From positions 2,046,968 to 2,110,967 of the forward strand of contig CAJFCJ010000009.1 in NCBI GenBank assembly GCA_904063045.1: a stretch of 64,000 bases of DNA. Reading direction: 5' to 3'. The stretch comes from Dimorphilus gyrociliatus (Eukaryota; Animalia; Annelida). Under the pieces are notes generated by a model. It had not been told where the DNA came from and did no database searches. It saw nothing but the letters and a program-made list of their open reading frames with translations. The translations under genes were made by a program, and so were the position numbers. Shown here in pieces: positions 1-64,000 of the stretch (the first letter of the stretch is position 1; the number at the start of each line of letters is the position of its first letter).

Positions 1-611
1 ATAAAAGATTTATAATTTCTCCGGCTTGATTCACATGCATATGATCGATGCATTTTTCCACAATTTTTCTTGCCGTTAATAGAAACATTCGAGATCTGAA
101 CGGATAGAATGAATGGATTGATAGATAAATGAATAAATAACTAATGTAATTACCCGTCATCAATGAGTCTTAAGCATTCGGGACCATGATTTTGAAAATC
201 TTCAACAAGACCTGAACCATTTAAACTTTTTCTTTGACAAATTTTCCAGTAATCAATAACATACTGTATAATTATTATTCAAATTAGTAAATTAGGTTTT
301 AATTAGGTCTTTTCAATGGAAATATTTACACATAATCGGCCCTTCAAATCGATTAGCATGTGACAAACATGCTTAAATTCTCCAATTCCTCCAGAGAAGT
401 CTCTCTGTATTGTTGACAGAAATTTGACTTTGCTATAAGACGTAGAATCATATTTTTAGTAAAATATTCAAACCTTGTTTACATCATTACAAGCATCAAA
501 TATAGATTTATTAAAATTCTTGACTTCTTCTTCAAGAGAGGAGTATTTACAAGTCCTTTCCCAAAACGACGACTCCCCCATTATCCGAATGAAATCTTGA
601 AAAGCAACTGA
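1..611 (-). CDS. Partial multi-exon gene of unknown function (runs off the left edge; 5' exons unresolved)
   Basis: Four exons (611-474, 404-330, 263-154, 95-1) are joined by GT-AG introns of 69, 66 and 58 bp with consistent phases. They give one open frame: SVAFQDFIRIMGESSFWERTCKYSSLEEEVKNFNKSIFDACNDVNK/RDFSGGIGEFKHVCHMLIDLKGRLC/YVIDYWKICQRKSLNGSGLVEDFQNHGPECLRLIDDG/SRMFLLTARKIVEKCIDHMHVNQAGRNYKSF. No family recognised. Confidence 0.6.
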
Positions 612-2035
612 CTGAAAAAGATCTGATTCGTGCTTCTGTAGGCGATGCTTATTGGTCGAGTAGTTGGCCTATCCCTGCTCAATATTATTCTTCGCGTTAT
701 TGTTAGAGATATTTGCTAATTTTTAATATTACACAATTAAAGATGTACTCATAATTCTACAACATATCTTTGATAACTGAGAAAAAACTGATGGCTTATT
801 CTCAAGAGTTCAGACTTGTAACTACTGTTTATGGTACTGCTCTATAAAGCATTTTTGAGTACTTATCATAAACAACATTGCATTGAAAGCAAGATAAGAT
901 AGCGAAATGATAATAGACTGTTTTGTGATATTTAGTATTTTATATAAAGAAACCTGCCTTTGATGCAAAAATCAAAACTTCCTCATAGCTTTATTTCAAA
1001 CTCGAAATGGCGGTATAGTGTATTCTATAAATAACTTACAAAATGGAAAGTCCCTTTTTTTCCATAGATGCGATAAATTGATAGAAACAGAGTAGTCACA
1101 ATGAAATGTTACGCATTATATATTTAAAATTATTTAGTTTTATTACAAGATGTTATCATTACCAGAGAAAATATTCTACAATTGTTGAATAGAATTTTTA
1201 TGTGTTATTGAAAAACTTTGGACGGAAACGGGAGAAGCAGTAAAAGAGAGAGAGAGAGAAGGAGAGAGAATGAAAGAGGGAGGGAAGATATAGAAAAACA
1301 TTCATTTATAGTCATACACACGTAAACACAAATAGCACACACAAAAAAAACAAAGATAAATGATTGAAACAAGATATGATTTTATTCTCATATAGACTAT
1401 GATTCATTATATCCATTACATATTTGTTATGATTTCCCCAGCTTCTTTCTTTGGCATAGTTTAAGATATAGAATATGTACCGCTCTATTGTCATTGCTTC
1501 GCTATTGTAAAATGATCTTTTTACGTCATTAGTAATGCTCCTAAAGAAAATAGTCCTATATGTATCAGACTACTTTTTCATACTTTAACAAAAACGTACC
1601 AATTCTTTGCATACCTTTTTCTATACTGATATATATTTTCATCTTTTATTTTATTCTCTCTCTTTAACCCCTGAAGGATTGTTCTGGGAAGAATAAATGA
1701 TCCCTATTGTAGAAATCGTTCCTGCCTCTCCAACGATGATGACAATTAATGTTCTAATTAGATTTACTATTATATATTATATAGGTTAAATGTGTGTATG
1801 CTATCAAGCGAATCAAACTATTCAATTCATAAAAAAACAGGTCATTTTTTAATAGAAAAAGCAAAGAAAAGAGATACTCTTTTCATTAAAATCACAAATA
1901 AGATAGACCTCTATCTTTCTCTCTAAAACAAGCCTATAAAACAAACTTATAACAGATTTTGTACTTTATTCAGTTTTTGGACAAAACTAGAATTCGAGTA
2001 GGAGATAAAAAATATGGATAAAATGTTCGTTAGGC

Positions 2036-2036
<1 letters not shown>

Positions 2037-2068
<32 letters not shown>
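2037..2068. repeat. (GATA)8 microsatellite
   Basis: Eight perfect GATA units, flanked by near-identical 14-mers ATGGA(T/C)AAAATGTT at 2014-2027 and 2079-2092. Confidence 0.9.
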
Positions 2069-2069
<1 letters not shown>

Positions 2070-3105
2070 AGAAACGTAATGGACAAAATGTTAGATAAAA
2101 ATCTATCCTTTTTTTCATTTAAAATTTCGATTATTTGTCATTTTTATCTTTTAAATAGAACTCTTAATTTCATTTTTATAACAGCAATAACTTTAGTTAA
2201 TTTTTAATATTTAAGATATAAATTGAATAAGATATAGTTACTATCTAAATATGTTTTTAATGGATGCAAATGCTTCTCTAGGTAACAAAAGGTTATCAAA
2301 GAAAACGAAATTAAAGAAAAGTAAAAGTTCGTCGTCAAAGAATAATGTATTATTAAATAATATAACTTTTTATCGAACAATTGGTATCAAGAATAAACTT
2401 ATATGCTACCAAAGTAATAATCAAGCTATTATTAATAGAGAATCAATTAGAAAACCATTATGGAGAGGACATTAAATGCATAAATTTTTTTGTTTAAGTA
2501 TTAGTATATGATAATTATAAATTGAATACAAAAGAAATACCTTATTTCATCCTTTACTTTCTACTATTAGAAATGGAAAATTTGTTACTAAAGCTTATGA
2601 CGAGATCCTTAATAAAAAACAGAGATCATCTAACATAAACAACCTACGAGCGCCGTCTGTTAGAAAAATAACAAACAACTCTTTTAATAAATAAACTTTT
2701 AAACAAATGTTTATTTTAAGAATATGTTAAAATTATTACAATCCAATTCAAATTCTGAAAGTAAAAACTGGTAGAAAAATTCCATAATATCCATCATAGG
2801 TATTTGAGCTAATAATAGAGTGTTTCTTGAAAAGAAATATGTAAAACATATATATATACAGTATATATACAATCTAATAATTTATGCAATAAGTATTTTC
2901 AATGTTGAAACAAACCTTACAGATCAATGTTCAAGATTACTCTTGTAATACTAACCTCTATTTTCGATTTTGGAGTCTTAACATAGAATATTCTCACTGA
3001 AATATATTTTGTCCCATTTCTCTTCATCTAAATAAAAATCTAGTTTATGCAAATATCCAATGACAATACAACTCGTCTTAAAATGTCTTATTGCGCTATG
3101 TTTTA

Positions 3106-6100
3106 CTATTTCTTATAAAAACCGATGATTAACTTGTTATGATGATTAAAATTTTTGATGAATTTTTGAGTTTGATTGATAATGTTTTGGTTTTTAGGAC
3201 AGGAAGAATTTTGATTGGGAAGGTAGCTTCTTTTTCCCTCTCCGTTCTTTAACCAACACCAAAGGATTAATTCAAGAATATAATACTTACGTGGCTGTTC
3301 TGTTGTAGTTAATGTTGTTGTTGGTTGTTTGGGGATGCAAAAGTATCCGTTGCCAATATATCCATCTTTGCACATGCAAGAATATCCTGGTTCTGAGTTT
3401 AGGCAGATAGCGTTATCGTTACATTTATGTAACGCTCTCTCACACTCGTTGATATCTATTTGAATAATTAAAAATTATTATGAATTACTAAAAATACAAA
3501 TAATCTCTATACTGACCAACGCACTTGCCATTTACCATCTCACTGCCTTCCGAGCATGTTAAAGGTTCGGTTGGTGCAAAAGGATCCCTTTCGCAAATAT
3601 ACTTAACATTTGGACTATTACAAGATAAAACTGCCCAATAGTATTTGCCATTAAATTCTCTTTCAACAGCACATTTGAGAGGGATTGTTGCTATCAAGGG
3701 ATTGTACCAATTTTCGTATTCATTTAACGATGAACCATCATGCCATTTCCAAGAGATAGCTACAGAACAAAAGAAAAATATATAAACTTTTTCAATATCT
3801 AAATTTCATCTCTTAAATCTACTTACGTCTTCTCTGTAATCCAATAAACGCATAGTCAATGTTGTTCTTCCTCAATAATCTTTGTACGGCATCTTCAGCA
3901 GCTTGACTCTTCATTTAGTGCTCATTTTAGAAATTTAAAATATATCATCTTTAAATTAGCTCACCTTGATTATCACCGGCTTCTTAGATTCAGATTCACA
4001 GTCATCTGCTATACTTAGACAATGATCTCTAGATTCTATTTCATCATCAGTGCAGAGACCTGTTGTTGTTGGTGATGTTTGTGTTGATGCTTCAGTAGAT
4101 GTTGATGTTGTAGATTTTATTACGCACTGTCCGTCTCCCGGTACGTACGGTGGAATGCAGATACATTCATATGAACCTAAGGTATGTCTGCTTAATTCAA
4201 TTTCAATTTAATTTGAAATATACCTGGTATATTTTTGCATATTGCTATTGGTGGACTCTGACATTGGTTATTTGTTATACATTCATTAATATCAACACAC
4301 TCTCCAGCAACCAACTCATATCCTGATCCACACTCTTTAGGTGTTGTCGAAATAGGTGTTGTTGCCAGTGGATCCCTTTCACAAATGTATTTAACATTAG
4401 GAGTATTACAGAAAAATGGTTTCCAATTATAAGTTTGCCCATCTTCATTAACAGCCTCAATTACGCATGCGAAGAATGGAAGATGGAAAGTTCCTGGTTT
4501 CCATGCATTATATGATCCTAAATATTCGTTATTCCACCATTTCCATTTATTGGCATCTTTCTCTAGTCCAATATATCCACTTTGTATGTTGTTCAAACGA
4601 AGGAAAGAGCTAACAGCCAATTGTGTTTGACGATTCTATCAAAAGATAAGTTGATATTCAATTAGAGATGAAGATATGGAAAATAGATAAAGAAAGGAAA
4701 TTAACCTCAATTATAACAGGTTTCTTAGCTTTAGTATAGCAGTCATCTTCAATACTAATACATTTATCATTAACTCCCATTTCGCTTTCTTCACATTGAA
4801 CTAGTTACATTTTTTATTTTAAAAAAGGCGTATTAATCAATAATCTTAATGTGATGTTATCTACCTGAACTAGTTGTTGTTGTTGGAGCTTCTGTTGTTG
4901 TTGTCATAGTTGTTGTAGGAGCTACACATTCGTCACCAATTTTCTCGTACGGTGGAAGGCACGCACACTCAAAAGTTCCTAAGAAATAGTTATTTAATTT
5001 TCACTTATTTTATATTTCAAGTAGTGATACCTGGTTTATTGGAGCATATAGATATCGGTGGACCTTGACAGGGATTGCTTAAGCACTCATCAATGTCGAT
5101 GCAATCTCCATCAACCAACTGATAACCAGGCGAACATGTCTTAGGAGTTGTGGGCGCTACTGTCTCTGTAGGATCTCTAGTACAGAAGAAGGGAAAATGA
5201 GATAGAGAGCACAAGAATGCTTGCCATTTCATGACACCAATCTCGCCATTTGCAATAGCACAGCTCATCTGGGGGGGTGCATTAGTTCCACTGGTATCGA
5301 AACTTGAATAATCAAGTGGACTATTATCCCTCCATATCCATTCTCCGTTGATCTTATTTATACCAATATAGCCAAGACGTTGATTAGTAGCATCCATTAA
5401 TCTTTGAAGTGCTTCCTCTATAGCTTTACTCTGATGGAAATGAATTATAGTTATTGTAAAATATAGAAATTTTCGCAGCAAACCTTAATCATTATTGGTT
5501 TCTTTCCTTTACTATAACAATCATTTTCGACGCTAATACATTGTCCATTAACTCCTATTTCTGTATCTTCACAATCGGCTGCAGTATGAAACAGTGTTAT
5601 AAAATATGTAAAGAAAAGTAACGATATCTGTTTAATCAACCTCCAGGAGTAGTTGTTGTTACAGTTGTTGTTGCTGTGGTAGTCGCTGGTAGAGTACATA
5701 CTTTACCATCCCCTTTGTAAGGATTAATACATAAGCAGTGATATCCACCTGAAGCACAATTAAAGGGATAAAATTATTTATGAATTATTCATTTTAGAGA
5801 AATAACAAAAATATAACCTGGTGTATCCAGGCATTTTCCTGCAGGTTCAGGAGCGCAATCGTTATCTCCATTTGTGCATTCATTAATATCTATTCAAGGC
5901 AATCGTAAAGACAAGTTAAACAATAATCACTAACTTCCAATAATTTTAGCTTACTTTGACAAACTCCATCAATGTTTTCGAATCCCGGTTGGCATGTTAT
6001 AGGTTCTGGAGTAGTAGTTGGTTCTGAACCTTCGTATTCGCATAAATATTCAAATGGAAGAGAACACGGGAAGCTCCTCCAATCTACATAAAGAACGCTG

Positions 6101-8121
6101 TAAAACAATTTTAACAAAACATTTTGATTGCGTTCTAAAGAAAAATTTTAATAAGGAACTTACGCATTGCTCATGATAACACAAGTTAGAATTGGATTAT
6201 TGAAGATAGGTTGATTTACACCAAAGTCATCAAAGAGATTTTCCCTGTTTTCTAAAGACCATTTAGAACCGTCGGCCCAGGTGAAAACAGACTTTCCGAT
6301 TCCATCAAGTGTAAGACCAATGAAAACATTTTGAATATTCCTCTCCTGAAGGAAGCTTTCAGCCAATATATTTGTGGCCTCATCGACTATTGAGAGGGGT
6401 TTCATACCATGCTCTGCACAATCTTTTCTAATGCACATACATATGTTTTCCTTGAATTGGCAATCGTCAGGGCATTCTAGGGAAAAATTTATGCTCTCTA
6501 AGTGAAAAAATTTCCAATATTAAAATAAAATTACGTATAGGTGCCTGTGTAGTTGTCGGTGGAAGAGTGGTTGTTGGTGGAATAAGAGTACACTGAGTTC
6601 CATCACCTTCATATCCGGCTTTACATTCGCATGTATAAGATCCTTGTGCGTTAATACAATTAGCATTTTCATCGCAATCGTGAGTACCACTGCATTCATC
6701 AATATCAATACATTCCTTCTTATCATTCATTTGGAAACCACTGTGACAAATACAGTCATAAGTTCCAATATCATTAACACAGGATGCATTTGGACCACAG
6801 TCAACAGTGTCACATTCATTAATGTCATCACACTTATCTTTTCCATCACCTTTGAACCCATCTTTGCATTTGCATTCATAAGTTCCAGGTTTATTTGTAC
6901 ACTCAGCTTCATTGTGGCATGTGTGTAAGTTTTCATTGCATTCATTGATATCTATGTACACAATGAGGAGGTCAGTTTTAAGATTAAAAAGCTTGTTTGA
7001 TAATACCTTCGCATTTTAAATCTGAATTTCTTCTATATCCATTGGGACACGGCGGAGCTAATACATAAAAGTAAAAATATCTGATTACACTCACACTATC
7101 AATATAACAAAAGATGTACTTACGTTCTTTACATTCAAAACCATCACCTTGAAAACCAGGTTTACAAACACAACTGTAACCTGGACTTTCATTAAAGCAA
7201 TCAGCATTGTTGCTGCATTTATCACTTCCATCATCACATTCATTAATATCGGTACATGATCCATCATCTTGCATTTCATATCCACTCTTGCAACTGCATT
7301 TTTGGATGCCTTCTGAATTTGAGCATATTTCATTGTCTCCTGTACAGCCTGGGAAATTTGAACATTCAGCTTTCTGTCCGGGTTTGCATTCGCATCTTTT
7401 TTTACAATCTTCTTGTAGCCACTTCTCTCCCAACTAAATATTTTAGTTTATGAATATGTTAATTACATTGTATGTATATATATATATGCCTAATTTAATT
7501 TAACCTTATAAATTGTACCATCAGCACCAGTACAATCTGTATTGCAGTTACTTGGCAATACGCATTCGTTGTCAATCATAACAAATCCAGTCTTACAAAC
7601 GCAAGAGTCAACATCTGGTTCATCGCAATTTGGATCACCCTAAATTGATATTTTTTTTTACGATTCATCATTAATATATGATTTAGCTTATTATTTTAGG
7701 CTTACATTTGGATGTTCGCATGTTGGTGGACAACCTGGAGCATTCTTTTTATATTCCATATTTGCGGGACAGTCAGTAGCTATAGAAATAGATGTGTTTA
7801 CATTTTAAAAAGTTCTTTAAAAAATGAATATTAAGTTACGGCAATTTGCTTCCTCTCTCCAATCTGGATTGTAATTATCAATGACATTATTACAAGCTTC
7901 GACAAACTTTTCAACAGCTGAACACAATGACACAGTTTGCTCATCATTGACAATGCATAAATCGTAGACGCATTCATCGTAGAAGGTTATCGCATCTATG
8001 TTAGGCTTGGCAATACATTGTGAAAATACACCAGTGCTATCTTTAATTATTGAACATAAACGTTTGGCTTCCGCATATTCTGCATCAGTACATTCGGGTC
8101 CAGGTTCAGTTGGTGGTTTAC

Positions 8122-8160
<39 letters not shown>

Positions 8161-11100
8161 TAATAATCACTTTAACAAGTTAATATAGCTATACTAAACT
8201 GTTTTGGACAATCGTCACAAGGTACCTCGTAGCTATTACCCAATTGAGGATATCTCTTTTTACCTCTTCTACCATGTGGCTTTCCTGGTACTGGATTTCC
8301 TGCTTTATCTCTATAATCGTTTGTCTTATCACCATTGAAATCACCGCAGATGCCGCACATTCTAATTAAGTGAAATAGAGTATGATATGGGTTTAAAACA
8401 AAAATGTACATTAGTACTTATTCTTATAGTTTGGTGGAATATGGATTTGTGTATTTGTTCTACCATCAAAAGTGACAACGAGGCCAAAAGTTGTTTTTAC
8501 TACTGCATAACTTCTCCTTCCTCTCCTCTTTTTGTATATTTTCAAACCCTTTGCCCTATCTCTAAATGATCTAATTATTCTCCTGCCATTAACGATTATT
8601 TTCAATCCTTGATCTAGTCTTATCTTGTAACCAAAAACTTCAATATCAACATATTTTGTCCAAGACACATCTCTATTCCTTCTACCAGGATATTTCCAGT
8701 TTCTGGCAAAAACTTTAAAGTTTGGCAAGTTTTCTTGCTCCTCTTTTGGACAAGGTCTAGAGTTTTAACAATTTTATTTGAAATACAGGTCAAGGTGAAT
8801 ACTCGTATGCACTTACTCGGCCAAAGTATATTTACAAGTACCCATAAAGTCCAAACGAGCTCCATCAAATGTTTTATAGTGAGGATCACCAGAAGCTTGA
8901 CACCACGCAGCCTTTTCGCATTTCTTAACTCCCTTGTCGTTTATTAAAGTGAAACCAGGATAGCACACGCAGAAATATCGGCCAGGTTTATTAATGCATT
9001 TCATATTTGCACCGCAAGGTTTGCTTAGACATTCATTAATATCTGTAAAAGATGTTTAATAATTAATACTCTTTGTTTATGCTCATTTACTTTTATCTTC
9101 TTAAATAAAGTTTAACCTTCGCAAGGACCATTTGGTAAGACTTTTCTTTTATATCCAGGGTCGCAAGGTATGACTAATTTTAAAAAATTTTAGTGCAGAA
9201 TTAGTATATTTAGTAACAATAGCATCAAATTTTATGTAAAAACCTTCGGTACAAATGATACCATCTCCAGTGTAACCAGCATTACAAGTACATTCATAAG
9301 TACCAACTTTATCTCTGCATGTTGCCTTTTCATGACATTTATTCAAATCATCGTTAGCGCATTCATCAATATCTAAATAAAATATTTTTATATACTAAAT
9401 AGTTAATTGGTCTTTACTTATGTATCAACTTACTTGTGCATTTTCCAGCGATCATTTCATAGCCTTTTGGACAGTGGCATCCTCTAACTCCATCTTTGAT
9501 TTTGCAAATAGCCAATGATGGGCAAGCTGGTAGTGAAGTCTTGCTAAATTTTCCATTGGCTTGACATACATATTTGTATTTACAATCATTTGTAATATAT
9601 CCATCACCGACCTAAAAATATATGAAAATGCTAGTTTTAGAATTACCCTGAAAAGGTATTCCTTACGGAAAAGTATCTATCATCAGGAGCCGTACAACCG
9701 CATTGATCCTCTTTAACACATTTATCACCGCTGAGAACATAGCCTGTATTACATTGACATCCTTCCACAGGTTCAGCATCGCAATTATCAGGATTATCGT
9801 CTGGGTTTGCGCAAGTAAGAGGACAGCTTGATGAGGTTGGTGAATATGAGCTATTTGGTCCGCATGGTAATGCTTTAAAACGAATAAATTCAAATTTTTA
9901 GGAAATCTTTCAAGCGGAAGAATAAAGTATAATTACGGCAGAAATTGGCTCTTCTCCATAGAACATTTTTTCCTGCTTGTTGTTCGCAGAGAACCGCTAA
10001 TGTTTCTAATGCTTTGCAGAGCATATCATCGGTTTTAGCCAAGCATAAATCGTACGTGCACTCTTCGTAAAGCTTTTTACAAGTAATATTAATAAGGCTT
10101 TAATTCAATTTTCTACAAGAAATACTTACATCATTAACTAGGGATGGATCTTGACTATTCAATATATTGATACAATCTTTGAAAGGTCCTTGAACATTCT
10201 TAATAATACCACATTTGTTGTTTCCTGAAATTTCTGCCATTTCATCTTCATCACAGTTTGGCTGAGGATCATCTGGTTTTTTACAAGCAGCTTCTCCATA
10301 CTGATCTGGTACTTCCCAACTATTTCCAATCTTTGAATATCTTCTCCTTGTAATTTTACGTCCTCTTCTATCAAAAGTAACAATGTCTGGTACTACGATA
10401 TTTCCATTGGAATCAGAGTAATCATCATTTCTGTTTCCATTGTAATTACCACATAAACCGCACATACCACTGAAATTAGTCATTGCCTTAATAAGTTAAA
10501 TGAATTTCTCTCAAAGTTATAACTTACATATTTTTATAAATATCTGGTATTTTAACATAAACTGACGATCTACCATCGAAACTCACTTGAAGACCGAAGG
10601 TTGTTGTAAGTTTAACAAATCGACCACTGAACTTTATTAAAAGACCAGGTGCTCCTGCCAATGCTTTTATTGGTAAATTATAGGCCTTTGGATTTTCCTG
10701 TTTCATATTTTGTTTGTGTGTTTTAATTTATTAAAGTTAGATGCAAAATAATAAAAACTTACAGCAACAAAGCCGGTATCTATCTTCTTTAAAGTAGAAA
10801 TGATAACCTTTCGTTTTTGATCCAATTTAATTTCATAACCGTAAACTTGAACGACAACGTATTTTGTGTATGAAACGGTTGTCTTTCTTCCTCTATGCTC
10901 ATTCTTTACTTCAACGTTAAACATTGGAACGCTAACTTTTTCGGATTTGGGGCAAGGTTTAACCAATGTATAGCGGCAAATACCCATAAAATCGATTTTA
11001 GCTCCATCAAAAGTCTTGTAATGGGGATCTCCCGAACCCTTACACCATGCAGATCTTGAACATGATAATTTACCATTAATTAATCTTTTTTGATAACCTC

Positions 11101-14100
11101 TTCTACATCTACATGTAAAACCACCAATTCTATTGATACAGTAAGAATTTGGAGGGCAGTCATCAGTTTTTAATTGACATTCGTTGACGTCTTTGCAAAC
11201 TTTAGCTCCGTTTTCCATTCTGAATCCATCATTACATTCACATTTATAAGAGCCTATAATATTGACACATTTATGTGGGCAGACACTTGGAGTTTGCTTG
11301 CATTCATCTACGTCTTCGCATTTATTGTCCTTGTTGACGAATCCTTTACGACATATGCAATCATATCCCCCAACCTTATTTTTACATTCAGCCTCTGGAG
11401 GACAAACCGCAGCTATTTGATCATCATCGCTCGATACAGTTTTACATTCATTGATATCCTCGCAATAAGTCTGACCATCTCCTGCATAACCAGATTTGCA
11501 TTTACATTTTCTTTCCCCATCTTCAATACCACATTCTGCCAAAGTATGACAAACAACTTGATCTTCTTTGATCTCACCTCCTTGAGAACAGGTGTACTTT
11601 GTGCCACATTGACTGTCACCCCAAGTTTCTCCAAGCTGTTTATACATACCATCTGCGGTCATGCAACCACATTCCGTTTCTGGCACACAGTCTGTTCCTG
11701 ATTGAACGAAACCAGGATTACAAACACAACCATCGCTAGGTGCAACTGTACAAGTTTTAGGAGCTTCAGGATCTTGACATGTTGATGGACAGGCTGGTGC
11801 GTTAGCTTCATAATGCATGTTTGGTCCACAAGGTAGAGCTATTTACATGAAAAAAAGTATAGAAGGAACATTAAACTTTAAGAACATATTTAAAGAGTTT
11901 TAAAAGTAAACTTACGGCAGAATGTTGCTGTTCTCCAACTGACTTCGATACCATTAGCTTTGCAAGAGTCAGCATAACTTTGAAGAGATTGACACAAATC
12001 AGTTATTTTTCCCTGTGCAGCGCAAACATCCATCTTACAACTTTCGAAATGATCAGTAATAGGCGTACTGGCATGGCATGCTTTAAAAGCTTCCATATTT
12101 TTTAGGCGACCACAAAAGTTATTTCCTTCGTATTCAGCCATTTCGGCAGTTGTACAGGAAACGTCATCATCATCCTCAGGTTTCAAGCATCTATAATTTG
12201 AATTTATATTCGAAAATTTTTAGTTTAAAGCATTCAAATTAAACTTATTAACTCACTGTTCATTGGCTGAATTGGTTGTATCGTCTGGTACTTCCCAACT
12301 GTTACCAATTTCAAAATATGGTTTCTTAACTGACAATCCCTTAGGATAATAATCATCTCTTGCCTTTTGGAAAAAATGGACAAATTAAAATCATTTACAT
12401 ATGTATTAACTCTATATTGTTAATTATTAATTATCTTTAGCTTACGTTTCCATTCCAGTTTCCACAAAGACCGCACATTTTGTTCTGATATTGAGCTGGT
12501 AGTTTAACAACAGCCATATGGTTTCTCTCAAAGCTAACTTGAAGACCGAAATCGGTTGATACAACCAAACGATAACCGCATTGGAGTACAACCTTCAATT
12601 TGCCGTCTAAGTATTCAACAGTGGGATTAACTCTAATTCCATTGACGAGAACAACACGATTTTTCATTAGGCGAATAGTGTAGCCATACACTTTTACATC
12701 AACAATTTTAGTATGAGCAACTTTTTTACTGCTTCTGTGCTCGTTTTTAACTTCGACATCGAATTTTGGCAAAGTTCCTACTTTGTCAGTGCAAGGTTTG
12801 GCAAGTGTATATTTACATGTTCCTTGGAAATGGATCATAGCTTTGTCAAAAGTTCTATAATGGGGATCTCCCGAAGCTCTACATTCTCCGGCAACTGTAA
12901 GTTTGTTAATAATTTAATAAAAGTTATCCGTTGTTTATTCACTTATCCCTACTTCCGCATGAAAGAACGCCTCCAATGATCTTTGGTGTTCGTCCTCCTT
13001 GACAAACACATCTGGAACCACCTCTATCGTCAATACATCTTGCTCCACTACCACATTTAAGCTTACCAGTTTTACCTAATCAAAATTATCATTTAAGTCT
13101 ATTATGATGTCATTAATAAATATTTAATACAAACAATCAGTGCTACGGATATAGTCAACTCTAGCTTCGCAAACATAGCGAACACGTGTACCACAATCTA
13201 TACTCTCCCACTCTCCAGCATCGTTCCCGACAGATAGGAAAGCAGCGCAAGCTTTTGATAAAACGGTCTCTGCCTCCTCAGACGACCTAAGCCAGTTTTT
13301 GTAAGACTGAAAAATGGATTTTTTTACAAAGTTAAAGCTATTCTCTGATTATTAGATCAATTTAGTTCTTACTCCGTATTTAGTTCCGTCAAACCATCTC
13401 CATTGATTTCCTGATGACTGAGAAGAAGTTCCCCAGCCCCAGCCCCATCCCCAACCATGCCATCCTCCTGTGTTTCCAGACGAGGAACCAGTTTTCTTAA
13501 GACCAATCCATGCTTTTGAACTAACTGTTGCTTCTTGTCTAACAAAGAAAAAATTACTCGAATGAATATACTGTATTTACTATGAGATGAAATGTACTTA
13601 CAATATTTTTTGGACAAAATTTGATTCATCACTATTGCTAATACTTGCCAATGTTCCACCAGCAGCTTTACAAAGTTCATTAGCATCGCTTTGAGATTTA
13701 GTATCAGTGGAAACTCTGTAACATTTACCACCGTATGTCTTCCATCCAGTTGGGCAATCGACTGAAATTTTTCATTAGGTAAGATTGAATGAAAGTAAAT
13801 ATATTTAATATATCAACATACTATCAATTCGATAATCGTTACGTCCTCTGTATTCGCAAACAAAACCTCTCTTGTCAGAACATCGGCCGATATTCCATTT
13901 ATGATTAGAACTTGTTGCGTAACCGCAGTCCAACGTGTTACTTCTACTTGGCTATTAAGATAAGGTGTATGATTGAACACGTACATATTTCATAATAGAA
14001 TGAATTTATTATATACTTGATTAGTATTCCAGTATGTTCTTCCTGAAACAGTTCTCTTTTGACATCCAAGTATCCATTCAAATCTACCTTCCTTATATCT

Positions 14101-17036
14101 ATCGTGTAGACCCATCCAATAAGTTCCACTGGAAAGTTTCAACAACTTAGTAAGTTGATTAAACATATTTGATGTACTTGGAACAACCAAGTATCCTCGT
14201 CCATTTTTCCAGCATGCCGATTTTGCACTGTACCAATCTAAGGAGGTGCTAAAATATTTAACACAGCGTTTTGTACCAGGAATTTTAATTGATCCAGTTG
14301 GACAGTGTTTATACTCATCCGATTGGCCTTGGACAGCTATTTAACGAACAATTATGATATACAAAGTAAAATTATACAATATGACTTACATTTAAAGCAC
14401 TTAATTGATCCAGTTGCAGAATAACAACATCCCAAATTAATACAATGTGCCTGAGAAATTCCACTATAACCACAAAGAACTCTACTAGCTACAGCAGCAT
14501 CACAATTCCTTGAGGATTGTTTCTTACAAACGAATCTGTAAGATTTTGAACAATACATATCTTTCCATTTTTTGTCGCCAATTCTAACGCAAGGACCGCT
14601 GCCGTCTGGTTCAGAAGATTTCCAAGCTTTATATTGAGCTTCTTTACCATTCATCCAGAAATATTTACCACTCTTTTTTTGTAAACCAATCCAATAGTCT
14701 TCGCTTGTTTTCAAGTGTTTCACAACGAAATTCATTTCAGCTTCACTGTAAATATCAGCCAAGTTGGCATCGTATGCTTGGCAAGTACTACTAGCTCTGG
14801 TTTGAGTCTTTTTCTGATTTCCAAAATAATAGCAATGGCCTTCATATGGTATCCAATATTTATCGCATCTTGTTGGTTCTGGTTCGTTCGTTGGTGGAGT
14901 TGTTACATCGCCTAATCTCTTTTTATTTTCGCCATAAATCATATCGTTGTGAGAGTTGAATTGTACTCCTGGTGACCTTTTCGAAATTTTTGACAAATAA
15001 CATTTAAGTCTGTTGTGATCGTAATCGAAGCTTTTACAATCTCTGTTTTCTTCACATTTCGCAAGACAATCGAAATAGGTGTAGAGATTTGAGTAATCCT
15101 TAAAATTATTGTCTTTAAGATATCTGTTGTTAAAAATGTGATAATCCGGATTGTCTTTATCCATTCTTGCCTTATTCACGCCGTGCACATAGCTTGAGCT
15201 TGATGACATTTTATGAGGTAGAGTTTTCTTACTATTCCTTGAGAGTGAACATCTCCTGTTTGACTTTCTGTAATCAAATGATTTGCATGAGGACCATTTA
15301 TCACATTTATCCATACAGGCTTCTTGCGATGAAACATAGTAAGAGTAGTCATCTTTATCGCTCAAGTAGCCAGGAGATAAATCATAATTCGAAGATGGAC
15401 TTGTTGGTTGACCTTGAGGTTTTGTACTTCCAGACCAGAATTGGCAGATATATCTTTTTTTCTCAGAGCACGAGGAATCTTGAAGGACCTTAGATCCACC
15501 ATGGTACCAGGCGCAATTTTCTCTTGTATTCCCGTTTGGTTCACCGCTTTTCCATTTTAAATTTTTAGCGTCATAATTGATTTGTTTTTTATCCCATGTA
15601 AAGGACCATTTTCCTTCAGATTGTTCATCATTAGCGTTAATCCAATATACTGATGTAAAGCTAGATAATAAAAAGATTAATATATAAAAGAAGAGGTAAC
15701 ATATCTATGTAAAAAATGAAATTATTTCATCATTTACTTACTATCCTGGATAGTTTCTGAAAGTTTCATAAGCAGCATCATCCAAAATTGCCAATGTTCC
15801 TTTCTTGTGGTCACACTCCTTAATAGCATCGCTATATTTTTTTGTACTTGTATACATAAGATAGCATCTATCATTTCTGGCATCGGGAATTGCTCCTTTT
15901 GGACAATGGTCATCTAAATTAAAATTCGTTTAGTATAAATATGAAAAAACTACTAGAAAACTTACACTTCCTAAGTTTGTTAATATAATGAGACACTCCA
16001 CTATAGGTCTTCATCAAACTTGGATCAGTATAGGCTGATTTTGTCAGCAGTTTGCATCTAATTTAAATAAATAAGTGAAAAAATCACTAAAATGGTAAAG
16101 AAGATAATTTATTACAAACGTTCTAGTTGAAGGTTGATAGTTAAAGGATTTACAAGTAGAAGAAATAAGGCATTTCATAGCACAATCAGACAAACTAGTC
16201 TTCTGTGTTTGAGTGACAACGTACAAAGCCTTGTTTGTTATTACATCAAAAGATTTTTGAAAATCTAATATGAATTGAATTTGAATATATTAAAATAAGG
16301 TTATTGATGATAATCCATTGACGTTACCGAATCCATAATCGTAAGAATTTAGTCTATATTCGCACAGGAAGTATTTTTTACTTGAACAGCTTTGAGGGGA
16401 AAGTTTATGGTTGAAATTTCCCTCAGCAACGGCACATTGACCTAGGTTATAATTTCCTGGCTGATAGATGAAATGGGATTATTGATGGGAAAAATCTCAA
16501 AGAAATGAGTTCAAATAGCACCTTAGTCTTCCATAGATTTGAATCAGATGTCTTGTATTCCAAATCTCCTGCTGTCCATCTCCAATCACCTTTCAATGAT
16601 AAATCTCTATAACCTACCCAATAGTAGTACATACCTTTACTATTTAAATGGAGAAAGATTATCCGTTTAGATAGGATGAACAATAAATAATTAATCATAT
16701 TTAAAACTTAACGATTTATATTGAGAGTTCAAATATTTGATTGTGGATGAACTGTGGACATTGGCTAAGAATCCATTGTATTTCTTACACTCTTTTACCG
16801 CATCGTCGTAGGATTTTGAAGATTTATAAAATTTATAGCATCTCTTTGCACTCGAATCATAAAAAGAGTTGCTAGGACATTTTGAAAGTTTTTCTGTATG
16901 AGATTAATATTTACAATATACGAATATCTAATAAATCATATTTGTTTGGAGTATATTTACTGAAAGAGTAAGTCTTTAATTCAACAGCAACAAAGAGTTG
17001 CAGGAGAGCAAACGCCAGAAAAATTCTCGAACGCAT
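3106..17036 (-). CDS. Giant secreted mosaic protein: signal peptide, 5 C-type lectin domains with 3 PAN/apple domains and a trefoil domain, 3x (VWD-C8-TIL) with Ca-binding EGF clusters, then 4x (divergent CTLD-Thr-rich linker-EGF); FCGBP/zonadhesin-like
   Basis: ATG at 17036 gives the signal peptide MRSRIFLAFALLQLFVAVELK. CTLD motifs (WIGL/WMGL, WxW, EPN, EPD); PAN motifs (C..KC.....CKSF.Y); trefoil CDAAVASRVLCGYSGISQAHCINLGCCY; three GDPHY-TFD VWD starts; CGLCGN motifs; many D(I/V)(N/D)EC EGF starts. Dozens of short in-phase introns link the ORF-track fragments. The last exon (below ~3290) is uncertain, so the end coordinate is approximate. Confidence 0.85.
8126..8158. repeat. (TA)n microsatellite in an intron of the mosaic gene
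   Basis: Run of ~16 TA units; it explains the IYIYIY artefacts in the ORF track. Confidence 0.9.
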
Positions 17037-18629
17037 AGTTAAGCGTTCTTTCTATCTGAATAAGGGTAATAATAATTTTTAACTAATTAATTAATTAATT
17101 GGTTAATTGATTAATTAATTAGCAAGTTAAGTAGACTATTTACTTACTTGAAGAAAGATGAGAATCAAACTATGAAAGACAATGCAGTAATGAATGTCTT
17201 TTTTGTATCAGCAAAATGATTGATATATATCGGCGCGTAAACACAGCTGGATTGACTGTAAATGCGAGCCTTTTATACTTCGCGATAATAAAGTTCTACT
17301 CAAAGATATTTGACGTTTATTAGTTAATATATTTTTAGTACCTAGCATCTGCTAATAAAATCTGATTGACTTGTTCACCATATGCTTAAGGACTTATGAA
17401 GCACGTGTCACAAAGATGAATGGGCAGATGACAAATCAAAATAAAGTGTATACATCCTTTTTATCCATTTATCAATAGTCATCTATAAGAATGTGACGTT
17501 GTCATCAATCTATTTATACGCTAATATTTTTTTATCATTCCGAAACTGGAATAGTTTCTGTTTTTATTAATGAGTTTAATTCTTAGAAGAGCGCTATTAT
17601 AAATTACAAAGAAGTCGTAAAAAAGCTTTATTAATATGAATATATTAAAGATATAGGCAATAAAAAAAATTAAAATTAAAAGGATTAACTTCAATTCGAT
17701 AGATTCTTTTAATAAACTTCTTTTTTTTCTTTAGTTTAGAGGTCAAGACACTCTTGGTTAATTGACCAACATTCTATAATTTTCTTTTTATCCTTAATCT
17801 TTTCCTTTCTTTTCAAATCTTTTCTTTTTCCATTCCTACTTTTCTATTTTTTTTCTTTGTCTTTGTGATAAGAGAAAGAGACAGAGAGAGAGAGAGAGAT
17901 TAATGAATAATTAAACAATTAATTAGTTTGATAAAAAAAAAACTAGCCAATTATCTTTGTTTTTTAATAATTTATCTAATTGAAAAGTGGAATTTGTAAA
18001 TTATTATTGAATAATAATTCAAAGTAGTTGGATTTAACTTTTAACAGCTTAAATTAAGTGCTTTTTTTTGTCTGATATTTTGTACGATCTAACTTATATT
18101 TGACATTCATAAATTTTCATCATCATAAATATTGCCGTTGTAAATCACTTTAATGACATTCTAGTGACCTATGGTCAGTTAAATGACATCTACGTTTGAC
18201 TCTTAGACTAATTTTTGAAATATCTCTTATTATGTATTAAAAAAGTATATTGAACCAGATTTTTGCCTTTTGATGTTGAATAGTTTGTACCATATGTTTA
18301 CCTCTCCAAAGTCAATCAATCACGCTTGCGCTTTCTCTACGATTTCAATTTTAAAATAAGGGTTCAAAAATCTTAAATATTATTGTATTACGATTGATCA
18401 CCTTCCACCGAATCTGTATTGAAGTTTAAAAAAGGGGTACTACTAAATTTCGTCCATGTGGGAGATAGATAAAAAGAAAGAGACAAAAAAAAGAGACTGC
18501 CAGAAAATATTAAACGAGTAATAACTCTTTCCTGTTATTACTTTCGGTTTAAATTGAAATAATAACCAAGAGACAAGGACACGTGACATATGTCACTTTT
18601 TTCTATTAATAATAAATATAATGTAAATA

Positions 18630-19161
18630 TTATGGTTCCGAAGCTTCAACATCAGTCTCTTCTTTTGTACCATAATCTTTTTTCTTTTTCTCATCAAGTC
18701 CAGTTGTATCTTCAGATTTTTCCTCTTTGCCAATAATCCATTGCAACATTTTCCATGGTAGCTTAGCAATAAAGATAAGAAATTCTGTTATGAGCGTAAG
18801 GCAGGGGGCGCAACAAGGGCAACAGCACTTTACTGAAAAATATTTTTCAACATTTAATGATAAAATCAAAAAAATTCTATAGTTTTTTATGAAAACTGTA
18901 ACGTTGAAAGGTGTAACATACGTTTCATGATAGAATAATGTAAATATAGATAGGGATATACTTTTAAATAAATGAATGTATTACATCCTTTACCTTTGTA
19001 TTGTAATTATTGTATTGTTATATATTATCTTGATACTTACGCGGCGCAGTGACAATCCAAACGACAACGGCAGCAACAGCTAGTACTAGGAATACCGGTA
19101 TCAAAAGAATAACTGCTATACATTTAAGGAAGCAGAGCATGCATTTCGCACATCCTCCCAT
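18630..19161 (-). CDS. 107-aa Cys-rich small membrane protein, 2 exons, unknown family
   Basis: Exon 19161-19041 (donor GTAAGT) plus exon 18832-18630 (acceptor TTTTTCAG), phase 1, total 324 nt: MGGCAKCMLCFLKCIAVILLIPVFLVLAVAAVVVWIVTAPLKCCCPCCAPCLTLITEFLIFIAKLPWKMLQWIIGKEEKSEDTTGLDEKKKKDYGTKEETDVEASEP. Confidence 0.75.
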
Positions 19162-20096
19162 TTTTTCTTTATAGTTCTATTAATTTTTAATGATCTCCTT
19201 ATACATTTATTTCTTCAAAATTCTGTGTTTGTTATACAAAAGATGTACATACAGAATCCTCTTCCTGCAGTTTCTCTATTTTCTTTCTTTTCTATCTTTC
19301 TTCTTTCTTTTGTATATCTCTCTTCTACTGCAAAATTTTTATCCACTTCTTTCGTTTCAGTAAGCGTATATTATTTAAATATACACTCCTTTTACCTCTT
19401 GTGACTTTCACTTATTATACAAACCAAGCAAATGTTGAACGATTTATATTGAAGTACTTTCCATATTTGAAACTATTAAATTAAAGGCTTACATATAACA
19501 ACTAGGTTTACAAAAGCTTTATGCAGCATCTGTTACATGCTATTGTTCGCGTTTTATATAAAAAATTATGGTTTTATATAAGGTCTTATAAATATTATTA
19601 CTGGAGTTGAAATTGTTATTAACTATGTCAATTATTTCCTGTTTATTGATTAAAACTTTCAATGCCAGAAGCGAATTGGAAGAAAATCTATTTTTGCTGC
19701 ATATCTCTAAGACAGAGAGAATGATATTTATCAATGAATTATGATAATGAGGTATGAGTCTTAACTTCAATAAAATTTTGTCCTATCAAAGGTTTATTGA
19801 GAGGAGCGTTAAAGAGATTGAAATATTAAGGATTGCTGATAATCAGATTAAAAATATCATTTTTCTTTATTTTCTATAAAATTGAACTTCTTTTCTATAT
19901 TTCCAACTATATTATTTTGATATTTTATCAACTTTTTACTCTATATTTCACTTTATAAAGTGTAGTATCAGTAATAGAAAAAAGACTTTGAACTTTTTTA
20001 AATTTGCCGCGCAATTTACAAGTGCTTAGCAACGATCGCCGCCATTTTATAACAATAAAGACGATTTTGAATATTCTTGGAAATATTTTTTAGATA

Positions 20097-21268
<1,172 letters not shown>

Positions 21269-21826
21269 ACAATAAAAATGTAGCCAGAAACAAAGAAATA
21301 AATTATTTATAAAGGCCATTTTAGCCTGATTTTTTTTTATTATATACATTACATAGTATAAATTTATATATAAATACATTTGTAATTATTACTTTATATC
21401 TTTCTCATCGTTTTCTCTTCTTTAAATAGCAACAAAATGGCTTATAGAAAAGAAGAGTGGAAAACAGAAAGATAAGAAAAGAACTTCTTTCATTTTTTAA
21501 GACTATTTATTCATCTATAAATAGTATCTTTTCTATTGAATTTCCTCATATATATGTTAATTAGTCATTCAAAATTTTTGTAGAAACTCTATTATGCGAT
21601 TCTCTTAAATTAGTATAATAAGAAAAAGGAAAAGAAACCTAAAGTATATACTACACATACATAATCTAAAAGAACATTACTCTACGTTACGTTAAGCGAA
21701 AATTATACGTAACGTTCGAACTTTGAGAAAGAATAGATTATTTAGCAAGTTGCTTTTTGCTAAACACTTTCTTTAACATAAGAGATTATTACGTACTGTT
21801 TTGTTTGTTTGTTTTTTATTATAACT

Positions 21827-22759
21827 ATGGCTAGACTCGGAAATATTAAAGGCCCTTGGACATCGGAGGAGGATAGTCAAGTTTCATTTCTTGTTCAACA
21901 ATATGGAACTAAAAGTTGGTCGTTGGTAGCTCAATACATTTCTGGAAGAACTGGGAAACAATGTAGAGAACGTTGGCATAATCACCTCGATCCTACAATT
22001 AAAAAAACGGCATGGACTTTTGAGGAAGACAAACGATTGTGCTTACTACATTCAAGGCTTGGTAATAAATGGGCAGAGATAGCTAAGAAGTTGCCTGGAA
22101 GGACCGACAACGCGATCAAGAACCACTGGAATTCAACAATGAAAAAAAAATTCGAAGCTCAAGAGGCCATAATAAGAAGTTTGACGCAGGTTCCGGAATC
22201 CATAAATGAGGACGAAATTGATTGGACTGGCCTACGCCCAGCTGTTGTATTACAAACCAAGCAAACCGTTATGGACGAGAAAAATCCAAAGAAAAATAAT
22301 GACGAAGCTGCGTGCTCCGTTCGCAGGGCTGATTGTAACAATTATCGTTTAAAACTTAAAGTTCCGGAAATAGTTAGACGTAATTGTTCGACAATACTGC
22401 TTCGAATGTCTTCTGATCTGTTCCCATCTATTGATTGGAACCTATCAACACCATTTTATCCAAAGCCCTCCGAAGAAGTCGATACCCAATCGAAAAGCGA
22501 CACCGAAACCCCCTCAGTAGAGAACCTAAGAAATTATATGCAGCAAAAGAGGGCCCGTTTAAGAAGGAAGCGAGTTTTATCATTATCAATTAACGACAAT
22601 TCGGAGAAGAAGCCAAAAAATGACCTAATACCAATTAGTACTGATGAATTAGATGCGCCTCTAGAATGGCCAGAAATTCCCTTACTCGACAACGATCTTT
22701 TATCAGCGTTTGATGAGACAGCCTTAGATACACTTGGCTTGTTAGGGGATAGTAGTTAA
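21827..22759 (+). CDS. Intronless c-Myb-type transcription factor with only the R2 and R3 repeats
   Basis: First ATG at 21827. R2 is KGPWTSEED...[17 protein letters not shown]; R3 is [10 protein letters not shown]...[27 protein letters not shown]. Confidence 0.9.
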
Positions 22760-23384
22760 ACAAAGACGCTAAAAATAGCTTGAAAAAATTTTAATCTCAT
22801 TTTTCATAGTGTGATCTAGCTAAAATACCCTTAACAACGTAAGATCGCTACGAATGCTAAGTATTGGAAACGATAAATCAATAATTCCCTTTGCTAATTT
22901 TAACAAATTGAGTCTTACCATATATGAATAAAAATATAACTTTTGTGTAAATTTATCGAAAAAAATTCTTTTTTTTTATTCTATCTATTCTGAAAATCAG
23001 GCTCATAATCTGACCTAACCTTATCACATTAAGTTTAAATATTTTTATTCGTTTATATCTCAACATTCTCAAAGATAGTTTTTAATCTAAGAGCTATCTA
23101 TCTTTTTGATAAACATCAGTAGATCATCGATCATATTAAACGGCCGTTTTTATATATATATTTTTTAAGTAAACCTCTAAAAGCTTTTGGAATGGCACGA
23201 GACATTCAACACAGGAGAAAATATGCATGAAACAACATTCAACCTATTATAATGGTTTATTATTAGTACGCTCCAAAAAAAATAGTGAATATAATCTAAA
23301 ATATCAGATTATTAATTTACTTTTATTTTACTATTAAATATATTCGGCCTTTTCCAAATTTTATCTCCTACCATCCTCGGATTC

Positions 23385-24242
23385 CTAGTCGCCTTCGGCA
23401 CAAGTCCCTCTTACACTACCATGTTTAATCTGATCATCTAGTTCTTTTTTAACTTTTTCCTCTAATTGACGGATGTCATCCATGGTTAAACCGTGCCATT
23501 TGTCCATCCAACAGAACACCTGACGATGGAAATTAGTAAAGATCCTCTCCTCCTGATTTTGGACCATCTTCTCAACACGTGTTTGTAAGCCAAACCACTT
23601 GAAATGTACTCTAACCAATTTGTATGCGCACATGACAGGCATGCCATGATTTTTCATAAGCCTCCACCATTCTGGTCCAACAAGAGGACCTCTCCCAGTT
23701 TTATCAGAGTGAAACTTAAGTGGATCTTCATGAGCTTTATAGTCACTCCTGTTAGGTAGTTGTTGCTGGTGTTTGGATATATCTATGTAGACAATTTGTC
23801 TCTTTGCTAGTTCTTCTTTCGTAAGACCATGAACATTATCTTGCATTCCTTGGTCGTTGTCAATATGCATAGAAGTGATGCTCAATTCAAAATTTTCCTT
23901 CATATAGCCCGGATTCGTCAGGACTGTCTTACAATAAGGATAAGCATTCCATGCCTTCTCAGTAACTTCTAATGAACCCTTAGGTGCAACCATTCTGAGA
24001 AATCTCGGTACTTTTTTCGAAATGTGATAGATTTTTTCAGTGTACTGCCCCTCCGTGAAATTTCCCGGCATTCCCGGAGGTTGAATACCTTTTTCCGATT
24101 TAAATGGTTCATTTATTAAAACTTCAATACCATCACCACCGCCAGTTTCATTTTTACTAGTTTCAGCGACAGAGAAAAGTTGACCAACTTGGTATTCCTC
24201 TGTTGTCATCGGCAGTAACACACGGAACTCATAGATAAGCAT
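23385..24242 (-). CDS. Class I phosphatidylinositol transfer protein (PITP alpha/beta type), intronless
   Basis: EFRVLLPMTTEEYQVGQLFSVAE, ETGGG.GIEVL, GQYT.KIYH, EKAWNAYPYCKT and FHRQVFCWMDKW. Inositol-binding Thr/Lys/Glu/Asn equivalents are present. Confidence 0.95.
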   Translation of the reverse strand: MLIYEFRVLLPMTTEEYQVGQLFSVAETSKNETGGGDGIEVLINEPFKSEKGIQPPGMPGNFTEGQYTEKIYHISKKVPRFLRMVAPKGSLEVTEKAWNAYPYCKTVLTNPGYMKENFELSITSMHIDNDQGMQDNVHGLTKEELAKRQIVYIDISKHQQQLPNRSDYKAHEDPLKFHSDKTGRGPLVGPEWWRLMKNHGMPVMCAYKLVRVHFKWFGLQTRVEKMVQNQEERIFTNFHRQVFCWMDKWHGLTMDDIRQLEEKVKKELDDQIKHGSVRGTCAEGD

Positions 24243-24995
24243 TTTTGATGATCAATAAATTCCACTATATTTACGAAGTAAATGAAGAGCAAGATTTCCT
24301 GCGCTCGTCACCGTTTCTATTAAGTTGCTCGACCTTCAAGATATAGTCTGTTCTAAGATTTACCTAATTTTTCACCAAAATTCGGCGAATATCAGAGGTG
24401 GCTTGTGGAGGCAGCCATGTTGAAAAGAGTAAAAGAACTATATAGAGTAATGAGACATAGAAATCGATAAACATCGAAATCGAAATCACGCAGGATATCG
24501 CATCGAATTCATGTTTGAATATATACCAGTCGATTCGATTTTCTATAGGGCGGAAGGTAGATGAACAAATTCTATACACGTTCATAGTTTGGTTACTTAT
24601 TCCAATTACTAAATATTCTTATAGTTTTCTCTTAGAACCCGTGTCCGAAGTTATTTTAATCTAAAGCTCTCGTTGTTTCGATTGTGGCACTATATGAGTC
24701 ACTGAATAACCTATTAGTTCATAACAAGTTGTTTGTATTTTTCATAAACTTTTATAAAAATAAATTTTAATACATTTGCCGAAAATTTTCGATACTTATA
24801 CCACGGAATTAAAAAAGATTCAGTCTTAGATTTCGACCTACGGGTACCTGCATCAGTTCATACCTTTTGTAAAAATACGATTTAAATAAATGAATTAGTC
24901 ATTTTGATAACGAGCTGACGTTCTCTTCGTTTCTCTGTTCAACAGCATTTTTTTTTAATAAAACGAAAGACTAATAAGTTTTATCAATTATTTTT

Positions 24996-27677
24996 TCATT
25001 GCAATTTTCCACAGCATCGTGTAGGATTACTGATGGAATTTAGAGCAACGTTGGATCGGTTATGCCTCATATGACTCCTAACCAAATGGCCAGCAGCCAA
25101 AGCTGACATGAGACTCAATTCTCCGGCCAAAACTGTTGCACACACAATCTTCGATAATTCTGTAGAATTTTCTCCAGGTTGCTTTCCTCCTCCGGCAACT
25201 CCCAACATTTCTAGGCACGACTTCTGAGCAGATAATATAGTTCCACCACCAACTGTTCCTACTTCGATAGAAGGCATAGTACAACTTATATATAACCCCC
25301 CACTCTCGTGTGGTTCAAGTAGAGTAAGACAATTTGAACTTGCAATATTTTGAGCAACATCTTGACCAGTTGCAATAAAAATAGCTGTTACAATATTTGA
25401 TGAATGAGCATTGAATCCACCAACTGCAGTACCTGCCATTGCTGATCCAATTAAATTTTTCCCTACATTTAAATCGCATAAGGCTTCAACCGAACTTTTT
25501 AATACAGTTTTTATCACTGAAGAAGGAATGATGGCATCGCAAACAACTGACTTTCCTCTACCCTCAATCCAATTAATAGCAGACGCTTTTTTATCCGTAC
25601 ATACATTCCCTGACAAACTTAATATTTCTAAATCTGGAAAATGTTTGCTTCTTAAAAAATTTAAAGCTTTTTCAGCTCCTTTACTGATCATGTTCATTCC
25701 CATAGCATCACCAGTTTGGCAAACAAAACGAATGTACAAGTATCGTGCGGCTTGTATGATTTGTAATTTCTTAAGTCGCGCAAATCGACTTGTGCTTTCA
25801 AACTCTTCCCCTATAACATGAACATTCTCCTCTAACCATATTTTAACCTGCGCTGCTCTATTGGCGCTTGAGAGGCGCACAACAGGTGCTCTTGACATTC
25901 CGTCATTGACTACACAACTACGAACGCCCCCACTTTTCACTAATGCTCGACAACCTCTGTTCGTGCTGGCAACTAAACACCCCTCGGTTGTAGCCATTGG
26001 AACATGATAATTACGTCCATCTAACAGAAGTGGACCTGCTGTTCCAACAGGTACAGGCATATAACCAATGACATTCTCACAACAAGCTCCATTAATTAGG
26101 GAGTAATCAAGATTTCGATATGGTAACTTCTCGACAATTTCCTCTCTAATGTCTTCACACAGTATACGCCTTCGTATCGAGACTGCTCTTTCGTAATCTC
26201 CCAAAGCACTTTCCAATTTGTAAGATGGTAGACTTTTACTCTTTACTAAATTGACAACTTCGACATCACTCATTACGGAAGGATCTAAGTCATTATCAAT
26301 TACAGGTAACTTTTCAGCTTCTTGTATTACTGGTTCTTCTGATACAATAATGTCATTATCCGTTTGAGTGGCAATCTCTGCTGATTTGAACGAATCTTCA
26401 TCAATAGCAAACCTTGGTTGACTTGGTTGTTTCAAAATTACATCCTGTTCATCTTCCTGAGAAACTTTTACGTCATTATCCCACCAGATATATTTAATAG
26501 TTAAGATAATAGCTAAGATGGCTGTGACTAAGAATTCGGGAGAAAAAGTTGTTAATTCCTTCCAATAAAAAGTACCTAATGAAAGATGCGGTTTTTTATA
26601 TTTCATTCGTTTTACGCCTTCTTTTGCAGTTAATCCATTTCCAGCTAATATGCTATGAGTATGAACCAAAACAAGACCAACTGACATGATAAGTTTTACT
26701 CTTTGAGCAACAGGATTTTTCTCTTCTTCATGTTTTAATAATTTTGAAGGTACTTTCCAGTTTTCTGCTAGACTTTCACCATTCCCAAGCTGAATAGGAA
26801 AATATGGAAAATTAGATATTTATAAAACGTCCCTCATAATAATTTACCTCCATTATTAAAGTCAGAGCAGAAGGATAAAATGTCATAAAGGCTAGGTAGT
26901 TGGCAATTACTGCTAAACAGCCAAAATAACATATTTTTTCTAATTGTTTAACTCCTACACAAAACAATTGACATTATAAGAAAATAATAAACTTAGTTTA
27001 CATTAATCTACCTGAGAGGATACCAATTCCTAACAACATGACTTGTACGAATGCATCTAGAGTGACAACAGGACCAATTACAGCCAAACCTCTGCTGATA
27101 TTCTCCTTTATTTCGCCTTGTGAAGATGATTTCAGAGCAAACTTTGCTAATGTTGTCGCCTTAGAGAGGTCAATCACAAGCAGAAAGAGGGGCAATGCTT
27201 CACTGTTTGAAATTAATATTTGACTTATGACTTGACATTGAGAAAATACCCTTACTTTAAGCCTTTCATATCGCCTTCTAATAATTTTATGACAGCAATG
27301 CTCAGAACAAAACTGGAGAAAATCGTCAACAAACCTGCGATTCCTGAAAAAAACAAGGATTAATTACATTACACAATACGCTTGACAACGTCCAATTTCA
27401 AACCTAATAAATATTTCCATCCTAATTTACGTAATTTTTGGAATTTTAAATAAATATATACCACAGCTACACATCTAGTGACTGTCAGAACCAAAGGATC
27501 TGATATTTTTTCGATGTCCTCAGAAGGGCATTCACAATTCCAGCCACAAATTCCATCCGTAAAGCCAAATAAACACATCGATACTATACATATCGTTAAT
27601 GTGAACGTTCCTATAATAACTTCCCATGGATGAGTTGTACATAACCGACCGTGAGCTCTGAAAATTTTGGAAATCAT
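24996..27677 (-). CDS. HMGCR: 3-hydroxy-3-methylglutaryl-CoA reductase
   Basis: N-terminal HPWEVIIG and sterol-sensing exons; catalytic [33 protein letters not shown] and [12 protein letters not shown]. Four short introns, all in the membrane domain. Confidence 0.97.
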
Positions 27678-27840
27678 AGTATGATGAAACCACTGATCAT
27701 CCGTTATGCTACAAATCCACGGTATATATACCAGTTTTGTTTTAACCTATATATGGTAAGGTAACGTGCTCTACAGCACAGATTTAGAGAAAACCTTTAA
27801 GAGCAAACGTACAACCATACTTTTTCTTTGGTAAGTTGAA

Positions 27841-27848
27841 GTCACGTG
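27841..27848. promoter_or_regulatory. E-box (GTCACGTG) upstream of HMGCR, in the divergent HMGCR/Tudor intergenic region
   Basis: GTCACGTGTA ~165 bp upstream of the HMGCR ATG. Binding by SREBP or another bHLH-ZIP factor is inference. Confidence 0.35.
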
Positions 27849-28389
27849 TATCGATGGCACGTATGTTTAATGATAGAGCAGATATAACGTTGGAACACTC
27901 TTGACTTTTGAGCCTAAATACAAATCCAAAATTAGTAACTATTTCGTCAGCTTTTAATTAAAATAACTTTTATAATAGTGTCTTTTCACAGGGTGAGTTC
28001 AAAACTGAATACTATCTTTTAAGTCAATTTTTGACAACTTTCAAACAATTAAGAGATAAAAGAGTAGAGAAAGAGTGATATGGTAGCCATGTCTTAACTT
28101 TTTTTGTTGAAAATATGGACAAATTAAACTATTCAATGCTACATTTCTTTCCAATAATAGCATCTATATATACTCAACAAACATTAAACACATTATGGTT
28201 ATAATTAGCTCCAAGCTTATGAGAAATTGTAACTAAATGACTAACAAGTCGATATGATAAGTTCCAAGCTTTCTATTGACATAACTTTTGTAAATAATCC
28301 ATACAGTTACTTTACGAAAATATAAAGAATTTCAAAAATTAAGATATACGATTACTATAATATAAACAGATAAATCAAAGATTAGAGTC

Positions 28390-31300
28390 ATGCAGAATAC
28401 TGACAATTACACAAGCAGTTCATCATCGAAAACAGGTAAAAAAAACTTGAACACCTTTCAATAATTAGTAATATTTTGTTTGTTTGAAGATGAGTTACTT
28501 AGTAACAATTCATTTATGCTGAAAGTTTCTAAAAGTTATCAAATAACTATGAAAGCAGAATCGCATGGATTGCTTATCATATGGTTAAAATTCTCACATA
28601 AATCTGTGCAATTATTTGAAAGAAAATTGAAGGCCTATATCAAAACTATGTCTGTTAAGGAAGATGCTCTCAATTTTAATCTTGGAATGAAAGTTCTAGC
28701 CAAATATTCCGATAAATTATATTATAGAGCTCTTATTGTAGCTTTGACAAAAAGTAGAGCAACTGTATTCTTTATCGATAAAGGAAAATTTTTAACAGTA
28801 CCTATTGCCGATTTGACTGAATTACCGAAACAGTTTTCTCAAATGCCGTGTTTAGTATTCCCAGCAACCTACGGATATAAATTCTTTGATTGTAATAAAG
28901 TTTGTCAGCTTCTTAGAAATTACTGTATAGATAAGAAATTGAAATTGTTTGCAAGAGTAAAGAGTATTAAGGAGACAATTGCTGTTATTGAAACATACTG
29001 GAAAACTTCTAATGGAGAAGAAATCAAATTGTTAGATAAATTATCAAATGTTACAAGTCATTTACCATGTGAAATAGATGATATACAAACCATAATGAAA
29101 CATAAATACGAACAATCATTAGAAGCAATCAAACAAGATGATAAGCAAAATTTAACGGTAAAAAGGAATTCATAAAAATGATATGAAAAATAACTATAAG
29201 CTCTTTTTCATTGTTATTTTTTGTTTAATTTTCTCTTCAGTATATGGATTGGAGGAAATTTTTTGCAAACATTATGAAAAGACCAATAATGTTAGGAAGG
29301 GGAAGAGTGCAGTTAAAGAAAAAACAATTTTCTAATGGTAAAACTAAAGATGAAGATACAGCTGATCGAACTGCAATAGAGAAAAATTTACATTTTACTG
29401 AGTATAAACAAATCAATTCTGGTAAAAAGTTATTTAAAGATTTAGTTTCGAGTGTCGTTCCTATTGAGAAAAAAGATTATGTCAATAGTTGGATGAATGA
29501 TGATATTAAAGCTTTCGACGAAGTTAATGGTTTAGATTATGATAAGGAAAGTTTAAACAATCAGAAAGTTACTTGGAATAAAAGAATAGAAGGTCTTCAA
29601 AAACCGACAATTGCTGAATTACAGTTTAGGCAACAATTAGAATCTTTTATAATAACTCCAAAATATGTTGAAGATTTTTGTCATAATAATATTCTTACAT
29701 GCTTAATATCGTCGGTTCAGTTGCCAAATATAATTTGGTGCCAAACGACTGGTGGCCATTATAACAAGGTAAGATTTTACAATAGTTTCTCTCAATTAAT
29801 TAATTGTATACTTTTCTAAAAATCTAATAGATTCTTGAAGCCCTTAAGCAGGATCAACTAAAATCGCCTTTAAACTTGCTTAATTATGTAACACCAAAGA
29901 AGGGCACTATACTTGGCGTTACATTTTGCGACGAGCTATACCGCATCAAAATTTTTCACAAGGTTAAACAAGGCTTTTTAAAAGTTCTCTTTATTGATTG
30001 GGGATGTGAAGAGGTTGTTAACCCTAAAAATTGTTTTCTGTTAAGTATAGAAACAGCCAGCCTACCAGCACTGGCTTTTCCCATTTCTGTAAATAATATA
30101 ACACTTTCGGAAGAAAGTAAAGAATTTTTAGAAGGCTTGGACAAATCTTGCGCCGCTATCGAAATTGTTAAAACTAATTTTAGGTTTATATTGAATTACT
30201 CTTACATGCTTGAATATTAGAATAAGCTTTTCATGCATTGATTTGATTTTAATTACTCATTTAATAGTCCTACAGTTGAAAATCCTCTACTGGTCGAATT
30301 CTGTGTTAAGACTATTGATGATGATTCGAGTTCGTTTAAGCCTTTAGAAGAATTATTGGTTGAAAATGGTTTTATTACAAAAAGTGAAAAATACGTCTTT
30401 CACTGATGCAATAAAAATGATTTTTATTCGTATTCATTCTTTACACAGAAACATCAGCGATCGACGAATGGGAAGCAGATGTTATGTCAGATGAATTTCA
30501 TTCATTAAAAAATTCATATGAAGTTGATATCGATAATCCATCAACAGTCCTATATAATCATAGTTAGTTATTGTAACAATATTTAATAATTTCATGTCTC
30601 TTTTTTTCTGGTTTGTTAATAGGTACCAACAAACATTCCCAAGCTTGTATTCAATTTACAAAGAGGGGCTGGTGTCCTAGAGGTCAATTTTGTAAATTTG
30701 AACATGAAAAAATGCATTCAACCTTTACCTCAGACGTTAAAGTTATTCAGCAACCTACTTGGAAACATAAAACGGCGAATAGAGTATTCATCGTTTACGT
30801 AACTGCTTATTCATCGCCATCTAGGATGTTTCTAAAGATACTGGACTTGAAAGGAGTTCAGAATAACGATTCTTCGCGACTATTTAAAACTTTATCAGAA
30901 TTGGAACACAAAATAAGGTACAGTTCAATATTTTATTGAATTCTTTAGAAATTGGCATTTTTTAAGAATCTGTCACTCTATATTTAGAAATACGTTGCAA
31001 AAACGGAAGAATACGCTAGAATTATTGACTACCGGAGAATATGTTGCCTTTGATAGTAAAACTTTAAGCAGACCGATTAGGGGCCTAGTTGTTGGAATAT
31101 CAGATTATTTGGGAAGTAAAGGTCAATGTGAAACATATGAGTTTAAAATTTTTGCCATTGATTACGGATTTGAAGAATGCGTAGATGAAAGGAACATTTT
31201 TCCTTTAAACGACCAATTTATTCACTTTCCACCCTCGTGCATCGAGGCTTCTCTCAAAGTACGAAGTAAGAATGGTAAATGGTCGTCTACAGATAAAGAT

Positions 31301-31453
31301 TTACTGCAGAACCGTTTAAAATCAAGTGGACCACACTTAATTGAAATTTGCGAGAAGATATGCAATAAATATTACATTGAAATGTTTGATGGAAGAGACG
31401 GAATGGATATGAAAAAATGGTGTTTACTAAATTTAAATGCATATATGCTGTAG
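28390..31453 (+). CDS. Multi-Tudor domain protein with a CCCH zinc finger (Tudor-Tudor-CCCH-Tudor), Krimper-like architecture
   Basis: Three extended Tudor cores (YYRALIV...FIDKG; LYRIKI...FIDWG; IRGLVV...AIDYG) and C-x8-C-x5-C-x3-H at 30646-30705 (CIQFTKRGWCPRGQFCKFEH). Likely start MQNTDNY at 28390 with a phase-1 intron. Confidence 0.8.
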
Positions 31454-31792
31454 CCTTTTTCACTCATTAAACAGTATGGAAAAATAAGCATTTTAACACG
31501 ATTGTTTAGTTAGTGAATTACTATTTTGTCTTCCAAGTGGTTTATTTAATATAAAACGTGTTTTATTTAAATTTAACTGGTAGGATATCGTATTAAATTT
31601 CTTAATATGCCTTAATAATTTGAGATAACTGAGAATGATATTATTCATTGCTTTCAAAGATGTCGTCTACCTCGGAAGAAACAATAAGACTTAAATAACA
31701 ATGTTTAACAGCCGAACATTTACAAATGAACATAAGAGTCGCAACAATTTAGTAAAAATTAAAAATATATATATATTCTTAAAAATTAACTC

Positions 31793-33821
31793 TTAACTCT
31801 GAGGTGTCCATAGCTTGAAAGTTCTGTCATAAGAAGCTGACACAATATACTCTTCACCTGGTGAAATATTAGCGCACATAACCTTGCCTTCGTGACCTTC
31901 AAGAGTTTTGAGAGGTGTCCATGTTGGATGAGTCCAGATTTTGCAAGTTCCATCATAAGAGGCGGTCAGAAGGTAACGTCCATTATCCCTTTCGAAATGA
32001 ACTGTTGATACTAAATTCGTATGAGCTGGAACTGTATAAATGCAACGTCGTTGCCTCAAATCCCAAATTTTTACAGAATTATCTTCGCTTCCAGTGGCAG
32101 CGTGCCATCCATCAGAGTTCAAATCTATGCTTAAAACACTTTTATGATGACCTTCCATGAACATTACACACCTTCCTGTTCTAAGATCCCAAACACGACC
32201 ATAAGCATCCAATCCACTGTGAAAATATTGATCATGTTAATTTGTGTGACTAATAGCTATTTAAACTTTCTAGTACCCTGTTGCCGCTAATGACCCATCT
32301 GTATGAAAGGCTATACAGTAAACTTCGCGACTGTGTCCTTCCTGATGCAAAACCTCTTTATGAACTTCCAAATCCCATAATCTCCAAGATCTATCGTAAC
32401 TGAATATAAATTGTAACATTAATCGCAAGCTCTACAAATTGATAGACATGCTTCTTACCAGCATGTTCCAAGAAATCTACCAGAAGGATGAAATTGTACT
32501 TTAGAGACTCTATACGGAGCATGACCTTCTATGTCAACCAACACATCTTCGCTGTTTTATTTTTTTTGGAAGAAATTTTTATTCTATGTAAATAGTAAAA
32601 TATGAGATTTTTTTACCTGTCTAAACTCCAAAGTTTTACTGATCCATCAGATGCGCAAGACGCTAAATTACAAACCGATTCTGACAAATCTATTGTTGAT
32701 CTCGGATGAAAAGCTATATATCCCGCCTGACCTTCGTGACCTCTTAAAACTCTTACATTTTCACATGAAGGAACAGACCATAATTTACACAATCCAGACC
32801 TAGTTTGGGAGTAAAAAATGTCATAGTGCTATTGAAAGAATTATGTTCATTATTACCAAGAAGATGTAGCAATATATTTAGCATTTGGACTAAAACAGCA
32901 AGAAGATATAGGTCTACTGTCACCAATTTGACTGCATTCAATATTCGTACTCCGTACTTTCTTGTATAATTCCTGAGTTCGAGCGTTTCGAATTTTTTCT
33001 GAAACGTTAGATTCCACTCTTGCAGCGTCTAATCTTTCCTTGGCTCTTGGTAAAGAATATTCGGCTATAAGCAGCCTAGCTGCTTTTAGCTCTACTGGTC
33101 CCTCATGATACCAAGTGATATTTTCCTGCAGTTTGAAAAAACAGTTTTTAAATACGTTTATATTTAAAATTATGACTTTTATTCATTTCAATACCTGTTC
33201 TTTTTTCTCAGGTATGTCGCCTTTTTTTCGTTTAATAATATCTTCACCATGTGTAGCAAGTAATTGACGAAGTCTTTCTCGTCTTTCTGCTGGACCCTCT
33301 CCAAATAGACCTATTGAAAACAGCTATTATTATAATGTTTAAAAAAGTACTTAAAATCTTACATATAGGTTCTCCAATCTCTCTTAATTGTGCTTTAACT
33401 TCACTGTCATCAGTAGAGACAACAATTTGTCGAATCTGAAAATGTTAAAAAAAGATAAGTAAAAGTAACACAAGAAACAATAACTTCATTTATGGTTATA
33501 TAAAATTTTGCCTTAATTATAATGTACTTATTGACAACTTACTTGCTTTCTTCTCTCAAATTGAGCCAAAAGTTCTTTTTGAGATTGATTTGGTTCAGCA
33601 GAGGCTTCGGTTGCAGCTTTAACTGAAATTCAATACAAGTTAGAATTATAATTCATTACTTTCAAAAGATTAATGATTTAATAACCTGGTAAAGCATTAA
33701 TATTTCCAGACGCTATGCCAGCTTTCACGGAATCCTTTTGTTCTATATCCTCGGGATTGATTGCTCCGTAATGAATGCCAGTCCCTCGTTTATACGTAAC
33801 TTCGTCATCGTCGCTGTCCAT
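31793..33821 (-). CDS. PRPF4: U4/U6 snRNP protein Prp4 (PRP4 domain plus WD40 repeats)
   Basis: [44 protein letters not shown] and WD40 repeats ([40 protein letters not shown]); multi-exon. Confidence 0.95.
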
Positions 33822-34052
33822 TATTGCTGCAGATGATTCCTGATGAATTGCAAAGTAATAATGTAACTGTTCAAAATGTTTTCATAGCTTTTCGAAAATC
33901 AGAAAGCTGAAGACTTACTGATCCTATCGATATGTTCACAATTGTCTATTTAGTGTAGGATTTTAATTAATAAAGGCGAGCGCTAATATAACGTATCGCC
34001 GGTATACAAAACACTCTTAGAGGAAACTGGTAAAAGTGATACAAAATGATTT

Positions 34053-34061
34053 ACTTCCGGT
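34053..34061. promoter_or_regulatory. ETS/GABP-type motif ACTTCCGGT upstream of PRPF4
   Basis: Exact ACTTCCGGT; the same motif occurs at 53875-53883 upstream of PAQR3. Confidence 0.4.
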
Positions 34062-34408
34062 GCAACTTCCCGCCAGAGTTCTGAGATCCACATCAGTTCT
34101 CAAATTGTACTTGAAAGGAAATGAATTATATTAAGAGTATACCGAATGTCAGTATTTGGAAATAAATGTAGAAGAAGGATACAATAAAATTAATTGTAAG
34201 AATAAGAATTTCATTATAATCATTAAACTGAAAGTCGATATAAATCGAAAAAAAAAATGATATTAAATCTTATTATCATCGTTACGTTTCGTATTTAACA
34301 AAGAACATTAAAAAAATCTAAAATGTAGTGATTATATTTTTCGCAAATGTTCTAAATGTTTTATAGATGGATAAAGCTAATTAAACTGACCGATTATAAC
34401 AAATATTA

Positions 34409-34810
34409 CTATTTTCTACCTACAATACCAATGACAAATAAAACGGAAATAATTATAATAAAGTAACAAATAACTGATGCCGTTACATTAGCAATATTCC
34501 AACATCTAGCTGAATCCAAATTTTTTCTAGCGCTTTCAGTATTTCCATAGTTAATGGCATCATTTGCGTACCAGGCGAAAACAACAGCAGTAATCCCGAA
34601 TGGCCAAAAGGGAAATATCAAAAAAGCAATAACCGAGATAATCAAACAATTTCTGGATTCATCTTTCAGTTTATTAGCTTCTTCCCTGCTTAGATTTATA
34701 ATGCCTGGATATAAAACAGTTTCAGGCATTTGATCAAAGGATGGAGGATCAACTGCTACAACTACCGGAGTTGACGTTGCAGTAATTCTAAGAGCTTTTT
34801 CATCGTTCAT
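34409..34810 (-). CDS. CD225/dispanin family membrane protein (PRRT/SynDIG-like)
   Basis: Two hydrophobic segments with FWPFGITAVVFA...GNTESARKNLDSAR, matching the CD225 pattern (xWPxGIxA...GDxxGAxxxSxxA). Confidence 0.75.
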   Translation of the reverse strand: MNDEKALRITATSTPVVVAVDPPSFDQMPETVLYPGIINLSREEANKLKDESRNCLIISVIAFLIFPFWPFGITAVVFAWYANDAINYGNTESARKNLDSARCWNIANVTASVICYFIIIISVLFVIGIVGRK

Positions 34811-35490
34811 TGTATTATTCTTTATTAGTGTTTCTTTTTTATCTTCTTATTAGCGCCTAATCATATTTACTTACAGCGAGAAAAGTATACTTGAAGTGAA
34901 ATAAGCTCAATTTGTCATAATTGTCATTTCTTTTGATATTTCTATAAATATTAATCTGTTGCTGTATTTAAAGAGTTTTAAAATGACATATTTTGATAGC
35001 AATTAAATATTTTCTTAATTATTTCTCATTTAAATTTAAATTCATTTCCTATAGTTTAAAATAAAATAATTGACTAAAGGGAAAGTTCGCGCATAAAATT
35101 AGGCTTAATTGATATTCCTTCAGCTGTGAACCATTGTAATTTTAGCTAAAAATAGACTTTTATATTGAATTTGTAAATGTACATAAATATCCTTCCACTT
35201 TCCCTAGTATTATTTTTGTATATTCTTTATATTTTCTTCCATTTATAAGCTTTATTAAAAGAAAAAATTAAAAAAGTAATAAAATAGAATGTCTTTTAAG
35301 GGAGAAACCATAAAATATTTTTAAAGTTGTATACATTGGAATATTCAATAAACCTTTAAGAGTAACTAATTCTTTGTTCTACTAAAATAAGTTTCTGCTT
35401 GACTTCTTTAATTACGTCCAGACAAAAAGACTACGAAAATAACTCGGTAGGTGAGCGATAATTCAGGGGAGATCGAAAGCGAGCTTCATA

Positions 35491-36974
35491 ATGTTGTATC
35501 TGGAGGATTTTCTGGAAAGTATGTGTTGCAAATAACTCGATTATATTTGCATATTATAATAAATATTTTATTGCACTAGTGATTGAAAATTTACCAATGG
35601 AAATGAGAGATAGATTTACAGAAACCAGAGAATTAGATTTACAAGTTCAAAGTAATCTAATTGAATTTATATCAATTAAGATCATTAACTAAAAATAACA
35701 TTCTATTCTACAGATCTAATGGATAGTATTAACGAAAAGGAAGAACAATTTTTCAGAAAATTAAAGCTCGCTGGAGATTCCGTTAAGCCTGAATGGAAGG
35801 ATGATCGATTTAGTCAAATAAAAAAAGTACACAAAAACTTATATACATATTTATATTCTTTATTTATATAATCTTTAGATATATGTGATAAAAATGTAAT
35901 GTATTTAGGAATATAATTCGGCGATCGAGTACGCTGATGAAAAAATTCAAATTGTCAATCAAGTTTCCGAACTGGTAAGAATTCAATTTAATTCAACTAG
36001 ATTAGGTAAAAAAAATTTCCAAATTGCCCTTAATCAGGTTGACCGTCATTTGCGTAAGCTGGATCAAGAATTAGAAAAATTTAAAATGGAATTAGAAGCC
36101 GATAATCCTGGTATTACAGCTATTCTAGAGAAACGTTCTTTAGAACTAGATAACGGTAATCAACAAAATGGAATCAGACCAGAGAGTAAGCGAACTTATT
36201 GATTTATTTATATTAAAAATATTTTAATAACTCCTTTTATTTGTATTAATAATAGAGAGAAAATATGTATCGGCTCCACCGGTTGCTGCAGTAACTGGCA
36301 CTTTAGGTGGTATCACAGTGCAGCACGACATAAAGCAATCTCAGCCTTTCAATCGAGTATTATCGTCCTCGCTTTTTTCTGCTAACAACACTAATGTATT
36401 AATCGAATCAAAGTCATCCACTCCTGAAGTGTTAACTTCACTAATCAACGCATGTAGTTCCAATTCTTATAACGTACAATCATCAACAAAAGCCCCATTT
36501 GTTGCCGCCGCGCAGAAGGCCATTGCTTTAACGACGGAAACATCAATTGGACGTCGAACGTCGAGCTTAAAAGCATCATACGAAGGTTTAGTCAAAGGAA
36601 ATGTCAACCTGTCTCAAAGTTCTCCGCCAAATGTTGTCACAACAACCCACAATATGTCTCCTTTAACTGTATCAAATACTGTGTCTGCTCAAAGAAGAAC
36701 GAAAAAAGTTAAAACCGTTGGAGGAATAAAACAACCCGACGTTCATCCTAATTCTGCACTTCCAGGCCAAGTAGAATGGAATCCTGATCCTAACGAACCA
36801 AGATATTGTCTGTGTAATGAAATATCTTATGGTGAAATGATAGGTTGCGATAATGGTGACTGTTCGATAGAATGGTTTCATTATGCGTGTGTTGGTCTTA
36901 ACTCGGCTCCGAAAGGTAAATGGTACTGTCCTCATTGTACAGCAACAATGAAACGTCGGGGTCGGAAAAATTAG
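35491..36974 (+). CDS. ING3: Inhibitor of growth protein 3 (ING domain plus PHD finger)
   Basis: [44 protein letters not shown] and [26 protein letters not shown]...WFHYACVGL...[10 protein letters not shown]. Confidence 0.95.
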
Positions 36975-37617
36975 TTCAAAAACTGTTGATTGTCTCTTGT
37001 TGTTTTAAGGGATTATTTAATTAACCAACTAACTGTTCAAATCAAAATTAATACTCCTACCAAAGTGTTTCGCTATACGAAAATGTATTGTCCTAATTTA
37101 TTGTTCAAGCGATTAGTGCTATTCGTCCTCTCTGCCAAGAAACGTATCCAATCTGTTTTAAGCTTAAAGCAGAGAATATATTTATCTGCTGAACTAATCA
37201 TATTGAAAGAGAAAAGCTAATTTCTTTGCGATTGTTTTCTCTCACATTTTAACAAAGTCACGATCTTATTTTTAACAAATGAAACAGATGAACCAAAAAT
37301 ATCTTTTATTGTTCTCAGTTTTTTCTTTTAGTAATAAAATTTTAATTATGATTCCTAAAGTTTGTTTTTTGCTATTTTGTTTTTATTTATTGTTTCCTTT
37401 TTTCTCTTTTTACATAGTTATTTGTTTTTCGTAAATAGAAAATGGTTATTTATAACTAAAGCTTTTTAAAAATTTATTAAACAGTATCAATATATAGTTT
37501 ACAAAAAAACGTTTTGAGTATAAACTAAATGATATAATCAGATCTATATTTTCTTTCTTTTTTTTCTTTCTTTCTCATTCTCTCTCTCTCTCTCTGTCAA
37601 GATAGCATCAAAAATTT

Positions 37618-38649
37618 TCATAAAAATCGAAATCCATTTATAAAAAGAATAACAAATGAAACTAAAGTAGATATAAAACTTGCACGGATTCTTCCGCCAT
37701 CCATCTGAAATAAGTGATGTAAAATATAAAGCAAAGATCTTTTTAACTTTAAAATAAATATAAATCTATACATACAGTAACGTAGAAGTTGCACAAATCT
37801 CCTGTACAACATTCCATACACTCCCAATCAGCCCACCAATCCCGCTTGCATCGATGCTAAAATCAGTTTAGTTAGTATTTTATAACAAATCTATAAAATG
37901 CAAATGAAAACAAATTTATAAAGCTAAAATTACTGTAATATAACTTTGTTGTTTCAACAATTAGAGCAATAATAAACGAGATACCTATGTATATATAATC
38001 TATAAGCAATTAGTTTTGGCAATCATAATAAGATTATACGTGTAAAATAGTATTTAATCATATAGTTATAAGGTTTAGCAATACTTTATTCTATTCGTAA
38101 TTTTTGAATAATGAGTGTTAGTTGTTAAACCATCTCTTTAGTAACTTATTTCGTTGAAAAGAATATTCTATTAGAGAAAAAGTTGAAAAAGAAACTTAAG
38201 CTAATAAGATAACGATAATTTACATAGAGTATAAAACAAAATTAATTAAATACCCCCAGCTTATCCCTCTCTGCTTCGCATTCAGTCAACACTGAGCATT
38301 TTTTAGATATCTTATATATTCTTTCCATTTTCGGTGTCCAATAAGGAGGAACTGTAATGTCGTGAATTTTTGTTACAACCCTTTAAAAAATTGTATTTTT
38401 TGAAGGTACATACCTCCCCATCTTATTGTTGTTTGACAAGAATCAAATTCCTTTTTGCACTGGATGGCCGTTTTTGAACATTTGTCTTTATTATTATCTT
38501 GATTTGTGCAAGCATAACATTCCAAGCTACTAACTGTAAAAATACGATTGAGCAACTTTGTAAGATTAATATAAATAAAAGATGTATATAAAAGGTTTAC
38601 CGTAGGTAATGTATGTGATAAAAGTTGCGATTATAAGATAAAACTTCAT
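37618..38649 (-). CDS. GPI-anchored Ly6/three-finger protein, similar to Drosophila coiled (cold)
   Basis: Five exons: MKFYLIIATFITYITY/VSSLECYACTNQDNNKDKCSKTAIQCKKEFDSCQTTIRWG/VPPYWTPKMERIYKISKKC...C/HRCKRDWWADWECMECCTGDLCNFYVT/hydrophobic tail. Ten Cys with a CCxxDxCN end; IRWG, PY, SKxC and DWxCxECC match coiled as I recall it. Confidence 0.8.
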
Positions 38650-38912
38650 AGTTAAAATATCCTTTCACAAGAGTAACAATCAGAAAATCATTTCTACAGG
38701 TAAGGTATTGCCAGTTTATAGTTAAAGAGCTGTATTTTTCACCTGAACAAACAGGTTCAAAGCGCCTCCTATAAAATTGTAAGGGAAAATGGGCCTCTGG
38801 ATAGGGCACCACACTATTGACCTTGACCCGTGACAAACGTGGTCGGTTTTATTTTTTTTTTCTTTTGTGTAACGTTTGGTGAAGCTTAAGGAATTTTAAC
38901 TACAATACAATC

Positions 38913-40268
38913 ATGGGGATCTTGGACAAAATTGCTGAGATTGAATCCGAGGTAATATTAATCAATTTGTTTGTTGTAGAAAGATATTTTAATACGATGT
39001 TAAACAGATGGCTAGAACCCAACGAAATAAGGCAACCATGGGTCATCTTGGTCTATTAAAGGCCAGATTAGCAAAGCTTCGCCGTGAATTAATTGAACCT
39101 AAAGGTGGTGGCGGTGGCGCAGCAGGGGAAGGCTTTGATGTTGCCAAGACAGGAGACGCTAGAATCGGATTTGTTGGCTTTCCTTCTGTGGGAAAATCAA
39201 CTCTCTTAACAAATTTAGCTGGCGTCTATTCCGAAGTTGCAGCCTATGAATTCACGACTCTGACAACTGTTCCTGGTGTTATTCGTTATAAAGGAGCCAG
39301 AGTCCAACTTCTCGATCTTCCTGGTATTATAGAGGGCGCTAAAGACGGTAAAGGAAGAGGAAAACAAGTTATAGCTGTGGCAAGAACATGCAGTCTCATA
39401 TTCATCGTTCTTGATGTCCTCAAACCGCTGCAGCATAAACGCCTCATTGAATATGAATTGGAGGGTTTCGGTATCCGACTTAATAAGAAACCTCCAAACA
39501 TATACTTTAAAAGAAAGGACAAAGGTGGAGTAAACTTGACATCGACTGTAAGTATATCGTCTGTTCCAAGTATACAAAACACATACAACCTAACGTGTTT
39601 TTCTAGGTAGGACAATCAGAATTGGATTTGGACACCGTGAAATCGATATTAGGGGAATACCGTATACATAATGCGGACGTTACACTTCGCTATGACGCCT
39701 CTGTTGAAGATTTGGTTGACGTTATTGAAGGAAATAGAATATATATACCATGTGTCTATGTTCTGAACAAAATTGATCAAATTTCAATTGAGGTATGTTC
39801 TTACTAGAAAAAGATTTAGGAAAATTGAATTGAGATCATTTCTCCAATGACAATTTCAAAATCTTTTTAGGAACTAGATATCATTAGTAAAGTTCCTCAT
39901 TGCGTTCCTATTTCGGCTCATCATAAATGGAATTTCGATGATTTATTAGAAAAAATGTGGGAGTACCTTAGCTTAACTAGGATGTTGGTATTATTATATT
40001 AAAGGTTAATTAAACTTATTTGACATTTTCATGAATTTTTCTCAGTTATACCAAGCCAAAAGGACAATTACCTGATTACAAAAGTCCAGTTGTATTAAGA
40101 TTAGAGCAGACAACTGTAGAAGACTTTTGCAATAAATTGCACAGGAGCATTATGAAAGAGTTCAAGTACGCTCTTGTATGGGGCTCATCTGTAAAGCATC
40201 AACCTCAAAAAGTTGGTAAAGACCACGTCTTAGAGGATGAAGATGTCGTACAGATTGTTAAAAAGTAA
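38913..40268 (+). CDS. DRG1: Developmentally regulated GTP-binding protein 1
   Basis: [74 protein letters not shown] and TGS tail [12 protein letters not shown]. Confidence 0.95.
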
Positions 40269-40585
40269 GTTTATTAATAGAGCTAACGCCCTTTTAGTTA
40301 ATTTTGTGCTTTTTGTTTAAACAGGGTCTAAGAAAATGAAACATTTTCAACTCAAAAAATATATTTCTTTCTTTTGAACTATTATCTAAATAAATATGCT
40401 TGTTACGTTAAATAACAATCACATCAAGTATTCAAATATACTATCTGCAGTGATTCTATTTATATATTCATTTTTAAACGTTAGATGGCGCTTCGATTCT
40501 TTTATAAACGGGTACCTTAGTCCACATACTATTAGTCCAGTTGCTTTTGGAACGTAACACTTACCGAAACCTTTGCTGCGTAATA

Positions 40586-40843
40586 ATGGCGGACGCTCAA
40601 CAGCAAAACATTTATCAAGCATCTACGCCAAATAATTGCCAAGATAACGTTGACCATTCGAATATTGAGAGACAACAAGTAGAACGCACTCTTACGGACC
40701 ACTTAAACAAGAGATTATTAAATTCCTACTTAGAACAGCTCAATTTAAGCGAAAATAATAGCAACGTTGGACAGTCACGCCCTGGTGCTGTACTGCAAAA
40801 TCAGCAAGCAACGCCGTCCGCTTGGAACCAAAAGCTTTTATAG
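40586..40843 (+). CDS. 85-aa single-exon ORF of unknown function immediately upstream of NMRK
   Basis: ATG in good context (ATAATGGC). Disordered Q/N-rich protein with a predicted amphipathic helix ERTLTDHLNKRLLNSYLEQL. A YY1-like AGATGGCG lies ~100 bp upstream. Confidence 0.6.
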   Translation: MADAQQQNIYQASTPNNCQDNVDHSNIERQQVERTLTDHLNKRLLNSYLEQLNLSENNSNVGQSRPGAVLQNQQATPSAWNQKLL

Positions 40844-40874
40844 TCTTGACTTTCACTTATCATATCTCGGTATT

Positions 40875-42007
40875 ATGGTAGTTATCGTTGTAGGAATATC
40901 TGGGTATGTTATGCAGTAAATCGACACTTAGCTGTTGATCACGTGACTAATGCATTTTCATCGAGATGCTAAAAAGCTTTTAGCACAGTGAATTAAATGA
41001 GAATACAGAAAAATTAAACCTAATAAAGTAAAATAAACGTTTTTAGAGATTCGCTCATTTGTATATATTTTTTTTCTAATTGTACTATCTATATAGCGCA
41101 CTCTGTTACTAAGCAATAAAAGGATAAAATTATTAGATGGACAGCATGCCTAAAACTTAATCGATGAGCTATCGACATCTATTTGCCATAGAGAATCCTT
41201 TATACATTATTTGCAATTAAAATATAACTTATCGATACAAAAGCTTAGTCACGGGATATTTATTGTATATTCCATATGATATATGTCCTAAACAAGAATG
41301 AATACTTAATGAAACTGCAGTAACGACCTAATTTTACATTATAGGGCTACCAACAGCGGAAAAACGACATTGTGTAACCGTCTAACAGAACACTTTGGTC
41401 ACAAATCCACTACTTTGTCTATGGATGATTTTTATTTAGATAATCATGACTGCAGACTTGATCGAGTTCCTGAATTAAATTGTTATAATTGGGAGAATAT
41501 GAATTCTGTTGATATATCTGCTATGACTGAAAAACTAACAGAATATGTGAGTCTATATGAAAATTCTTCAGATGTTAACATTATATTTGTAGAGGGTATT
41601 TTGGTTTTTAATTACGAGTGGGTGTTCCTCCCTTTAAAAATTGAATCGAACAGATATTTATAACCTTTTAACCTTTTGTACCAAACAGACCTTTGTTGAC
41701 GTTCTTCAACAAAAAGTATTTTCTACTAATTGATAAAGATGAATGCCGTCGCAGAAGATCGTAAGTTTTTTTTTATTATAGATGTGCGAACTGTGGTCTA
41801 ATTTAAATTTTAAACAGAACAAGAATTTACGATCCTCCCGACGTTCCAGGATACTTTGATTTGGTTGTATGGCCAGAATATTTAAATATAAAAAATTATG
41901 TGGAAAATGTACCCGAAGTCAATTTCATAGACGGAACAAACAACGCTAAATCGCTTTTCCAAAAGGTGGCTCAAGATATTCAGATGCTTATTGATAAATG
42001 TAAATGA
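40875..42007 (+). CDS. NMRK1: Nicotinamide riboside kinase (NMRK1/2-type)
   Basis: Exon 1 MVVIVVGISG is spliced (intron 40904-41344) to ATNSGKTTL, giving the P-loop. Also MDDFY, VEGILVF, ECRRRRSTRIY.PPDVPGYFDLVVWPEY. Paralog assignment 1 versus 2 cannot be decided. Confidence 0.9.
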
Positions 42008-42406
42008 CGTGGCTTTTTTAATTCCAATATATTATAGCTAATTCGTTGTTTAGCTTATTGTTATATTGTTCAATACATTGACTTTTAATTTAAAATTGTA
42101 ATGGAAGAAACAAATTATACTACCTATTGTATATAAAGGAGGAATATCTCTCTTGTGTATTTTCGGTAATTTGAGCAGAGTTTGAAAGATAACTACGTTC
42201 GATTTTTGTCAAAAAAAAGACTATAGAAACAAAATTAAAGAGTAACGAAAGGCTTAGTATATATATAGTGCACAGAAAGAAAATAATTCAATCTGTAAAC
42301 CTTGCTTTGGCACGAATTATTTACATAAAAAGAGTACAAATAGAACAATAAACAGGTAACGAAAAAGTTTAACCTTAAAAAAAGAAAAAGAGGAAATATT
42401 CTTGCT

Positions 42407-45400
42407 TTAATAAGTGTGTATGGGCGGTGCGCTTTCCGGACGATATGGAGAATTGGAACGATTGACGAGCCTACCGACACTAGAGGCTTGGTGAGCTAAT
42501 TCTCGCCTTTTTTGTAATACAGTTTCCCGATGGAGTTTTTCCTCTTCGACACTATGCTTTGAATTAAAACCAGTTGGTGCTGAGTAATCTTGAAGGCTTT
42601 GATCCGCTAGCAAGGCTCTCAATTTTTCCGCTCTAGCGTTCCTCTCGGCCTTTTCCTCTGGTGTTTCGTCTCTTTTATAGTCATCAACCTCAGGAATGTA
42701 GCGGATAGGTATCGGAACCTTTTCAGGGATATCTAGGACTTCTCTTTCAAAGTCATTTGGATCAAAAGAGAATTCCTTTTGCTTTACAGACGACAAAAAC
42801 GATCTGGGAAGAGACTGGGAGCGCTGCAGATTATAAAAAGCCGGTGGGGGAGGAGGGCGTGGTGGTTGTTCATTCGAGTATAGGCGCTCTTTTCGGGCTA
42901 CCTCTCTCTTTTTTACTTCTCTAACCGTACTTGCCTTTCTGGCTTTTGCGGCCGTTATACCAAAATATCTCTTTGTATTCTCGTCAGCCTCGCTGATGTC
43001 AAAGTGAGAGATAGCCACCTCATTATCTTCATTTCTATGATCGCCATTTTCTTCTCTCTTCCATAAACTATTAAGGTCGGGTGTCGAATGTCTTAATTTT
43101 ACCATTGCCTCCGATAGCTTACTCTGGCGGGTACTGAGCGTATCTAATACGCTATTCAATTGAGGCATCGAGCTAGGAATCGATTTGGCTGCCTTTAAAA
43201 GAAGGCTAGGAGAACTAACGCTTCTACTCAGGTCGTTAACTTTTTTAAGGGCCAAAATTTCATCTTCAACCAAACGACTTTGAGATGCTAAATATTCTAC
43301 TTGAGAACTCGCATCAGCTAATTGATGACGAACGCTTCTAATTTCCGACTCTAACTTGGCCCGATGAGATGGTTGAGTCGTCCTAGCTAATGAACGTTCG
43401 AGAAGTAGTAGATCATCGTGTAAGGAAGTAACTACGTAACTTTTTTGCTGCAGTTCGACATCCAATTGGTGTTGCCTCTCTAATAGATCATTCATGTTCA
43501 TATCCGTATGATTTGCTTGATAACTAAGATTTCGCCTATTTCTCTCTTTTAATTCCCTCTCCTGTCTTTGCCGGGACCACTCAATCATTGGCTTTGGTGC
43601 AGTCCACTCTCCTTGCTTAAGTTTATGTTGCTTGTATTGAGTCCGAAACATATTCTGCTCGCCATCATATAAACTACCTAACGTAACTAAATTATCAACA
43701 AGATTTATTAATGGGGCGTATACTTCTGTATTAACGCTTGAATTAGGCCTGCTTTGCTGTTTTAATTGTGCCTGTGCTCTTCTAAGTTGAATTAACAAAA
43801 GGACAAGTTCTTCTTGAGTTTTTCCTATCAAATCAACTGCGGAAATACTTAACCTACCACCCGGTTGCCACTTATTCTGAGTGTTTCTCTCCGGACGAGG
43901 CATAGGTGGTGTGCGAAGGGTTGAGTCTGTTTCCGGTATTGTATGCATAACTGTTGTATTAGATTTCGTCACAGGCGTGTAACGATCTGGCGATGGTGGT
44001 GGTTTCTGATGACGTAAATAATGAGGCAAAGGCCTGGAATAAATAGCTTCGGCGTTGTTATTATTGATTTCCTCATCATTAACGTATGTATGATCTCGAC
44101 TTCTGTTCAATCGGCTTTTGTGTGAATCCAAATGCTGCCAATTTTCGCTGTCAGTCCCCCTCGAACGGATTTCACTCTTTTCCGGTGTTTTAGTATGATA
44201 TTGGCGGCTAGAATCTAAATTAGTTCTCTCAGGATATGAAGGTTTTTCGTAAGGTTCGACAGAAGCTACTGATGCAGGAACACAAAAATAGCTTAAAGCT
44301 TCCATCCAACCCCTCCATTCTCGTTCGCTATCTGCAGCCATGTAGACGGCCCGCATACGATGTTCCAGCTGTAGATAATATTGAGTTTTTGTTAATTTGG
44401 ATTTGTAAAAAGTGCATAAATTTGACAGATGCAGGATTATGTTTCGCTTAAAAAAGAACTAAAAAAAAACTAAAGGTATATATTACCTTAAAAGCGTATG
44501 GCTTTGAGAGGTCAGAACAAGCGCTAAGAATATAGGTACTTAAAACTAGAGATGCTAAGGCGTCTTTTTGTCCTGCGGTTTTCTCGTCTGTCACACGGAA
44601 AATCGAATTTACAGATTGAAAAGAGGCATGTGAAGAAGCGTAATTACCGTTGTAGATATGCAGGATGCCGTCTATTAAAGAGCAATAGCGCCATTTCCAA
44701 GCTTGTGAGCCGACGCCTTCCTAAGAATAGGAGAATATAACCTTCTTTTACAATACTAGTCAATAGCAATTTCATGTTTTCAATATAATACCTGTTTATA
44801 CAGCCATCCACTAATAATAGATCCTGTCCTTTGCGATTGAGATCTGTCGGAAATGGTATAAATCTTAGAATGAGATAAGCCTATTTACTCTAAATTGACA
44901 TAAAAAGTATCTTTTCTTTTTTATCCTTCCCGTTCCCTTCTCAGCCCCTTTCTTCTTTCTTACCTATTCAAGCCATTGTTCGGAACCGGACGTTCAAACG
45001 TTGTTACTCCACGGCGATGGCTGTTGAATGACAAACAAACAAATTTGACGTCGGTCAATACTAAAAAATATTCATATATGCTTATAATTTTATTTAATTA
45101 TATCTTATATCACGTGACCAATTCTATATAAGTGTGATGGTTTTTTTTATTATAATAATAAGAAGTAATATCGAATGTTTAATTTACTTACTCTACGTAA
45201 TATAAGGCTCCTGCCGCCGTTACTCCGCTTTCCCAGAAGTCCGGTAAATCTGTTTAAATAATCGAATATCGTGATAAAAGTGGCCTACAAACACTTGAGA
45301 AATTTACAACGCGACTCTTCTAGACGGTATCATAATGTATGTTCAATAGGTAAAAACGTAGGCCAACACGAACAAAAATAATACTTTCTACTATTTAATT

Positions 45401-45689
45401 ATTTTTTGAATAATTAATTCTTGTAAAATATAAATTGGTTAACTGAATAGTTCTTACCTTCGTCTGGCATATAACCCGATTGTATACAGTATCCATTTGG
45501 ATGCAACCAACTCGTCTCCCTTGAGTGCTCACTGAAAAACGATCATTCAAAAATAAATTGAATAGTTCAAAATGGTGGCATAAACTTGATATGTTACTTA
45601 ATAAAGAAGATACGGCCATCGTTAGTAGCTGCAACGCTCCAAAAATCAGGCAAAGGGTCGATGCCGTACTGTCCTTTTACGGAAGACAT
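42407..45689 (-). CDS. PLEKHA7: PLEKHA5/6/7-family protein (WW-WW-PH-coiled coil)
   Basis: WW1 LPDFWSVAATNDGRIFFIN/EHSRETSWLHP; WW2 LPDFWESGVTAAGALYYVD/HRRGVTTFERP; PH GWLYKQ...WKWRY...YMAADSEREWRGWMEAL; family motifs DLIGKTQEELVLLLIQLRR and LDIPEKVPIPIRYIPE. Confidence 0.85.
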
Positions 45690-45934
45690 TATCAACTCTT
45701 TATTTTTGGCGCCTGCACCTGCACCATTTTCCACGCGATTTGTTTATACGTGGGCAGATAAAATGTTAGAATCAACACCAAGCGAACTACACTTCTGGAG
45801 TGCGAAAATGGCCGCTAGAGGAATTCTATACGCGCTTCCATGCCTCTATACGTTTATAGTCGGTGTCATTTGGTAGCGCCATCAAGTGGTAGAGAATGTC
45901 CCTTACCAGTTTCTATTACTAGGAACGCTTAAAC

Positions 45935-48496
45935 ATGACACCGCAACAGTATTTAGGTACATTTCAATGATTGTAACAAAAAATCCAAGCTCTTTTAACA
46001 TCATTTCACGTCCATTTTCAATTGAGTTTTGTTTACACAGAGAAACATTTCATAAATGTCTATTTGGAGGACGCGGTCACTCAGCTTCTTGAGCATAAAG
46101 ATGAAACTCAAAAAGTAAATGTTTACAACTTTATGGCTGATTAGTTAGTATAATAATTCATTATAGTACAAGCACGTTTTAATATAAAAAACATTCTACT
46201 ACAGTTTTCAGAGTGTAAAGAATGGTAAACACACGCTATTTCGTTCTTATTCATACGTTAGTGCGACTCCTCATAATCGCGCTAGTATGGTTCAAACATT
46301 TGGCTCTTGGTTGAGAAGGGTAGCAACAAACGGTGAATTATTGAGCATTGCTGAATATCATTCTTTGCTGAAATTAATATGTCCGGACTTCCCACTGTCA
46401 ATCGTTAAGAAAGCAGCAAGGTTTTTCTATAAACCCTAATCCGAACTTAATCACTATTTATCTTCGCAATTTCCTCTATACAGAATTGTTTTAATGGACG
46501 ACGCCACTGATTGTTCTATGTCGTTTACAGACTTTTTATATGCGTTCCAATTACAATTTGTCTACGACGGTATAGGCATAAATTATATTTTAATGATGTT
46601 TGCCTAAACAATATTTTCAAATAGAATTCTTAACGACTACTAAAGATATATTCCTCGGTTTTCACGACAAAGGCAGACGAAATAGTACGGGAAGTATAAC
46701 CTCGAGGCCTGTTGTCGTTCCAACATCTGAAACGGAGAAAAGCGAAGAGGATACTAAACCCCAAGAATCAACTTCTCTAAATCTTCCAATAGATAGCTCA
46801 TCATTTCTATCAACGTTGCTTTCAGTAGTTGAAAAGTATATGAATGATAAGTTAGTAAAAAAAAGAACGTATACGCTATATATCTGTATTTAAAAAATAA
46901 CGTAAAAAAAATCCCAGATAAATTAAGTAAAGATGCTTCTCTTTTCCTTTTCTTTAGTACTTTCTCTGTAGAGCGTATACCACCGATATCGGTTCTGGAG
47001 AAGATACTGAAAAATTCCGAAAAGATAACCTATTATGAATTTTTATTAGCACTCACAAAATCGGATGATCTCAATAAGTCAATAGGTAGATTGCTTCCAA
47101 GAATGGAATTTGCAAAAATCCATAATTTAGCAGGAACTGAAACAGAAGTTGTAAGGTAAGATTTGTTCAGTAATACTGTATATAAAAATTTTCCTATTTA
47201 TATATTTTCAATCAATTTATTTTAATTAAAATGTAATGAAACGTTTCTATACGTACTATTAAACAACTTAAGATGATAATAAACTATTGCAGTCACGTTT
47301 TTTCTACTGAAAATCACATGACTTTTTTTTTTCTATCAAAAACTTAGAGCTATATTACAAAACTATTTTGATTTTAATGGATTTATACTTAAGGCCTCTC
47401 CCACATCTCCTTTTTCTCTTTCTTTCACTCACTCACTCTCTCCTCTCTCTCTCTCTTTGTCACTTTTACCCCTGCACTACAATCTCCATATCCTCTTAAT
47501 TATACAATAATTGTTATCTAGTCTTTTTTCCACTGTCCTATTATCTTGCATGTCTTTTCCCTACTTTTAAAATATATTTATAACAATATGAAATATATTT
47601 TATAAAACTAACCAAACAAAATAACAAACAAAAAACAAATGCAAATGCACTGTAGTGCTCCGGCATACCATTTGTACTGTACACATGGAAAAATCACGGA
47701 TCAACACCAATCGCCTTCTGTAAGTCATAAGCACGTTATATTTACCTCTTTCAACAGATTTATTATGCATATATATTCATTATATTCATATATATTAAAA
47801 AAAACTACTCCTTCAAGTTTTAATATCACTCTATAGTTAATTATAATCATGATTGTTTTAATTGAATTTCTTCTCTTCTAAATTCAGCAATTCGATTATT
47901 TTATAATCACACTATTTTCTATTCAGCATGAAAAAGCAAAATGAAAAAAAAGATGATTTCTTTTGCTGCATACAAAAAGTATTGATTTGCATAAAAAATT
48001 AAGCGATATAACCACTTATTTATCTTTTTATAATTTCTAATTAAGATAAGAATTATAATAGCTTTGTCACAATAGTTTGATTTTTCCCTTGATCCATATC
48101 ACACATTCTCCCTTGCCTCCCTCCTCCCCCTCCCTCTCTCTCTCTGTCTCTCTCTCATTCTCTATTCATTGAACCAGGCAGTATATTCCTCTTTTATATA
48201 GCTTTTTTTGCAACAGATGATAAACAATAGATACCAAGTAATTCTTTTATCAAAACACCCTTTTGTATTTAAAGAGGTATGTAACAGCTTCCTTTTCTCT
48301 CTTTCTTTTGAACAGCTCGAGGCAAGCAGAAGCGACACAACATCAAACAACTGAAGTTAATGACGAATTACGTAATCCTACTCAAGCAAAGAGCGTAATA
48401 ACTGGACCAAGGAGGCGTTCAAGAATACAAGTCCACCAAGACAGCGATGATGAAAGCATTAGTTGTGGTAGTACTAATAGTTCTGCTTCAACGTAG
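45935..48496 (+). CDS. CSTPP1: Centriolar satellite-associated tubulin polyglutamylase complex regulator 1 (C11orf49/UPF0705)
   Basis: YLEDAVTQLLEH, YFQSVKNGKHTLFR, ATPHNRAS, EYHSLLKLICPDFP and IVLMDDATDCSMSFTDFLYAFQLQF match C11orf49. The last exon 48316-48496 joins in phase 2 through a 1.16-kb intron; if unspliced, the ORF stops at 47159. Confidence 0.85.
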
Positions 48497-48871
48497 AGTG
48501 CACTTAAATAAGATTAGAAATCAAACATAGACTTGCACAGTTTTATATAAATATTAAGTCACTTTTTATTTTAAAAGTAATAACTATGTAAATAAAATTC
48601 ATTGACCGAAAAATTTGATCGATATTCCCTAAGTAAATGGATCTTTATTAACAGTTGAATTTCGCGCGCTTTTCTATTCCATTCATACGACTATAGTGAC
48701 ATCTATATGTAGACACTAACGCAATTGAAAATGGCTTCGAAAAGATTAATTGTTCTAATGTTTTCGATAAAAATTCGCCGATTTTGATCAAATGACTAGT
48801 CCGGGTAAACATTAAATATATATTTATACGTAATCACTTTAAAGGCAACACCAAACAGACACTGAAAAATC

Positions 48872-50560
48872 ATGTTAGAGTCGCTTAGAGGATATCTATA
48901 TGCAGCAACTGCTCCTATTCGACTAGTTTTTACTATTATAATCACCGTTTGCAGAACAATTAATACAGGAATTATTAACTTTCTTCACTTGCTTATTAAA
49001 ATATATAAAAGAATACTATCTTTCTTCCAAGCCATACGGGATACTATTAAACGTACAAAGAATGGAATAAAATCTTCATTTTGGTCAAATATTGACAGAC
49101 TGAAGAGAACATATTACTGGATATTATCATTAAGAAGACGATCTTTAGAATTAATTTGTCAAATTAGAATAGATCTGCTGAAATTTATTCAAAATGTTAA
49201 ATTCAAAGCTAAGAAAAGTGTTCAAAGCTACAGAAAACGTATAAAGGCATGGGGATTTCAATTGAAAGACAGTTCAGTACATGTCTGTAAAGATAATTAC
49301 AAGAAATTTATGAATCTGAGTCGGCTAAATCGGTTGATGTTACTTTTCCTCCTTTCTGGAATTATGGTCTTTGTTATATTAGTTATTATAATATTATATG
49401 ATATTCACACCGATAACCTTCAAGGTGCTGCCAGTAAATGGAGAAATTTTATCAAATTACTAAAAGCTTGTAGATTTTACTTAAAAAGCGCTGCTCTATT
49501 TATACTACATCATAGTTGGATGACATTAATACTATTGATAAAGCTATCATGGTTGACCTTAAGCACCCTTTTAGTTCTATTATATAACATATTTTGTTGG
49601 TTATTCGCTAATTTAGTTAACTGCTCAAAATTTCTCGCAAAAGCTCTGCAAAATCTCTGTTTCGATTTCTACGAACATGGAACAGTAGCTTTATTTCGAG
49701 CGGCTATTTCTACTTTCTACTTTACTAAGGATTTTACATGGGAACTACTTCAGGCGACAGGGCGAAAGAGTATTGATATTTTAAAGGGAACTTCCAAGTT
49801 TTTATCTATTTCCTATGATTTCACTGTTAGTACTACAAAAACAGTCGCGGATGCTACTAACCAAGTTTCACAAACCACATGGATTTGGAGTAAAGTTACT
49901 TTTCAATGGATTAAATGGTTTATTATACAAGTTACAACTTTTATCGTCTATTTTTTTAATGAATGGGCGTTCGATTGGATAAAATTTAGTCTTTTAAGTC
50001 TATATAAAATGATTTACGCATCTCTACATATAGTCTATAAGTTTATGAACCAGTTTTTTATTTCAACCTGTAATTTTACAACTTCTTTCATAAGTCATAT
50101 ATACAATGGAACTTACCTAATGGTATCATTTGTTGTAAATTTCTTTACCGGATTTACTGGAGCTACCAGAGGCATTGCAAATGGTCTAGTCTTTGTAATT
50201 AGAGGAATTTTTTCAACAATAGTTTTTGGTATGGAAAGTACCGTTGGAGTTTACACATCAACTATGTCAAAGTACAACAATATCAGAGAATTGATTTTTA
50301 TATTTGCCATTTCTCTCTTTTGCGTTTATTGCTCATCGCTAGCGTATGATAGACAACAAAGTAAGAGCAAAGAGGAGGAGGAGGAGGAAAGTGACGATGA
50401 AACCCTTGAAAAATTATATCCAGTGGCAAAATCTAAGCTAATGCCAACCTATGATAATCCTATGTTAGACGAATCCGATACGGATAGTGAAATAGGTTTT
50501 AAGGATGAAGTCGTCCCAGACATAAATACAGAGACTAATTCAACAGACGAGGAGTTATAA
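48872..50560 (+). CDS. 562-aa single-exon orphan membrane protein with long 11-residue-periodic amphipathic helices and an acidic C-tail
   Basis: A 1689-bp ORF in a ~70% AT background. Strong hydrophobic segments at aa ~155-176 and ~473-492; acidic tail EEEEESDDE...DESDTDSE...STDEEL. No family recognised. Confidence 0.8.
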   Translation: MLESLRGYLYAATAPIRLVFTIIITVCRTINTGIINFLHLLIKIYKRILSFFQAIRDTIKRTKNGIKSSFWSNIDRLKRTYYWILSLRRRSLELICQIRIDLLKFIQNVKFKAKKSVQSYRKRIKAWGFQLKDSSVHVCKDNYKKFMNLSRLNRLMLLFLLSGIMVFVILVIIILYDIHTDNLQGAASKWRNFIKLLKACRFYLKSAALFILHHSWMTLILLIKLSWLTLSTLLVLLYNIFCWLFANLVNCSKFLAKALQNLCFDFYEHGTVALFRAAISTFYFTKDFTWELLQATGRKSIDILKGTSKFLSISYDFTVSTTKTVADATNQVSQTTWIWSKVTFQWIKWFIIQVTTFIVYFFNEWAFDWIKFSLLSLYKMIYASLHIVYKFMNQFFISTCNFTTSFISHIYNGTYLMVSFVVNFFTGFTGATRGIANGLVFVIRGIFSTIVFGMESTVGVYTSTMSKYNNIRELIFIFAISLFCVYCSSLAYDRQQSKSKEEEEEESDDETLEKLYPVAKSKLMPTYDNPMLDESDTDSEIGFKDEVVPDINTETNSTDEEL

Positions 50561-50812
50561 TCTCATTTCTCTTATATCTCTTTTTTGTCTCATCAGACTG
50601 GTGCTGTGTAAAAACTATTGTCAGCTTTTCTCTTTAAATATACATAAACAAACCTACGTTATTGAATATGTTGCGTTTCTTTGCGTATTTGAATTTCGCG
50701 CCATAACAGGCGTGACTCTATTGCATAGTGAGTTTTCATTATTGCGCTATATTTCCGCTTCCGCTCTTGTGTTGTGAACTCCTTCGAGAAATTCTCTGAT
50801 TGCAGTGGCAAC

Positions 50813-52077
50813 ATGGAAGATTTGTTGCAAATACCATCCCCCGGGAGCTTTCCAGACTTAACGTCTTACATGAATGTCGACTTCGATGTTGATGATGCTC
50901 TTCTGGGCAGTAGTGAAGTAACAACAACAGAGCCGAATTCTACGTCGCAAACCAATTGTCAAGTATGCGGGGATGAGGCTTCGGGTAATCACTACGGCGT
51001 ACAATCGTGTGAGGGTTGTAAAGGTTTCTTTAGAAGAAGTATTCAAAAATTAATGAAATATCAGTGTAGTAAGGAGGGTAAATGCGAAATATCTAAAGTC
51101 AATAGGAATCGATGCCAATATTGTCGATTTAAAAAATGTTTAGCAGTGGGGATGAGTCGCGATTCAGTAAGGTGAGTTTCATAGAATTTAAAAAAGTCTT
51201 TTAAAGAAAAAAAATTTCACGACTCACTGACTACAGATACGGAAGAATGTCGAAAAGAACGAAAACTGTGAATGACAAGCAACAGAAAGCCATTGTTAAT
51301 GATCAAACGAAAACGCAAGAAGAGTTGGCTGTATACGATCTCATATTGGCCGTTTCGTCAGCTTATACAGAACACATGTTGATTGCTGAAAATAAAATTC
51401 CGAAGACAGAGACTGTTATTCCACCTGCAGGGGATTTAATCGATTTGTTGGATTTAACGAAGAAAGTGTCTTCATTCGAACGGCTAACAAAATTGATTGG
51501 CTTAAGCTTGAATTCAGTTGCCGAATTCTTAAAATGTATACCGGGATTTTACAATTTGAGTACCAACGACCAGTTGGCCTTACTCAAAGGAGGTTTCCTA
51601 GAGATATGGATAATATCGATTAGCCGTACATTTGATACCAATGCGAATACCTTAACCGTACAAGATGGAAATCAAATAAGTAAAGATGATTTGGAATCGG
51701 CTTACAATACTGACCTCGTGTCTTGCCTCTTTAACTTTGTTGAAAATTTCATGAATTTAAACTTATCAAATACTGATTTAGCTCTGTTCTGTGCTGTGGT
51801 CTTTTTTACACCCGATCGAATTAATGTAATTGATAAAAGCGGTGTATCGGTTTTACAGGGAAAATTAATGGAGGCATTAAAAATGCACATGAGCAGAAAT
51901 CATTCGACAGAACCCCAACTATTTGCCTCTGTTCTCTTGAAAATACCTGAACTAAGAATTCTCAGCGCGAAACACAATGACGCTCTAGAATACTTTAAGG
52001 AAAGAGACCAATTGTTATACACCGATGCAATGTTCGCTGAGATCTTTAATATGCATCCAGTCTTGCATTCAGAATGA
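50813..52077 (+). CDS. Nuclear receptor, NR1 E78-like
   Basis: [29 protein letters not shown]...[13 protein letters not shown]; T-box [11 protein letters not shown] (intron 51172-51236); LBD signature [17 protein letters not shown]; AF-2-like MFAEIFN. SVRYGR plus an AF-2 favours E78 over E75/Rev-erb. An additional 5' exon is possible. Confidence 0.85.
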
Positions 52078-52085
52078 GTGAACTA

Positions 52086-52117
<32 letters not shown>
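52086..52117. repeat. (CT)n microsatellite in the nuclear receptor 3' UTR
   Basis: Near-pure CT run directly after the stop codon; similar CT/GA runs at ~1245, ~17880, ~37580, ~47445 and ~48135. Confidence 0.85.
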
Positions 52118-52591
52118 CCCTTTGCTCCCCTCTCTCCTAATTGTTGTTTTTACAATGTTTTCTCGTTGGCGTGTTTGGCATTAGTGTTAATATTCTACTT
52201 TATTACAGCAATCATTCATCTTATTTACAAAAAATATGTGATATTGTGATTTTCTTTTATTTTACTTTTTTCAGAATCTATTGTCGAAAGATTGTAACGA
52301 AACTTAGAAATTAATACACGATTATTCGATAACAGAATAAGAATTTTTTTGAATATCTAACTTTTTTACTTATCCGCCTCAGTCTAGATGGCTGAAATTG
52401 ATTAAGACTCTGTTTGCTTTTGCTCAGTCTTGCTAAAGATAAACTTCTTACTCTGATTACTCTATATAGCGAAGTGCGTTATGAAAATATATTTATCATC
52501 TCAATTATCGTCCTAATCTATCTTATCATTGAGACTGTTATCAACTTTATTCGTAATGATTTTTTTTTATTGTAGAAAAAAAAGGTAAAAC

Positions 52592-53789
52592 TTATGGATA
52601 AGTACATTGATTAGAAATTCTATAGGCAAGAATCTGTTTGCCAGCATGATGCCAATAGAGAAATGCTATAACAACAACGATATGCCACAGTTGATGACTG
52701 CTTCCTACGAAGTCGAATGTACCTGGGCTAAATCTCTCAGGTATCTTTGAGATGTAGAATGTAAAGGCTAATATTGCTAATAAATATTCAACGACTACTT
52801 TAGGGAAGAAGAACTGAAATAAAATAAGATAAATGATTACTCATATTGATTAGATTCTTGTGTTTTTAGATTGAATGCATACTTTAACTATAGGATTAGA
52901 TACTCCTCCACTAAGCCATACCCAATGAAGGCTGGGTATTATTCCATACGCACATATGAGAACATAGAGTATTATCCTAAGCCTATAGTAACGCGCGGTT
53001 AAGAATTTGGGTTTCATTTGCAAGCAAAATAATCCTCCAAATAAGAAACATATCGTAATTAAGTAAACATCTCTCCATACCTGACAAGAAAGAGTTATAT
53101 TTAGATTAATGGATTTTTTCTGGATAATATTTGTATTATTCTTAAAGGTATATTTCTAATTAAATATACGTACCGACATGCAAAAGAAGGCGTAATGTAC
53201 ACCTGGTAAATAACAACCTAATAATCCAACTAGAATTCCATTTAAATCCAAAGCCAACCACCTTTCCGATGCTTTTTCAGAATGGCACATAAATAAATGA
53301 TAACCAGCAGACGATAATAGACAAAATTGGAAGCAAAGTAAACCGATAGTTACTATAACATGGTCAGTTTTCGTTCCATGTAAACTTGGAATACCAATTA
53401 TATTATCATAAATCATTAAAAAGAATATTATGAGACATCCTAGTACATGTGACCATATATTAATACTTTCGTTACTCCATGAGAATAAACTCCTCAGGCA
53501 TAAATATCCTGGTAACAGGACCCTATAGCCTTCTTTTACGTAAGGATTCCCTTTCAGAAACGCGGGAATATCATCGTATTTATGTAATTGAATTGAACCA
53601 CTTATCCCCGAATTACCACAAAGAACCTCAGGGTTATGAAGATCATCTATTTCAAGGATGGTATAGCTTGACCTGCTCCTCACTGTTAATTTATAGTAAA
53701 ATATATATATACTTATATATCTATATATGAATATCATAATTCACTGCTAATTCTGTTTAAAGATAAAAATATTTACTTTGATTTTCCAT
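52592..53789 (-). CDS. PAQR3: Progestin and adipoQ receptor family member 3
   Basis: LKGNPYVKEGYR..LP..LCLRSLF..SNESINIWSH, SAGYHLFMCHSE, WLALDLNGI and FYISKIPERF.PG.FDFVGSSHQLWH. Confidence 0.93.
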
Positions 53790-54497
53790 AAGCGGGTGAC
53801 CTCAACATTAATAAACAAAGTTTTTTAAACAAACACTAAAAGAAAACCAGTGTTGTTAAGCAATCTTAGAGTTTACTTCCGGTTTTGCATAGGGAGCATA
53901 TAATATACTCTATATCTTTATATATAAATATGTTGCAGATAGTAGATAATAGACGCTCCTCTAATTTAAACATTTTGTCTTATTCTCTTTAAAGAAATGT
54001 AGATTATATATGAATTAAATACAATAGAATACAAAAAAAATTATATTATTAATAGCGATTAAAATATTCTAGATTTTAAATGAGGAAAAAATGAAAACAA
54101 ACGTACGTTAAAGACAAAAAAGTAACCAAATTAGAAATAATCGATTTCTAAGAAATCATTGAAAGTAATTAATTTTAAATCTAAATATATTTATTATTCG
54201 ACGTGTTAACAGCCTGAAAAAATTAAATTGAAAGCTCCAAAGTATATTTTTGTTTGTTAGTTACTTTATTTGTTGCTAACAAATAAAATGATAAATATAC
54301 CGCTTTTCATAACTTTTGTAATCAATTACGGATGACCAAGTACCATAAATAGTTTCATATGAAGACACGAACCAACTTACATGTGTAAATAATTAATATA
54401 TAGAAAATTATGACGCTTTTAAAACGTTTTGAACTAATAAAATTTTAAAAATATGATTTCTGCTGTTTTTCTATTAATTTCTCAGAATCTATAGAAA

Positions 54498-55295
54498 ATG
54501 TTCCCATTTGTTAACATTGTTACCATGGACTTTGAACGATCGGATATTCCTAAATTATCCGATTCAATTGAGGATGAAAGTGAAAGTTCTAATGAAACTT
54601 CTCGTTTAGAAGTGTTGTTGAGAGAGAAGGAAAATGATAAACGGAGGGAAATTAATTGGGAGAAACGGCTTTCAAATTTAAATCTCGAAAGAGAAATTGA
54701 TAAACTATTGATTAGTGAGCAGTATAAAAATGATAGAGAATTACATTCTATAAATAGCAAAATTGTTGTTGTTGGTGATGAAAAGAGTGGTAAAACTAGT
54801 CTAATAAAGAGCTTAAGTAGTTTAGAAAAGGGATTTACAATGAAGAAAGTAGACGGATGCAACCAAGAAGAACTTAGCGTTATGAAAGTTGAGGAAATAG
54901 CAACTGGTAATGTTTATTGGTTATCGTTTAGTGAAAGTAGCTGTGGATCGATTAATGGAGAGAAAGATATTGAAAAATACTTAAGAAAATCACACGCAAT
55001 CATTCTTACATATTTAAATGATAATGAGAAACAGTTAAAGTCAATTAAACAATATTGGATTAAATTAATCCAAGGTTTTGAAACGAAAAAGCCATTTATT
55101 ATAATATCGCTATATGATATAGATAAACCGTTTAAAAGGCAATTGATCAAATTCGAAAATAATAAAATTCTTTATATGAAATGTGATCTAGATGATAAAG
55201 CTCAAATGGTAACAGTATTTGAAGAGATATGTAAAAGAATTTTCATCCGTCCTAAAATTGATTCATTCAAGTACTGGGAGTGTAACCTATTGTAA
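54498..55295 (+). CDS. Degenerate Rho/Ras-like small GTPase with N-terminal extension and CAAX box, intronless
   Basis: KIVVVGDEKSGKTSL P-loop (54774-54797). Small-GTPase secondary-structure pattern (AIILTY, KQYWIKLI, KPFIIISL) and C-terminal CNLL. G3 and G4 motifs are not recognisable. Confidence 0.75.
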   Translation: MFPFVNIVTMDFERSDIPKLSDSIEDESESSNETSRLEVLLREKENDKRREINWEKRLSNLNLEREIDKLLISEQYKNDRELHSINSKIVVVGDEKSGKTSLIKSLSSLEKGFTMKKVDGCNQEELSVMKVEEIATGNVYWLSFSESSCGSINGEKDIEKYLRKSHAIILTYLNDNEKQLKSIKQYWIKLIQGFETKKPFIIISLYDIDKPFKRQLIKFENNKILYMKCDLDDKAQMVTVFEEICKRIFIRPKIDSFKYWECNLL

Positions 55296-55469
55296 ATAGT
55301 AGTAGTAAACCAATCTTTAAAAGTCTTTCAAGTTGATAATAAAAAATAGATGATTTATAATTAAGTTTTATGACTTTTTACGCTTATAAACTGCTGAAAA
55401 TTTAATATTTTCTTCATTATCACTCTTACAAATTTTTTAAGGGAGCAGGTAATACAACGCATAGACAAT

Positions 55470-58447
55470 ATGTTGCGTATTCAAGTTCTAATATTATCTT
55501 TAATTTGTTGGATATTAGTTTGTCGAGTTCAATCACAAGATAATGATAATATTGCTCTTTTTAAAGGAAAATCTATGTTTTCTTTCACCTGCGCTGAAAC
55601 TACACCCTTGAAAGGCAATGCTTATAATTTTGATTTACCATCGAAAACTTATAAATACATTGCCGATGCTAATGACATTTTACCAAATGAAGCTCATAGA
55701 TACTCAATGAATGAACATCAAGCAGCAAGAACAATTATATACACAAAATCTACTGATGAGTATGCTGATAATGAATATCACGATTGTATTAGGGAACTTG
55801 TTTTCAACACAGATTATGTCAAAAGATCTGTATTTGCAGTTTTAGGTTTGTTATTTATCATAATTAAATAATCAATATTTATAACTTTTTGTCTTTGTTT
55901 ATATAGATAATTATGAATGTAGTGTAAATAACAAAGAATTGAAGATAATTAGAGGAGAAGATTTTCAATTTTCAGCATCATTGAATTTTACTCATATTTC
56001 TCCCGAGTTTACCTGCACAACTGAAGGCATAGGTTCAAGTTCGATAGATCTTTCAATAGATTATTATGATAATTCAACTGAAAGGTCATTAAAAGGAAAA
56101 ATTACAGCGAATGTAGTCTTGAAAGATATTGGTTTAAATGGTTTAAAAGCCTCCTGCGCCTTCAAATATGACCACCTTGAAAATTTTAAAACAGAAGAAA
56201 TCGAGCATATTGAAAATTTGCCTGCACCAGAAGGAATGCCTGTTGCGGTAATTTACAAACAACCAAAATTTTTCTTTAATGACGATAAAGAAAAAGTAGT
56301 TTGTAAGATTTCAGTATCCTATGAGTGTAAGATATTTTCATTCTCTTTTTAATAGTATATTCTTTAATTTTCCATTCATGTTCCTTACTACAGACGGCCC
56401 TGATAATGTTAAGGCAGATTTGCATCCAATTCTAGAGGATAGAGTTTTGTGTACTTATAGCGCCATCTTTTCAACTAAAAATCGAACTATATGGAGGGTA
56501 AGTAAACTTAGTTTACAAAAAATCTTATATCTACATAATATTTAATTTAATTTATTTTTAAGATAAATGGAAATGAGGTTAGTGGAACAGACGGAGATAT
56601 TCTAAATATTACAAGTATTACAAGACCTGCCGATATCAGTTGCGAACCTTGTGTAGAATATTTTAATGGAGAGATCAATTGCACAATAAGTGGGATATTT
56701 CAATTATTAGATAGTAAGTTAATCAATATTCTATTATTTTTCTTCTCTTATCAATTCATTTGTCATACTTTTATTTCTGATAATAACAAATATCTAAACA
56801 ATATGTATTATCAACAAAATGTTCCATACCAGATTCAACTCCACCGGTTATAAAACCACCAAGTGGAAGAAATTTTCCATCGAATATCGCCGTTTTTGAC
56901 GATCAGACAAAACCTTTTAGATTTTATTGTCACGCCTATCCAAGTTCTCCTTTGGTTATTCATTCCTCATCATTTGGACCAAATGGAAATTTAATTGCCG
57001 ACCAAAATTCTATTGTTCCGGGACAAAATCATAGATATAGAATGGAAACTGATGAATATTTTACAAGAATAATAGAGTATAACGCAAGTTCAATTGCAGC
57101 TTACGACGATAACATTTATCACGACTGTACAGTTCGTCATAATGAAACTCATAGAGCTGTTGTTGTTGTACTTTGTAAGTAAATTATATTTTGTCCTACG
57201 ACAGAAATAATCTAATATTTCGTTTGTTTATCTCTTTTACTCTTCAGCCAACATGGAATGTCCAGAGACTTTTGTTAAAGGAGTTGAAGATACACAATTT
57301 AATCTAACTTACAAAATAGATTTTACTCATATTGAGCCTCTAGTAAAGTGTAATGCTAATACTTTAGGAACTGTTAAATATGACAAGAAAATTATTAGCA
57401 ATGACCCAACAAAACCAATGAAAACTACTCTCATTGCCACATTAATATTTTACTTCCCAAGGAAATTTGGAACATATGCAAACTGCTCCTTTGTTTACGA
57501 TAGATCGGAAAATATGTACCTATCAGAAGCCATTCATATTCAAGGATTTGAGCCAGCGGATGCGTATTTCGATTCACAACTACCTTTATGGGCTTATGAA
57601 GAGGATAAGCAAAGAGCATCTTGTCATACAAAAATGGAAATTCAGTGTACATTTTATAGAATCATTTTAAATTTGACAGATAATAAACAAGAACTATTCC
57701 ATAGATGGACCATCCGATATTAAAATAACTGCCAATCCACTGGATCCGAATATTCTTAGTTGCGACTACGACGCCCGGGCCGACAGGTTCCTCTATGCAA
57801 ATTGGCATGTAAGTATCATATAATTTTTAATTCAATTATCTTTTCTTCCATTCCAAAAATTACTAATTTTCCAGTTTAATGGATTTCCAAAATATAATGC
57901 AAGTTTAAGTTCCTTAGACGTTTCAAATGAACCATCTGCAAACATAGTTTGTGAACCGTGTATCCAATTTTTCAATTTGGAGATAAGATGTAAAAAAAGT
58001 GAATCATACTTTTGGAATTCATCAGGTTGCAAAATATTTACACTTGACCTTTTAACGATTAAACTTTATAACATTGTTCTAGTTACTACTCAATCCCCTC
58101 AAACAACCACAGCTACCCCTACTAGTACAGTTTCAACAACCAAAGCTCCAACAACCACAGCTACCCCTACTAGTACAGTTTCAACAACCAAAGCTCCAAC
58201 AACCACAGCTACCCCTACTAGTACAGTTTCAACAACCAAAGCTCCAACAACCACAGCTACCCCTACTAGTACAGTTTCAACAACCAAAGCTCCAACAACC
58301 AAAGCTCCAACAACTAAAGCCCCAACAACTGCAGCTAGTACAACAATCGCTCCTTCACCAACAAGTGACGCTAGCAAACTAAACATTAGTACTATGTTAG
58401 GTCTCAGTTTTATAATTATTCACTTATTTGTATATCTGAGATTTTAG
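55470..58447 (+). CDS. Cell-surface protein: signal peptide, duplicated block of three Ig-like domains, Thr-rich mucin stalk, GPI-type hydrophobic tail
   Basis: Signal peptide MLRIQVLILSLICWILVCRVQS; two homologous blocks with shared intron positions and phases; YGP domain boundaries; TTTATPTSTVSTTKAP repeats; tail SDASKLNISTMLGLSFIIIHLFVYLRF with no cytoplasmic domain. The Ig fold is inferred. Confidence 0.75.
58103..58294 (+). repeat. Coding minisatellite, 4 identical 48-bp units
   Basis: ACAACCACAGCTACCCCTACTAGTACAGTTTCAACAACCAAAGCTCCA starts at 58103, 58151, 58199 and 58247, followed by 15-bp TTKAP subunits. Confidence 0.97.
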
Positions 58448-58578
58448 TTTGTTGTGTTAAATCACAATATAAAAAAGATAACAATAATAAGAAAAGAACG
58501 AAATATAACATATATTCAATAGTTTGTAAGCCTAGTTTATTGTAATTTATTATCACATATATAAAAAATACAAATTAG

Positions 58579-60075
58579 TTATATCATATCGTATTCGTCA
58601 CTCGATTCCTCAACCAATGGCTGACTTGGTTTTCTCCTCTTCCAAGCTTCCCTTATACCGCCCATATTTCTTATAATTATAATTGCCATGATAGTAAATG
58701 CTATCCCCATTGCCATAAAATATCCTCCGGTTATCATGAACTATGTTGAAAGGTAACGCATCTAATTAAGGCATGGTGATAATTAGGTCTAATTAATACC
58801 TGTGTTCTTATGGATACTTTAAGACCGTGGGAATCGACGAAAATTAATGTCAATATTGTCTGTAGGAGAAGGGCAACAAAAGTATTACATCCAAAGACGA
58901 AACCAAATCTGGAAACCTGCAATTCATTTGAAATCTGGAAGCTATTATAGAAATAGAAAAATGTACATTTAAATCTTTTTGTTTATTATTTAAATTTAAC
59001 CTTGCAACTGTAACAATAAATTGATATGTAGCCCGAAAAAGAATATATAATAAATAACATATCCAGATACTAGTTGTCCTACTAACAGCAAGTAGGAAGG
59101 CACCGCTAGTACAGCTTAACAAAGACAGGACAATTTCACCTAATTCTTTCCAATTAAAGTGAATAAATCCTGTAGATATTGCTACACCAGCACCTAAGAA
59201 TGTTGAAACAGCATCAACACCGCCATTAAATGTTTCTGCATTGGTTCTATTCGGTTTAATTTCTTCGTATAAATTTTGTATATAATTTCCAACTTGAAAA
59301 TTCCCACAAGTTGCTATAGCCCACCATATACTCCATTTTAGAATTGTCCTATAGTGTGAACAACATATCTATTTATATCTCTAAAATATAGATTTATATA
59401 AGTTATTTTTAATTTTCACCTATTTAAATAGCTTATCTTCCCTTCGTAATATAAGTTTTGAAAGTATCCTTTAATATCGCATCCAGACCGCCGTTCCCAT
59501 TTCATGGGGAGTATTAAAGATATTACGAGAGCTACACTTACAGATAGTAATGAAATGTAGTTAAGTTCTTTATAATTAAGAACTTTTGTAGAAACGAAAG
59601 TTTGGGCTAATGCCGCCGACAAGAAACGGCCACACAGTAGTGCTCCTCTTGTAAAAGACGTCGCAAGCTGATAATTACTAGGCGCAATGTTAGAATAGAT
59701 GTAAGTTAAGTAGGCAATTTCGGTGGCTGTTGCTGCACCGTATACAAACTGCATAAGTTGCATAGCTCGAACGCCGTTTCCCCATAATATAATGCACCAT
59801 GTTAATATATAACATAGCCCTTCAAAGACAATTACAGGTTTATACTGTAAAGTGTCAGTGAGCAGGAATACTGGAATTAAAAGCACTAAATATGAATAAG
59901 TCCAAACAACGTAAACTTTATGATCCAAATCTTCATTTGTTATGTTTTTATAACCAATTAAATACGGAGTTAAAAATGGTTCATTTGGTCTAAATTCTTT
60001 AAAAATCCCGTAAAGACATAGTATAAATGTTATAATTTTCCAATTTTGTGTCCAATTACAAGTTAAATTCACCAT
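58579..60075 (-). CDS. SLC19 family thiamine/reduced-folate transporter (thiamine transporter-like)
   Basis: LCLYGIFKEFRPNEPFLTPYL, VWTYSYL..LIPVFLLTD..QYKPV, QLMQFVYGAATATEIAY, KWSIWWAIATCG.FQVGNY, YNGGVDAVST and RFGFVFGCNTFVALLLQTILT. Confidence 0.93.
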
Positions 60076-60670
60076 ATTTAATTAAAAGAAATCAGTCAAT
60101 GTTCATTTATAAAATCATCTCTTCATAAGTATCTGTTTCAATTGTTTATCTAATTTGTTAGTTTTATACTTGATATCAACGGTAACGCCTTCCATTCAGT
60201 ACATCTTTAGAATTATCTTAGTATTATTGCACTAGTCTTTTTCATTCATAGTCAGATGTGAGATATATTGTTTTACTTTTTTTTCGTAGTGATTTTTCTA
60301 TTTCGTGTAGATTTAGTCCTATAATTTCATACGATATTAAACAGTAATTCAATGGTTATATCTACATAATATATGTATTGTATATCTTATCAATATATAC
60401 TTTTAATTAATGAGATATATACCTTTATTAAGGTATAACCTTCGTAATAGTCTTCTGAATTATCAATTATGATATGATGTACCAATAACTCTTTGACATT
60501 CTTGACCCACTTTTGAAAACATAACGTTCAAATAAATCAATATTTATTTATTTATATATGGATGTATGTATATAAAGTTTAAAACTAGTATCTATTTTCT
60601 AGACTTACCAATAAATTAACTATATACTTTATATATAAGATATTAATAAAAATTTTAATTTACAAGACTG

Positions 60671-60685
60671 AAAATGGCGCCATCT
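60671..60685. promoter_or_regulatory. Overlapping inverted YY1-type motifs (AAAATGGCGCCATCT) upstream of SLC19
   Basis: ATGGCG on both strands sharing the central GC; a lone GC-rich patch in AT-rich DNA ~600 bp upstream of the SLC19 ATG. Confidence 0.4.
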
Positions 60686-61349
60686 AGTTGATAAAGAAAA
60701 AATCTAAAAGTTTTCAAGTAGGCCTAAATGTGCTGGTTGTAAAATAAAAAATTCTTATCTTTTCAAAGATAACGCAAAACAATAAAAAAAGGAGAGAAGA
60801 AAGAATTAAATGTAAATGATAAGTAGCAGAGTTTCTTTTTTTATCAAAAAAGTCTCTAAGTTGTTTTTTTGATTATATATTAGAATGCACTGAACCAAAA
60901 AGGATTATAATAAATTGAAAACTGAAACCATTGCAGAAGTAATGGTATATTTTGTCGTGAAGGGTTAGAAATGAAGACACTTAAATGCCTACGTTTCAAC
61001 GGTAAAATTCAAAGGAACAAGCATAGCGTGAATAAAAAAGCAAGTTAAATAGAAAAAGTAATAAAAAAGGGGAGACAGAGAGTGAAAGAGAGGGAGAGAG
61101 GGGGTGGAATATAAAAAAAAAGAAAGAAAGAAAGAAAAGGAATTAGGGTATGTAGAATAGAATGAAGGGGAGGAGAACCGTATTACCAGAGGTGAAAATT
61201 TTACTATTAATTAGTCAAGATCTCTTTCGCCTTTCCCTCCTTCTTCCTCTTTTTTTTTATTAATCTGAATCACATACTTACAGCATTCTTTTTTTTTTAT
61301 ATATATAAGACATCCTTTGATAAAAAAAATCTTCCATTATTAAAAGATT

Positions 61350-61425
61350 GAACGCTCGCTCGCGCGCGCCTCGTTCATTCGAGCTTGCACTCGTGATCTC
61401 TCTCGTATGTGCACGCACGTGGTCA
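61350..61425. promoter_or_regulatory. CpG-rich island with (CG)4 run and E-box; candidate promoter or enhancer
   Basis: GAACGCTCGCTCGCGCGCGCCTCGTTC...GTGCACGCACGTGG. A perfect minus-strand donor GTAAGTATG lies at 61281-61273. Confidence 0.45.
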
Positions 61426-64000
61426 AAGGAATTTTTGACTGTTAAAATTCTCACAAGAAGAATTTTTTAGCGTCGACTAAGCTATAATAACCTGTGACGG
61501 TTAATCATCATATTTAAGACATTATTTCAATGGTCACTTGACCTTTTCATTTCACTTCGACGTTAAATAAAGAGCCAATAGGGCCAAAAAATGGGGTCTT
61601 TTTTCTTTACTCTTCGTATTAAAGCCCTTGAAAGAAAATAGTCCAGTTCTATGCTCCTTTCTCGTCTAATAATAAATAATAAAGTAATAAATATCGAAAA
61701 GAGAAAAAAAGGAATTTGATTAGGCCTATAAAGCCACCCGACACACATATATACATACACAAGCACAAACACACACACACACATAGATATGTATATATAT
61801 ATGCACGTAGTTATGCAAATTGAGGCAAATTCCTTATTCTTATAGTTAAAATCGCCAAAAGTGATATATAATATCTGATCATTGTAAAAAGTTCTTTTTA
61901 CTAAACAGTTAAAGACTATAATAACTTCAAAGCTATCTAAAAAAAACCTTGAGGGAAAGTGAAAGGTTGTTTAAGGCACGTGTATAAGGCACATAATGTA
62001 AAGAATGTATTAATGGACACAGTACAATATCGGTACTTGTTAAGTAAAGTTGTATAGCGTTTAAAAACTTTCTATATAAGAATTTGTTCATTATTGAATA
62101 CTTTCACTTTAGATTAAATATAATTATTATATATTAAGATATAAAAGCATATAGATACAGTTTTTTATATAAAATGGAAAGCATATATCCTTAAGAGGAC
62201 TCTTTTTTCATCGCTAAGTAATAAATCTGGCGTTGACAAGCCCGAAAGGCTTGAAGAAAGTCGACTTGAGCGTTAAAAGCGCTTGTTTACTTGTCAAATG
62301 CCAAAAGGAATTTTTTCAATCCTTTTGAATAAAATAAAATAAAAAAAAGAAAGAGGGAAGAGAGAATAAGAAGTGTTAGAGGGCATAAGGTTGGGAAAAG
62401 AAAGAAAGAAAAATAAGATGGGAACTCCCACCCATTTTTAAGGTTCTACTAAAGGTTGGAACTTGTCCATGGGAAAGATACACATTATTTAGCTTGTTGT
62501 ATAAAGAAAGAATTACGTCATTTGCAAATTAGGTGATTAAAGATGCTAGACGCGTGTTTATACGATTGCGTACCATTGTTTAAAAGTTGGTGTATAGTAA
62601 AAATAAATTGTATTATATAACCTAACAACCTAACCTTGTTGTTCACGTAAAAAGCTTGGATACCTAGCAAACAGAAGCTATCTGTAAGTATGAAAAGTAA
62701 CGTTCATTACGTAATATTCATATGGATGCAAATCACTTGATGATGCAAAGGATAAAGTATTATGCTGAATTATTTTCTTTATAATTTAACATTTTTTAAA
62801 CTTTCTACGTGTATGGGAAAGATAAACAGTGCTTAGCTGCTACAAGCGTAAGATTATGTAATATACCAAAAGATTATTTCCAAGTATCTTGGAATGGAAG
62901 CTAAAGAATAAAACACAAAAGTAACAAGAGAGTATTATATAGACAATGGAACCTGGCAATCGTGCATGCTTTTTTCGAAAACAAGTAAAAACAATAATCC
63001 AAGAATAGGCCTAACTTAAGAGATACAAACGTAATAAAATCTTATAGTATATAGTATCTTATCCATATAGCAGATTTTTATATGCTTCATTTTTTCTCCT
63101 TGAAAGTGAAAGATCAGTTATAGTTATTGAGGGACGAAGATCTTATCTATTTCTCTCTCCTGTTAACTCTTCACTATTGGTTTTTTCTCCTTCCTTTTCT
63201 ACACGCTAGTTCTATTTATAGTTATTTATGCTAATTTTTTTCTATTTTAACACGTACGTTCGAACATTTTGCAGGAAGTATAGCATACAACTTTCCTCGA
63301 TTCTTTACATTAACATAGTATAATATTACATAATATGTAAATTATACAACATAGCTCTTATGTATGAAAGCCTTTCGTTCATATGTTGAAATTAGTTCAT
63401 TTCTTAAATTTGTCATGTTCACGCGTCATATTATACGAACCGTATGTTAAGAAGAGAGAATTCCTAAAGCACGTGGGAAATAATCTATAGAGTCAACCTG
63501 TAGAGGGATAACATTACCGAATAGCAGAGAATAAGAGAACCGTAGCCTTCGAATTGAATTGAATATTTCTATTTTCTTTTTGTTAAACTTAAAAGATACG
63601 GAGAGGTAGCTAAGGAATTTCTTTTATTGCCTTATCTTCTTTCCTTTTTTTATGAACGCATCATTAAGAAAGAAGAAAGGTTGATAGGAATGTATATCGT
63701 TAAGGAGTATAGTAACTTTATAGACCAAATGTGTTTATAAATAATGACTGTATTGTACTCTGTATATATATATGTATGTATATGTTACGTAACCTTTGAA
63801 AAGATAACATGCCGACTCTTTTTTATCTTGCTTTTGAACAATCGAGAGGTGCGGGATCATACAAAAAGTGCATAGTCGTCGGATAAAAAAGGCAGAGTAG
63901 AAAGGGAATTTTTTCGCTACCCTCTTAATTTCAATGGCTATAATTATTCATTACAACGCTCTTTTTTAACTTTTTATTACCCGTGTGACTCGTACGAATA

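What the first reader, a model, noticed from the sequence alone, without database searches (positions are those of the whole stretch)
3106..17036. Giant all-in-one mucus/lectin mosaic protein with an architecture I cannot match to a known protein
Seen: one reading frame, joined by in-phase short introns, encodes SP-CTLD-PAN-CTLD-PAN-PAN-CTLD-trefoil-CTLD-CTLD-EGF-3x[VWD-C8-TIL-EGFs]-4x[CTLD-Thr linker-EGF]. I estimate roughly 3,300-3,800 aa, and no transmembrane segment was found. Known: VWD-C8-TIL assemblies polymerise gel mucins, FCGBP and zonadhesin; CTLD, PAN and trefoil modules bind glycans. Inference: a polymerising scaffold carrying lectin arms at both ends, possibly for mucus, cocoon or adhesive secretion, or microbe trapping.
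Basis: partly seen in the sequence, partly recalled or inferred. Interest (0 to 1): 0.75.

Follow-up and report, generated by a model that had tools for sequence, protein, structure and literature searches.

The report
Giant secreted multi-lectin VWD scaffold gene
This is one real 47-exon gene of a tiny marine worm that encodes a 410-kDa secreted protein with sugar-binding modules strung on a mucus/glue-type core; it is a new layout of a protein kind already known from sea-star and flatworm glues, and its function is untested.

Summary
On the minus strand, 17036 to 3106, a chain of 47 exons joined by 46 GT-AG introns of 47-82 nt gives one open frame of about 3,672 aa. It has a signal peptide, no membrane segment and 7.3 % Cys. 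The four tail lectin domains are too divergent for Pfam, but their profile hits only C-type lectin structures.

The three VWD units are FCGBP-type and each starts with a GDPH self-cleavage motif. There is no long mucin domain, cystine knot, MAM, ZP or membrane anchor.

The "unmatchable architecture" claim is overstated. CTLD-EGF-VWD-C8-TIL-EGF cores define the cohesive proteins of flatworm (ap1) and sea-star (Sfp1) temporary glues.

The same genome holds a collinear paralog on another contig: 37 % identity over 2,100 aa and 18 of 29 introns shared. It has a SUEL-lectin tail, and a PAN domain where this gene has its trefoil. This scan probably noted that paralog before, on other DNA (s1-080751).

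A related organism keeps head and core exons at 69-73 % identity with all 52 cysteines conserved.

Best reading: a secreted, multivalent cross-linker of mucus or adhesive. It is a new variant of a known kind. Expression, tissue and ligands are untested.

The parts
17056..17277 (-). Putative promoter and 5' UTR: TATAAAAG at 17277-17270, a non-coding first exon ending at 17148, and a 92-nt GT-AG intron at 17147-17056
   Evidence: Read directly from the sequence. This is inference only; there is no transcript data.
16961..17036 (-). Exon 1: start codon and signal peptide (basic n-region followed by a 14-residue hydrophobic core)
   Evidence: It is the highest hydropathy window in the protein and the only Met followed by a hydrophobic stretch.
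16328..16893 (-). CTLD1 (exons 2-4)
   Evidence: Pfam Lectin_C, E 1.9e-5, on the first piece. A WIGL-like motif lies in exon 3.
15966..16264 (-). PAN1 (exons 5-6)
   Evidence: Pfam PAN_1, E 9.6e-7.
15390..15913 (-). CTLD2 (exon 7 plus the start of exon 8), the only CTLD with an EPN motif
   Evidence: Pfam Lectin_C: two stretches in the big exon, E 6e-28. EPN at residue 346.
14925..15347 (-). PAN2 and PAN3 (inside exon 8)
   Evidence: Pfam PAN_4 E 1.1e-6 and PAN_1 E 1.7e-16.
14520..14813 (-). CTLD3 (inside exon 8)
   Evidence: Pfam Lectin_C, full-length match to profile positions 2-107.
14391..14504 (-). Trefoil (P-type) domain at the end of exon 8
   Evidence: Pfam Trefoil, E 2.1e-8, 34 bits against a cut-off of 21. 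It is conserved in the relative's fragment P0001.
13822..14336 (-). CTLD4 (exons 9-10)
   Evidence: Pfam Lectin_C, E 1.9e-8 and 1.7e-4 on the two pieces.
13135..13761 (-). CTLD5 (exons 11-13), with a Gly-Trp repeat insertion in exon 12
   Evidence: Pfam Lectin_C, E 1e-4 and 3e-4 on the flanking pieces. Exon 12 translation is.
12953..13075 (-). EGF-like module (exon 14) joining the head to the core
   Evidence: Weak Pfam EGF hit. Both flanking introns are shared in position and phase with the C7 paralog.
11501..12894 (-). D assembly 1: VWD1 (GDPH at residue 1095), C8, TIL, TILa
   Evidence: Pfam VWD 1.1e-37, C8 5.4e-18, TIL 2.1e-9, TILa 1.6e-5. Best PDB matches are human FCGBP D assemblies.
11057..11500 (-). 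EGF run 1 (about four EGF/cbEGF modules)
   Evidence: Pfam EGF_CA 9e-27, three stretches; also cEGF and EGF_3.
9474..11044 (-). D assembly 2: VWD2 (GDPH at residue 1633), C8, TIL, TILa
   Evidence: Pfam VWD, C8 and TIL. The exon 18/19 junction is confirmed by the relative's uninterrupted ORF P0157.
8903..9473 (-). EGF run 2, including the 57-nt mini-exon 25
   Evidence: Pfam EGF_3 and EGF_CA; exon model.
7296..8902 (-). D assembly 3: VWD3 (GDPH at residue 2179), C8, TIL, TILa
   Evidence: Pfam VWD, C8 1.7e-12, TIL and TILa.
6535..7295 (-). EGF run 3 (about six EGF/cbEGF modules, with the 51-nt mini-exon 33), ending in a Pro/Thr linker
   Evidence: Pfam EGF_CA 4.8e-28 and EGF_3 1.3e-26. Pro/Thr window at residues 2778-2790.
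5641..6476 (-). Tail unit 1 (exons 35-38): divergent CTLD, Thr linker, EGF, cbEGF, Thr linker
   Evidence: Alignment A1. Its profile hits only CTLD structures. cbEGF signature at residue 2946.
4865..5578 (-). Tail unit 2 (exons 39-41)
   Evidence: Pfam Lectin_C E 9e-4, below threshold. A1 profile. hhalign against head CTLD3 gives E 0.0028.
4061..4800 (-). Tail unit 3 (exons 42-44, 5' part)
   Evidence: 38 % identical to unit 2; A1 profile.
3290..4060 (-). Tail unit 4 (exon 44 3' part to exon 47): divergent CTLD, EGF, cbEGF, Thr linker
   Evidence: Pfam EGF_3 4.9e-10 and EGF_CA on the last exon; alignment A1.
3106..3289 (-). Uncertain C-terminal tail and stop codon. Either read-through to the TAG at 3108-3106, or splicing from the GTAAGT donor at 3290 to a short alternative ending. 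No domain in either case.
   Evidence: Pfam finds nothing in the downstream pieces.

Best explanation
A single 47-exon gene, in what earlier notes of this scan identify as the miniature annelid Dimorphilus gyrociliatus, encodes a soluble secreted protein. It is about 3,670 residues, about 410 kDa and cysteine-rich.

Shown: the protein has three parts.
- A basic head (pI 9.2) with five C-type lectin domains, three PAN/apple domains and one trefoil domain.
- A core of three FCGBP-type D assemblies (VWD-C8-TIL-TILa), each opening with Cys-x3-GDPH, separated by runs of calcium-binding EGF modules.
- An acidic tail (pI 4.8) of four units, each a divergent CTLD, a short Thr linker, an EGF and a cbEGF.

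Inferred: it works as a multivalent cross-linker (a 'cohesive' component) of a glycoprotein secretion such as mucus, temporary adhesive or cocoon.
- The D assemblies form a disulfide-locked scaffold. They are probably cut at the three Asp-Pro bonds yet held together by disulfides, as in FCGBP. That would give pieces of about 122, 59, 60 and 166 kDa on reduction.
- The cbEGF runs act as calcium-stiffened spacers.
- The lectin, PAN and trefoil modules at the two ends tie glycans of co-secreted mucins, of surfaces or of microbes together.

It is not a gel-forming mucin.
For: One gene:
- 46 consecutive phase-compatible GT-AG introns of 47-82 nt. The published median intron in D. gyrociliatus is 66 bp, and that genome has no spliced leaders.
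- There is only one signal-peptide-like Met.
- Many domains are split by introns.
- The head-to-core junction introns are shared with the paralog.
- The exon 18/19 junction is reproduced by an uninterrupted ORF in a relative.

Domains.

FCGBP-type VWD with conserved Cys-x3-GDPHY-TFD.

GDPH cleavage with disulfide retention in FCGBP: PMC10880436 and PMC8267560.

Secreted, with no transmembrane segment.

Selection: 69-73 % identity and 52 of 52 cysteines conserved in a relative.

Functional class: CTLD-EGF-VWD-C8-TIL-EGF proteins are the cohesive proteins of flatworm glue, with an RNAi phenotype and presence in footprints (PMC6410801, PMC9229212). Sfp1 is a 426-kDa protein cleaved into four subunits (PMC7037938). 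TFF3 (trefoil) pairs with FCGBP in vertebrate mucus.
Against:
- No sequence comparison with Sfp1 or ap1 was possible, so the link to adhesive proteins rests on architecture only.
- Only CTLD2 has an EPN motif. No CTLD has WND or QPD, so sugar binding by most modules is unproven.
- The K/R-rich flanks of Mlig-ap1 are absent.
- The tail exon found no relative.
- The same domain set would also suit an immune agglutinin or an egg-envelope protein.
Confidence: 0.55

Rival explanations
1. Humoral immune or clotting lectin. The protein would be a secreted agglutinin that traps microbes or seals wounds, like insect hemolectin/hemocytin. The lectin arms would bind microbial glycans and the D assemblies would drive aggregation.
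For: Many lectin-type modules are present, including an EPN-type CTLD, together with PAN and trefoil domains and VWD-C8-TIL units. FCGBP itself is proposed to help clear trapped pathogens.
Against: The discoidin (F5/8 C) domains and cystine knot typical of hemolectin/hemocytin are absent. Most CTLDs lack the calcium/sugar-binding motifs. No expression data are available.
Confidence: 0.15
2. Structural or binding protein of the egg cocoon, egg envelope or gamete surface, analogous to zonadhesin or alpha-tectorin.
For: VWD-C8-TIL repeats with GDPH are shared with zonadhesin/tectorin-type proteins (established knowledge of those families). The worm lays eggs in a secreted cocoon (my own knowledge, not checked here).
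Against: No MAM, NIDO or ZP domain, no transmembrane segment and no GPI-type hydrophobic C-terminus were found.
Confidence: 0.15
3. The span holds two or more separate genes (for example a lectin head gene, a VWD gene and a CTLD-EGF tail gene) that only look continuous.
For: The tail exon found no relative, so conservation of the core-to-tail link is not shown. Intron 34 stays open if retained. There is no transcript evidence.
Against: - Every gap is a 47-82-nt GT-AG intron in compatible phase.
- No internal Met has a signal peptide.
- Exons 14, 15 and 35 start mid-module without a start codon.
- The two introns around the head-core boundary are conserved in the paralog, and one 2,217-column alignment runs across that boundary.
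- The paralog also runs on from its core into a lectin tail.
- No operons or spliced leaders occur in this species.
Confidence: 0.05
4. A gel-forming mucin that polymerises end to end, like MUC2 or VWF.
For: It has three D assemblies, CGLCG motifs and Thr-rich linkers.
Against: The longest Pro/Thr/Ser stretch is about 12-15 residues. There is no cystine-knot domain. The D assemblies are internal and separated by EGF runs. They score about 100 bits each against FCGBP, but only 103-127 bits in total over three D assemblies against mucins and VWF.
Confidence: 0.03

Closest known systems
Flatworm adhesion protein 1 (Mlig-ap1, Mile-ap1, Tmed-ap1), the cohesive protein of the duo-gland temporary adhesive
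   Same: Both are secreted, giant and Cys-rich. The order signal peptide, CTLD, EGF, VWD, C8, TIL, long cbEGF array (Tmed-ap1) matches the window gene from CTLD5 through D assembly 1 and EGF run 1.
   Different: The window gene has three D assemblies instead of one. It adds four more head CTLDs, three PAN domains, a trefoil and a four-unit CTLD-EGF tail. It has no VWC domain and none of the K/R-rich low-complexity flanks of Mlig-ap1. Sequence relatedness was not tested.
[quoted passage not shown]
   Same: Sizes are similar (426 kDa against about 410 kDa) and both have about 5-7 % Cys. Both combine VWD, C8, CTLD and EGF domains. Sfp1 is translated as one chain and self-cleaved into four disulfide-linked subunits. 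The window protein has three GDPH sites that would also give four pieces.
   Different: Sfp1 carries discoidin and galactose-binding lectin domains and has no PAN or trefoil. In this worm it is the C7 paralog, not this gene, that has the SUEL/galactose-binding lectins. I could not verify whether Sfp1 is cut at GDPH, because the paper is not held.
FCGBP (IgG Fc-binding protein) of vertebrate mucus
   Same: It is the best sequence match of the VWD units (about 100 bits per D assembly). The Cys-x3-GDPHY-TFD motif and CGLCGN are conserved. It is a secreted mucus component. It pairs by disulfide with the trefoil protein TFF3, whereas here a trefoil domain sits in the same chain.
   Different: FCGBP has 13 contiguous D assemblies, an N-terminal FCGBP-specific domain and no EGF, CTLD or PAN modules.
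Paralog in the same genome (G000 contig 7, about 23,500 to 1, minus strand; probably scan finding s1-080751)
   Same: It aligns collinearly with window residues 500-2640 at 37 % identity. 18 of 29 introns are shared. It also has three GDPH sites and the same CTLD/PAN head, EGF and three D-assembly plan.
   Different: It is larger (at least 5,614 aa) and strongly basic (pI 9.7). It has SUEL-lectin plus PAN repeats at the front and at least 13 near-identical SUEL-lectin units as its tail. It has a PAN domain where the window gene has its trefoil.
Gel-forming mucins/VWF, zonadhesin and alpha-tectorin
   Same: All contain VWD-C8-TIL assemblies; some carry GDPH.
   Different: The window gene lacks a mucin domain, CysD, cystine knot, MAM, NIDO, ZP and a membrane anchor.

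Membership tests
FCGBP orthologs | Tandem VWD-C8-TIL D assemblies with a GDPH motif and the upstream Cys that keeps the fragments disulfide-linked | tested here: met
   Pfam. Alignment to PDB 8rde shows Cys-x3-GDPHY-TFD conserved. There are three GDPH motifs.
FCGBP orthologs | N-terminal FCGBP-specific domain followed by about 12-13 contiguous D assemblies with no other module types | tested here: not met
   The head consists of CTLD, PAN and trefoil modules. There are only three D assemblies, separated by EGF runs.
Gel-forming mucins / VWF | Long Pro/Thr/Ser-rich mucin domain | tested here: not met
   The longest PTS-rich window is about 12-15 residues.
Gel-forming mucins / VWF | C-terminal cystine-knot (CTCK) dimerisation domain | tested here: not met
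   No Pfam hit other than EGF in the last exons or the downstream pieces.
Temporary-adhesive cohesive proteins (Sfp1 / ap1 class; a functional class, not a proven homologous family) | Giant secreted Cys-rich chain combining CTLD, EGF, VWD-C8-TIL and a cbEGF array | tested here: met
.
Temporary-adhesive cohesive proteins (Sfp1 / ap1 class) | Expression in adhesive gland cells, presence in footprints, and loss of adhesion on knock-down | not testable with these tools
Temporary-adhesive cohesive proteins (Sfp1 / ap1 class) | Sequence relatedness to Sfp1 or ap1 beyond shared domain types | not tested
   The length filter of the word search (0.55-1.75 times the query) excludes these long proteins for exon-sized queries. 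The joined model was not submitted.
Zonadhesin / alpha-tectorin | MAM or NIDO domains, a ZP domain, and a membrane anchor | tested here: not met
   Pfam found none of them. There is no hydrophobic segment apart from the signal peptide.
C-type lectin-like domain (the four tail modules) | CTLD fold signature (WIGL-like motif and conserved Cys/Trp framework) recognised by profile | tested here: met
   The A1 profile hits only CTLD chains in the PDB (8.5e-10, 1.2e-5, 3e-4 and so on). Pfam alone is sub-threshold.
C-type lectin-like domain (sugar-binding subtype) | EPN or QPD plus WND calcium/carbohydrate motifs | tested here: not met
   There is one EPN (CTLD2) and no QPD or WND anywhere. Sugar binding by the other eight CTLDs is therefore unsupported.

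The most novel reading that the evidence does not exclude
The worm has a small family of single-chain 'all-in-one' secretion cross-linkers. Trefoil, PAN and lectin modules, which in vertebrate mucus are separate partner proteins such as TFF3 and FCGBP, are here fused to FCGBP-type self-cleaving D assemblies. The paralogs keep the core but swap their lectin cassettes: a CTLD-EGF tail plus trefoil here, a SUEL tail plus PAN on contig 7. On this reading each paralog is addressed to a different glycan matrix, such as glue, mucus trail or cocoon. That would give the first molecular handle on temporary adhesion or mucus architecture in annelids.
Probability: 0.15. Interest if true: 0.6.

Novelty: new variant of a known kind. 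Interest (0 to 1): 0.35.

Why it matters
- If expression in gland cells is confirmed, this gene and its paralog would be the first candidate cohesive or mucus cross-linking proteins of an annelid. They lie in a compact, tractable genome.
- They would extend the recurring CTLD/EGF/VWD-C8-TIL toolkit of underwater adhesives to a new phylum.
- The cis-fusion of a trefoil domain with FCGBP-type D assemblies gives indirect, Rosetta-stone-style support to the TFF-FCGBP partnership seen in vertebrate mucus.
- The paralog pair is a natural experiment in swapping lectin cassettes on a constant scaffold.
- In itself, a lineage-specific mosaic of common extracellular modules is not surprising for an invertebrate.

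Tried and rejected
- Big HMMER search with the head exon. The results were swamped by multi-CTLD 'mannose receptor-like' proteins at about 30 % identity. None of the 150 best has VWD, C8 or TIL. This is uninformative on the architecture, and the window's own annotated protein was not listed.
- ESM Atlas with exon 18. It returned only generic FCGBP, VWD and kielin clusters, all scoring below 0.9.
- Word search with the head exon found a single relative fragment. The search with the tail exon was blank, which says little because of the length and word limits.
The 17,977-nt contig that probably carries both P0001 and P0157 could not be fetched, and no transcript contigs could be examined.
- The Sfp1 paper (PNAS 2014) is not held, so the nature of Sfp1's cleavage sites was not verified.
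- hhalign of the tail profile against head CTLD3 gave only E 0.0028 and 11 % probability. I relied on the PDB profile search instead.
- The joined (spliced) protein was never sent to any database or folding tool. All such searches were exon by exon, by reference. The joined models were used only inside local scripts, for composition, hydropathy and local BLAST against the paralog locus. A full-length architecture search was therefore left out.
- I rejected the gel-forming mucin, zonadhesin/tectorin and hemolectin memberships because defining domains are missing.

Full report
**What is there**

The finding lies on the minus strand. Stop-free stretches rich in cysteine follow each other from 17,036 down to 3,106. 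The local G+C is 34-36 % against 28-30 % in the flanks. I scanned every stop-free piece against Pfam by reference. In 5'-to-3' order the hits are:
- Lectin_C
- PAN_1
- one 450-codon open stretch (holding exon 8, 423 codons in frame) with two Lectin_C matches, two PAN domains and a Trefoil domain (E 2e-8)
- two further Lectin_C domains, each split by introns
- a weak EGF
- three repeats of VWD (best E 1e-37), C8, TIL and TILa, each followed by several EGF_CA/EGF_3 modules
- a region with only weak Lectin_C and EGF signals
- a clear final EGF_CA

**Gene model**

I wrote a splice-aware dynamic-programming script. Its codon table and splice-site matrices were trained on the confident pieces and then iterated. 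It yields 47 exons and 46 introns.
- Every intron is GT-AG and 47-82 nt long.
- The frame is continuous over 3,672 codons, from the ATG at 17,036 to the TAG at 3,108-3,106.
- 41 of the 46 introns would give an in-frame stop if retained. Phase 1 dominates (24 of 46), as expected for shuffled extracellular modules.
- Upstream there is a TATAAAAG box and a plausible non-coding first exon with a 92-nt intron. This part is inference.

The 3' end is uncertain by about 60 residues. A perfect GTAAGT donor at 3,290, right after the last Thr linker, could splice to a short alternative ending. Alternative ends score almost the same. No further domain lies downstream.

The joined protein was used only inside local scripts. 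All database searches were made exon by exon, by reference. The joined-model search was left out.

**Organism**

Earlier notes of this scan name the genome as Dimorphilus gyrociliatus. I checked this only partly. The assembly has 77.9 Mb in 349 contigs. The genome paper reports 73.8 Mb, a median intron of 66 bp and no spliced leaders (PMC7854359). These values fit the introns seen here.

**One gene or several**

The indirect evidence for one gene is strong.
1. Every gap is a short intron in compatible phase.
2. The only Met followed by a hydrophobic stretch is the first one. Exons 14, 15 and 35 begin in the middle of modules.
3. A paralog on contig 7 of the same genome aligns with window residues 500-2,640 in one 2,217-column alignment at 37 % identity. 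The alignment runs straight across the head-to-VWD boundary. 18 of 29 introns are shared in position and phase, including both introns flanking exon 14.
4. A fragment from a related organism (P0157, Logan assembly, 73 % identity) reads without interruption from exon 18 into exon 19, exactly at my predicted junction.

The core-to-tail link near 6,500 rests on frame continuity, on the lack of any start signal, and on the paralog also running from its core into a lectin tail. The tail exon found no relative.

**Properties of the protein**

- About 410 kDa, 7.3 % Cys (268 cysteines) and an overall pI of 6.8.
- The charge is polarised: the head has pI 9.2 and the tail pI 4.8.
- There is no hydrophobic segment apart from the signal peptide.
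- Each of the three VWD domains starts with Cys-x3-GDPHY-x-TFD. If the chain is cut there, it gives pieces of about 122, 59, 60 and 166 kDa.
- Pro/Thr/Ser linkers are only about 12 residues long.
- Only CTLD2 has an EPN motif, and no WND or QPD motif occurs. Classical calcium-dependent sugar binding is therefore supported for at most one of the nine CTLDs.

**Tail modules**

Pfam alone does not recognise them: the best match is E 9e-4, below the threshold. A profile built from the four modules (A1) hits only C-type lectin structures in the PDB. The matches include an IgY-receptor/mannose-receptor-family protein at 8.5e-10, Endo180 at 1.2e-5, DEC-205, CD23 and Reg proteins.

**Which VWD type**

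The VWD1 exon matches human FCGBP D assemblies at about 100 bits each. The alignment is end to end, and the GDPH motif, its upstream Cys and CGLCGN are all conserved. Mucins and VWF score far lower. GDPH motifs in FCGBP cleave autocatalytically at Asp-Pro, while a disulfide keeps the fragments together (PMC8267560, PMC10880436).

**Comparison with known proteins**

The gene fails the membership tests for several families:
- Gel-forming mucins/VWF: no mucin domain and no cystine knot.
- Zonadhesin/tectorin: no MAM, NIDO, ZP or anchor.
- FCGBP proper: no FCGBP N-domain, only three D assemblies, and EGF spacers between them.

The combination is nevertheless not unmatched.
- The polyclad flatworm protein Tmed-ap1 is described as signal peptide, C-type lectin, cbEGF, VWD, C8, TIL, VWC and 19 EGF domains.
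- Mlig-ap1 has a C-type lectin, a VWD-C8-TIL unit and 17 EGF modules in its core.
- These are the cohesive proteins of the temporary adhesive, supported by footprint and RNAi evidence (PMC9229212, PMC6410801).
- Sea-star Sfp1 (426 kDa, 5 % Cys; discoidin, VWD, CTL, C8 and EGF domains) is made as one chain and self-cleaved into four subunits (PMC7037938).
- The authors state that this domain combination recurs in adhesion-related proteins of echinoderms, molluscs and flatworms.

I could not align the window gene with Sfp1 or ap1. The resemblance is therefore of architecture and presumed mode of action, not proven homology.

**The family in this genome**

The contig 7 paralog has at least 5,614 aa, 88 exons in my model, pI 9.7 and three GDPH motifs. 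It keeps the head/EGF/three-D-assembly plan but differs in three ways:
- It carries SUEL-lectin plus PAN repeats in front.
- It has at least 13 near-identical 468-bp SUEL-lectin units as its tail, running to the contig end.
- It has a PAN domain at the position of the window gene's trefoil.

A note of this scan (s1-080751) very probably describes that locus. Its follow-up reached the same Sfp1/ap1 comparison.

The window gene itself stands alone among unrelated neighbours: a CLAMP-domain gene, a Myb gene, a PITP gene and HMG-CoA reductase.

**Conservation**

Two fragments from one Logan-assembled relative match the head exon and the core exon.
- P0001 matches the PAN-CTLD-trefoil part of the head exon at 69 % identity, with 16 of 16 cysteines conserved.
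- P0157 matches the TIL-EGF-VWD core exon at 73 % identity, with 36 of 36 cysteines conserved.
- Both are reported from three contigs with the same longest contig of 17,977 nt. Head and core are therefore probably linked there too.

Beyond this relative I found no protein that shares the head exon's layout. The length limits of the searches make that a weak negative.

**Verdict**

This is a real, selected, single gene for a secreted multi-lectin scaffold. It is best read as a cross-linker of mucus or glue rather than a polymerising mucin. It is a new variant of the known Sfp1/ap1/FCGBP-like kind, not a new kind. Function, tissue and ligands remain untested. Interest is moderate (0.35).

Noticed in passing
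L009:1-6322 (G000 contig 7, minus strand): At least 13 near-identical 468-bp tandem units, each encoding a SUEL/rhamnose-binding lectin domain (Pfam E 1e-20). They run to the very start of the contig, so the array and the paralog's 3' end are probably truncated or collapsed by the assembly.
   Followed up: partly
window 14391-14504 versus L011 (contig 7, about 13,116-13,802): Where the window gene has its trefoil domain, the paralog has a PAN domain at the same place in the alignment. This is a one-module swap inside an otherwise collinear head.
   Followed up: partly
window 13373-13538 (exon 12): CTLD5 carries an odd Gly-Trp repeat insertion (about 12 residues of alternating G and W, flanked by Ser/Gly) just after its WIGL motif. 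The paralog has a gap in this region.
   Followed up: no
window 10698-10762 (intron 18) versus P0157: The relative's ORF P0157 reads straight from exon 18 into exon 19. This phase-0 intron is therefore absent in the relative (an intron gain or loss between close species). The same read-through confirms the predicted splice junction.
   Followed up: partly
window 9117-9173 and 7007-7057: Two mini-exons of 57 and 51 nt encode matching half-EGF-like peptides (Pro-Cys-x-Pro/Asn-Gly-Tyr-Lys/Arg-Arg ... Cys-Glu). They sit at equivalent places in repeat units 2 and 3.
   Followed up: no
whole protein model (window 3106-17036): The charge is strongly polarised: the lectin/PAN/trefoil head has pI 9.2 and the CTLD-EGF tail pI 4.8. 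This could allow head-to-tail electrostatic self-association. The paralog is basic throughout (pI 9.7).
   Followed up: no
window 20451-26819: The upstream neighbours are unrelated genes: a CLAMP (flagellar C1a-32) domain gene and a Myb gene on the plus strand, and a phosphatidylinositol transfer protein and HMG-CoA reductase on the minus strand. The lectin-VWD gene is not part of a tandem cluster.
   Followed up: partly

What the first reader, a model, noticed from the sequence alone, without database searches (positions are those of the whole stretch)
48872..50560. Orphan membrane protein built from long 11-residue (hendecad) amphipathic repeats, resembling a membrane ruler or lipid-droplet coat
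Residues ~368-466 (nt ~49973-50269) fall into register every 11 aa: DWIKFSLLSLY/KMIYASLHIVY/KFMNQFFISTC/NFTTSFISHIY/NGTYLMVSFVV/NFFTGFTGATR/GIANGLVFVIR/GIFSTIVFGME/STVGVYTSTMS. A basic arm at aa ~31-140 shows a weaker 11-mer register (NTGIINFLHLL/IKIYKRILSFF/QAIRDTIKRTK/NGIKSSFWSNI/DRLKRTYYWIL). Two true TM-like helices (aa ~155-176 and ~473-492) and an acidic tail complete it. Known: 11/3 helices characterise perilipins, alpha-synuclein, apolipoproteins and phage tape-measure proteins. Inference: a membrane-anchored protein laying hundreds of residues of amphipathic helix on a lipid surface (lipid droplet, ER or yolk), possibly with an acidic contact-site tail.
Basis: partly seen in the sequence, partly recalled or inferred. 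Interest (0 to 1): 0.7.

Follow-up and report, generated by a model that had tools for sequence, protein, structure and literature searches.

The report
Giant 11-residue-periodic membrane helix protein
This worm gene is real and belongs to an undescribed, intron-free protein family built around a proline-free helix of 400-870 residues that keeps one 11-residue register, like the fat-droplet coat protein perilipin 4 but anchored in a membrane; what it does is untested.

Summary
The 562-aa ORF (48872-50560, +) has a hydropathy period of 3.65-3.67 residues. One phase is kept from aa 78 to 470 (coherence R 0.82; shuffles reach 0.73 at most; other ORFs of the window give 0.05-0.26). There is no proline between aa 16 and 516, and lag-11 autocorrelation has z 6.2.

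The ORF is a conserved gene. A syntenic orthologue is 65% identical, with pN/pS 0.30.

"Orphan" is wrong. An exhaustive profile search found about 20 relatives (E down to 1e-19), and hhalign gives 99.9% probability, collinear over 455 columns. Only one relative is named, a hypothetical protein of the annelid Paralvinella palmiformis. None has a Pfam domain.

Canonical members have:
- an MGxxxS start and overt 11-mers of synuclein/perilipin-4 chemistry;
- a transmembrane helix, then a second 11-mer array;
- a conserved KYNMYRE-plus-transmembrane module;
- an acidic tail with PPxY.

All peak at exactly 3.67 over 370-870 residues. The Dimorphilus copy is shortened, more hydrophobic, and lacks the MG start and PPxY.

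Lying on a lipid surface is plausible but untested. Lipid droplet, ER or yolk is a guess.

The parts
48872..50560 (+). Single-exon coding sequence, 562 aa plus stop
   Evidence: The orthologous 561-codon ORF lies in the syntenic locus L001 at 9890-11575. pN 0.198, pS 0.666; codon-position identity 0.74/0.84/0.53.
48872..49321 (+). N-terminal basic amphipathic arm (aa 1-150). Net charge +24 over aa 8-150 (+26 over aa 1-154). No MG start.
   Evidence: Aligns to the overt 11-mer arm of the relatives. The hydrophobic face covers 5 of 11 sectors.
49325..49399 (+). TM-like helix 1 (aa 152-176), followed by YDIHTDNL, which corresponds to the family's DLYxGDY
   Evidence: Kyte-Doolittle 19-residue mean up to 3.38. 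Conserved position in the family.
49103..50281 (+). aa 78-470: 393 residues in one hendecad (11/3) register, proline-free
   Evidence: R 0.82 at period 11/3 in both orthologues; nulls reach 0.73 at most.
49490..49627 (+). Very hydrophobic stretch aa 207-252. It takes the place of the Tyr/Trp/Gly-rich second 11-mer array of the relatives.
49670..49693 (+). YEHGTVAL motif (aa 267-274), matching the family's YAYEHGxxAL
49880..50269 (+). Conserved C-terminal hydrophobic module (aa 337-466).
   Evidence: This is the part that found the relatives. It has the highest AlphaFold2 confidence, pLDDT 77-85 at aa 380-430. The C-terminal half has dN/dS 0.078.
50270..50347 (+). KYNNIRE motif (aa 467-473) plus TM-like helix 2 (aa 474-492), ending VYCSSLAYDR
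   Evidence: Y468, F476, Y486 and C487 are invariant; N469, R472, E473, D493 and R494 are nearly invariant, across 23 sequences. Kyte-Doolittle 2.16.
50348..50557 (+). Acidic tail (aa 493-562; net charge -16 over aa 494-562), predicted disordered. Motifs LYPV, MPTYDNPM and DSEIGFKDEVVPD.
   Evidence: These align to the family's PPxY, LPxYDD and acidic-Phe...VPD positions.
48657..48676 (+). Conserved E2F-like element (TTTCGCGC at 48660-48667), about 210 nt upstream of the ATG
   Evidence: The same element lies at the orthologous place in L001 (9678).
48721..48787 (+). A 25-nt block (48721-48745) that is 25/25 identical in the sister species. It contains the ATG (48731) of a short upstream ORF (MASKR...).
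   Evidence: Whether it is a promoter or a 5'UTR element is not known.

Best explanation
Shown:
- The ORF is a real, fast-evolving, intron-free gene under purifying selection.
- It is a shortened, compositionally drifted member of an undescribed protein family with one named member, from the annelid Paralvinella.
- The family hallmark is a proline-free, all-helical stretch of 370-870 residues whose hydrophobic pattern keeps a single 11/3 (hendecad, '3-11 helix') register. That register runs from the N-terminus, through a first TM-like segment, to a conserved KYNMYRE-plus-TM module. An acidic disordered tail follows.

Inferred:
- The N-terminal arm is cytosolic. In canonical members it starts with an N-myristoylation-type MGxxxS and has a narrow Val/Ile/Ala/Thr face flanked by Lys/Arg. 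It would lie flat on a membrane or lipid-monolayer surface, as alpha-synuclein, apolipoproteins and perilipin 4 do.
- In the central region 7-9 of 11 helical sectors are apolar and all charges sit in one narrow stripe. It would be buried much more deeply in a lipid phase or in the membrane.
- The two TM-like helices fix the protein to one membrane.
- The tail offers docking motifs (PPxY/LPxY in canonical members, degenerate in Dimorphilus).

The protein would therefore act as a membrane-anchored coat or scaffold of a lipid surface, not as an enzyme or transporter. Which organelle it serves is unknown.
For: Gene reality:
- Syntenic orthologue with the same nuclear receptor and HlyIII neighbours.
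- 65% amino-acid identity against 90-93% for the neighbouring genes. Third codon positions are the least conserved (0.53). pN/pS is 0.30 and Jukes-Cantor dN/dS is 0.14.

Family membership:
- 21 hits in the library of 1.84 billion proteins, E down to 9.5e-19.
- hhalign probability 99.93%, E 6.9e-36, collinear from aa 43 to 501.
- Shared motifs.

Register:
- R 0.82 at 11/3 in Dimorphilus.
- All 18 relatives tested (and the Dimorphilus protein itself, at 3.65) peak at 3.66-3.68, with best-period R of 0.53-0.89 over 17-39 windows.
- Proline-free runs of 450-890 residues in most members.
- Gap lengths in pairwise alignments peak at 4, 7, 11, 15, 18, 22, 26, 29 and 33.

Structure:
- AlphaFold2 predicts helices of 126, 98 and 210 residues with no compact fold (pTM 0.31).

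Chemistry:
- Sector analysis of the helical faces.
- N-arm composition in relatives: Thr/Lys/Val/Asn-rich, net +20 to +25, 5-7% aromatic.
- Weak profile matches to alpha-synuclein 8-88 and SHERP.
- Sub-threshold Pfam hits to Apolipoprotein, Perilipin, Synuclein and Phasin.

Precedent:
- Perilipin 4 has a 968-residue 3-11 helix made of 33-mers without indels, and it coats lipid droplets (PMC5889406).
Against: - There is no experimental or expression evidence.
- If both TM-like helices span the bilayer once, the central region is on the luminal or extracellular side, not on a cytosolic droplet.
- Some members have one or two further TM-grade segments just before KYNMYRE, so part of the 'helix' may cross the bilayer.
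- A hendecad pattern suits a straight coiled coil equally well.
- The matches to synuclein, apolipoprotein and perilipin are below significance and curated cut-offs. They probably reflect shared periodicity, not ancestry.
- AlphaFold2 confidence is moderate (mean pLDDT 63.9). Long single helices are its default output for such sequences.
- The peaks in gap length may partly be an aligner artefact, and the pairs are not independent.
Confidence: 0.55

Rival explanations
1. Membrane-anchored hendecad coiled coil. The 11/3 stripe is a helix-helix interface, and the protein forms a long, nearly straight homo-oligomeric rod. That rod would act as a spacer, tether or 'ruler' in the lumen or on the cell surface, rather than a helix lying on lipid.
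For: - Period of exactly 3.67, and very long uninterrupted helices.
- The predicted two-TM topology puts the central 300-450 residues on the non-cytosolic side (inference from the flanks seen).
- N-x-T sequons recur at one alignment column in several relatives (read).
Against: - The central region is apolar over 7-9 of 11 sectors, far wider than a coiled-coil core needs.
- The N-arm has the Lys-flanked, Thr-containing narrow face typical of lipid-binding class-A and synuclein helices.
- No oligomer modelling was done.
Confidence: 0.2
2. Ordinary polytopic membrane protein, such as a channel, transporter or scramblase-like bundle. The periodicity would only reflect lipid-facing against core-facing sides, together with an origin by 11-mer duplication.
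For: - Several stretches of TM-grade hydrophobicity: aa 150-183, 207-252, 434-454 and 470-493.
- Extra TM-grade segments before KYNMYRE in many relatives.
- Conserved Arg and Glu inside the C-terminal module.
Against: - No Pfam, PDB sequence or fold match to any transporter.
- One phase is kept over 370-870 residues, and prolines and loops are absent. Helical bundles do not show this; the control ORFs give R(11/3) of 0.05-0.26.
- The canonical N-arm and the second 11-mer array are too polar to span a membrane.
Confidence: 0.15
3. Chance ORF or decaying pseudogene in an AT-rich genome.
For: - It evolves about four times faster at non-synonymous sites than its neighbours.
- No expression data were obtained.
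Against: - About 561 codons are open in two species with near-saturated synonymous sites.
- dN/dS is 0.14, and 0.078 in the C-terminal half.
- Deep homologues carry invariant residues.
Confidence: 0.02

Closest known systems
Perilipin 4 giant amphipathic helix (human PLIN4 aa 70-1037; PMC5889406)
   Same: - Hundreds of residues in an unbroken 11/3 (3-11 helix) register without phase-breaking indels.
- The canonical N-arms of the family are Thr/Lys/Val-rich, net positive and almost free of aromatic residues, as in PLIN4.
   Different: - No PAT domain or 4-helix bundle, and no Pfam Perilipin match for the Dimorphilus protein. Two relatives give E 0.02, which is not significant.
- TM-anchored rather than soluble.
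- The central part is far more hydrophobic (mean hydrophobicity +0.31, 16-20% aromatic).
- No 33-mer sequence repeats in the Dimorphilus copy.
Alpha-synuclein N-terminal 11-mers, and SHERP
   Same: - 11-residue units with a narrow hydrophobic face, Thr within it, and Lys at the interface.
- The family profile aligns its N-arm to synuclein residues 8-88 (E 0.01-0.03) and to SHERP (E 0.007).
   Different: - The matches are not significant and concern the relatives' N-arm, not the Dimorphilus sequence itself.
- The length is 5-10 times greater.
- TM anchors and a conserved C-terminal module are present here.
Exchangeable apolipoproteins A-I/A-IV/E (Pfam PF01442)
   Same: Tandem 11/22-mer class-A amphipathic helices that wrap lipid. 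Four relatives give sub-threshold hits, the best at E 7.5e-7 (P0033 scored 28 bits).
   Different: - The scores are far below the curated cut-off of 90 bits.
- Apolipoprotein repeats are punctuated by prolines, whereas this family is proline-free.
- Apolipoproteins are secreted and soluble, not TM-anchored.
Paralvinella palmiformis hypothetical protein LSH36_71g06006 (KAK2163985.1; P0012)
   Same: True homologue, collinear over N-arm, TM1, YEHG motif, C-terminal module, TM2 and acidic tail.
   Different: - It has 858 aa.
- It starts MGNILS, has overt 11-mers, a Tyr/Trp/Gly-rich second array and a longer middle region.
- It is uncharacterised as well.

Membership tests
Unnamed hendecad membrane-protein family (KAK2163985.1-like) | Conserved C-terminal module: KFFxDL, HIYN, KYNMYRE, a TM helix, then YCTGLxRDR | tested here: met
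   The Dimorphilus protein has KFMNQ, HIYNG, KYNNIRE, a TM helix at aa 474-492 and VYCSSLAYDR. The invariant residues F447, Y461, Y468, F476, Y486 and C487 are present. hmmsearch E down to 9.5e-19.
Unnamed hendecad membrane-protein family (KAK2163985.1-like) | Collinear full-length architecture: N-arm, TM1 with a DxYxGD-type flank, YAYEHGxxAL, C-terminal module, acidic tail | tested here: met
   hhalign of A1 against A4: probability 99.93%, E 6.9e-36, 455 columns, aa 43-501 matched to positions 49-682.
Unnamed hendecad membrane-protein family (KAK2163985.1-like) | Single 11/3 register over hundreds of proline-free residues | tested here: met
   R 0.82 over aa 78-470, with no proline between aa 16 and 516. 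The relatives give best-period R of 0.53-0.89 at 3.66-3.68.
Unnamed hendecad membrane-protein family (KAK2163985.1-like) | N-terminal MGxxxS (N-myristoylation-type start) | tested here: not met
   Thirteen relatives have it. The Dimorphilus protein and its orthologue start MLES.. with no Gly at position 2. This is a lineage-specific loss and does not exclude homology.
Unnamed hendecad membrane-protein family (KAK2163985.1-like) | PPxY, followed 8-9 residues later by [LM]PxY, in the tail | tested here: inconclusive
   PPxY occurs in 10 relatives and the paired [LM]PxY in 7. Dimorphilus has LYPV in place of PPxY, plus MPTY. The sister species has MPSI.
Unnamed hendecad membrane-protein family (KAK2163985.1-like) | Intron-free coding sequence | tested here: met
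   Uninterrupted ORFs are seen in the window, L001, L003 (3.9 kb), L004 and L005. L004 lies beside a many-exon clathrin heavy-chain gene.
Perilipin (Pfam PF03036) | PAT domain, 11-mer region and 4-helix bundle, recognised by the Pfam model at its gathering score | tested here: not met
   No Pfam hit at E<=0.1 for the Dimorphilus protein, nor at E<=1.
Synuclein (PF01387) / Apolipoprotein A1/A4/E (PF01442) | Match to the family model at the curated cut-off | tested here: not met
   No hit for the Dimorphilus protein. The relatives score 17-28 bits against cut-offs of 23.3 and 90.
Lipid-surface-binding 3-11 amphipathic helices (functional class, not a homology family) | Folds as a helix on, and binds to, a lipid bilayer or monolayer | not testable with these tools
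   Only the sequence signature could be tested: the periodicity and the Lys-flanked narrow face in the relatives.

The most novel reading that the evidence does not exclude
The family would be a second, independent class of 'giant' 3-11 helix proteins beside perilipin 4, and a membrane-anchored one. A single hendecad register is kept under selection for 400-870 residues, even across TM-like segments. That would mean the whole chain works as one continuous in-plane helix, up to about 60-130 nm long at 1.5 Angstrom per residue. Such a helix could coat, measure or shape a lipid surface in annelid cells.
Probability: 0.35. Interest if true: 0.75.

Novelty: new variant of a known kind. Interest (0 to 1): 0.6.

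Why it matters
Perilipin 4 has been treated as a unique extreme among lipid-binding amphipathic helices. Its authors state that its helix is an order of magnitude longer than other known targeting helices (PMC5889406).

An unrelated, intron-free family with helices of comparable length, but with TM anchors, a probable lipid-modified N-terminus and a much more hydrophobic core, would be a natural comparison for three questions:
- how helix length, face width and charge set organelle specificity;
- whether keeping the register is itself functional;
- how such proteins are inserted into membranes.

For genome annotation, the result turns an 'orphan' ORF into a member of a definable family that currently has no Pfam model and no name.

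Tried and rejected
- Pfam scan of the ORF: nothing.
- ESM Atlas by features, for the ORF and for the Paralvinella relative: no usable hit. The Atlas's own model of the ORF has pLDDT 0.51 and gave only TM<=0.32 rows.
- PDB sequence search with the two-sequence profile: only a designed TM protein at E 0.06.
- AlphaFold2 with two sequences: pLDDT 43, not usable.
- Foldseek against PDB with the better model: no hits. Atlas shape search: TM by query 0.24 or less; the one higher value, TM 0.55 by the target to a DivIVA-like helix over aa 1-120, only says 'long helix'.
- Word-index protein searches found few relatives even with a family alignment or with the conserved module of a canonical member. 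The taxonomic range of the family therefore stays unresolved. Cluster look-ups gave one organism name only.
- An upstream-exon model was rejected. The conserved ORF piece at 48290-48496 ends in a stop in both species after a splice-acceptor-like site, so it is most likely the last exon of the upstream gene. An in-frame stop lies three codons before the ATG, and the orthologue shares the MLES start.
- FFAT, LIR, dileucine and KDEL-type readings of the Dimorphilus tail were considered by eye and dropped, because no motif fits its consensus.
- Earlier notes of this scan were searched by words and by sequence for paralogues. Nothing usable was found.
Full report
**What is there.** The window is AT-rich animal DNA (GC about 0.28-0.39). 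An earlier follow-up note of this scan names the genome as the annelid Dimorphilus gyrociliatus; I did not verify that independently. The ORF 48872-50560 (+) encodes 562 aa and has no Pfam match. A two-exon nuclear hormone receptor gene (zf-C4 plus ligand-binding domain) starts about 250 nt downstream.

- Hydropathy spectra peak at 3.65 residues in aa 368-466, at 3.60 in aa 31-140 and at 3.65 for the whole protein. Each peak exceeds the 95th percentile of the maximum over shuffled sequences.
- Residue-similarity autocorrelation is strongest at lag 11 (z 6.2). The 3/4/7/8/18/22/29/33 series typical of an 11/3 helix is also present.
- The phase of the hydrophobic moment at period 11/3 stays within about 150-260 degrees from aa 78 to 470, in this protein and in its orthologue.
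- Phase coherence over 17 independent 22-residue windows is 0.82 at 11/3. It collapses to 0.25 at 3.64 and 0.06 at 3.60.
- Nulls that keep local amphipathicity but scramble the register reach 0.73 at most. Residue shuffles reach 0.72. Six other ORFs of the same window give 0.05-0.26 at 11/3.
- There is not one proline between residues 16 and 516.
- The two TM-like helices, the basic arm (net +26) and the acidic tail (net -16) are as described. A third very hydrophobic stretch (aa 207-252) was overlooked.
- In this protein the 11-residue pattern is one of residue type, not of repeated sequence.

**Is it a gene?** Yes.
- One close homologue exists (P0002). It lies in a collinear locus of an unnamed close relative, with the same nuclear receptor and HlyIII neighbours and 73-81% nucleotide identity. 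Its ORF extends upstream to the same MLES start.
- Amino-acid identity is 65%, against 90-93% for two neighbouring genes. Codon positions 1/2/3 are 0.74/0.84/0.53 identical. pN/pS is 0.30. Jukes-Cantor dN/dS is 0.14 overall and 0.078 in the C-terminal half.
- The gene is therefore fast-evolving but clearly constrained.
- Upstream, a conserved ORF piece that ends in a stop in both species after an acceptor-like site is most likely the last exon of the preceding gene. An E2F-like TTTCGCGC element and a 25-nt perfectly conserved block lie between it and the ATG.

**It is not an orphan.**
- An exhaustive hmmsearch of 1.84 billion representatives with the two-sequence profile gave 21 proteins at E<=1e-3, 11 of them at E<=1e-10. 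All matched the C-terminal half.
- Profile-profile comparison of the Dimorphilus pair against 18 relatives gives 99.93% probability and E 6.9e-36. It is collinear from aa 43 to 501.
- Only one relative carries a name: hypothetical protein LSH36_71g06006 of Paralvinella palmiformis. The rest come from unlabelled assemblies. One of those lies next to a many-exon clathrin heavy-chain gene, which indicates an intron-rich eukaryote.
- No relative has a Pfam domain above threshold.
- In every locus I fetched, the gene is an uninterrupted ORF.

**Family anatomy.** Canonical members have, in order:
- a start MG[AFIV]I[FL]S[KR]P, which fits the N-myristoylation consensus (my knowledge);
- 130-160 residues of overt 11-mers of the type DNTKNAIxTRV;
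- KLTRxQKxxY, a TM helix, then DLYxGDY;
- a second array of Tyr/Trp/Gly-rich 11-mers (EYxWxGxKVGx);
- YAYEHGxxALKEGS and YFxTNFRxAS;
- a long hydrophobic helical stretch;
- KFFxDL, HIYNVLYI and KYNMYRE, then a TM helix, then YCTGLxRDR;
- an acidic tail with PPxY (10 members), [LM]PxY 8-9 residues later (7 members), and an acidic-Phe...VPD motif.

All 18 relatives tested, and the Dimorphilus protein itself (3.65), have their spectral peak at 3.66-3.68 over 370-870 residues, with best-period coherence of 0.53-0.89. Most have proline-free runs of 450-890 residues. Gap lengths in pairwise alignments pile up at 4, 7, 11, 15, 18, 22, 26, 29 and 33, the phase-preserving lengths. For example, 131 gaps have length 11, against 24 of length 10 and 14 of length 12. 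The pairs are not independent and an aligner favours such gaps in periodic sequence, so I treat this as consistent with selection on register, not as proof.

**How the Dimorphilus copy differs.**
- It lacks the MG start.
- Its N-arm is more hydrophobic: Ile/Leu/Phe instead of Thr/Val/Ala, with 5 rather than 3 apolar sectors.
- The second array is replaced by a TM-grade hydrophobic stretch.
- The middle is about 180 residues shorter.
- PPxY is replaced by LYPV.
- The shift toward Phe/Ile/Leu/Lys/Asn fits the AT-rich genome. That last point is my inference.

**Structure.** AlphaFold2 with 23 sequences gives mean pLDDT 63.9 and pTM 0.31. It predicts helices 2-127, 134-147, 151-179, 183-280 and 286-495 and a disordered tail, which means very long helices with no compact fold. 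Fold searches find nothing meaningful.

**Chemistry of the helices.**
- In canonical N-arms the apolar face covers about 3 of 11 sectors. Lys/Arg flank it, and Asp/Glu plus Asn/Thr lie opposite. This is the class-A arrangement of apolipoproteins and synuclein (classification from my knowledge).
- In the central regions 7-9 of 11 sectors are apolar, and all charged residues fall in about 3 adjacent sectors.
- The family profile weakly aligns its N-arm to alpha-synuclein 8-88 and SHERP (E 0.007-0.03).
- Relatives give sub-threshold hits to Apolipoprotein A1/A4/E, Perilipin, Synuclein and Phasin.
- These are resemblances of periodic chemistry, not evidence of common descent.

**Mechanism.** I propose a membrane-anchored coat or scaffold.
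- The N-arm would lie on the cytosolic face of a bilayer or monolayer. It is myristoylated in canonical members and simply greasier in Dimorphilus.
- The central, mostly apolar helix would sit deep in a lipid phase.
- The TM helices would fix the protein, and the tail would recruit partners.

The register, helicity, chemistry and family membership are shown. Lipid binding, topology and organelle are inferred.

The main difficulty is topology. With two single spans the centre would be luminal or extracellular. That would favour the coiled-coil 'rod or ruler' rival, or binding to the outer leaflet. Extra TM-grade segments before KYNMYRE in many members leave room for a 4-span reading.

**Comparison with perilipin 4.** Perilipin 4 has a 968-residue 3-11 helix built of 29 33-mers without indels. 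It is described as exceeding other targeting helices by an order of magnitude, and it is weakly hydrophobic and net positive (PMC5889406). The present family matches it in length and register fidelity, and in the chemistry of the N-arm. It differs in having TM anchors, a very hydrophobic core, a conserved C-terminal module and no perilipin domains.

**Verdict.** The result is an undescribed family that is a new variant of the giant amphipathic-helix theme.

Noticed in passing
window 50694-50701 and 50813-52077: A nuclear hormone receptor gene (zf-C4 exon, then ligand-binding-domain exon) starts only about 250 nt after the target's stop codon. It has its own E2F-like TTTCGCGC about 115 nt before its ATG, and the sister species has TTTGGCGC at the same place. 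The two neighbouring genes share the motif TGAATTTCGCGC in their upstream regions.
   Followed up: partly
window 48721-48787: A 25-nt block, GCAATTGAAAATGGCTTCGAAAAGA, is identical in the sister species, although the surrounding non-coding DNA is only about 68% identical. It holds the ATG of a short upstream ORF: 18 codons here and 8 in the relative, both starting MASKR. It could be a core-promoter site (YY1-like AAAATGGC) or a translational control element.
   Followed up: no
window 48290-48496: A conserved reading frame follows an acceptor-like ...ttttgaacag and ends in a stop at the same place in both species. It is Ser/Asp-rich (..RRRSRIQVHQDSDDES..). It is probably the terminal exon of the upstream + strand gene, whose earlier conserved pieces lie at about 46188-47156.
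   Followed up: partly
L003 3001-6933 (protein P0003, tail): This relative carries a 670-residue tail with five copies of ...SDFFAGH.... This is an FFAT-like (two phenylalanines in an acidic tract) sequence that could bind VAP proteins at ER contact sites. It is absent from the Dimorphilus copy.
   Followed up: no
L004 1-9000: In an unlabelled JGI metagenome contig, the 959-aa family member is a single 2.9-kb exon. It lies directly beside a clathrin heavy-chain gene that is split into many small exons. The family therefore looks intron-free even in intron-rich genomes, which could mean a retrogene origin or selection against introns.
   Followed up: partly
alignment A2, block 601-700 (relatives): An N-x-T sequon of the form N[KSG]TY[HY]GS recurs at one column in six relatives. 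Dimorphilus and its sister share NFT (N401) and NGT (N412). If these sites are glycosylated, the central region is luminal or extracellular.
   Followed up: no
It might be a second, more canonical relative, or it might be unrelated. I could not read that sequence.
   Followed up: no
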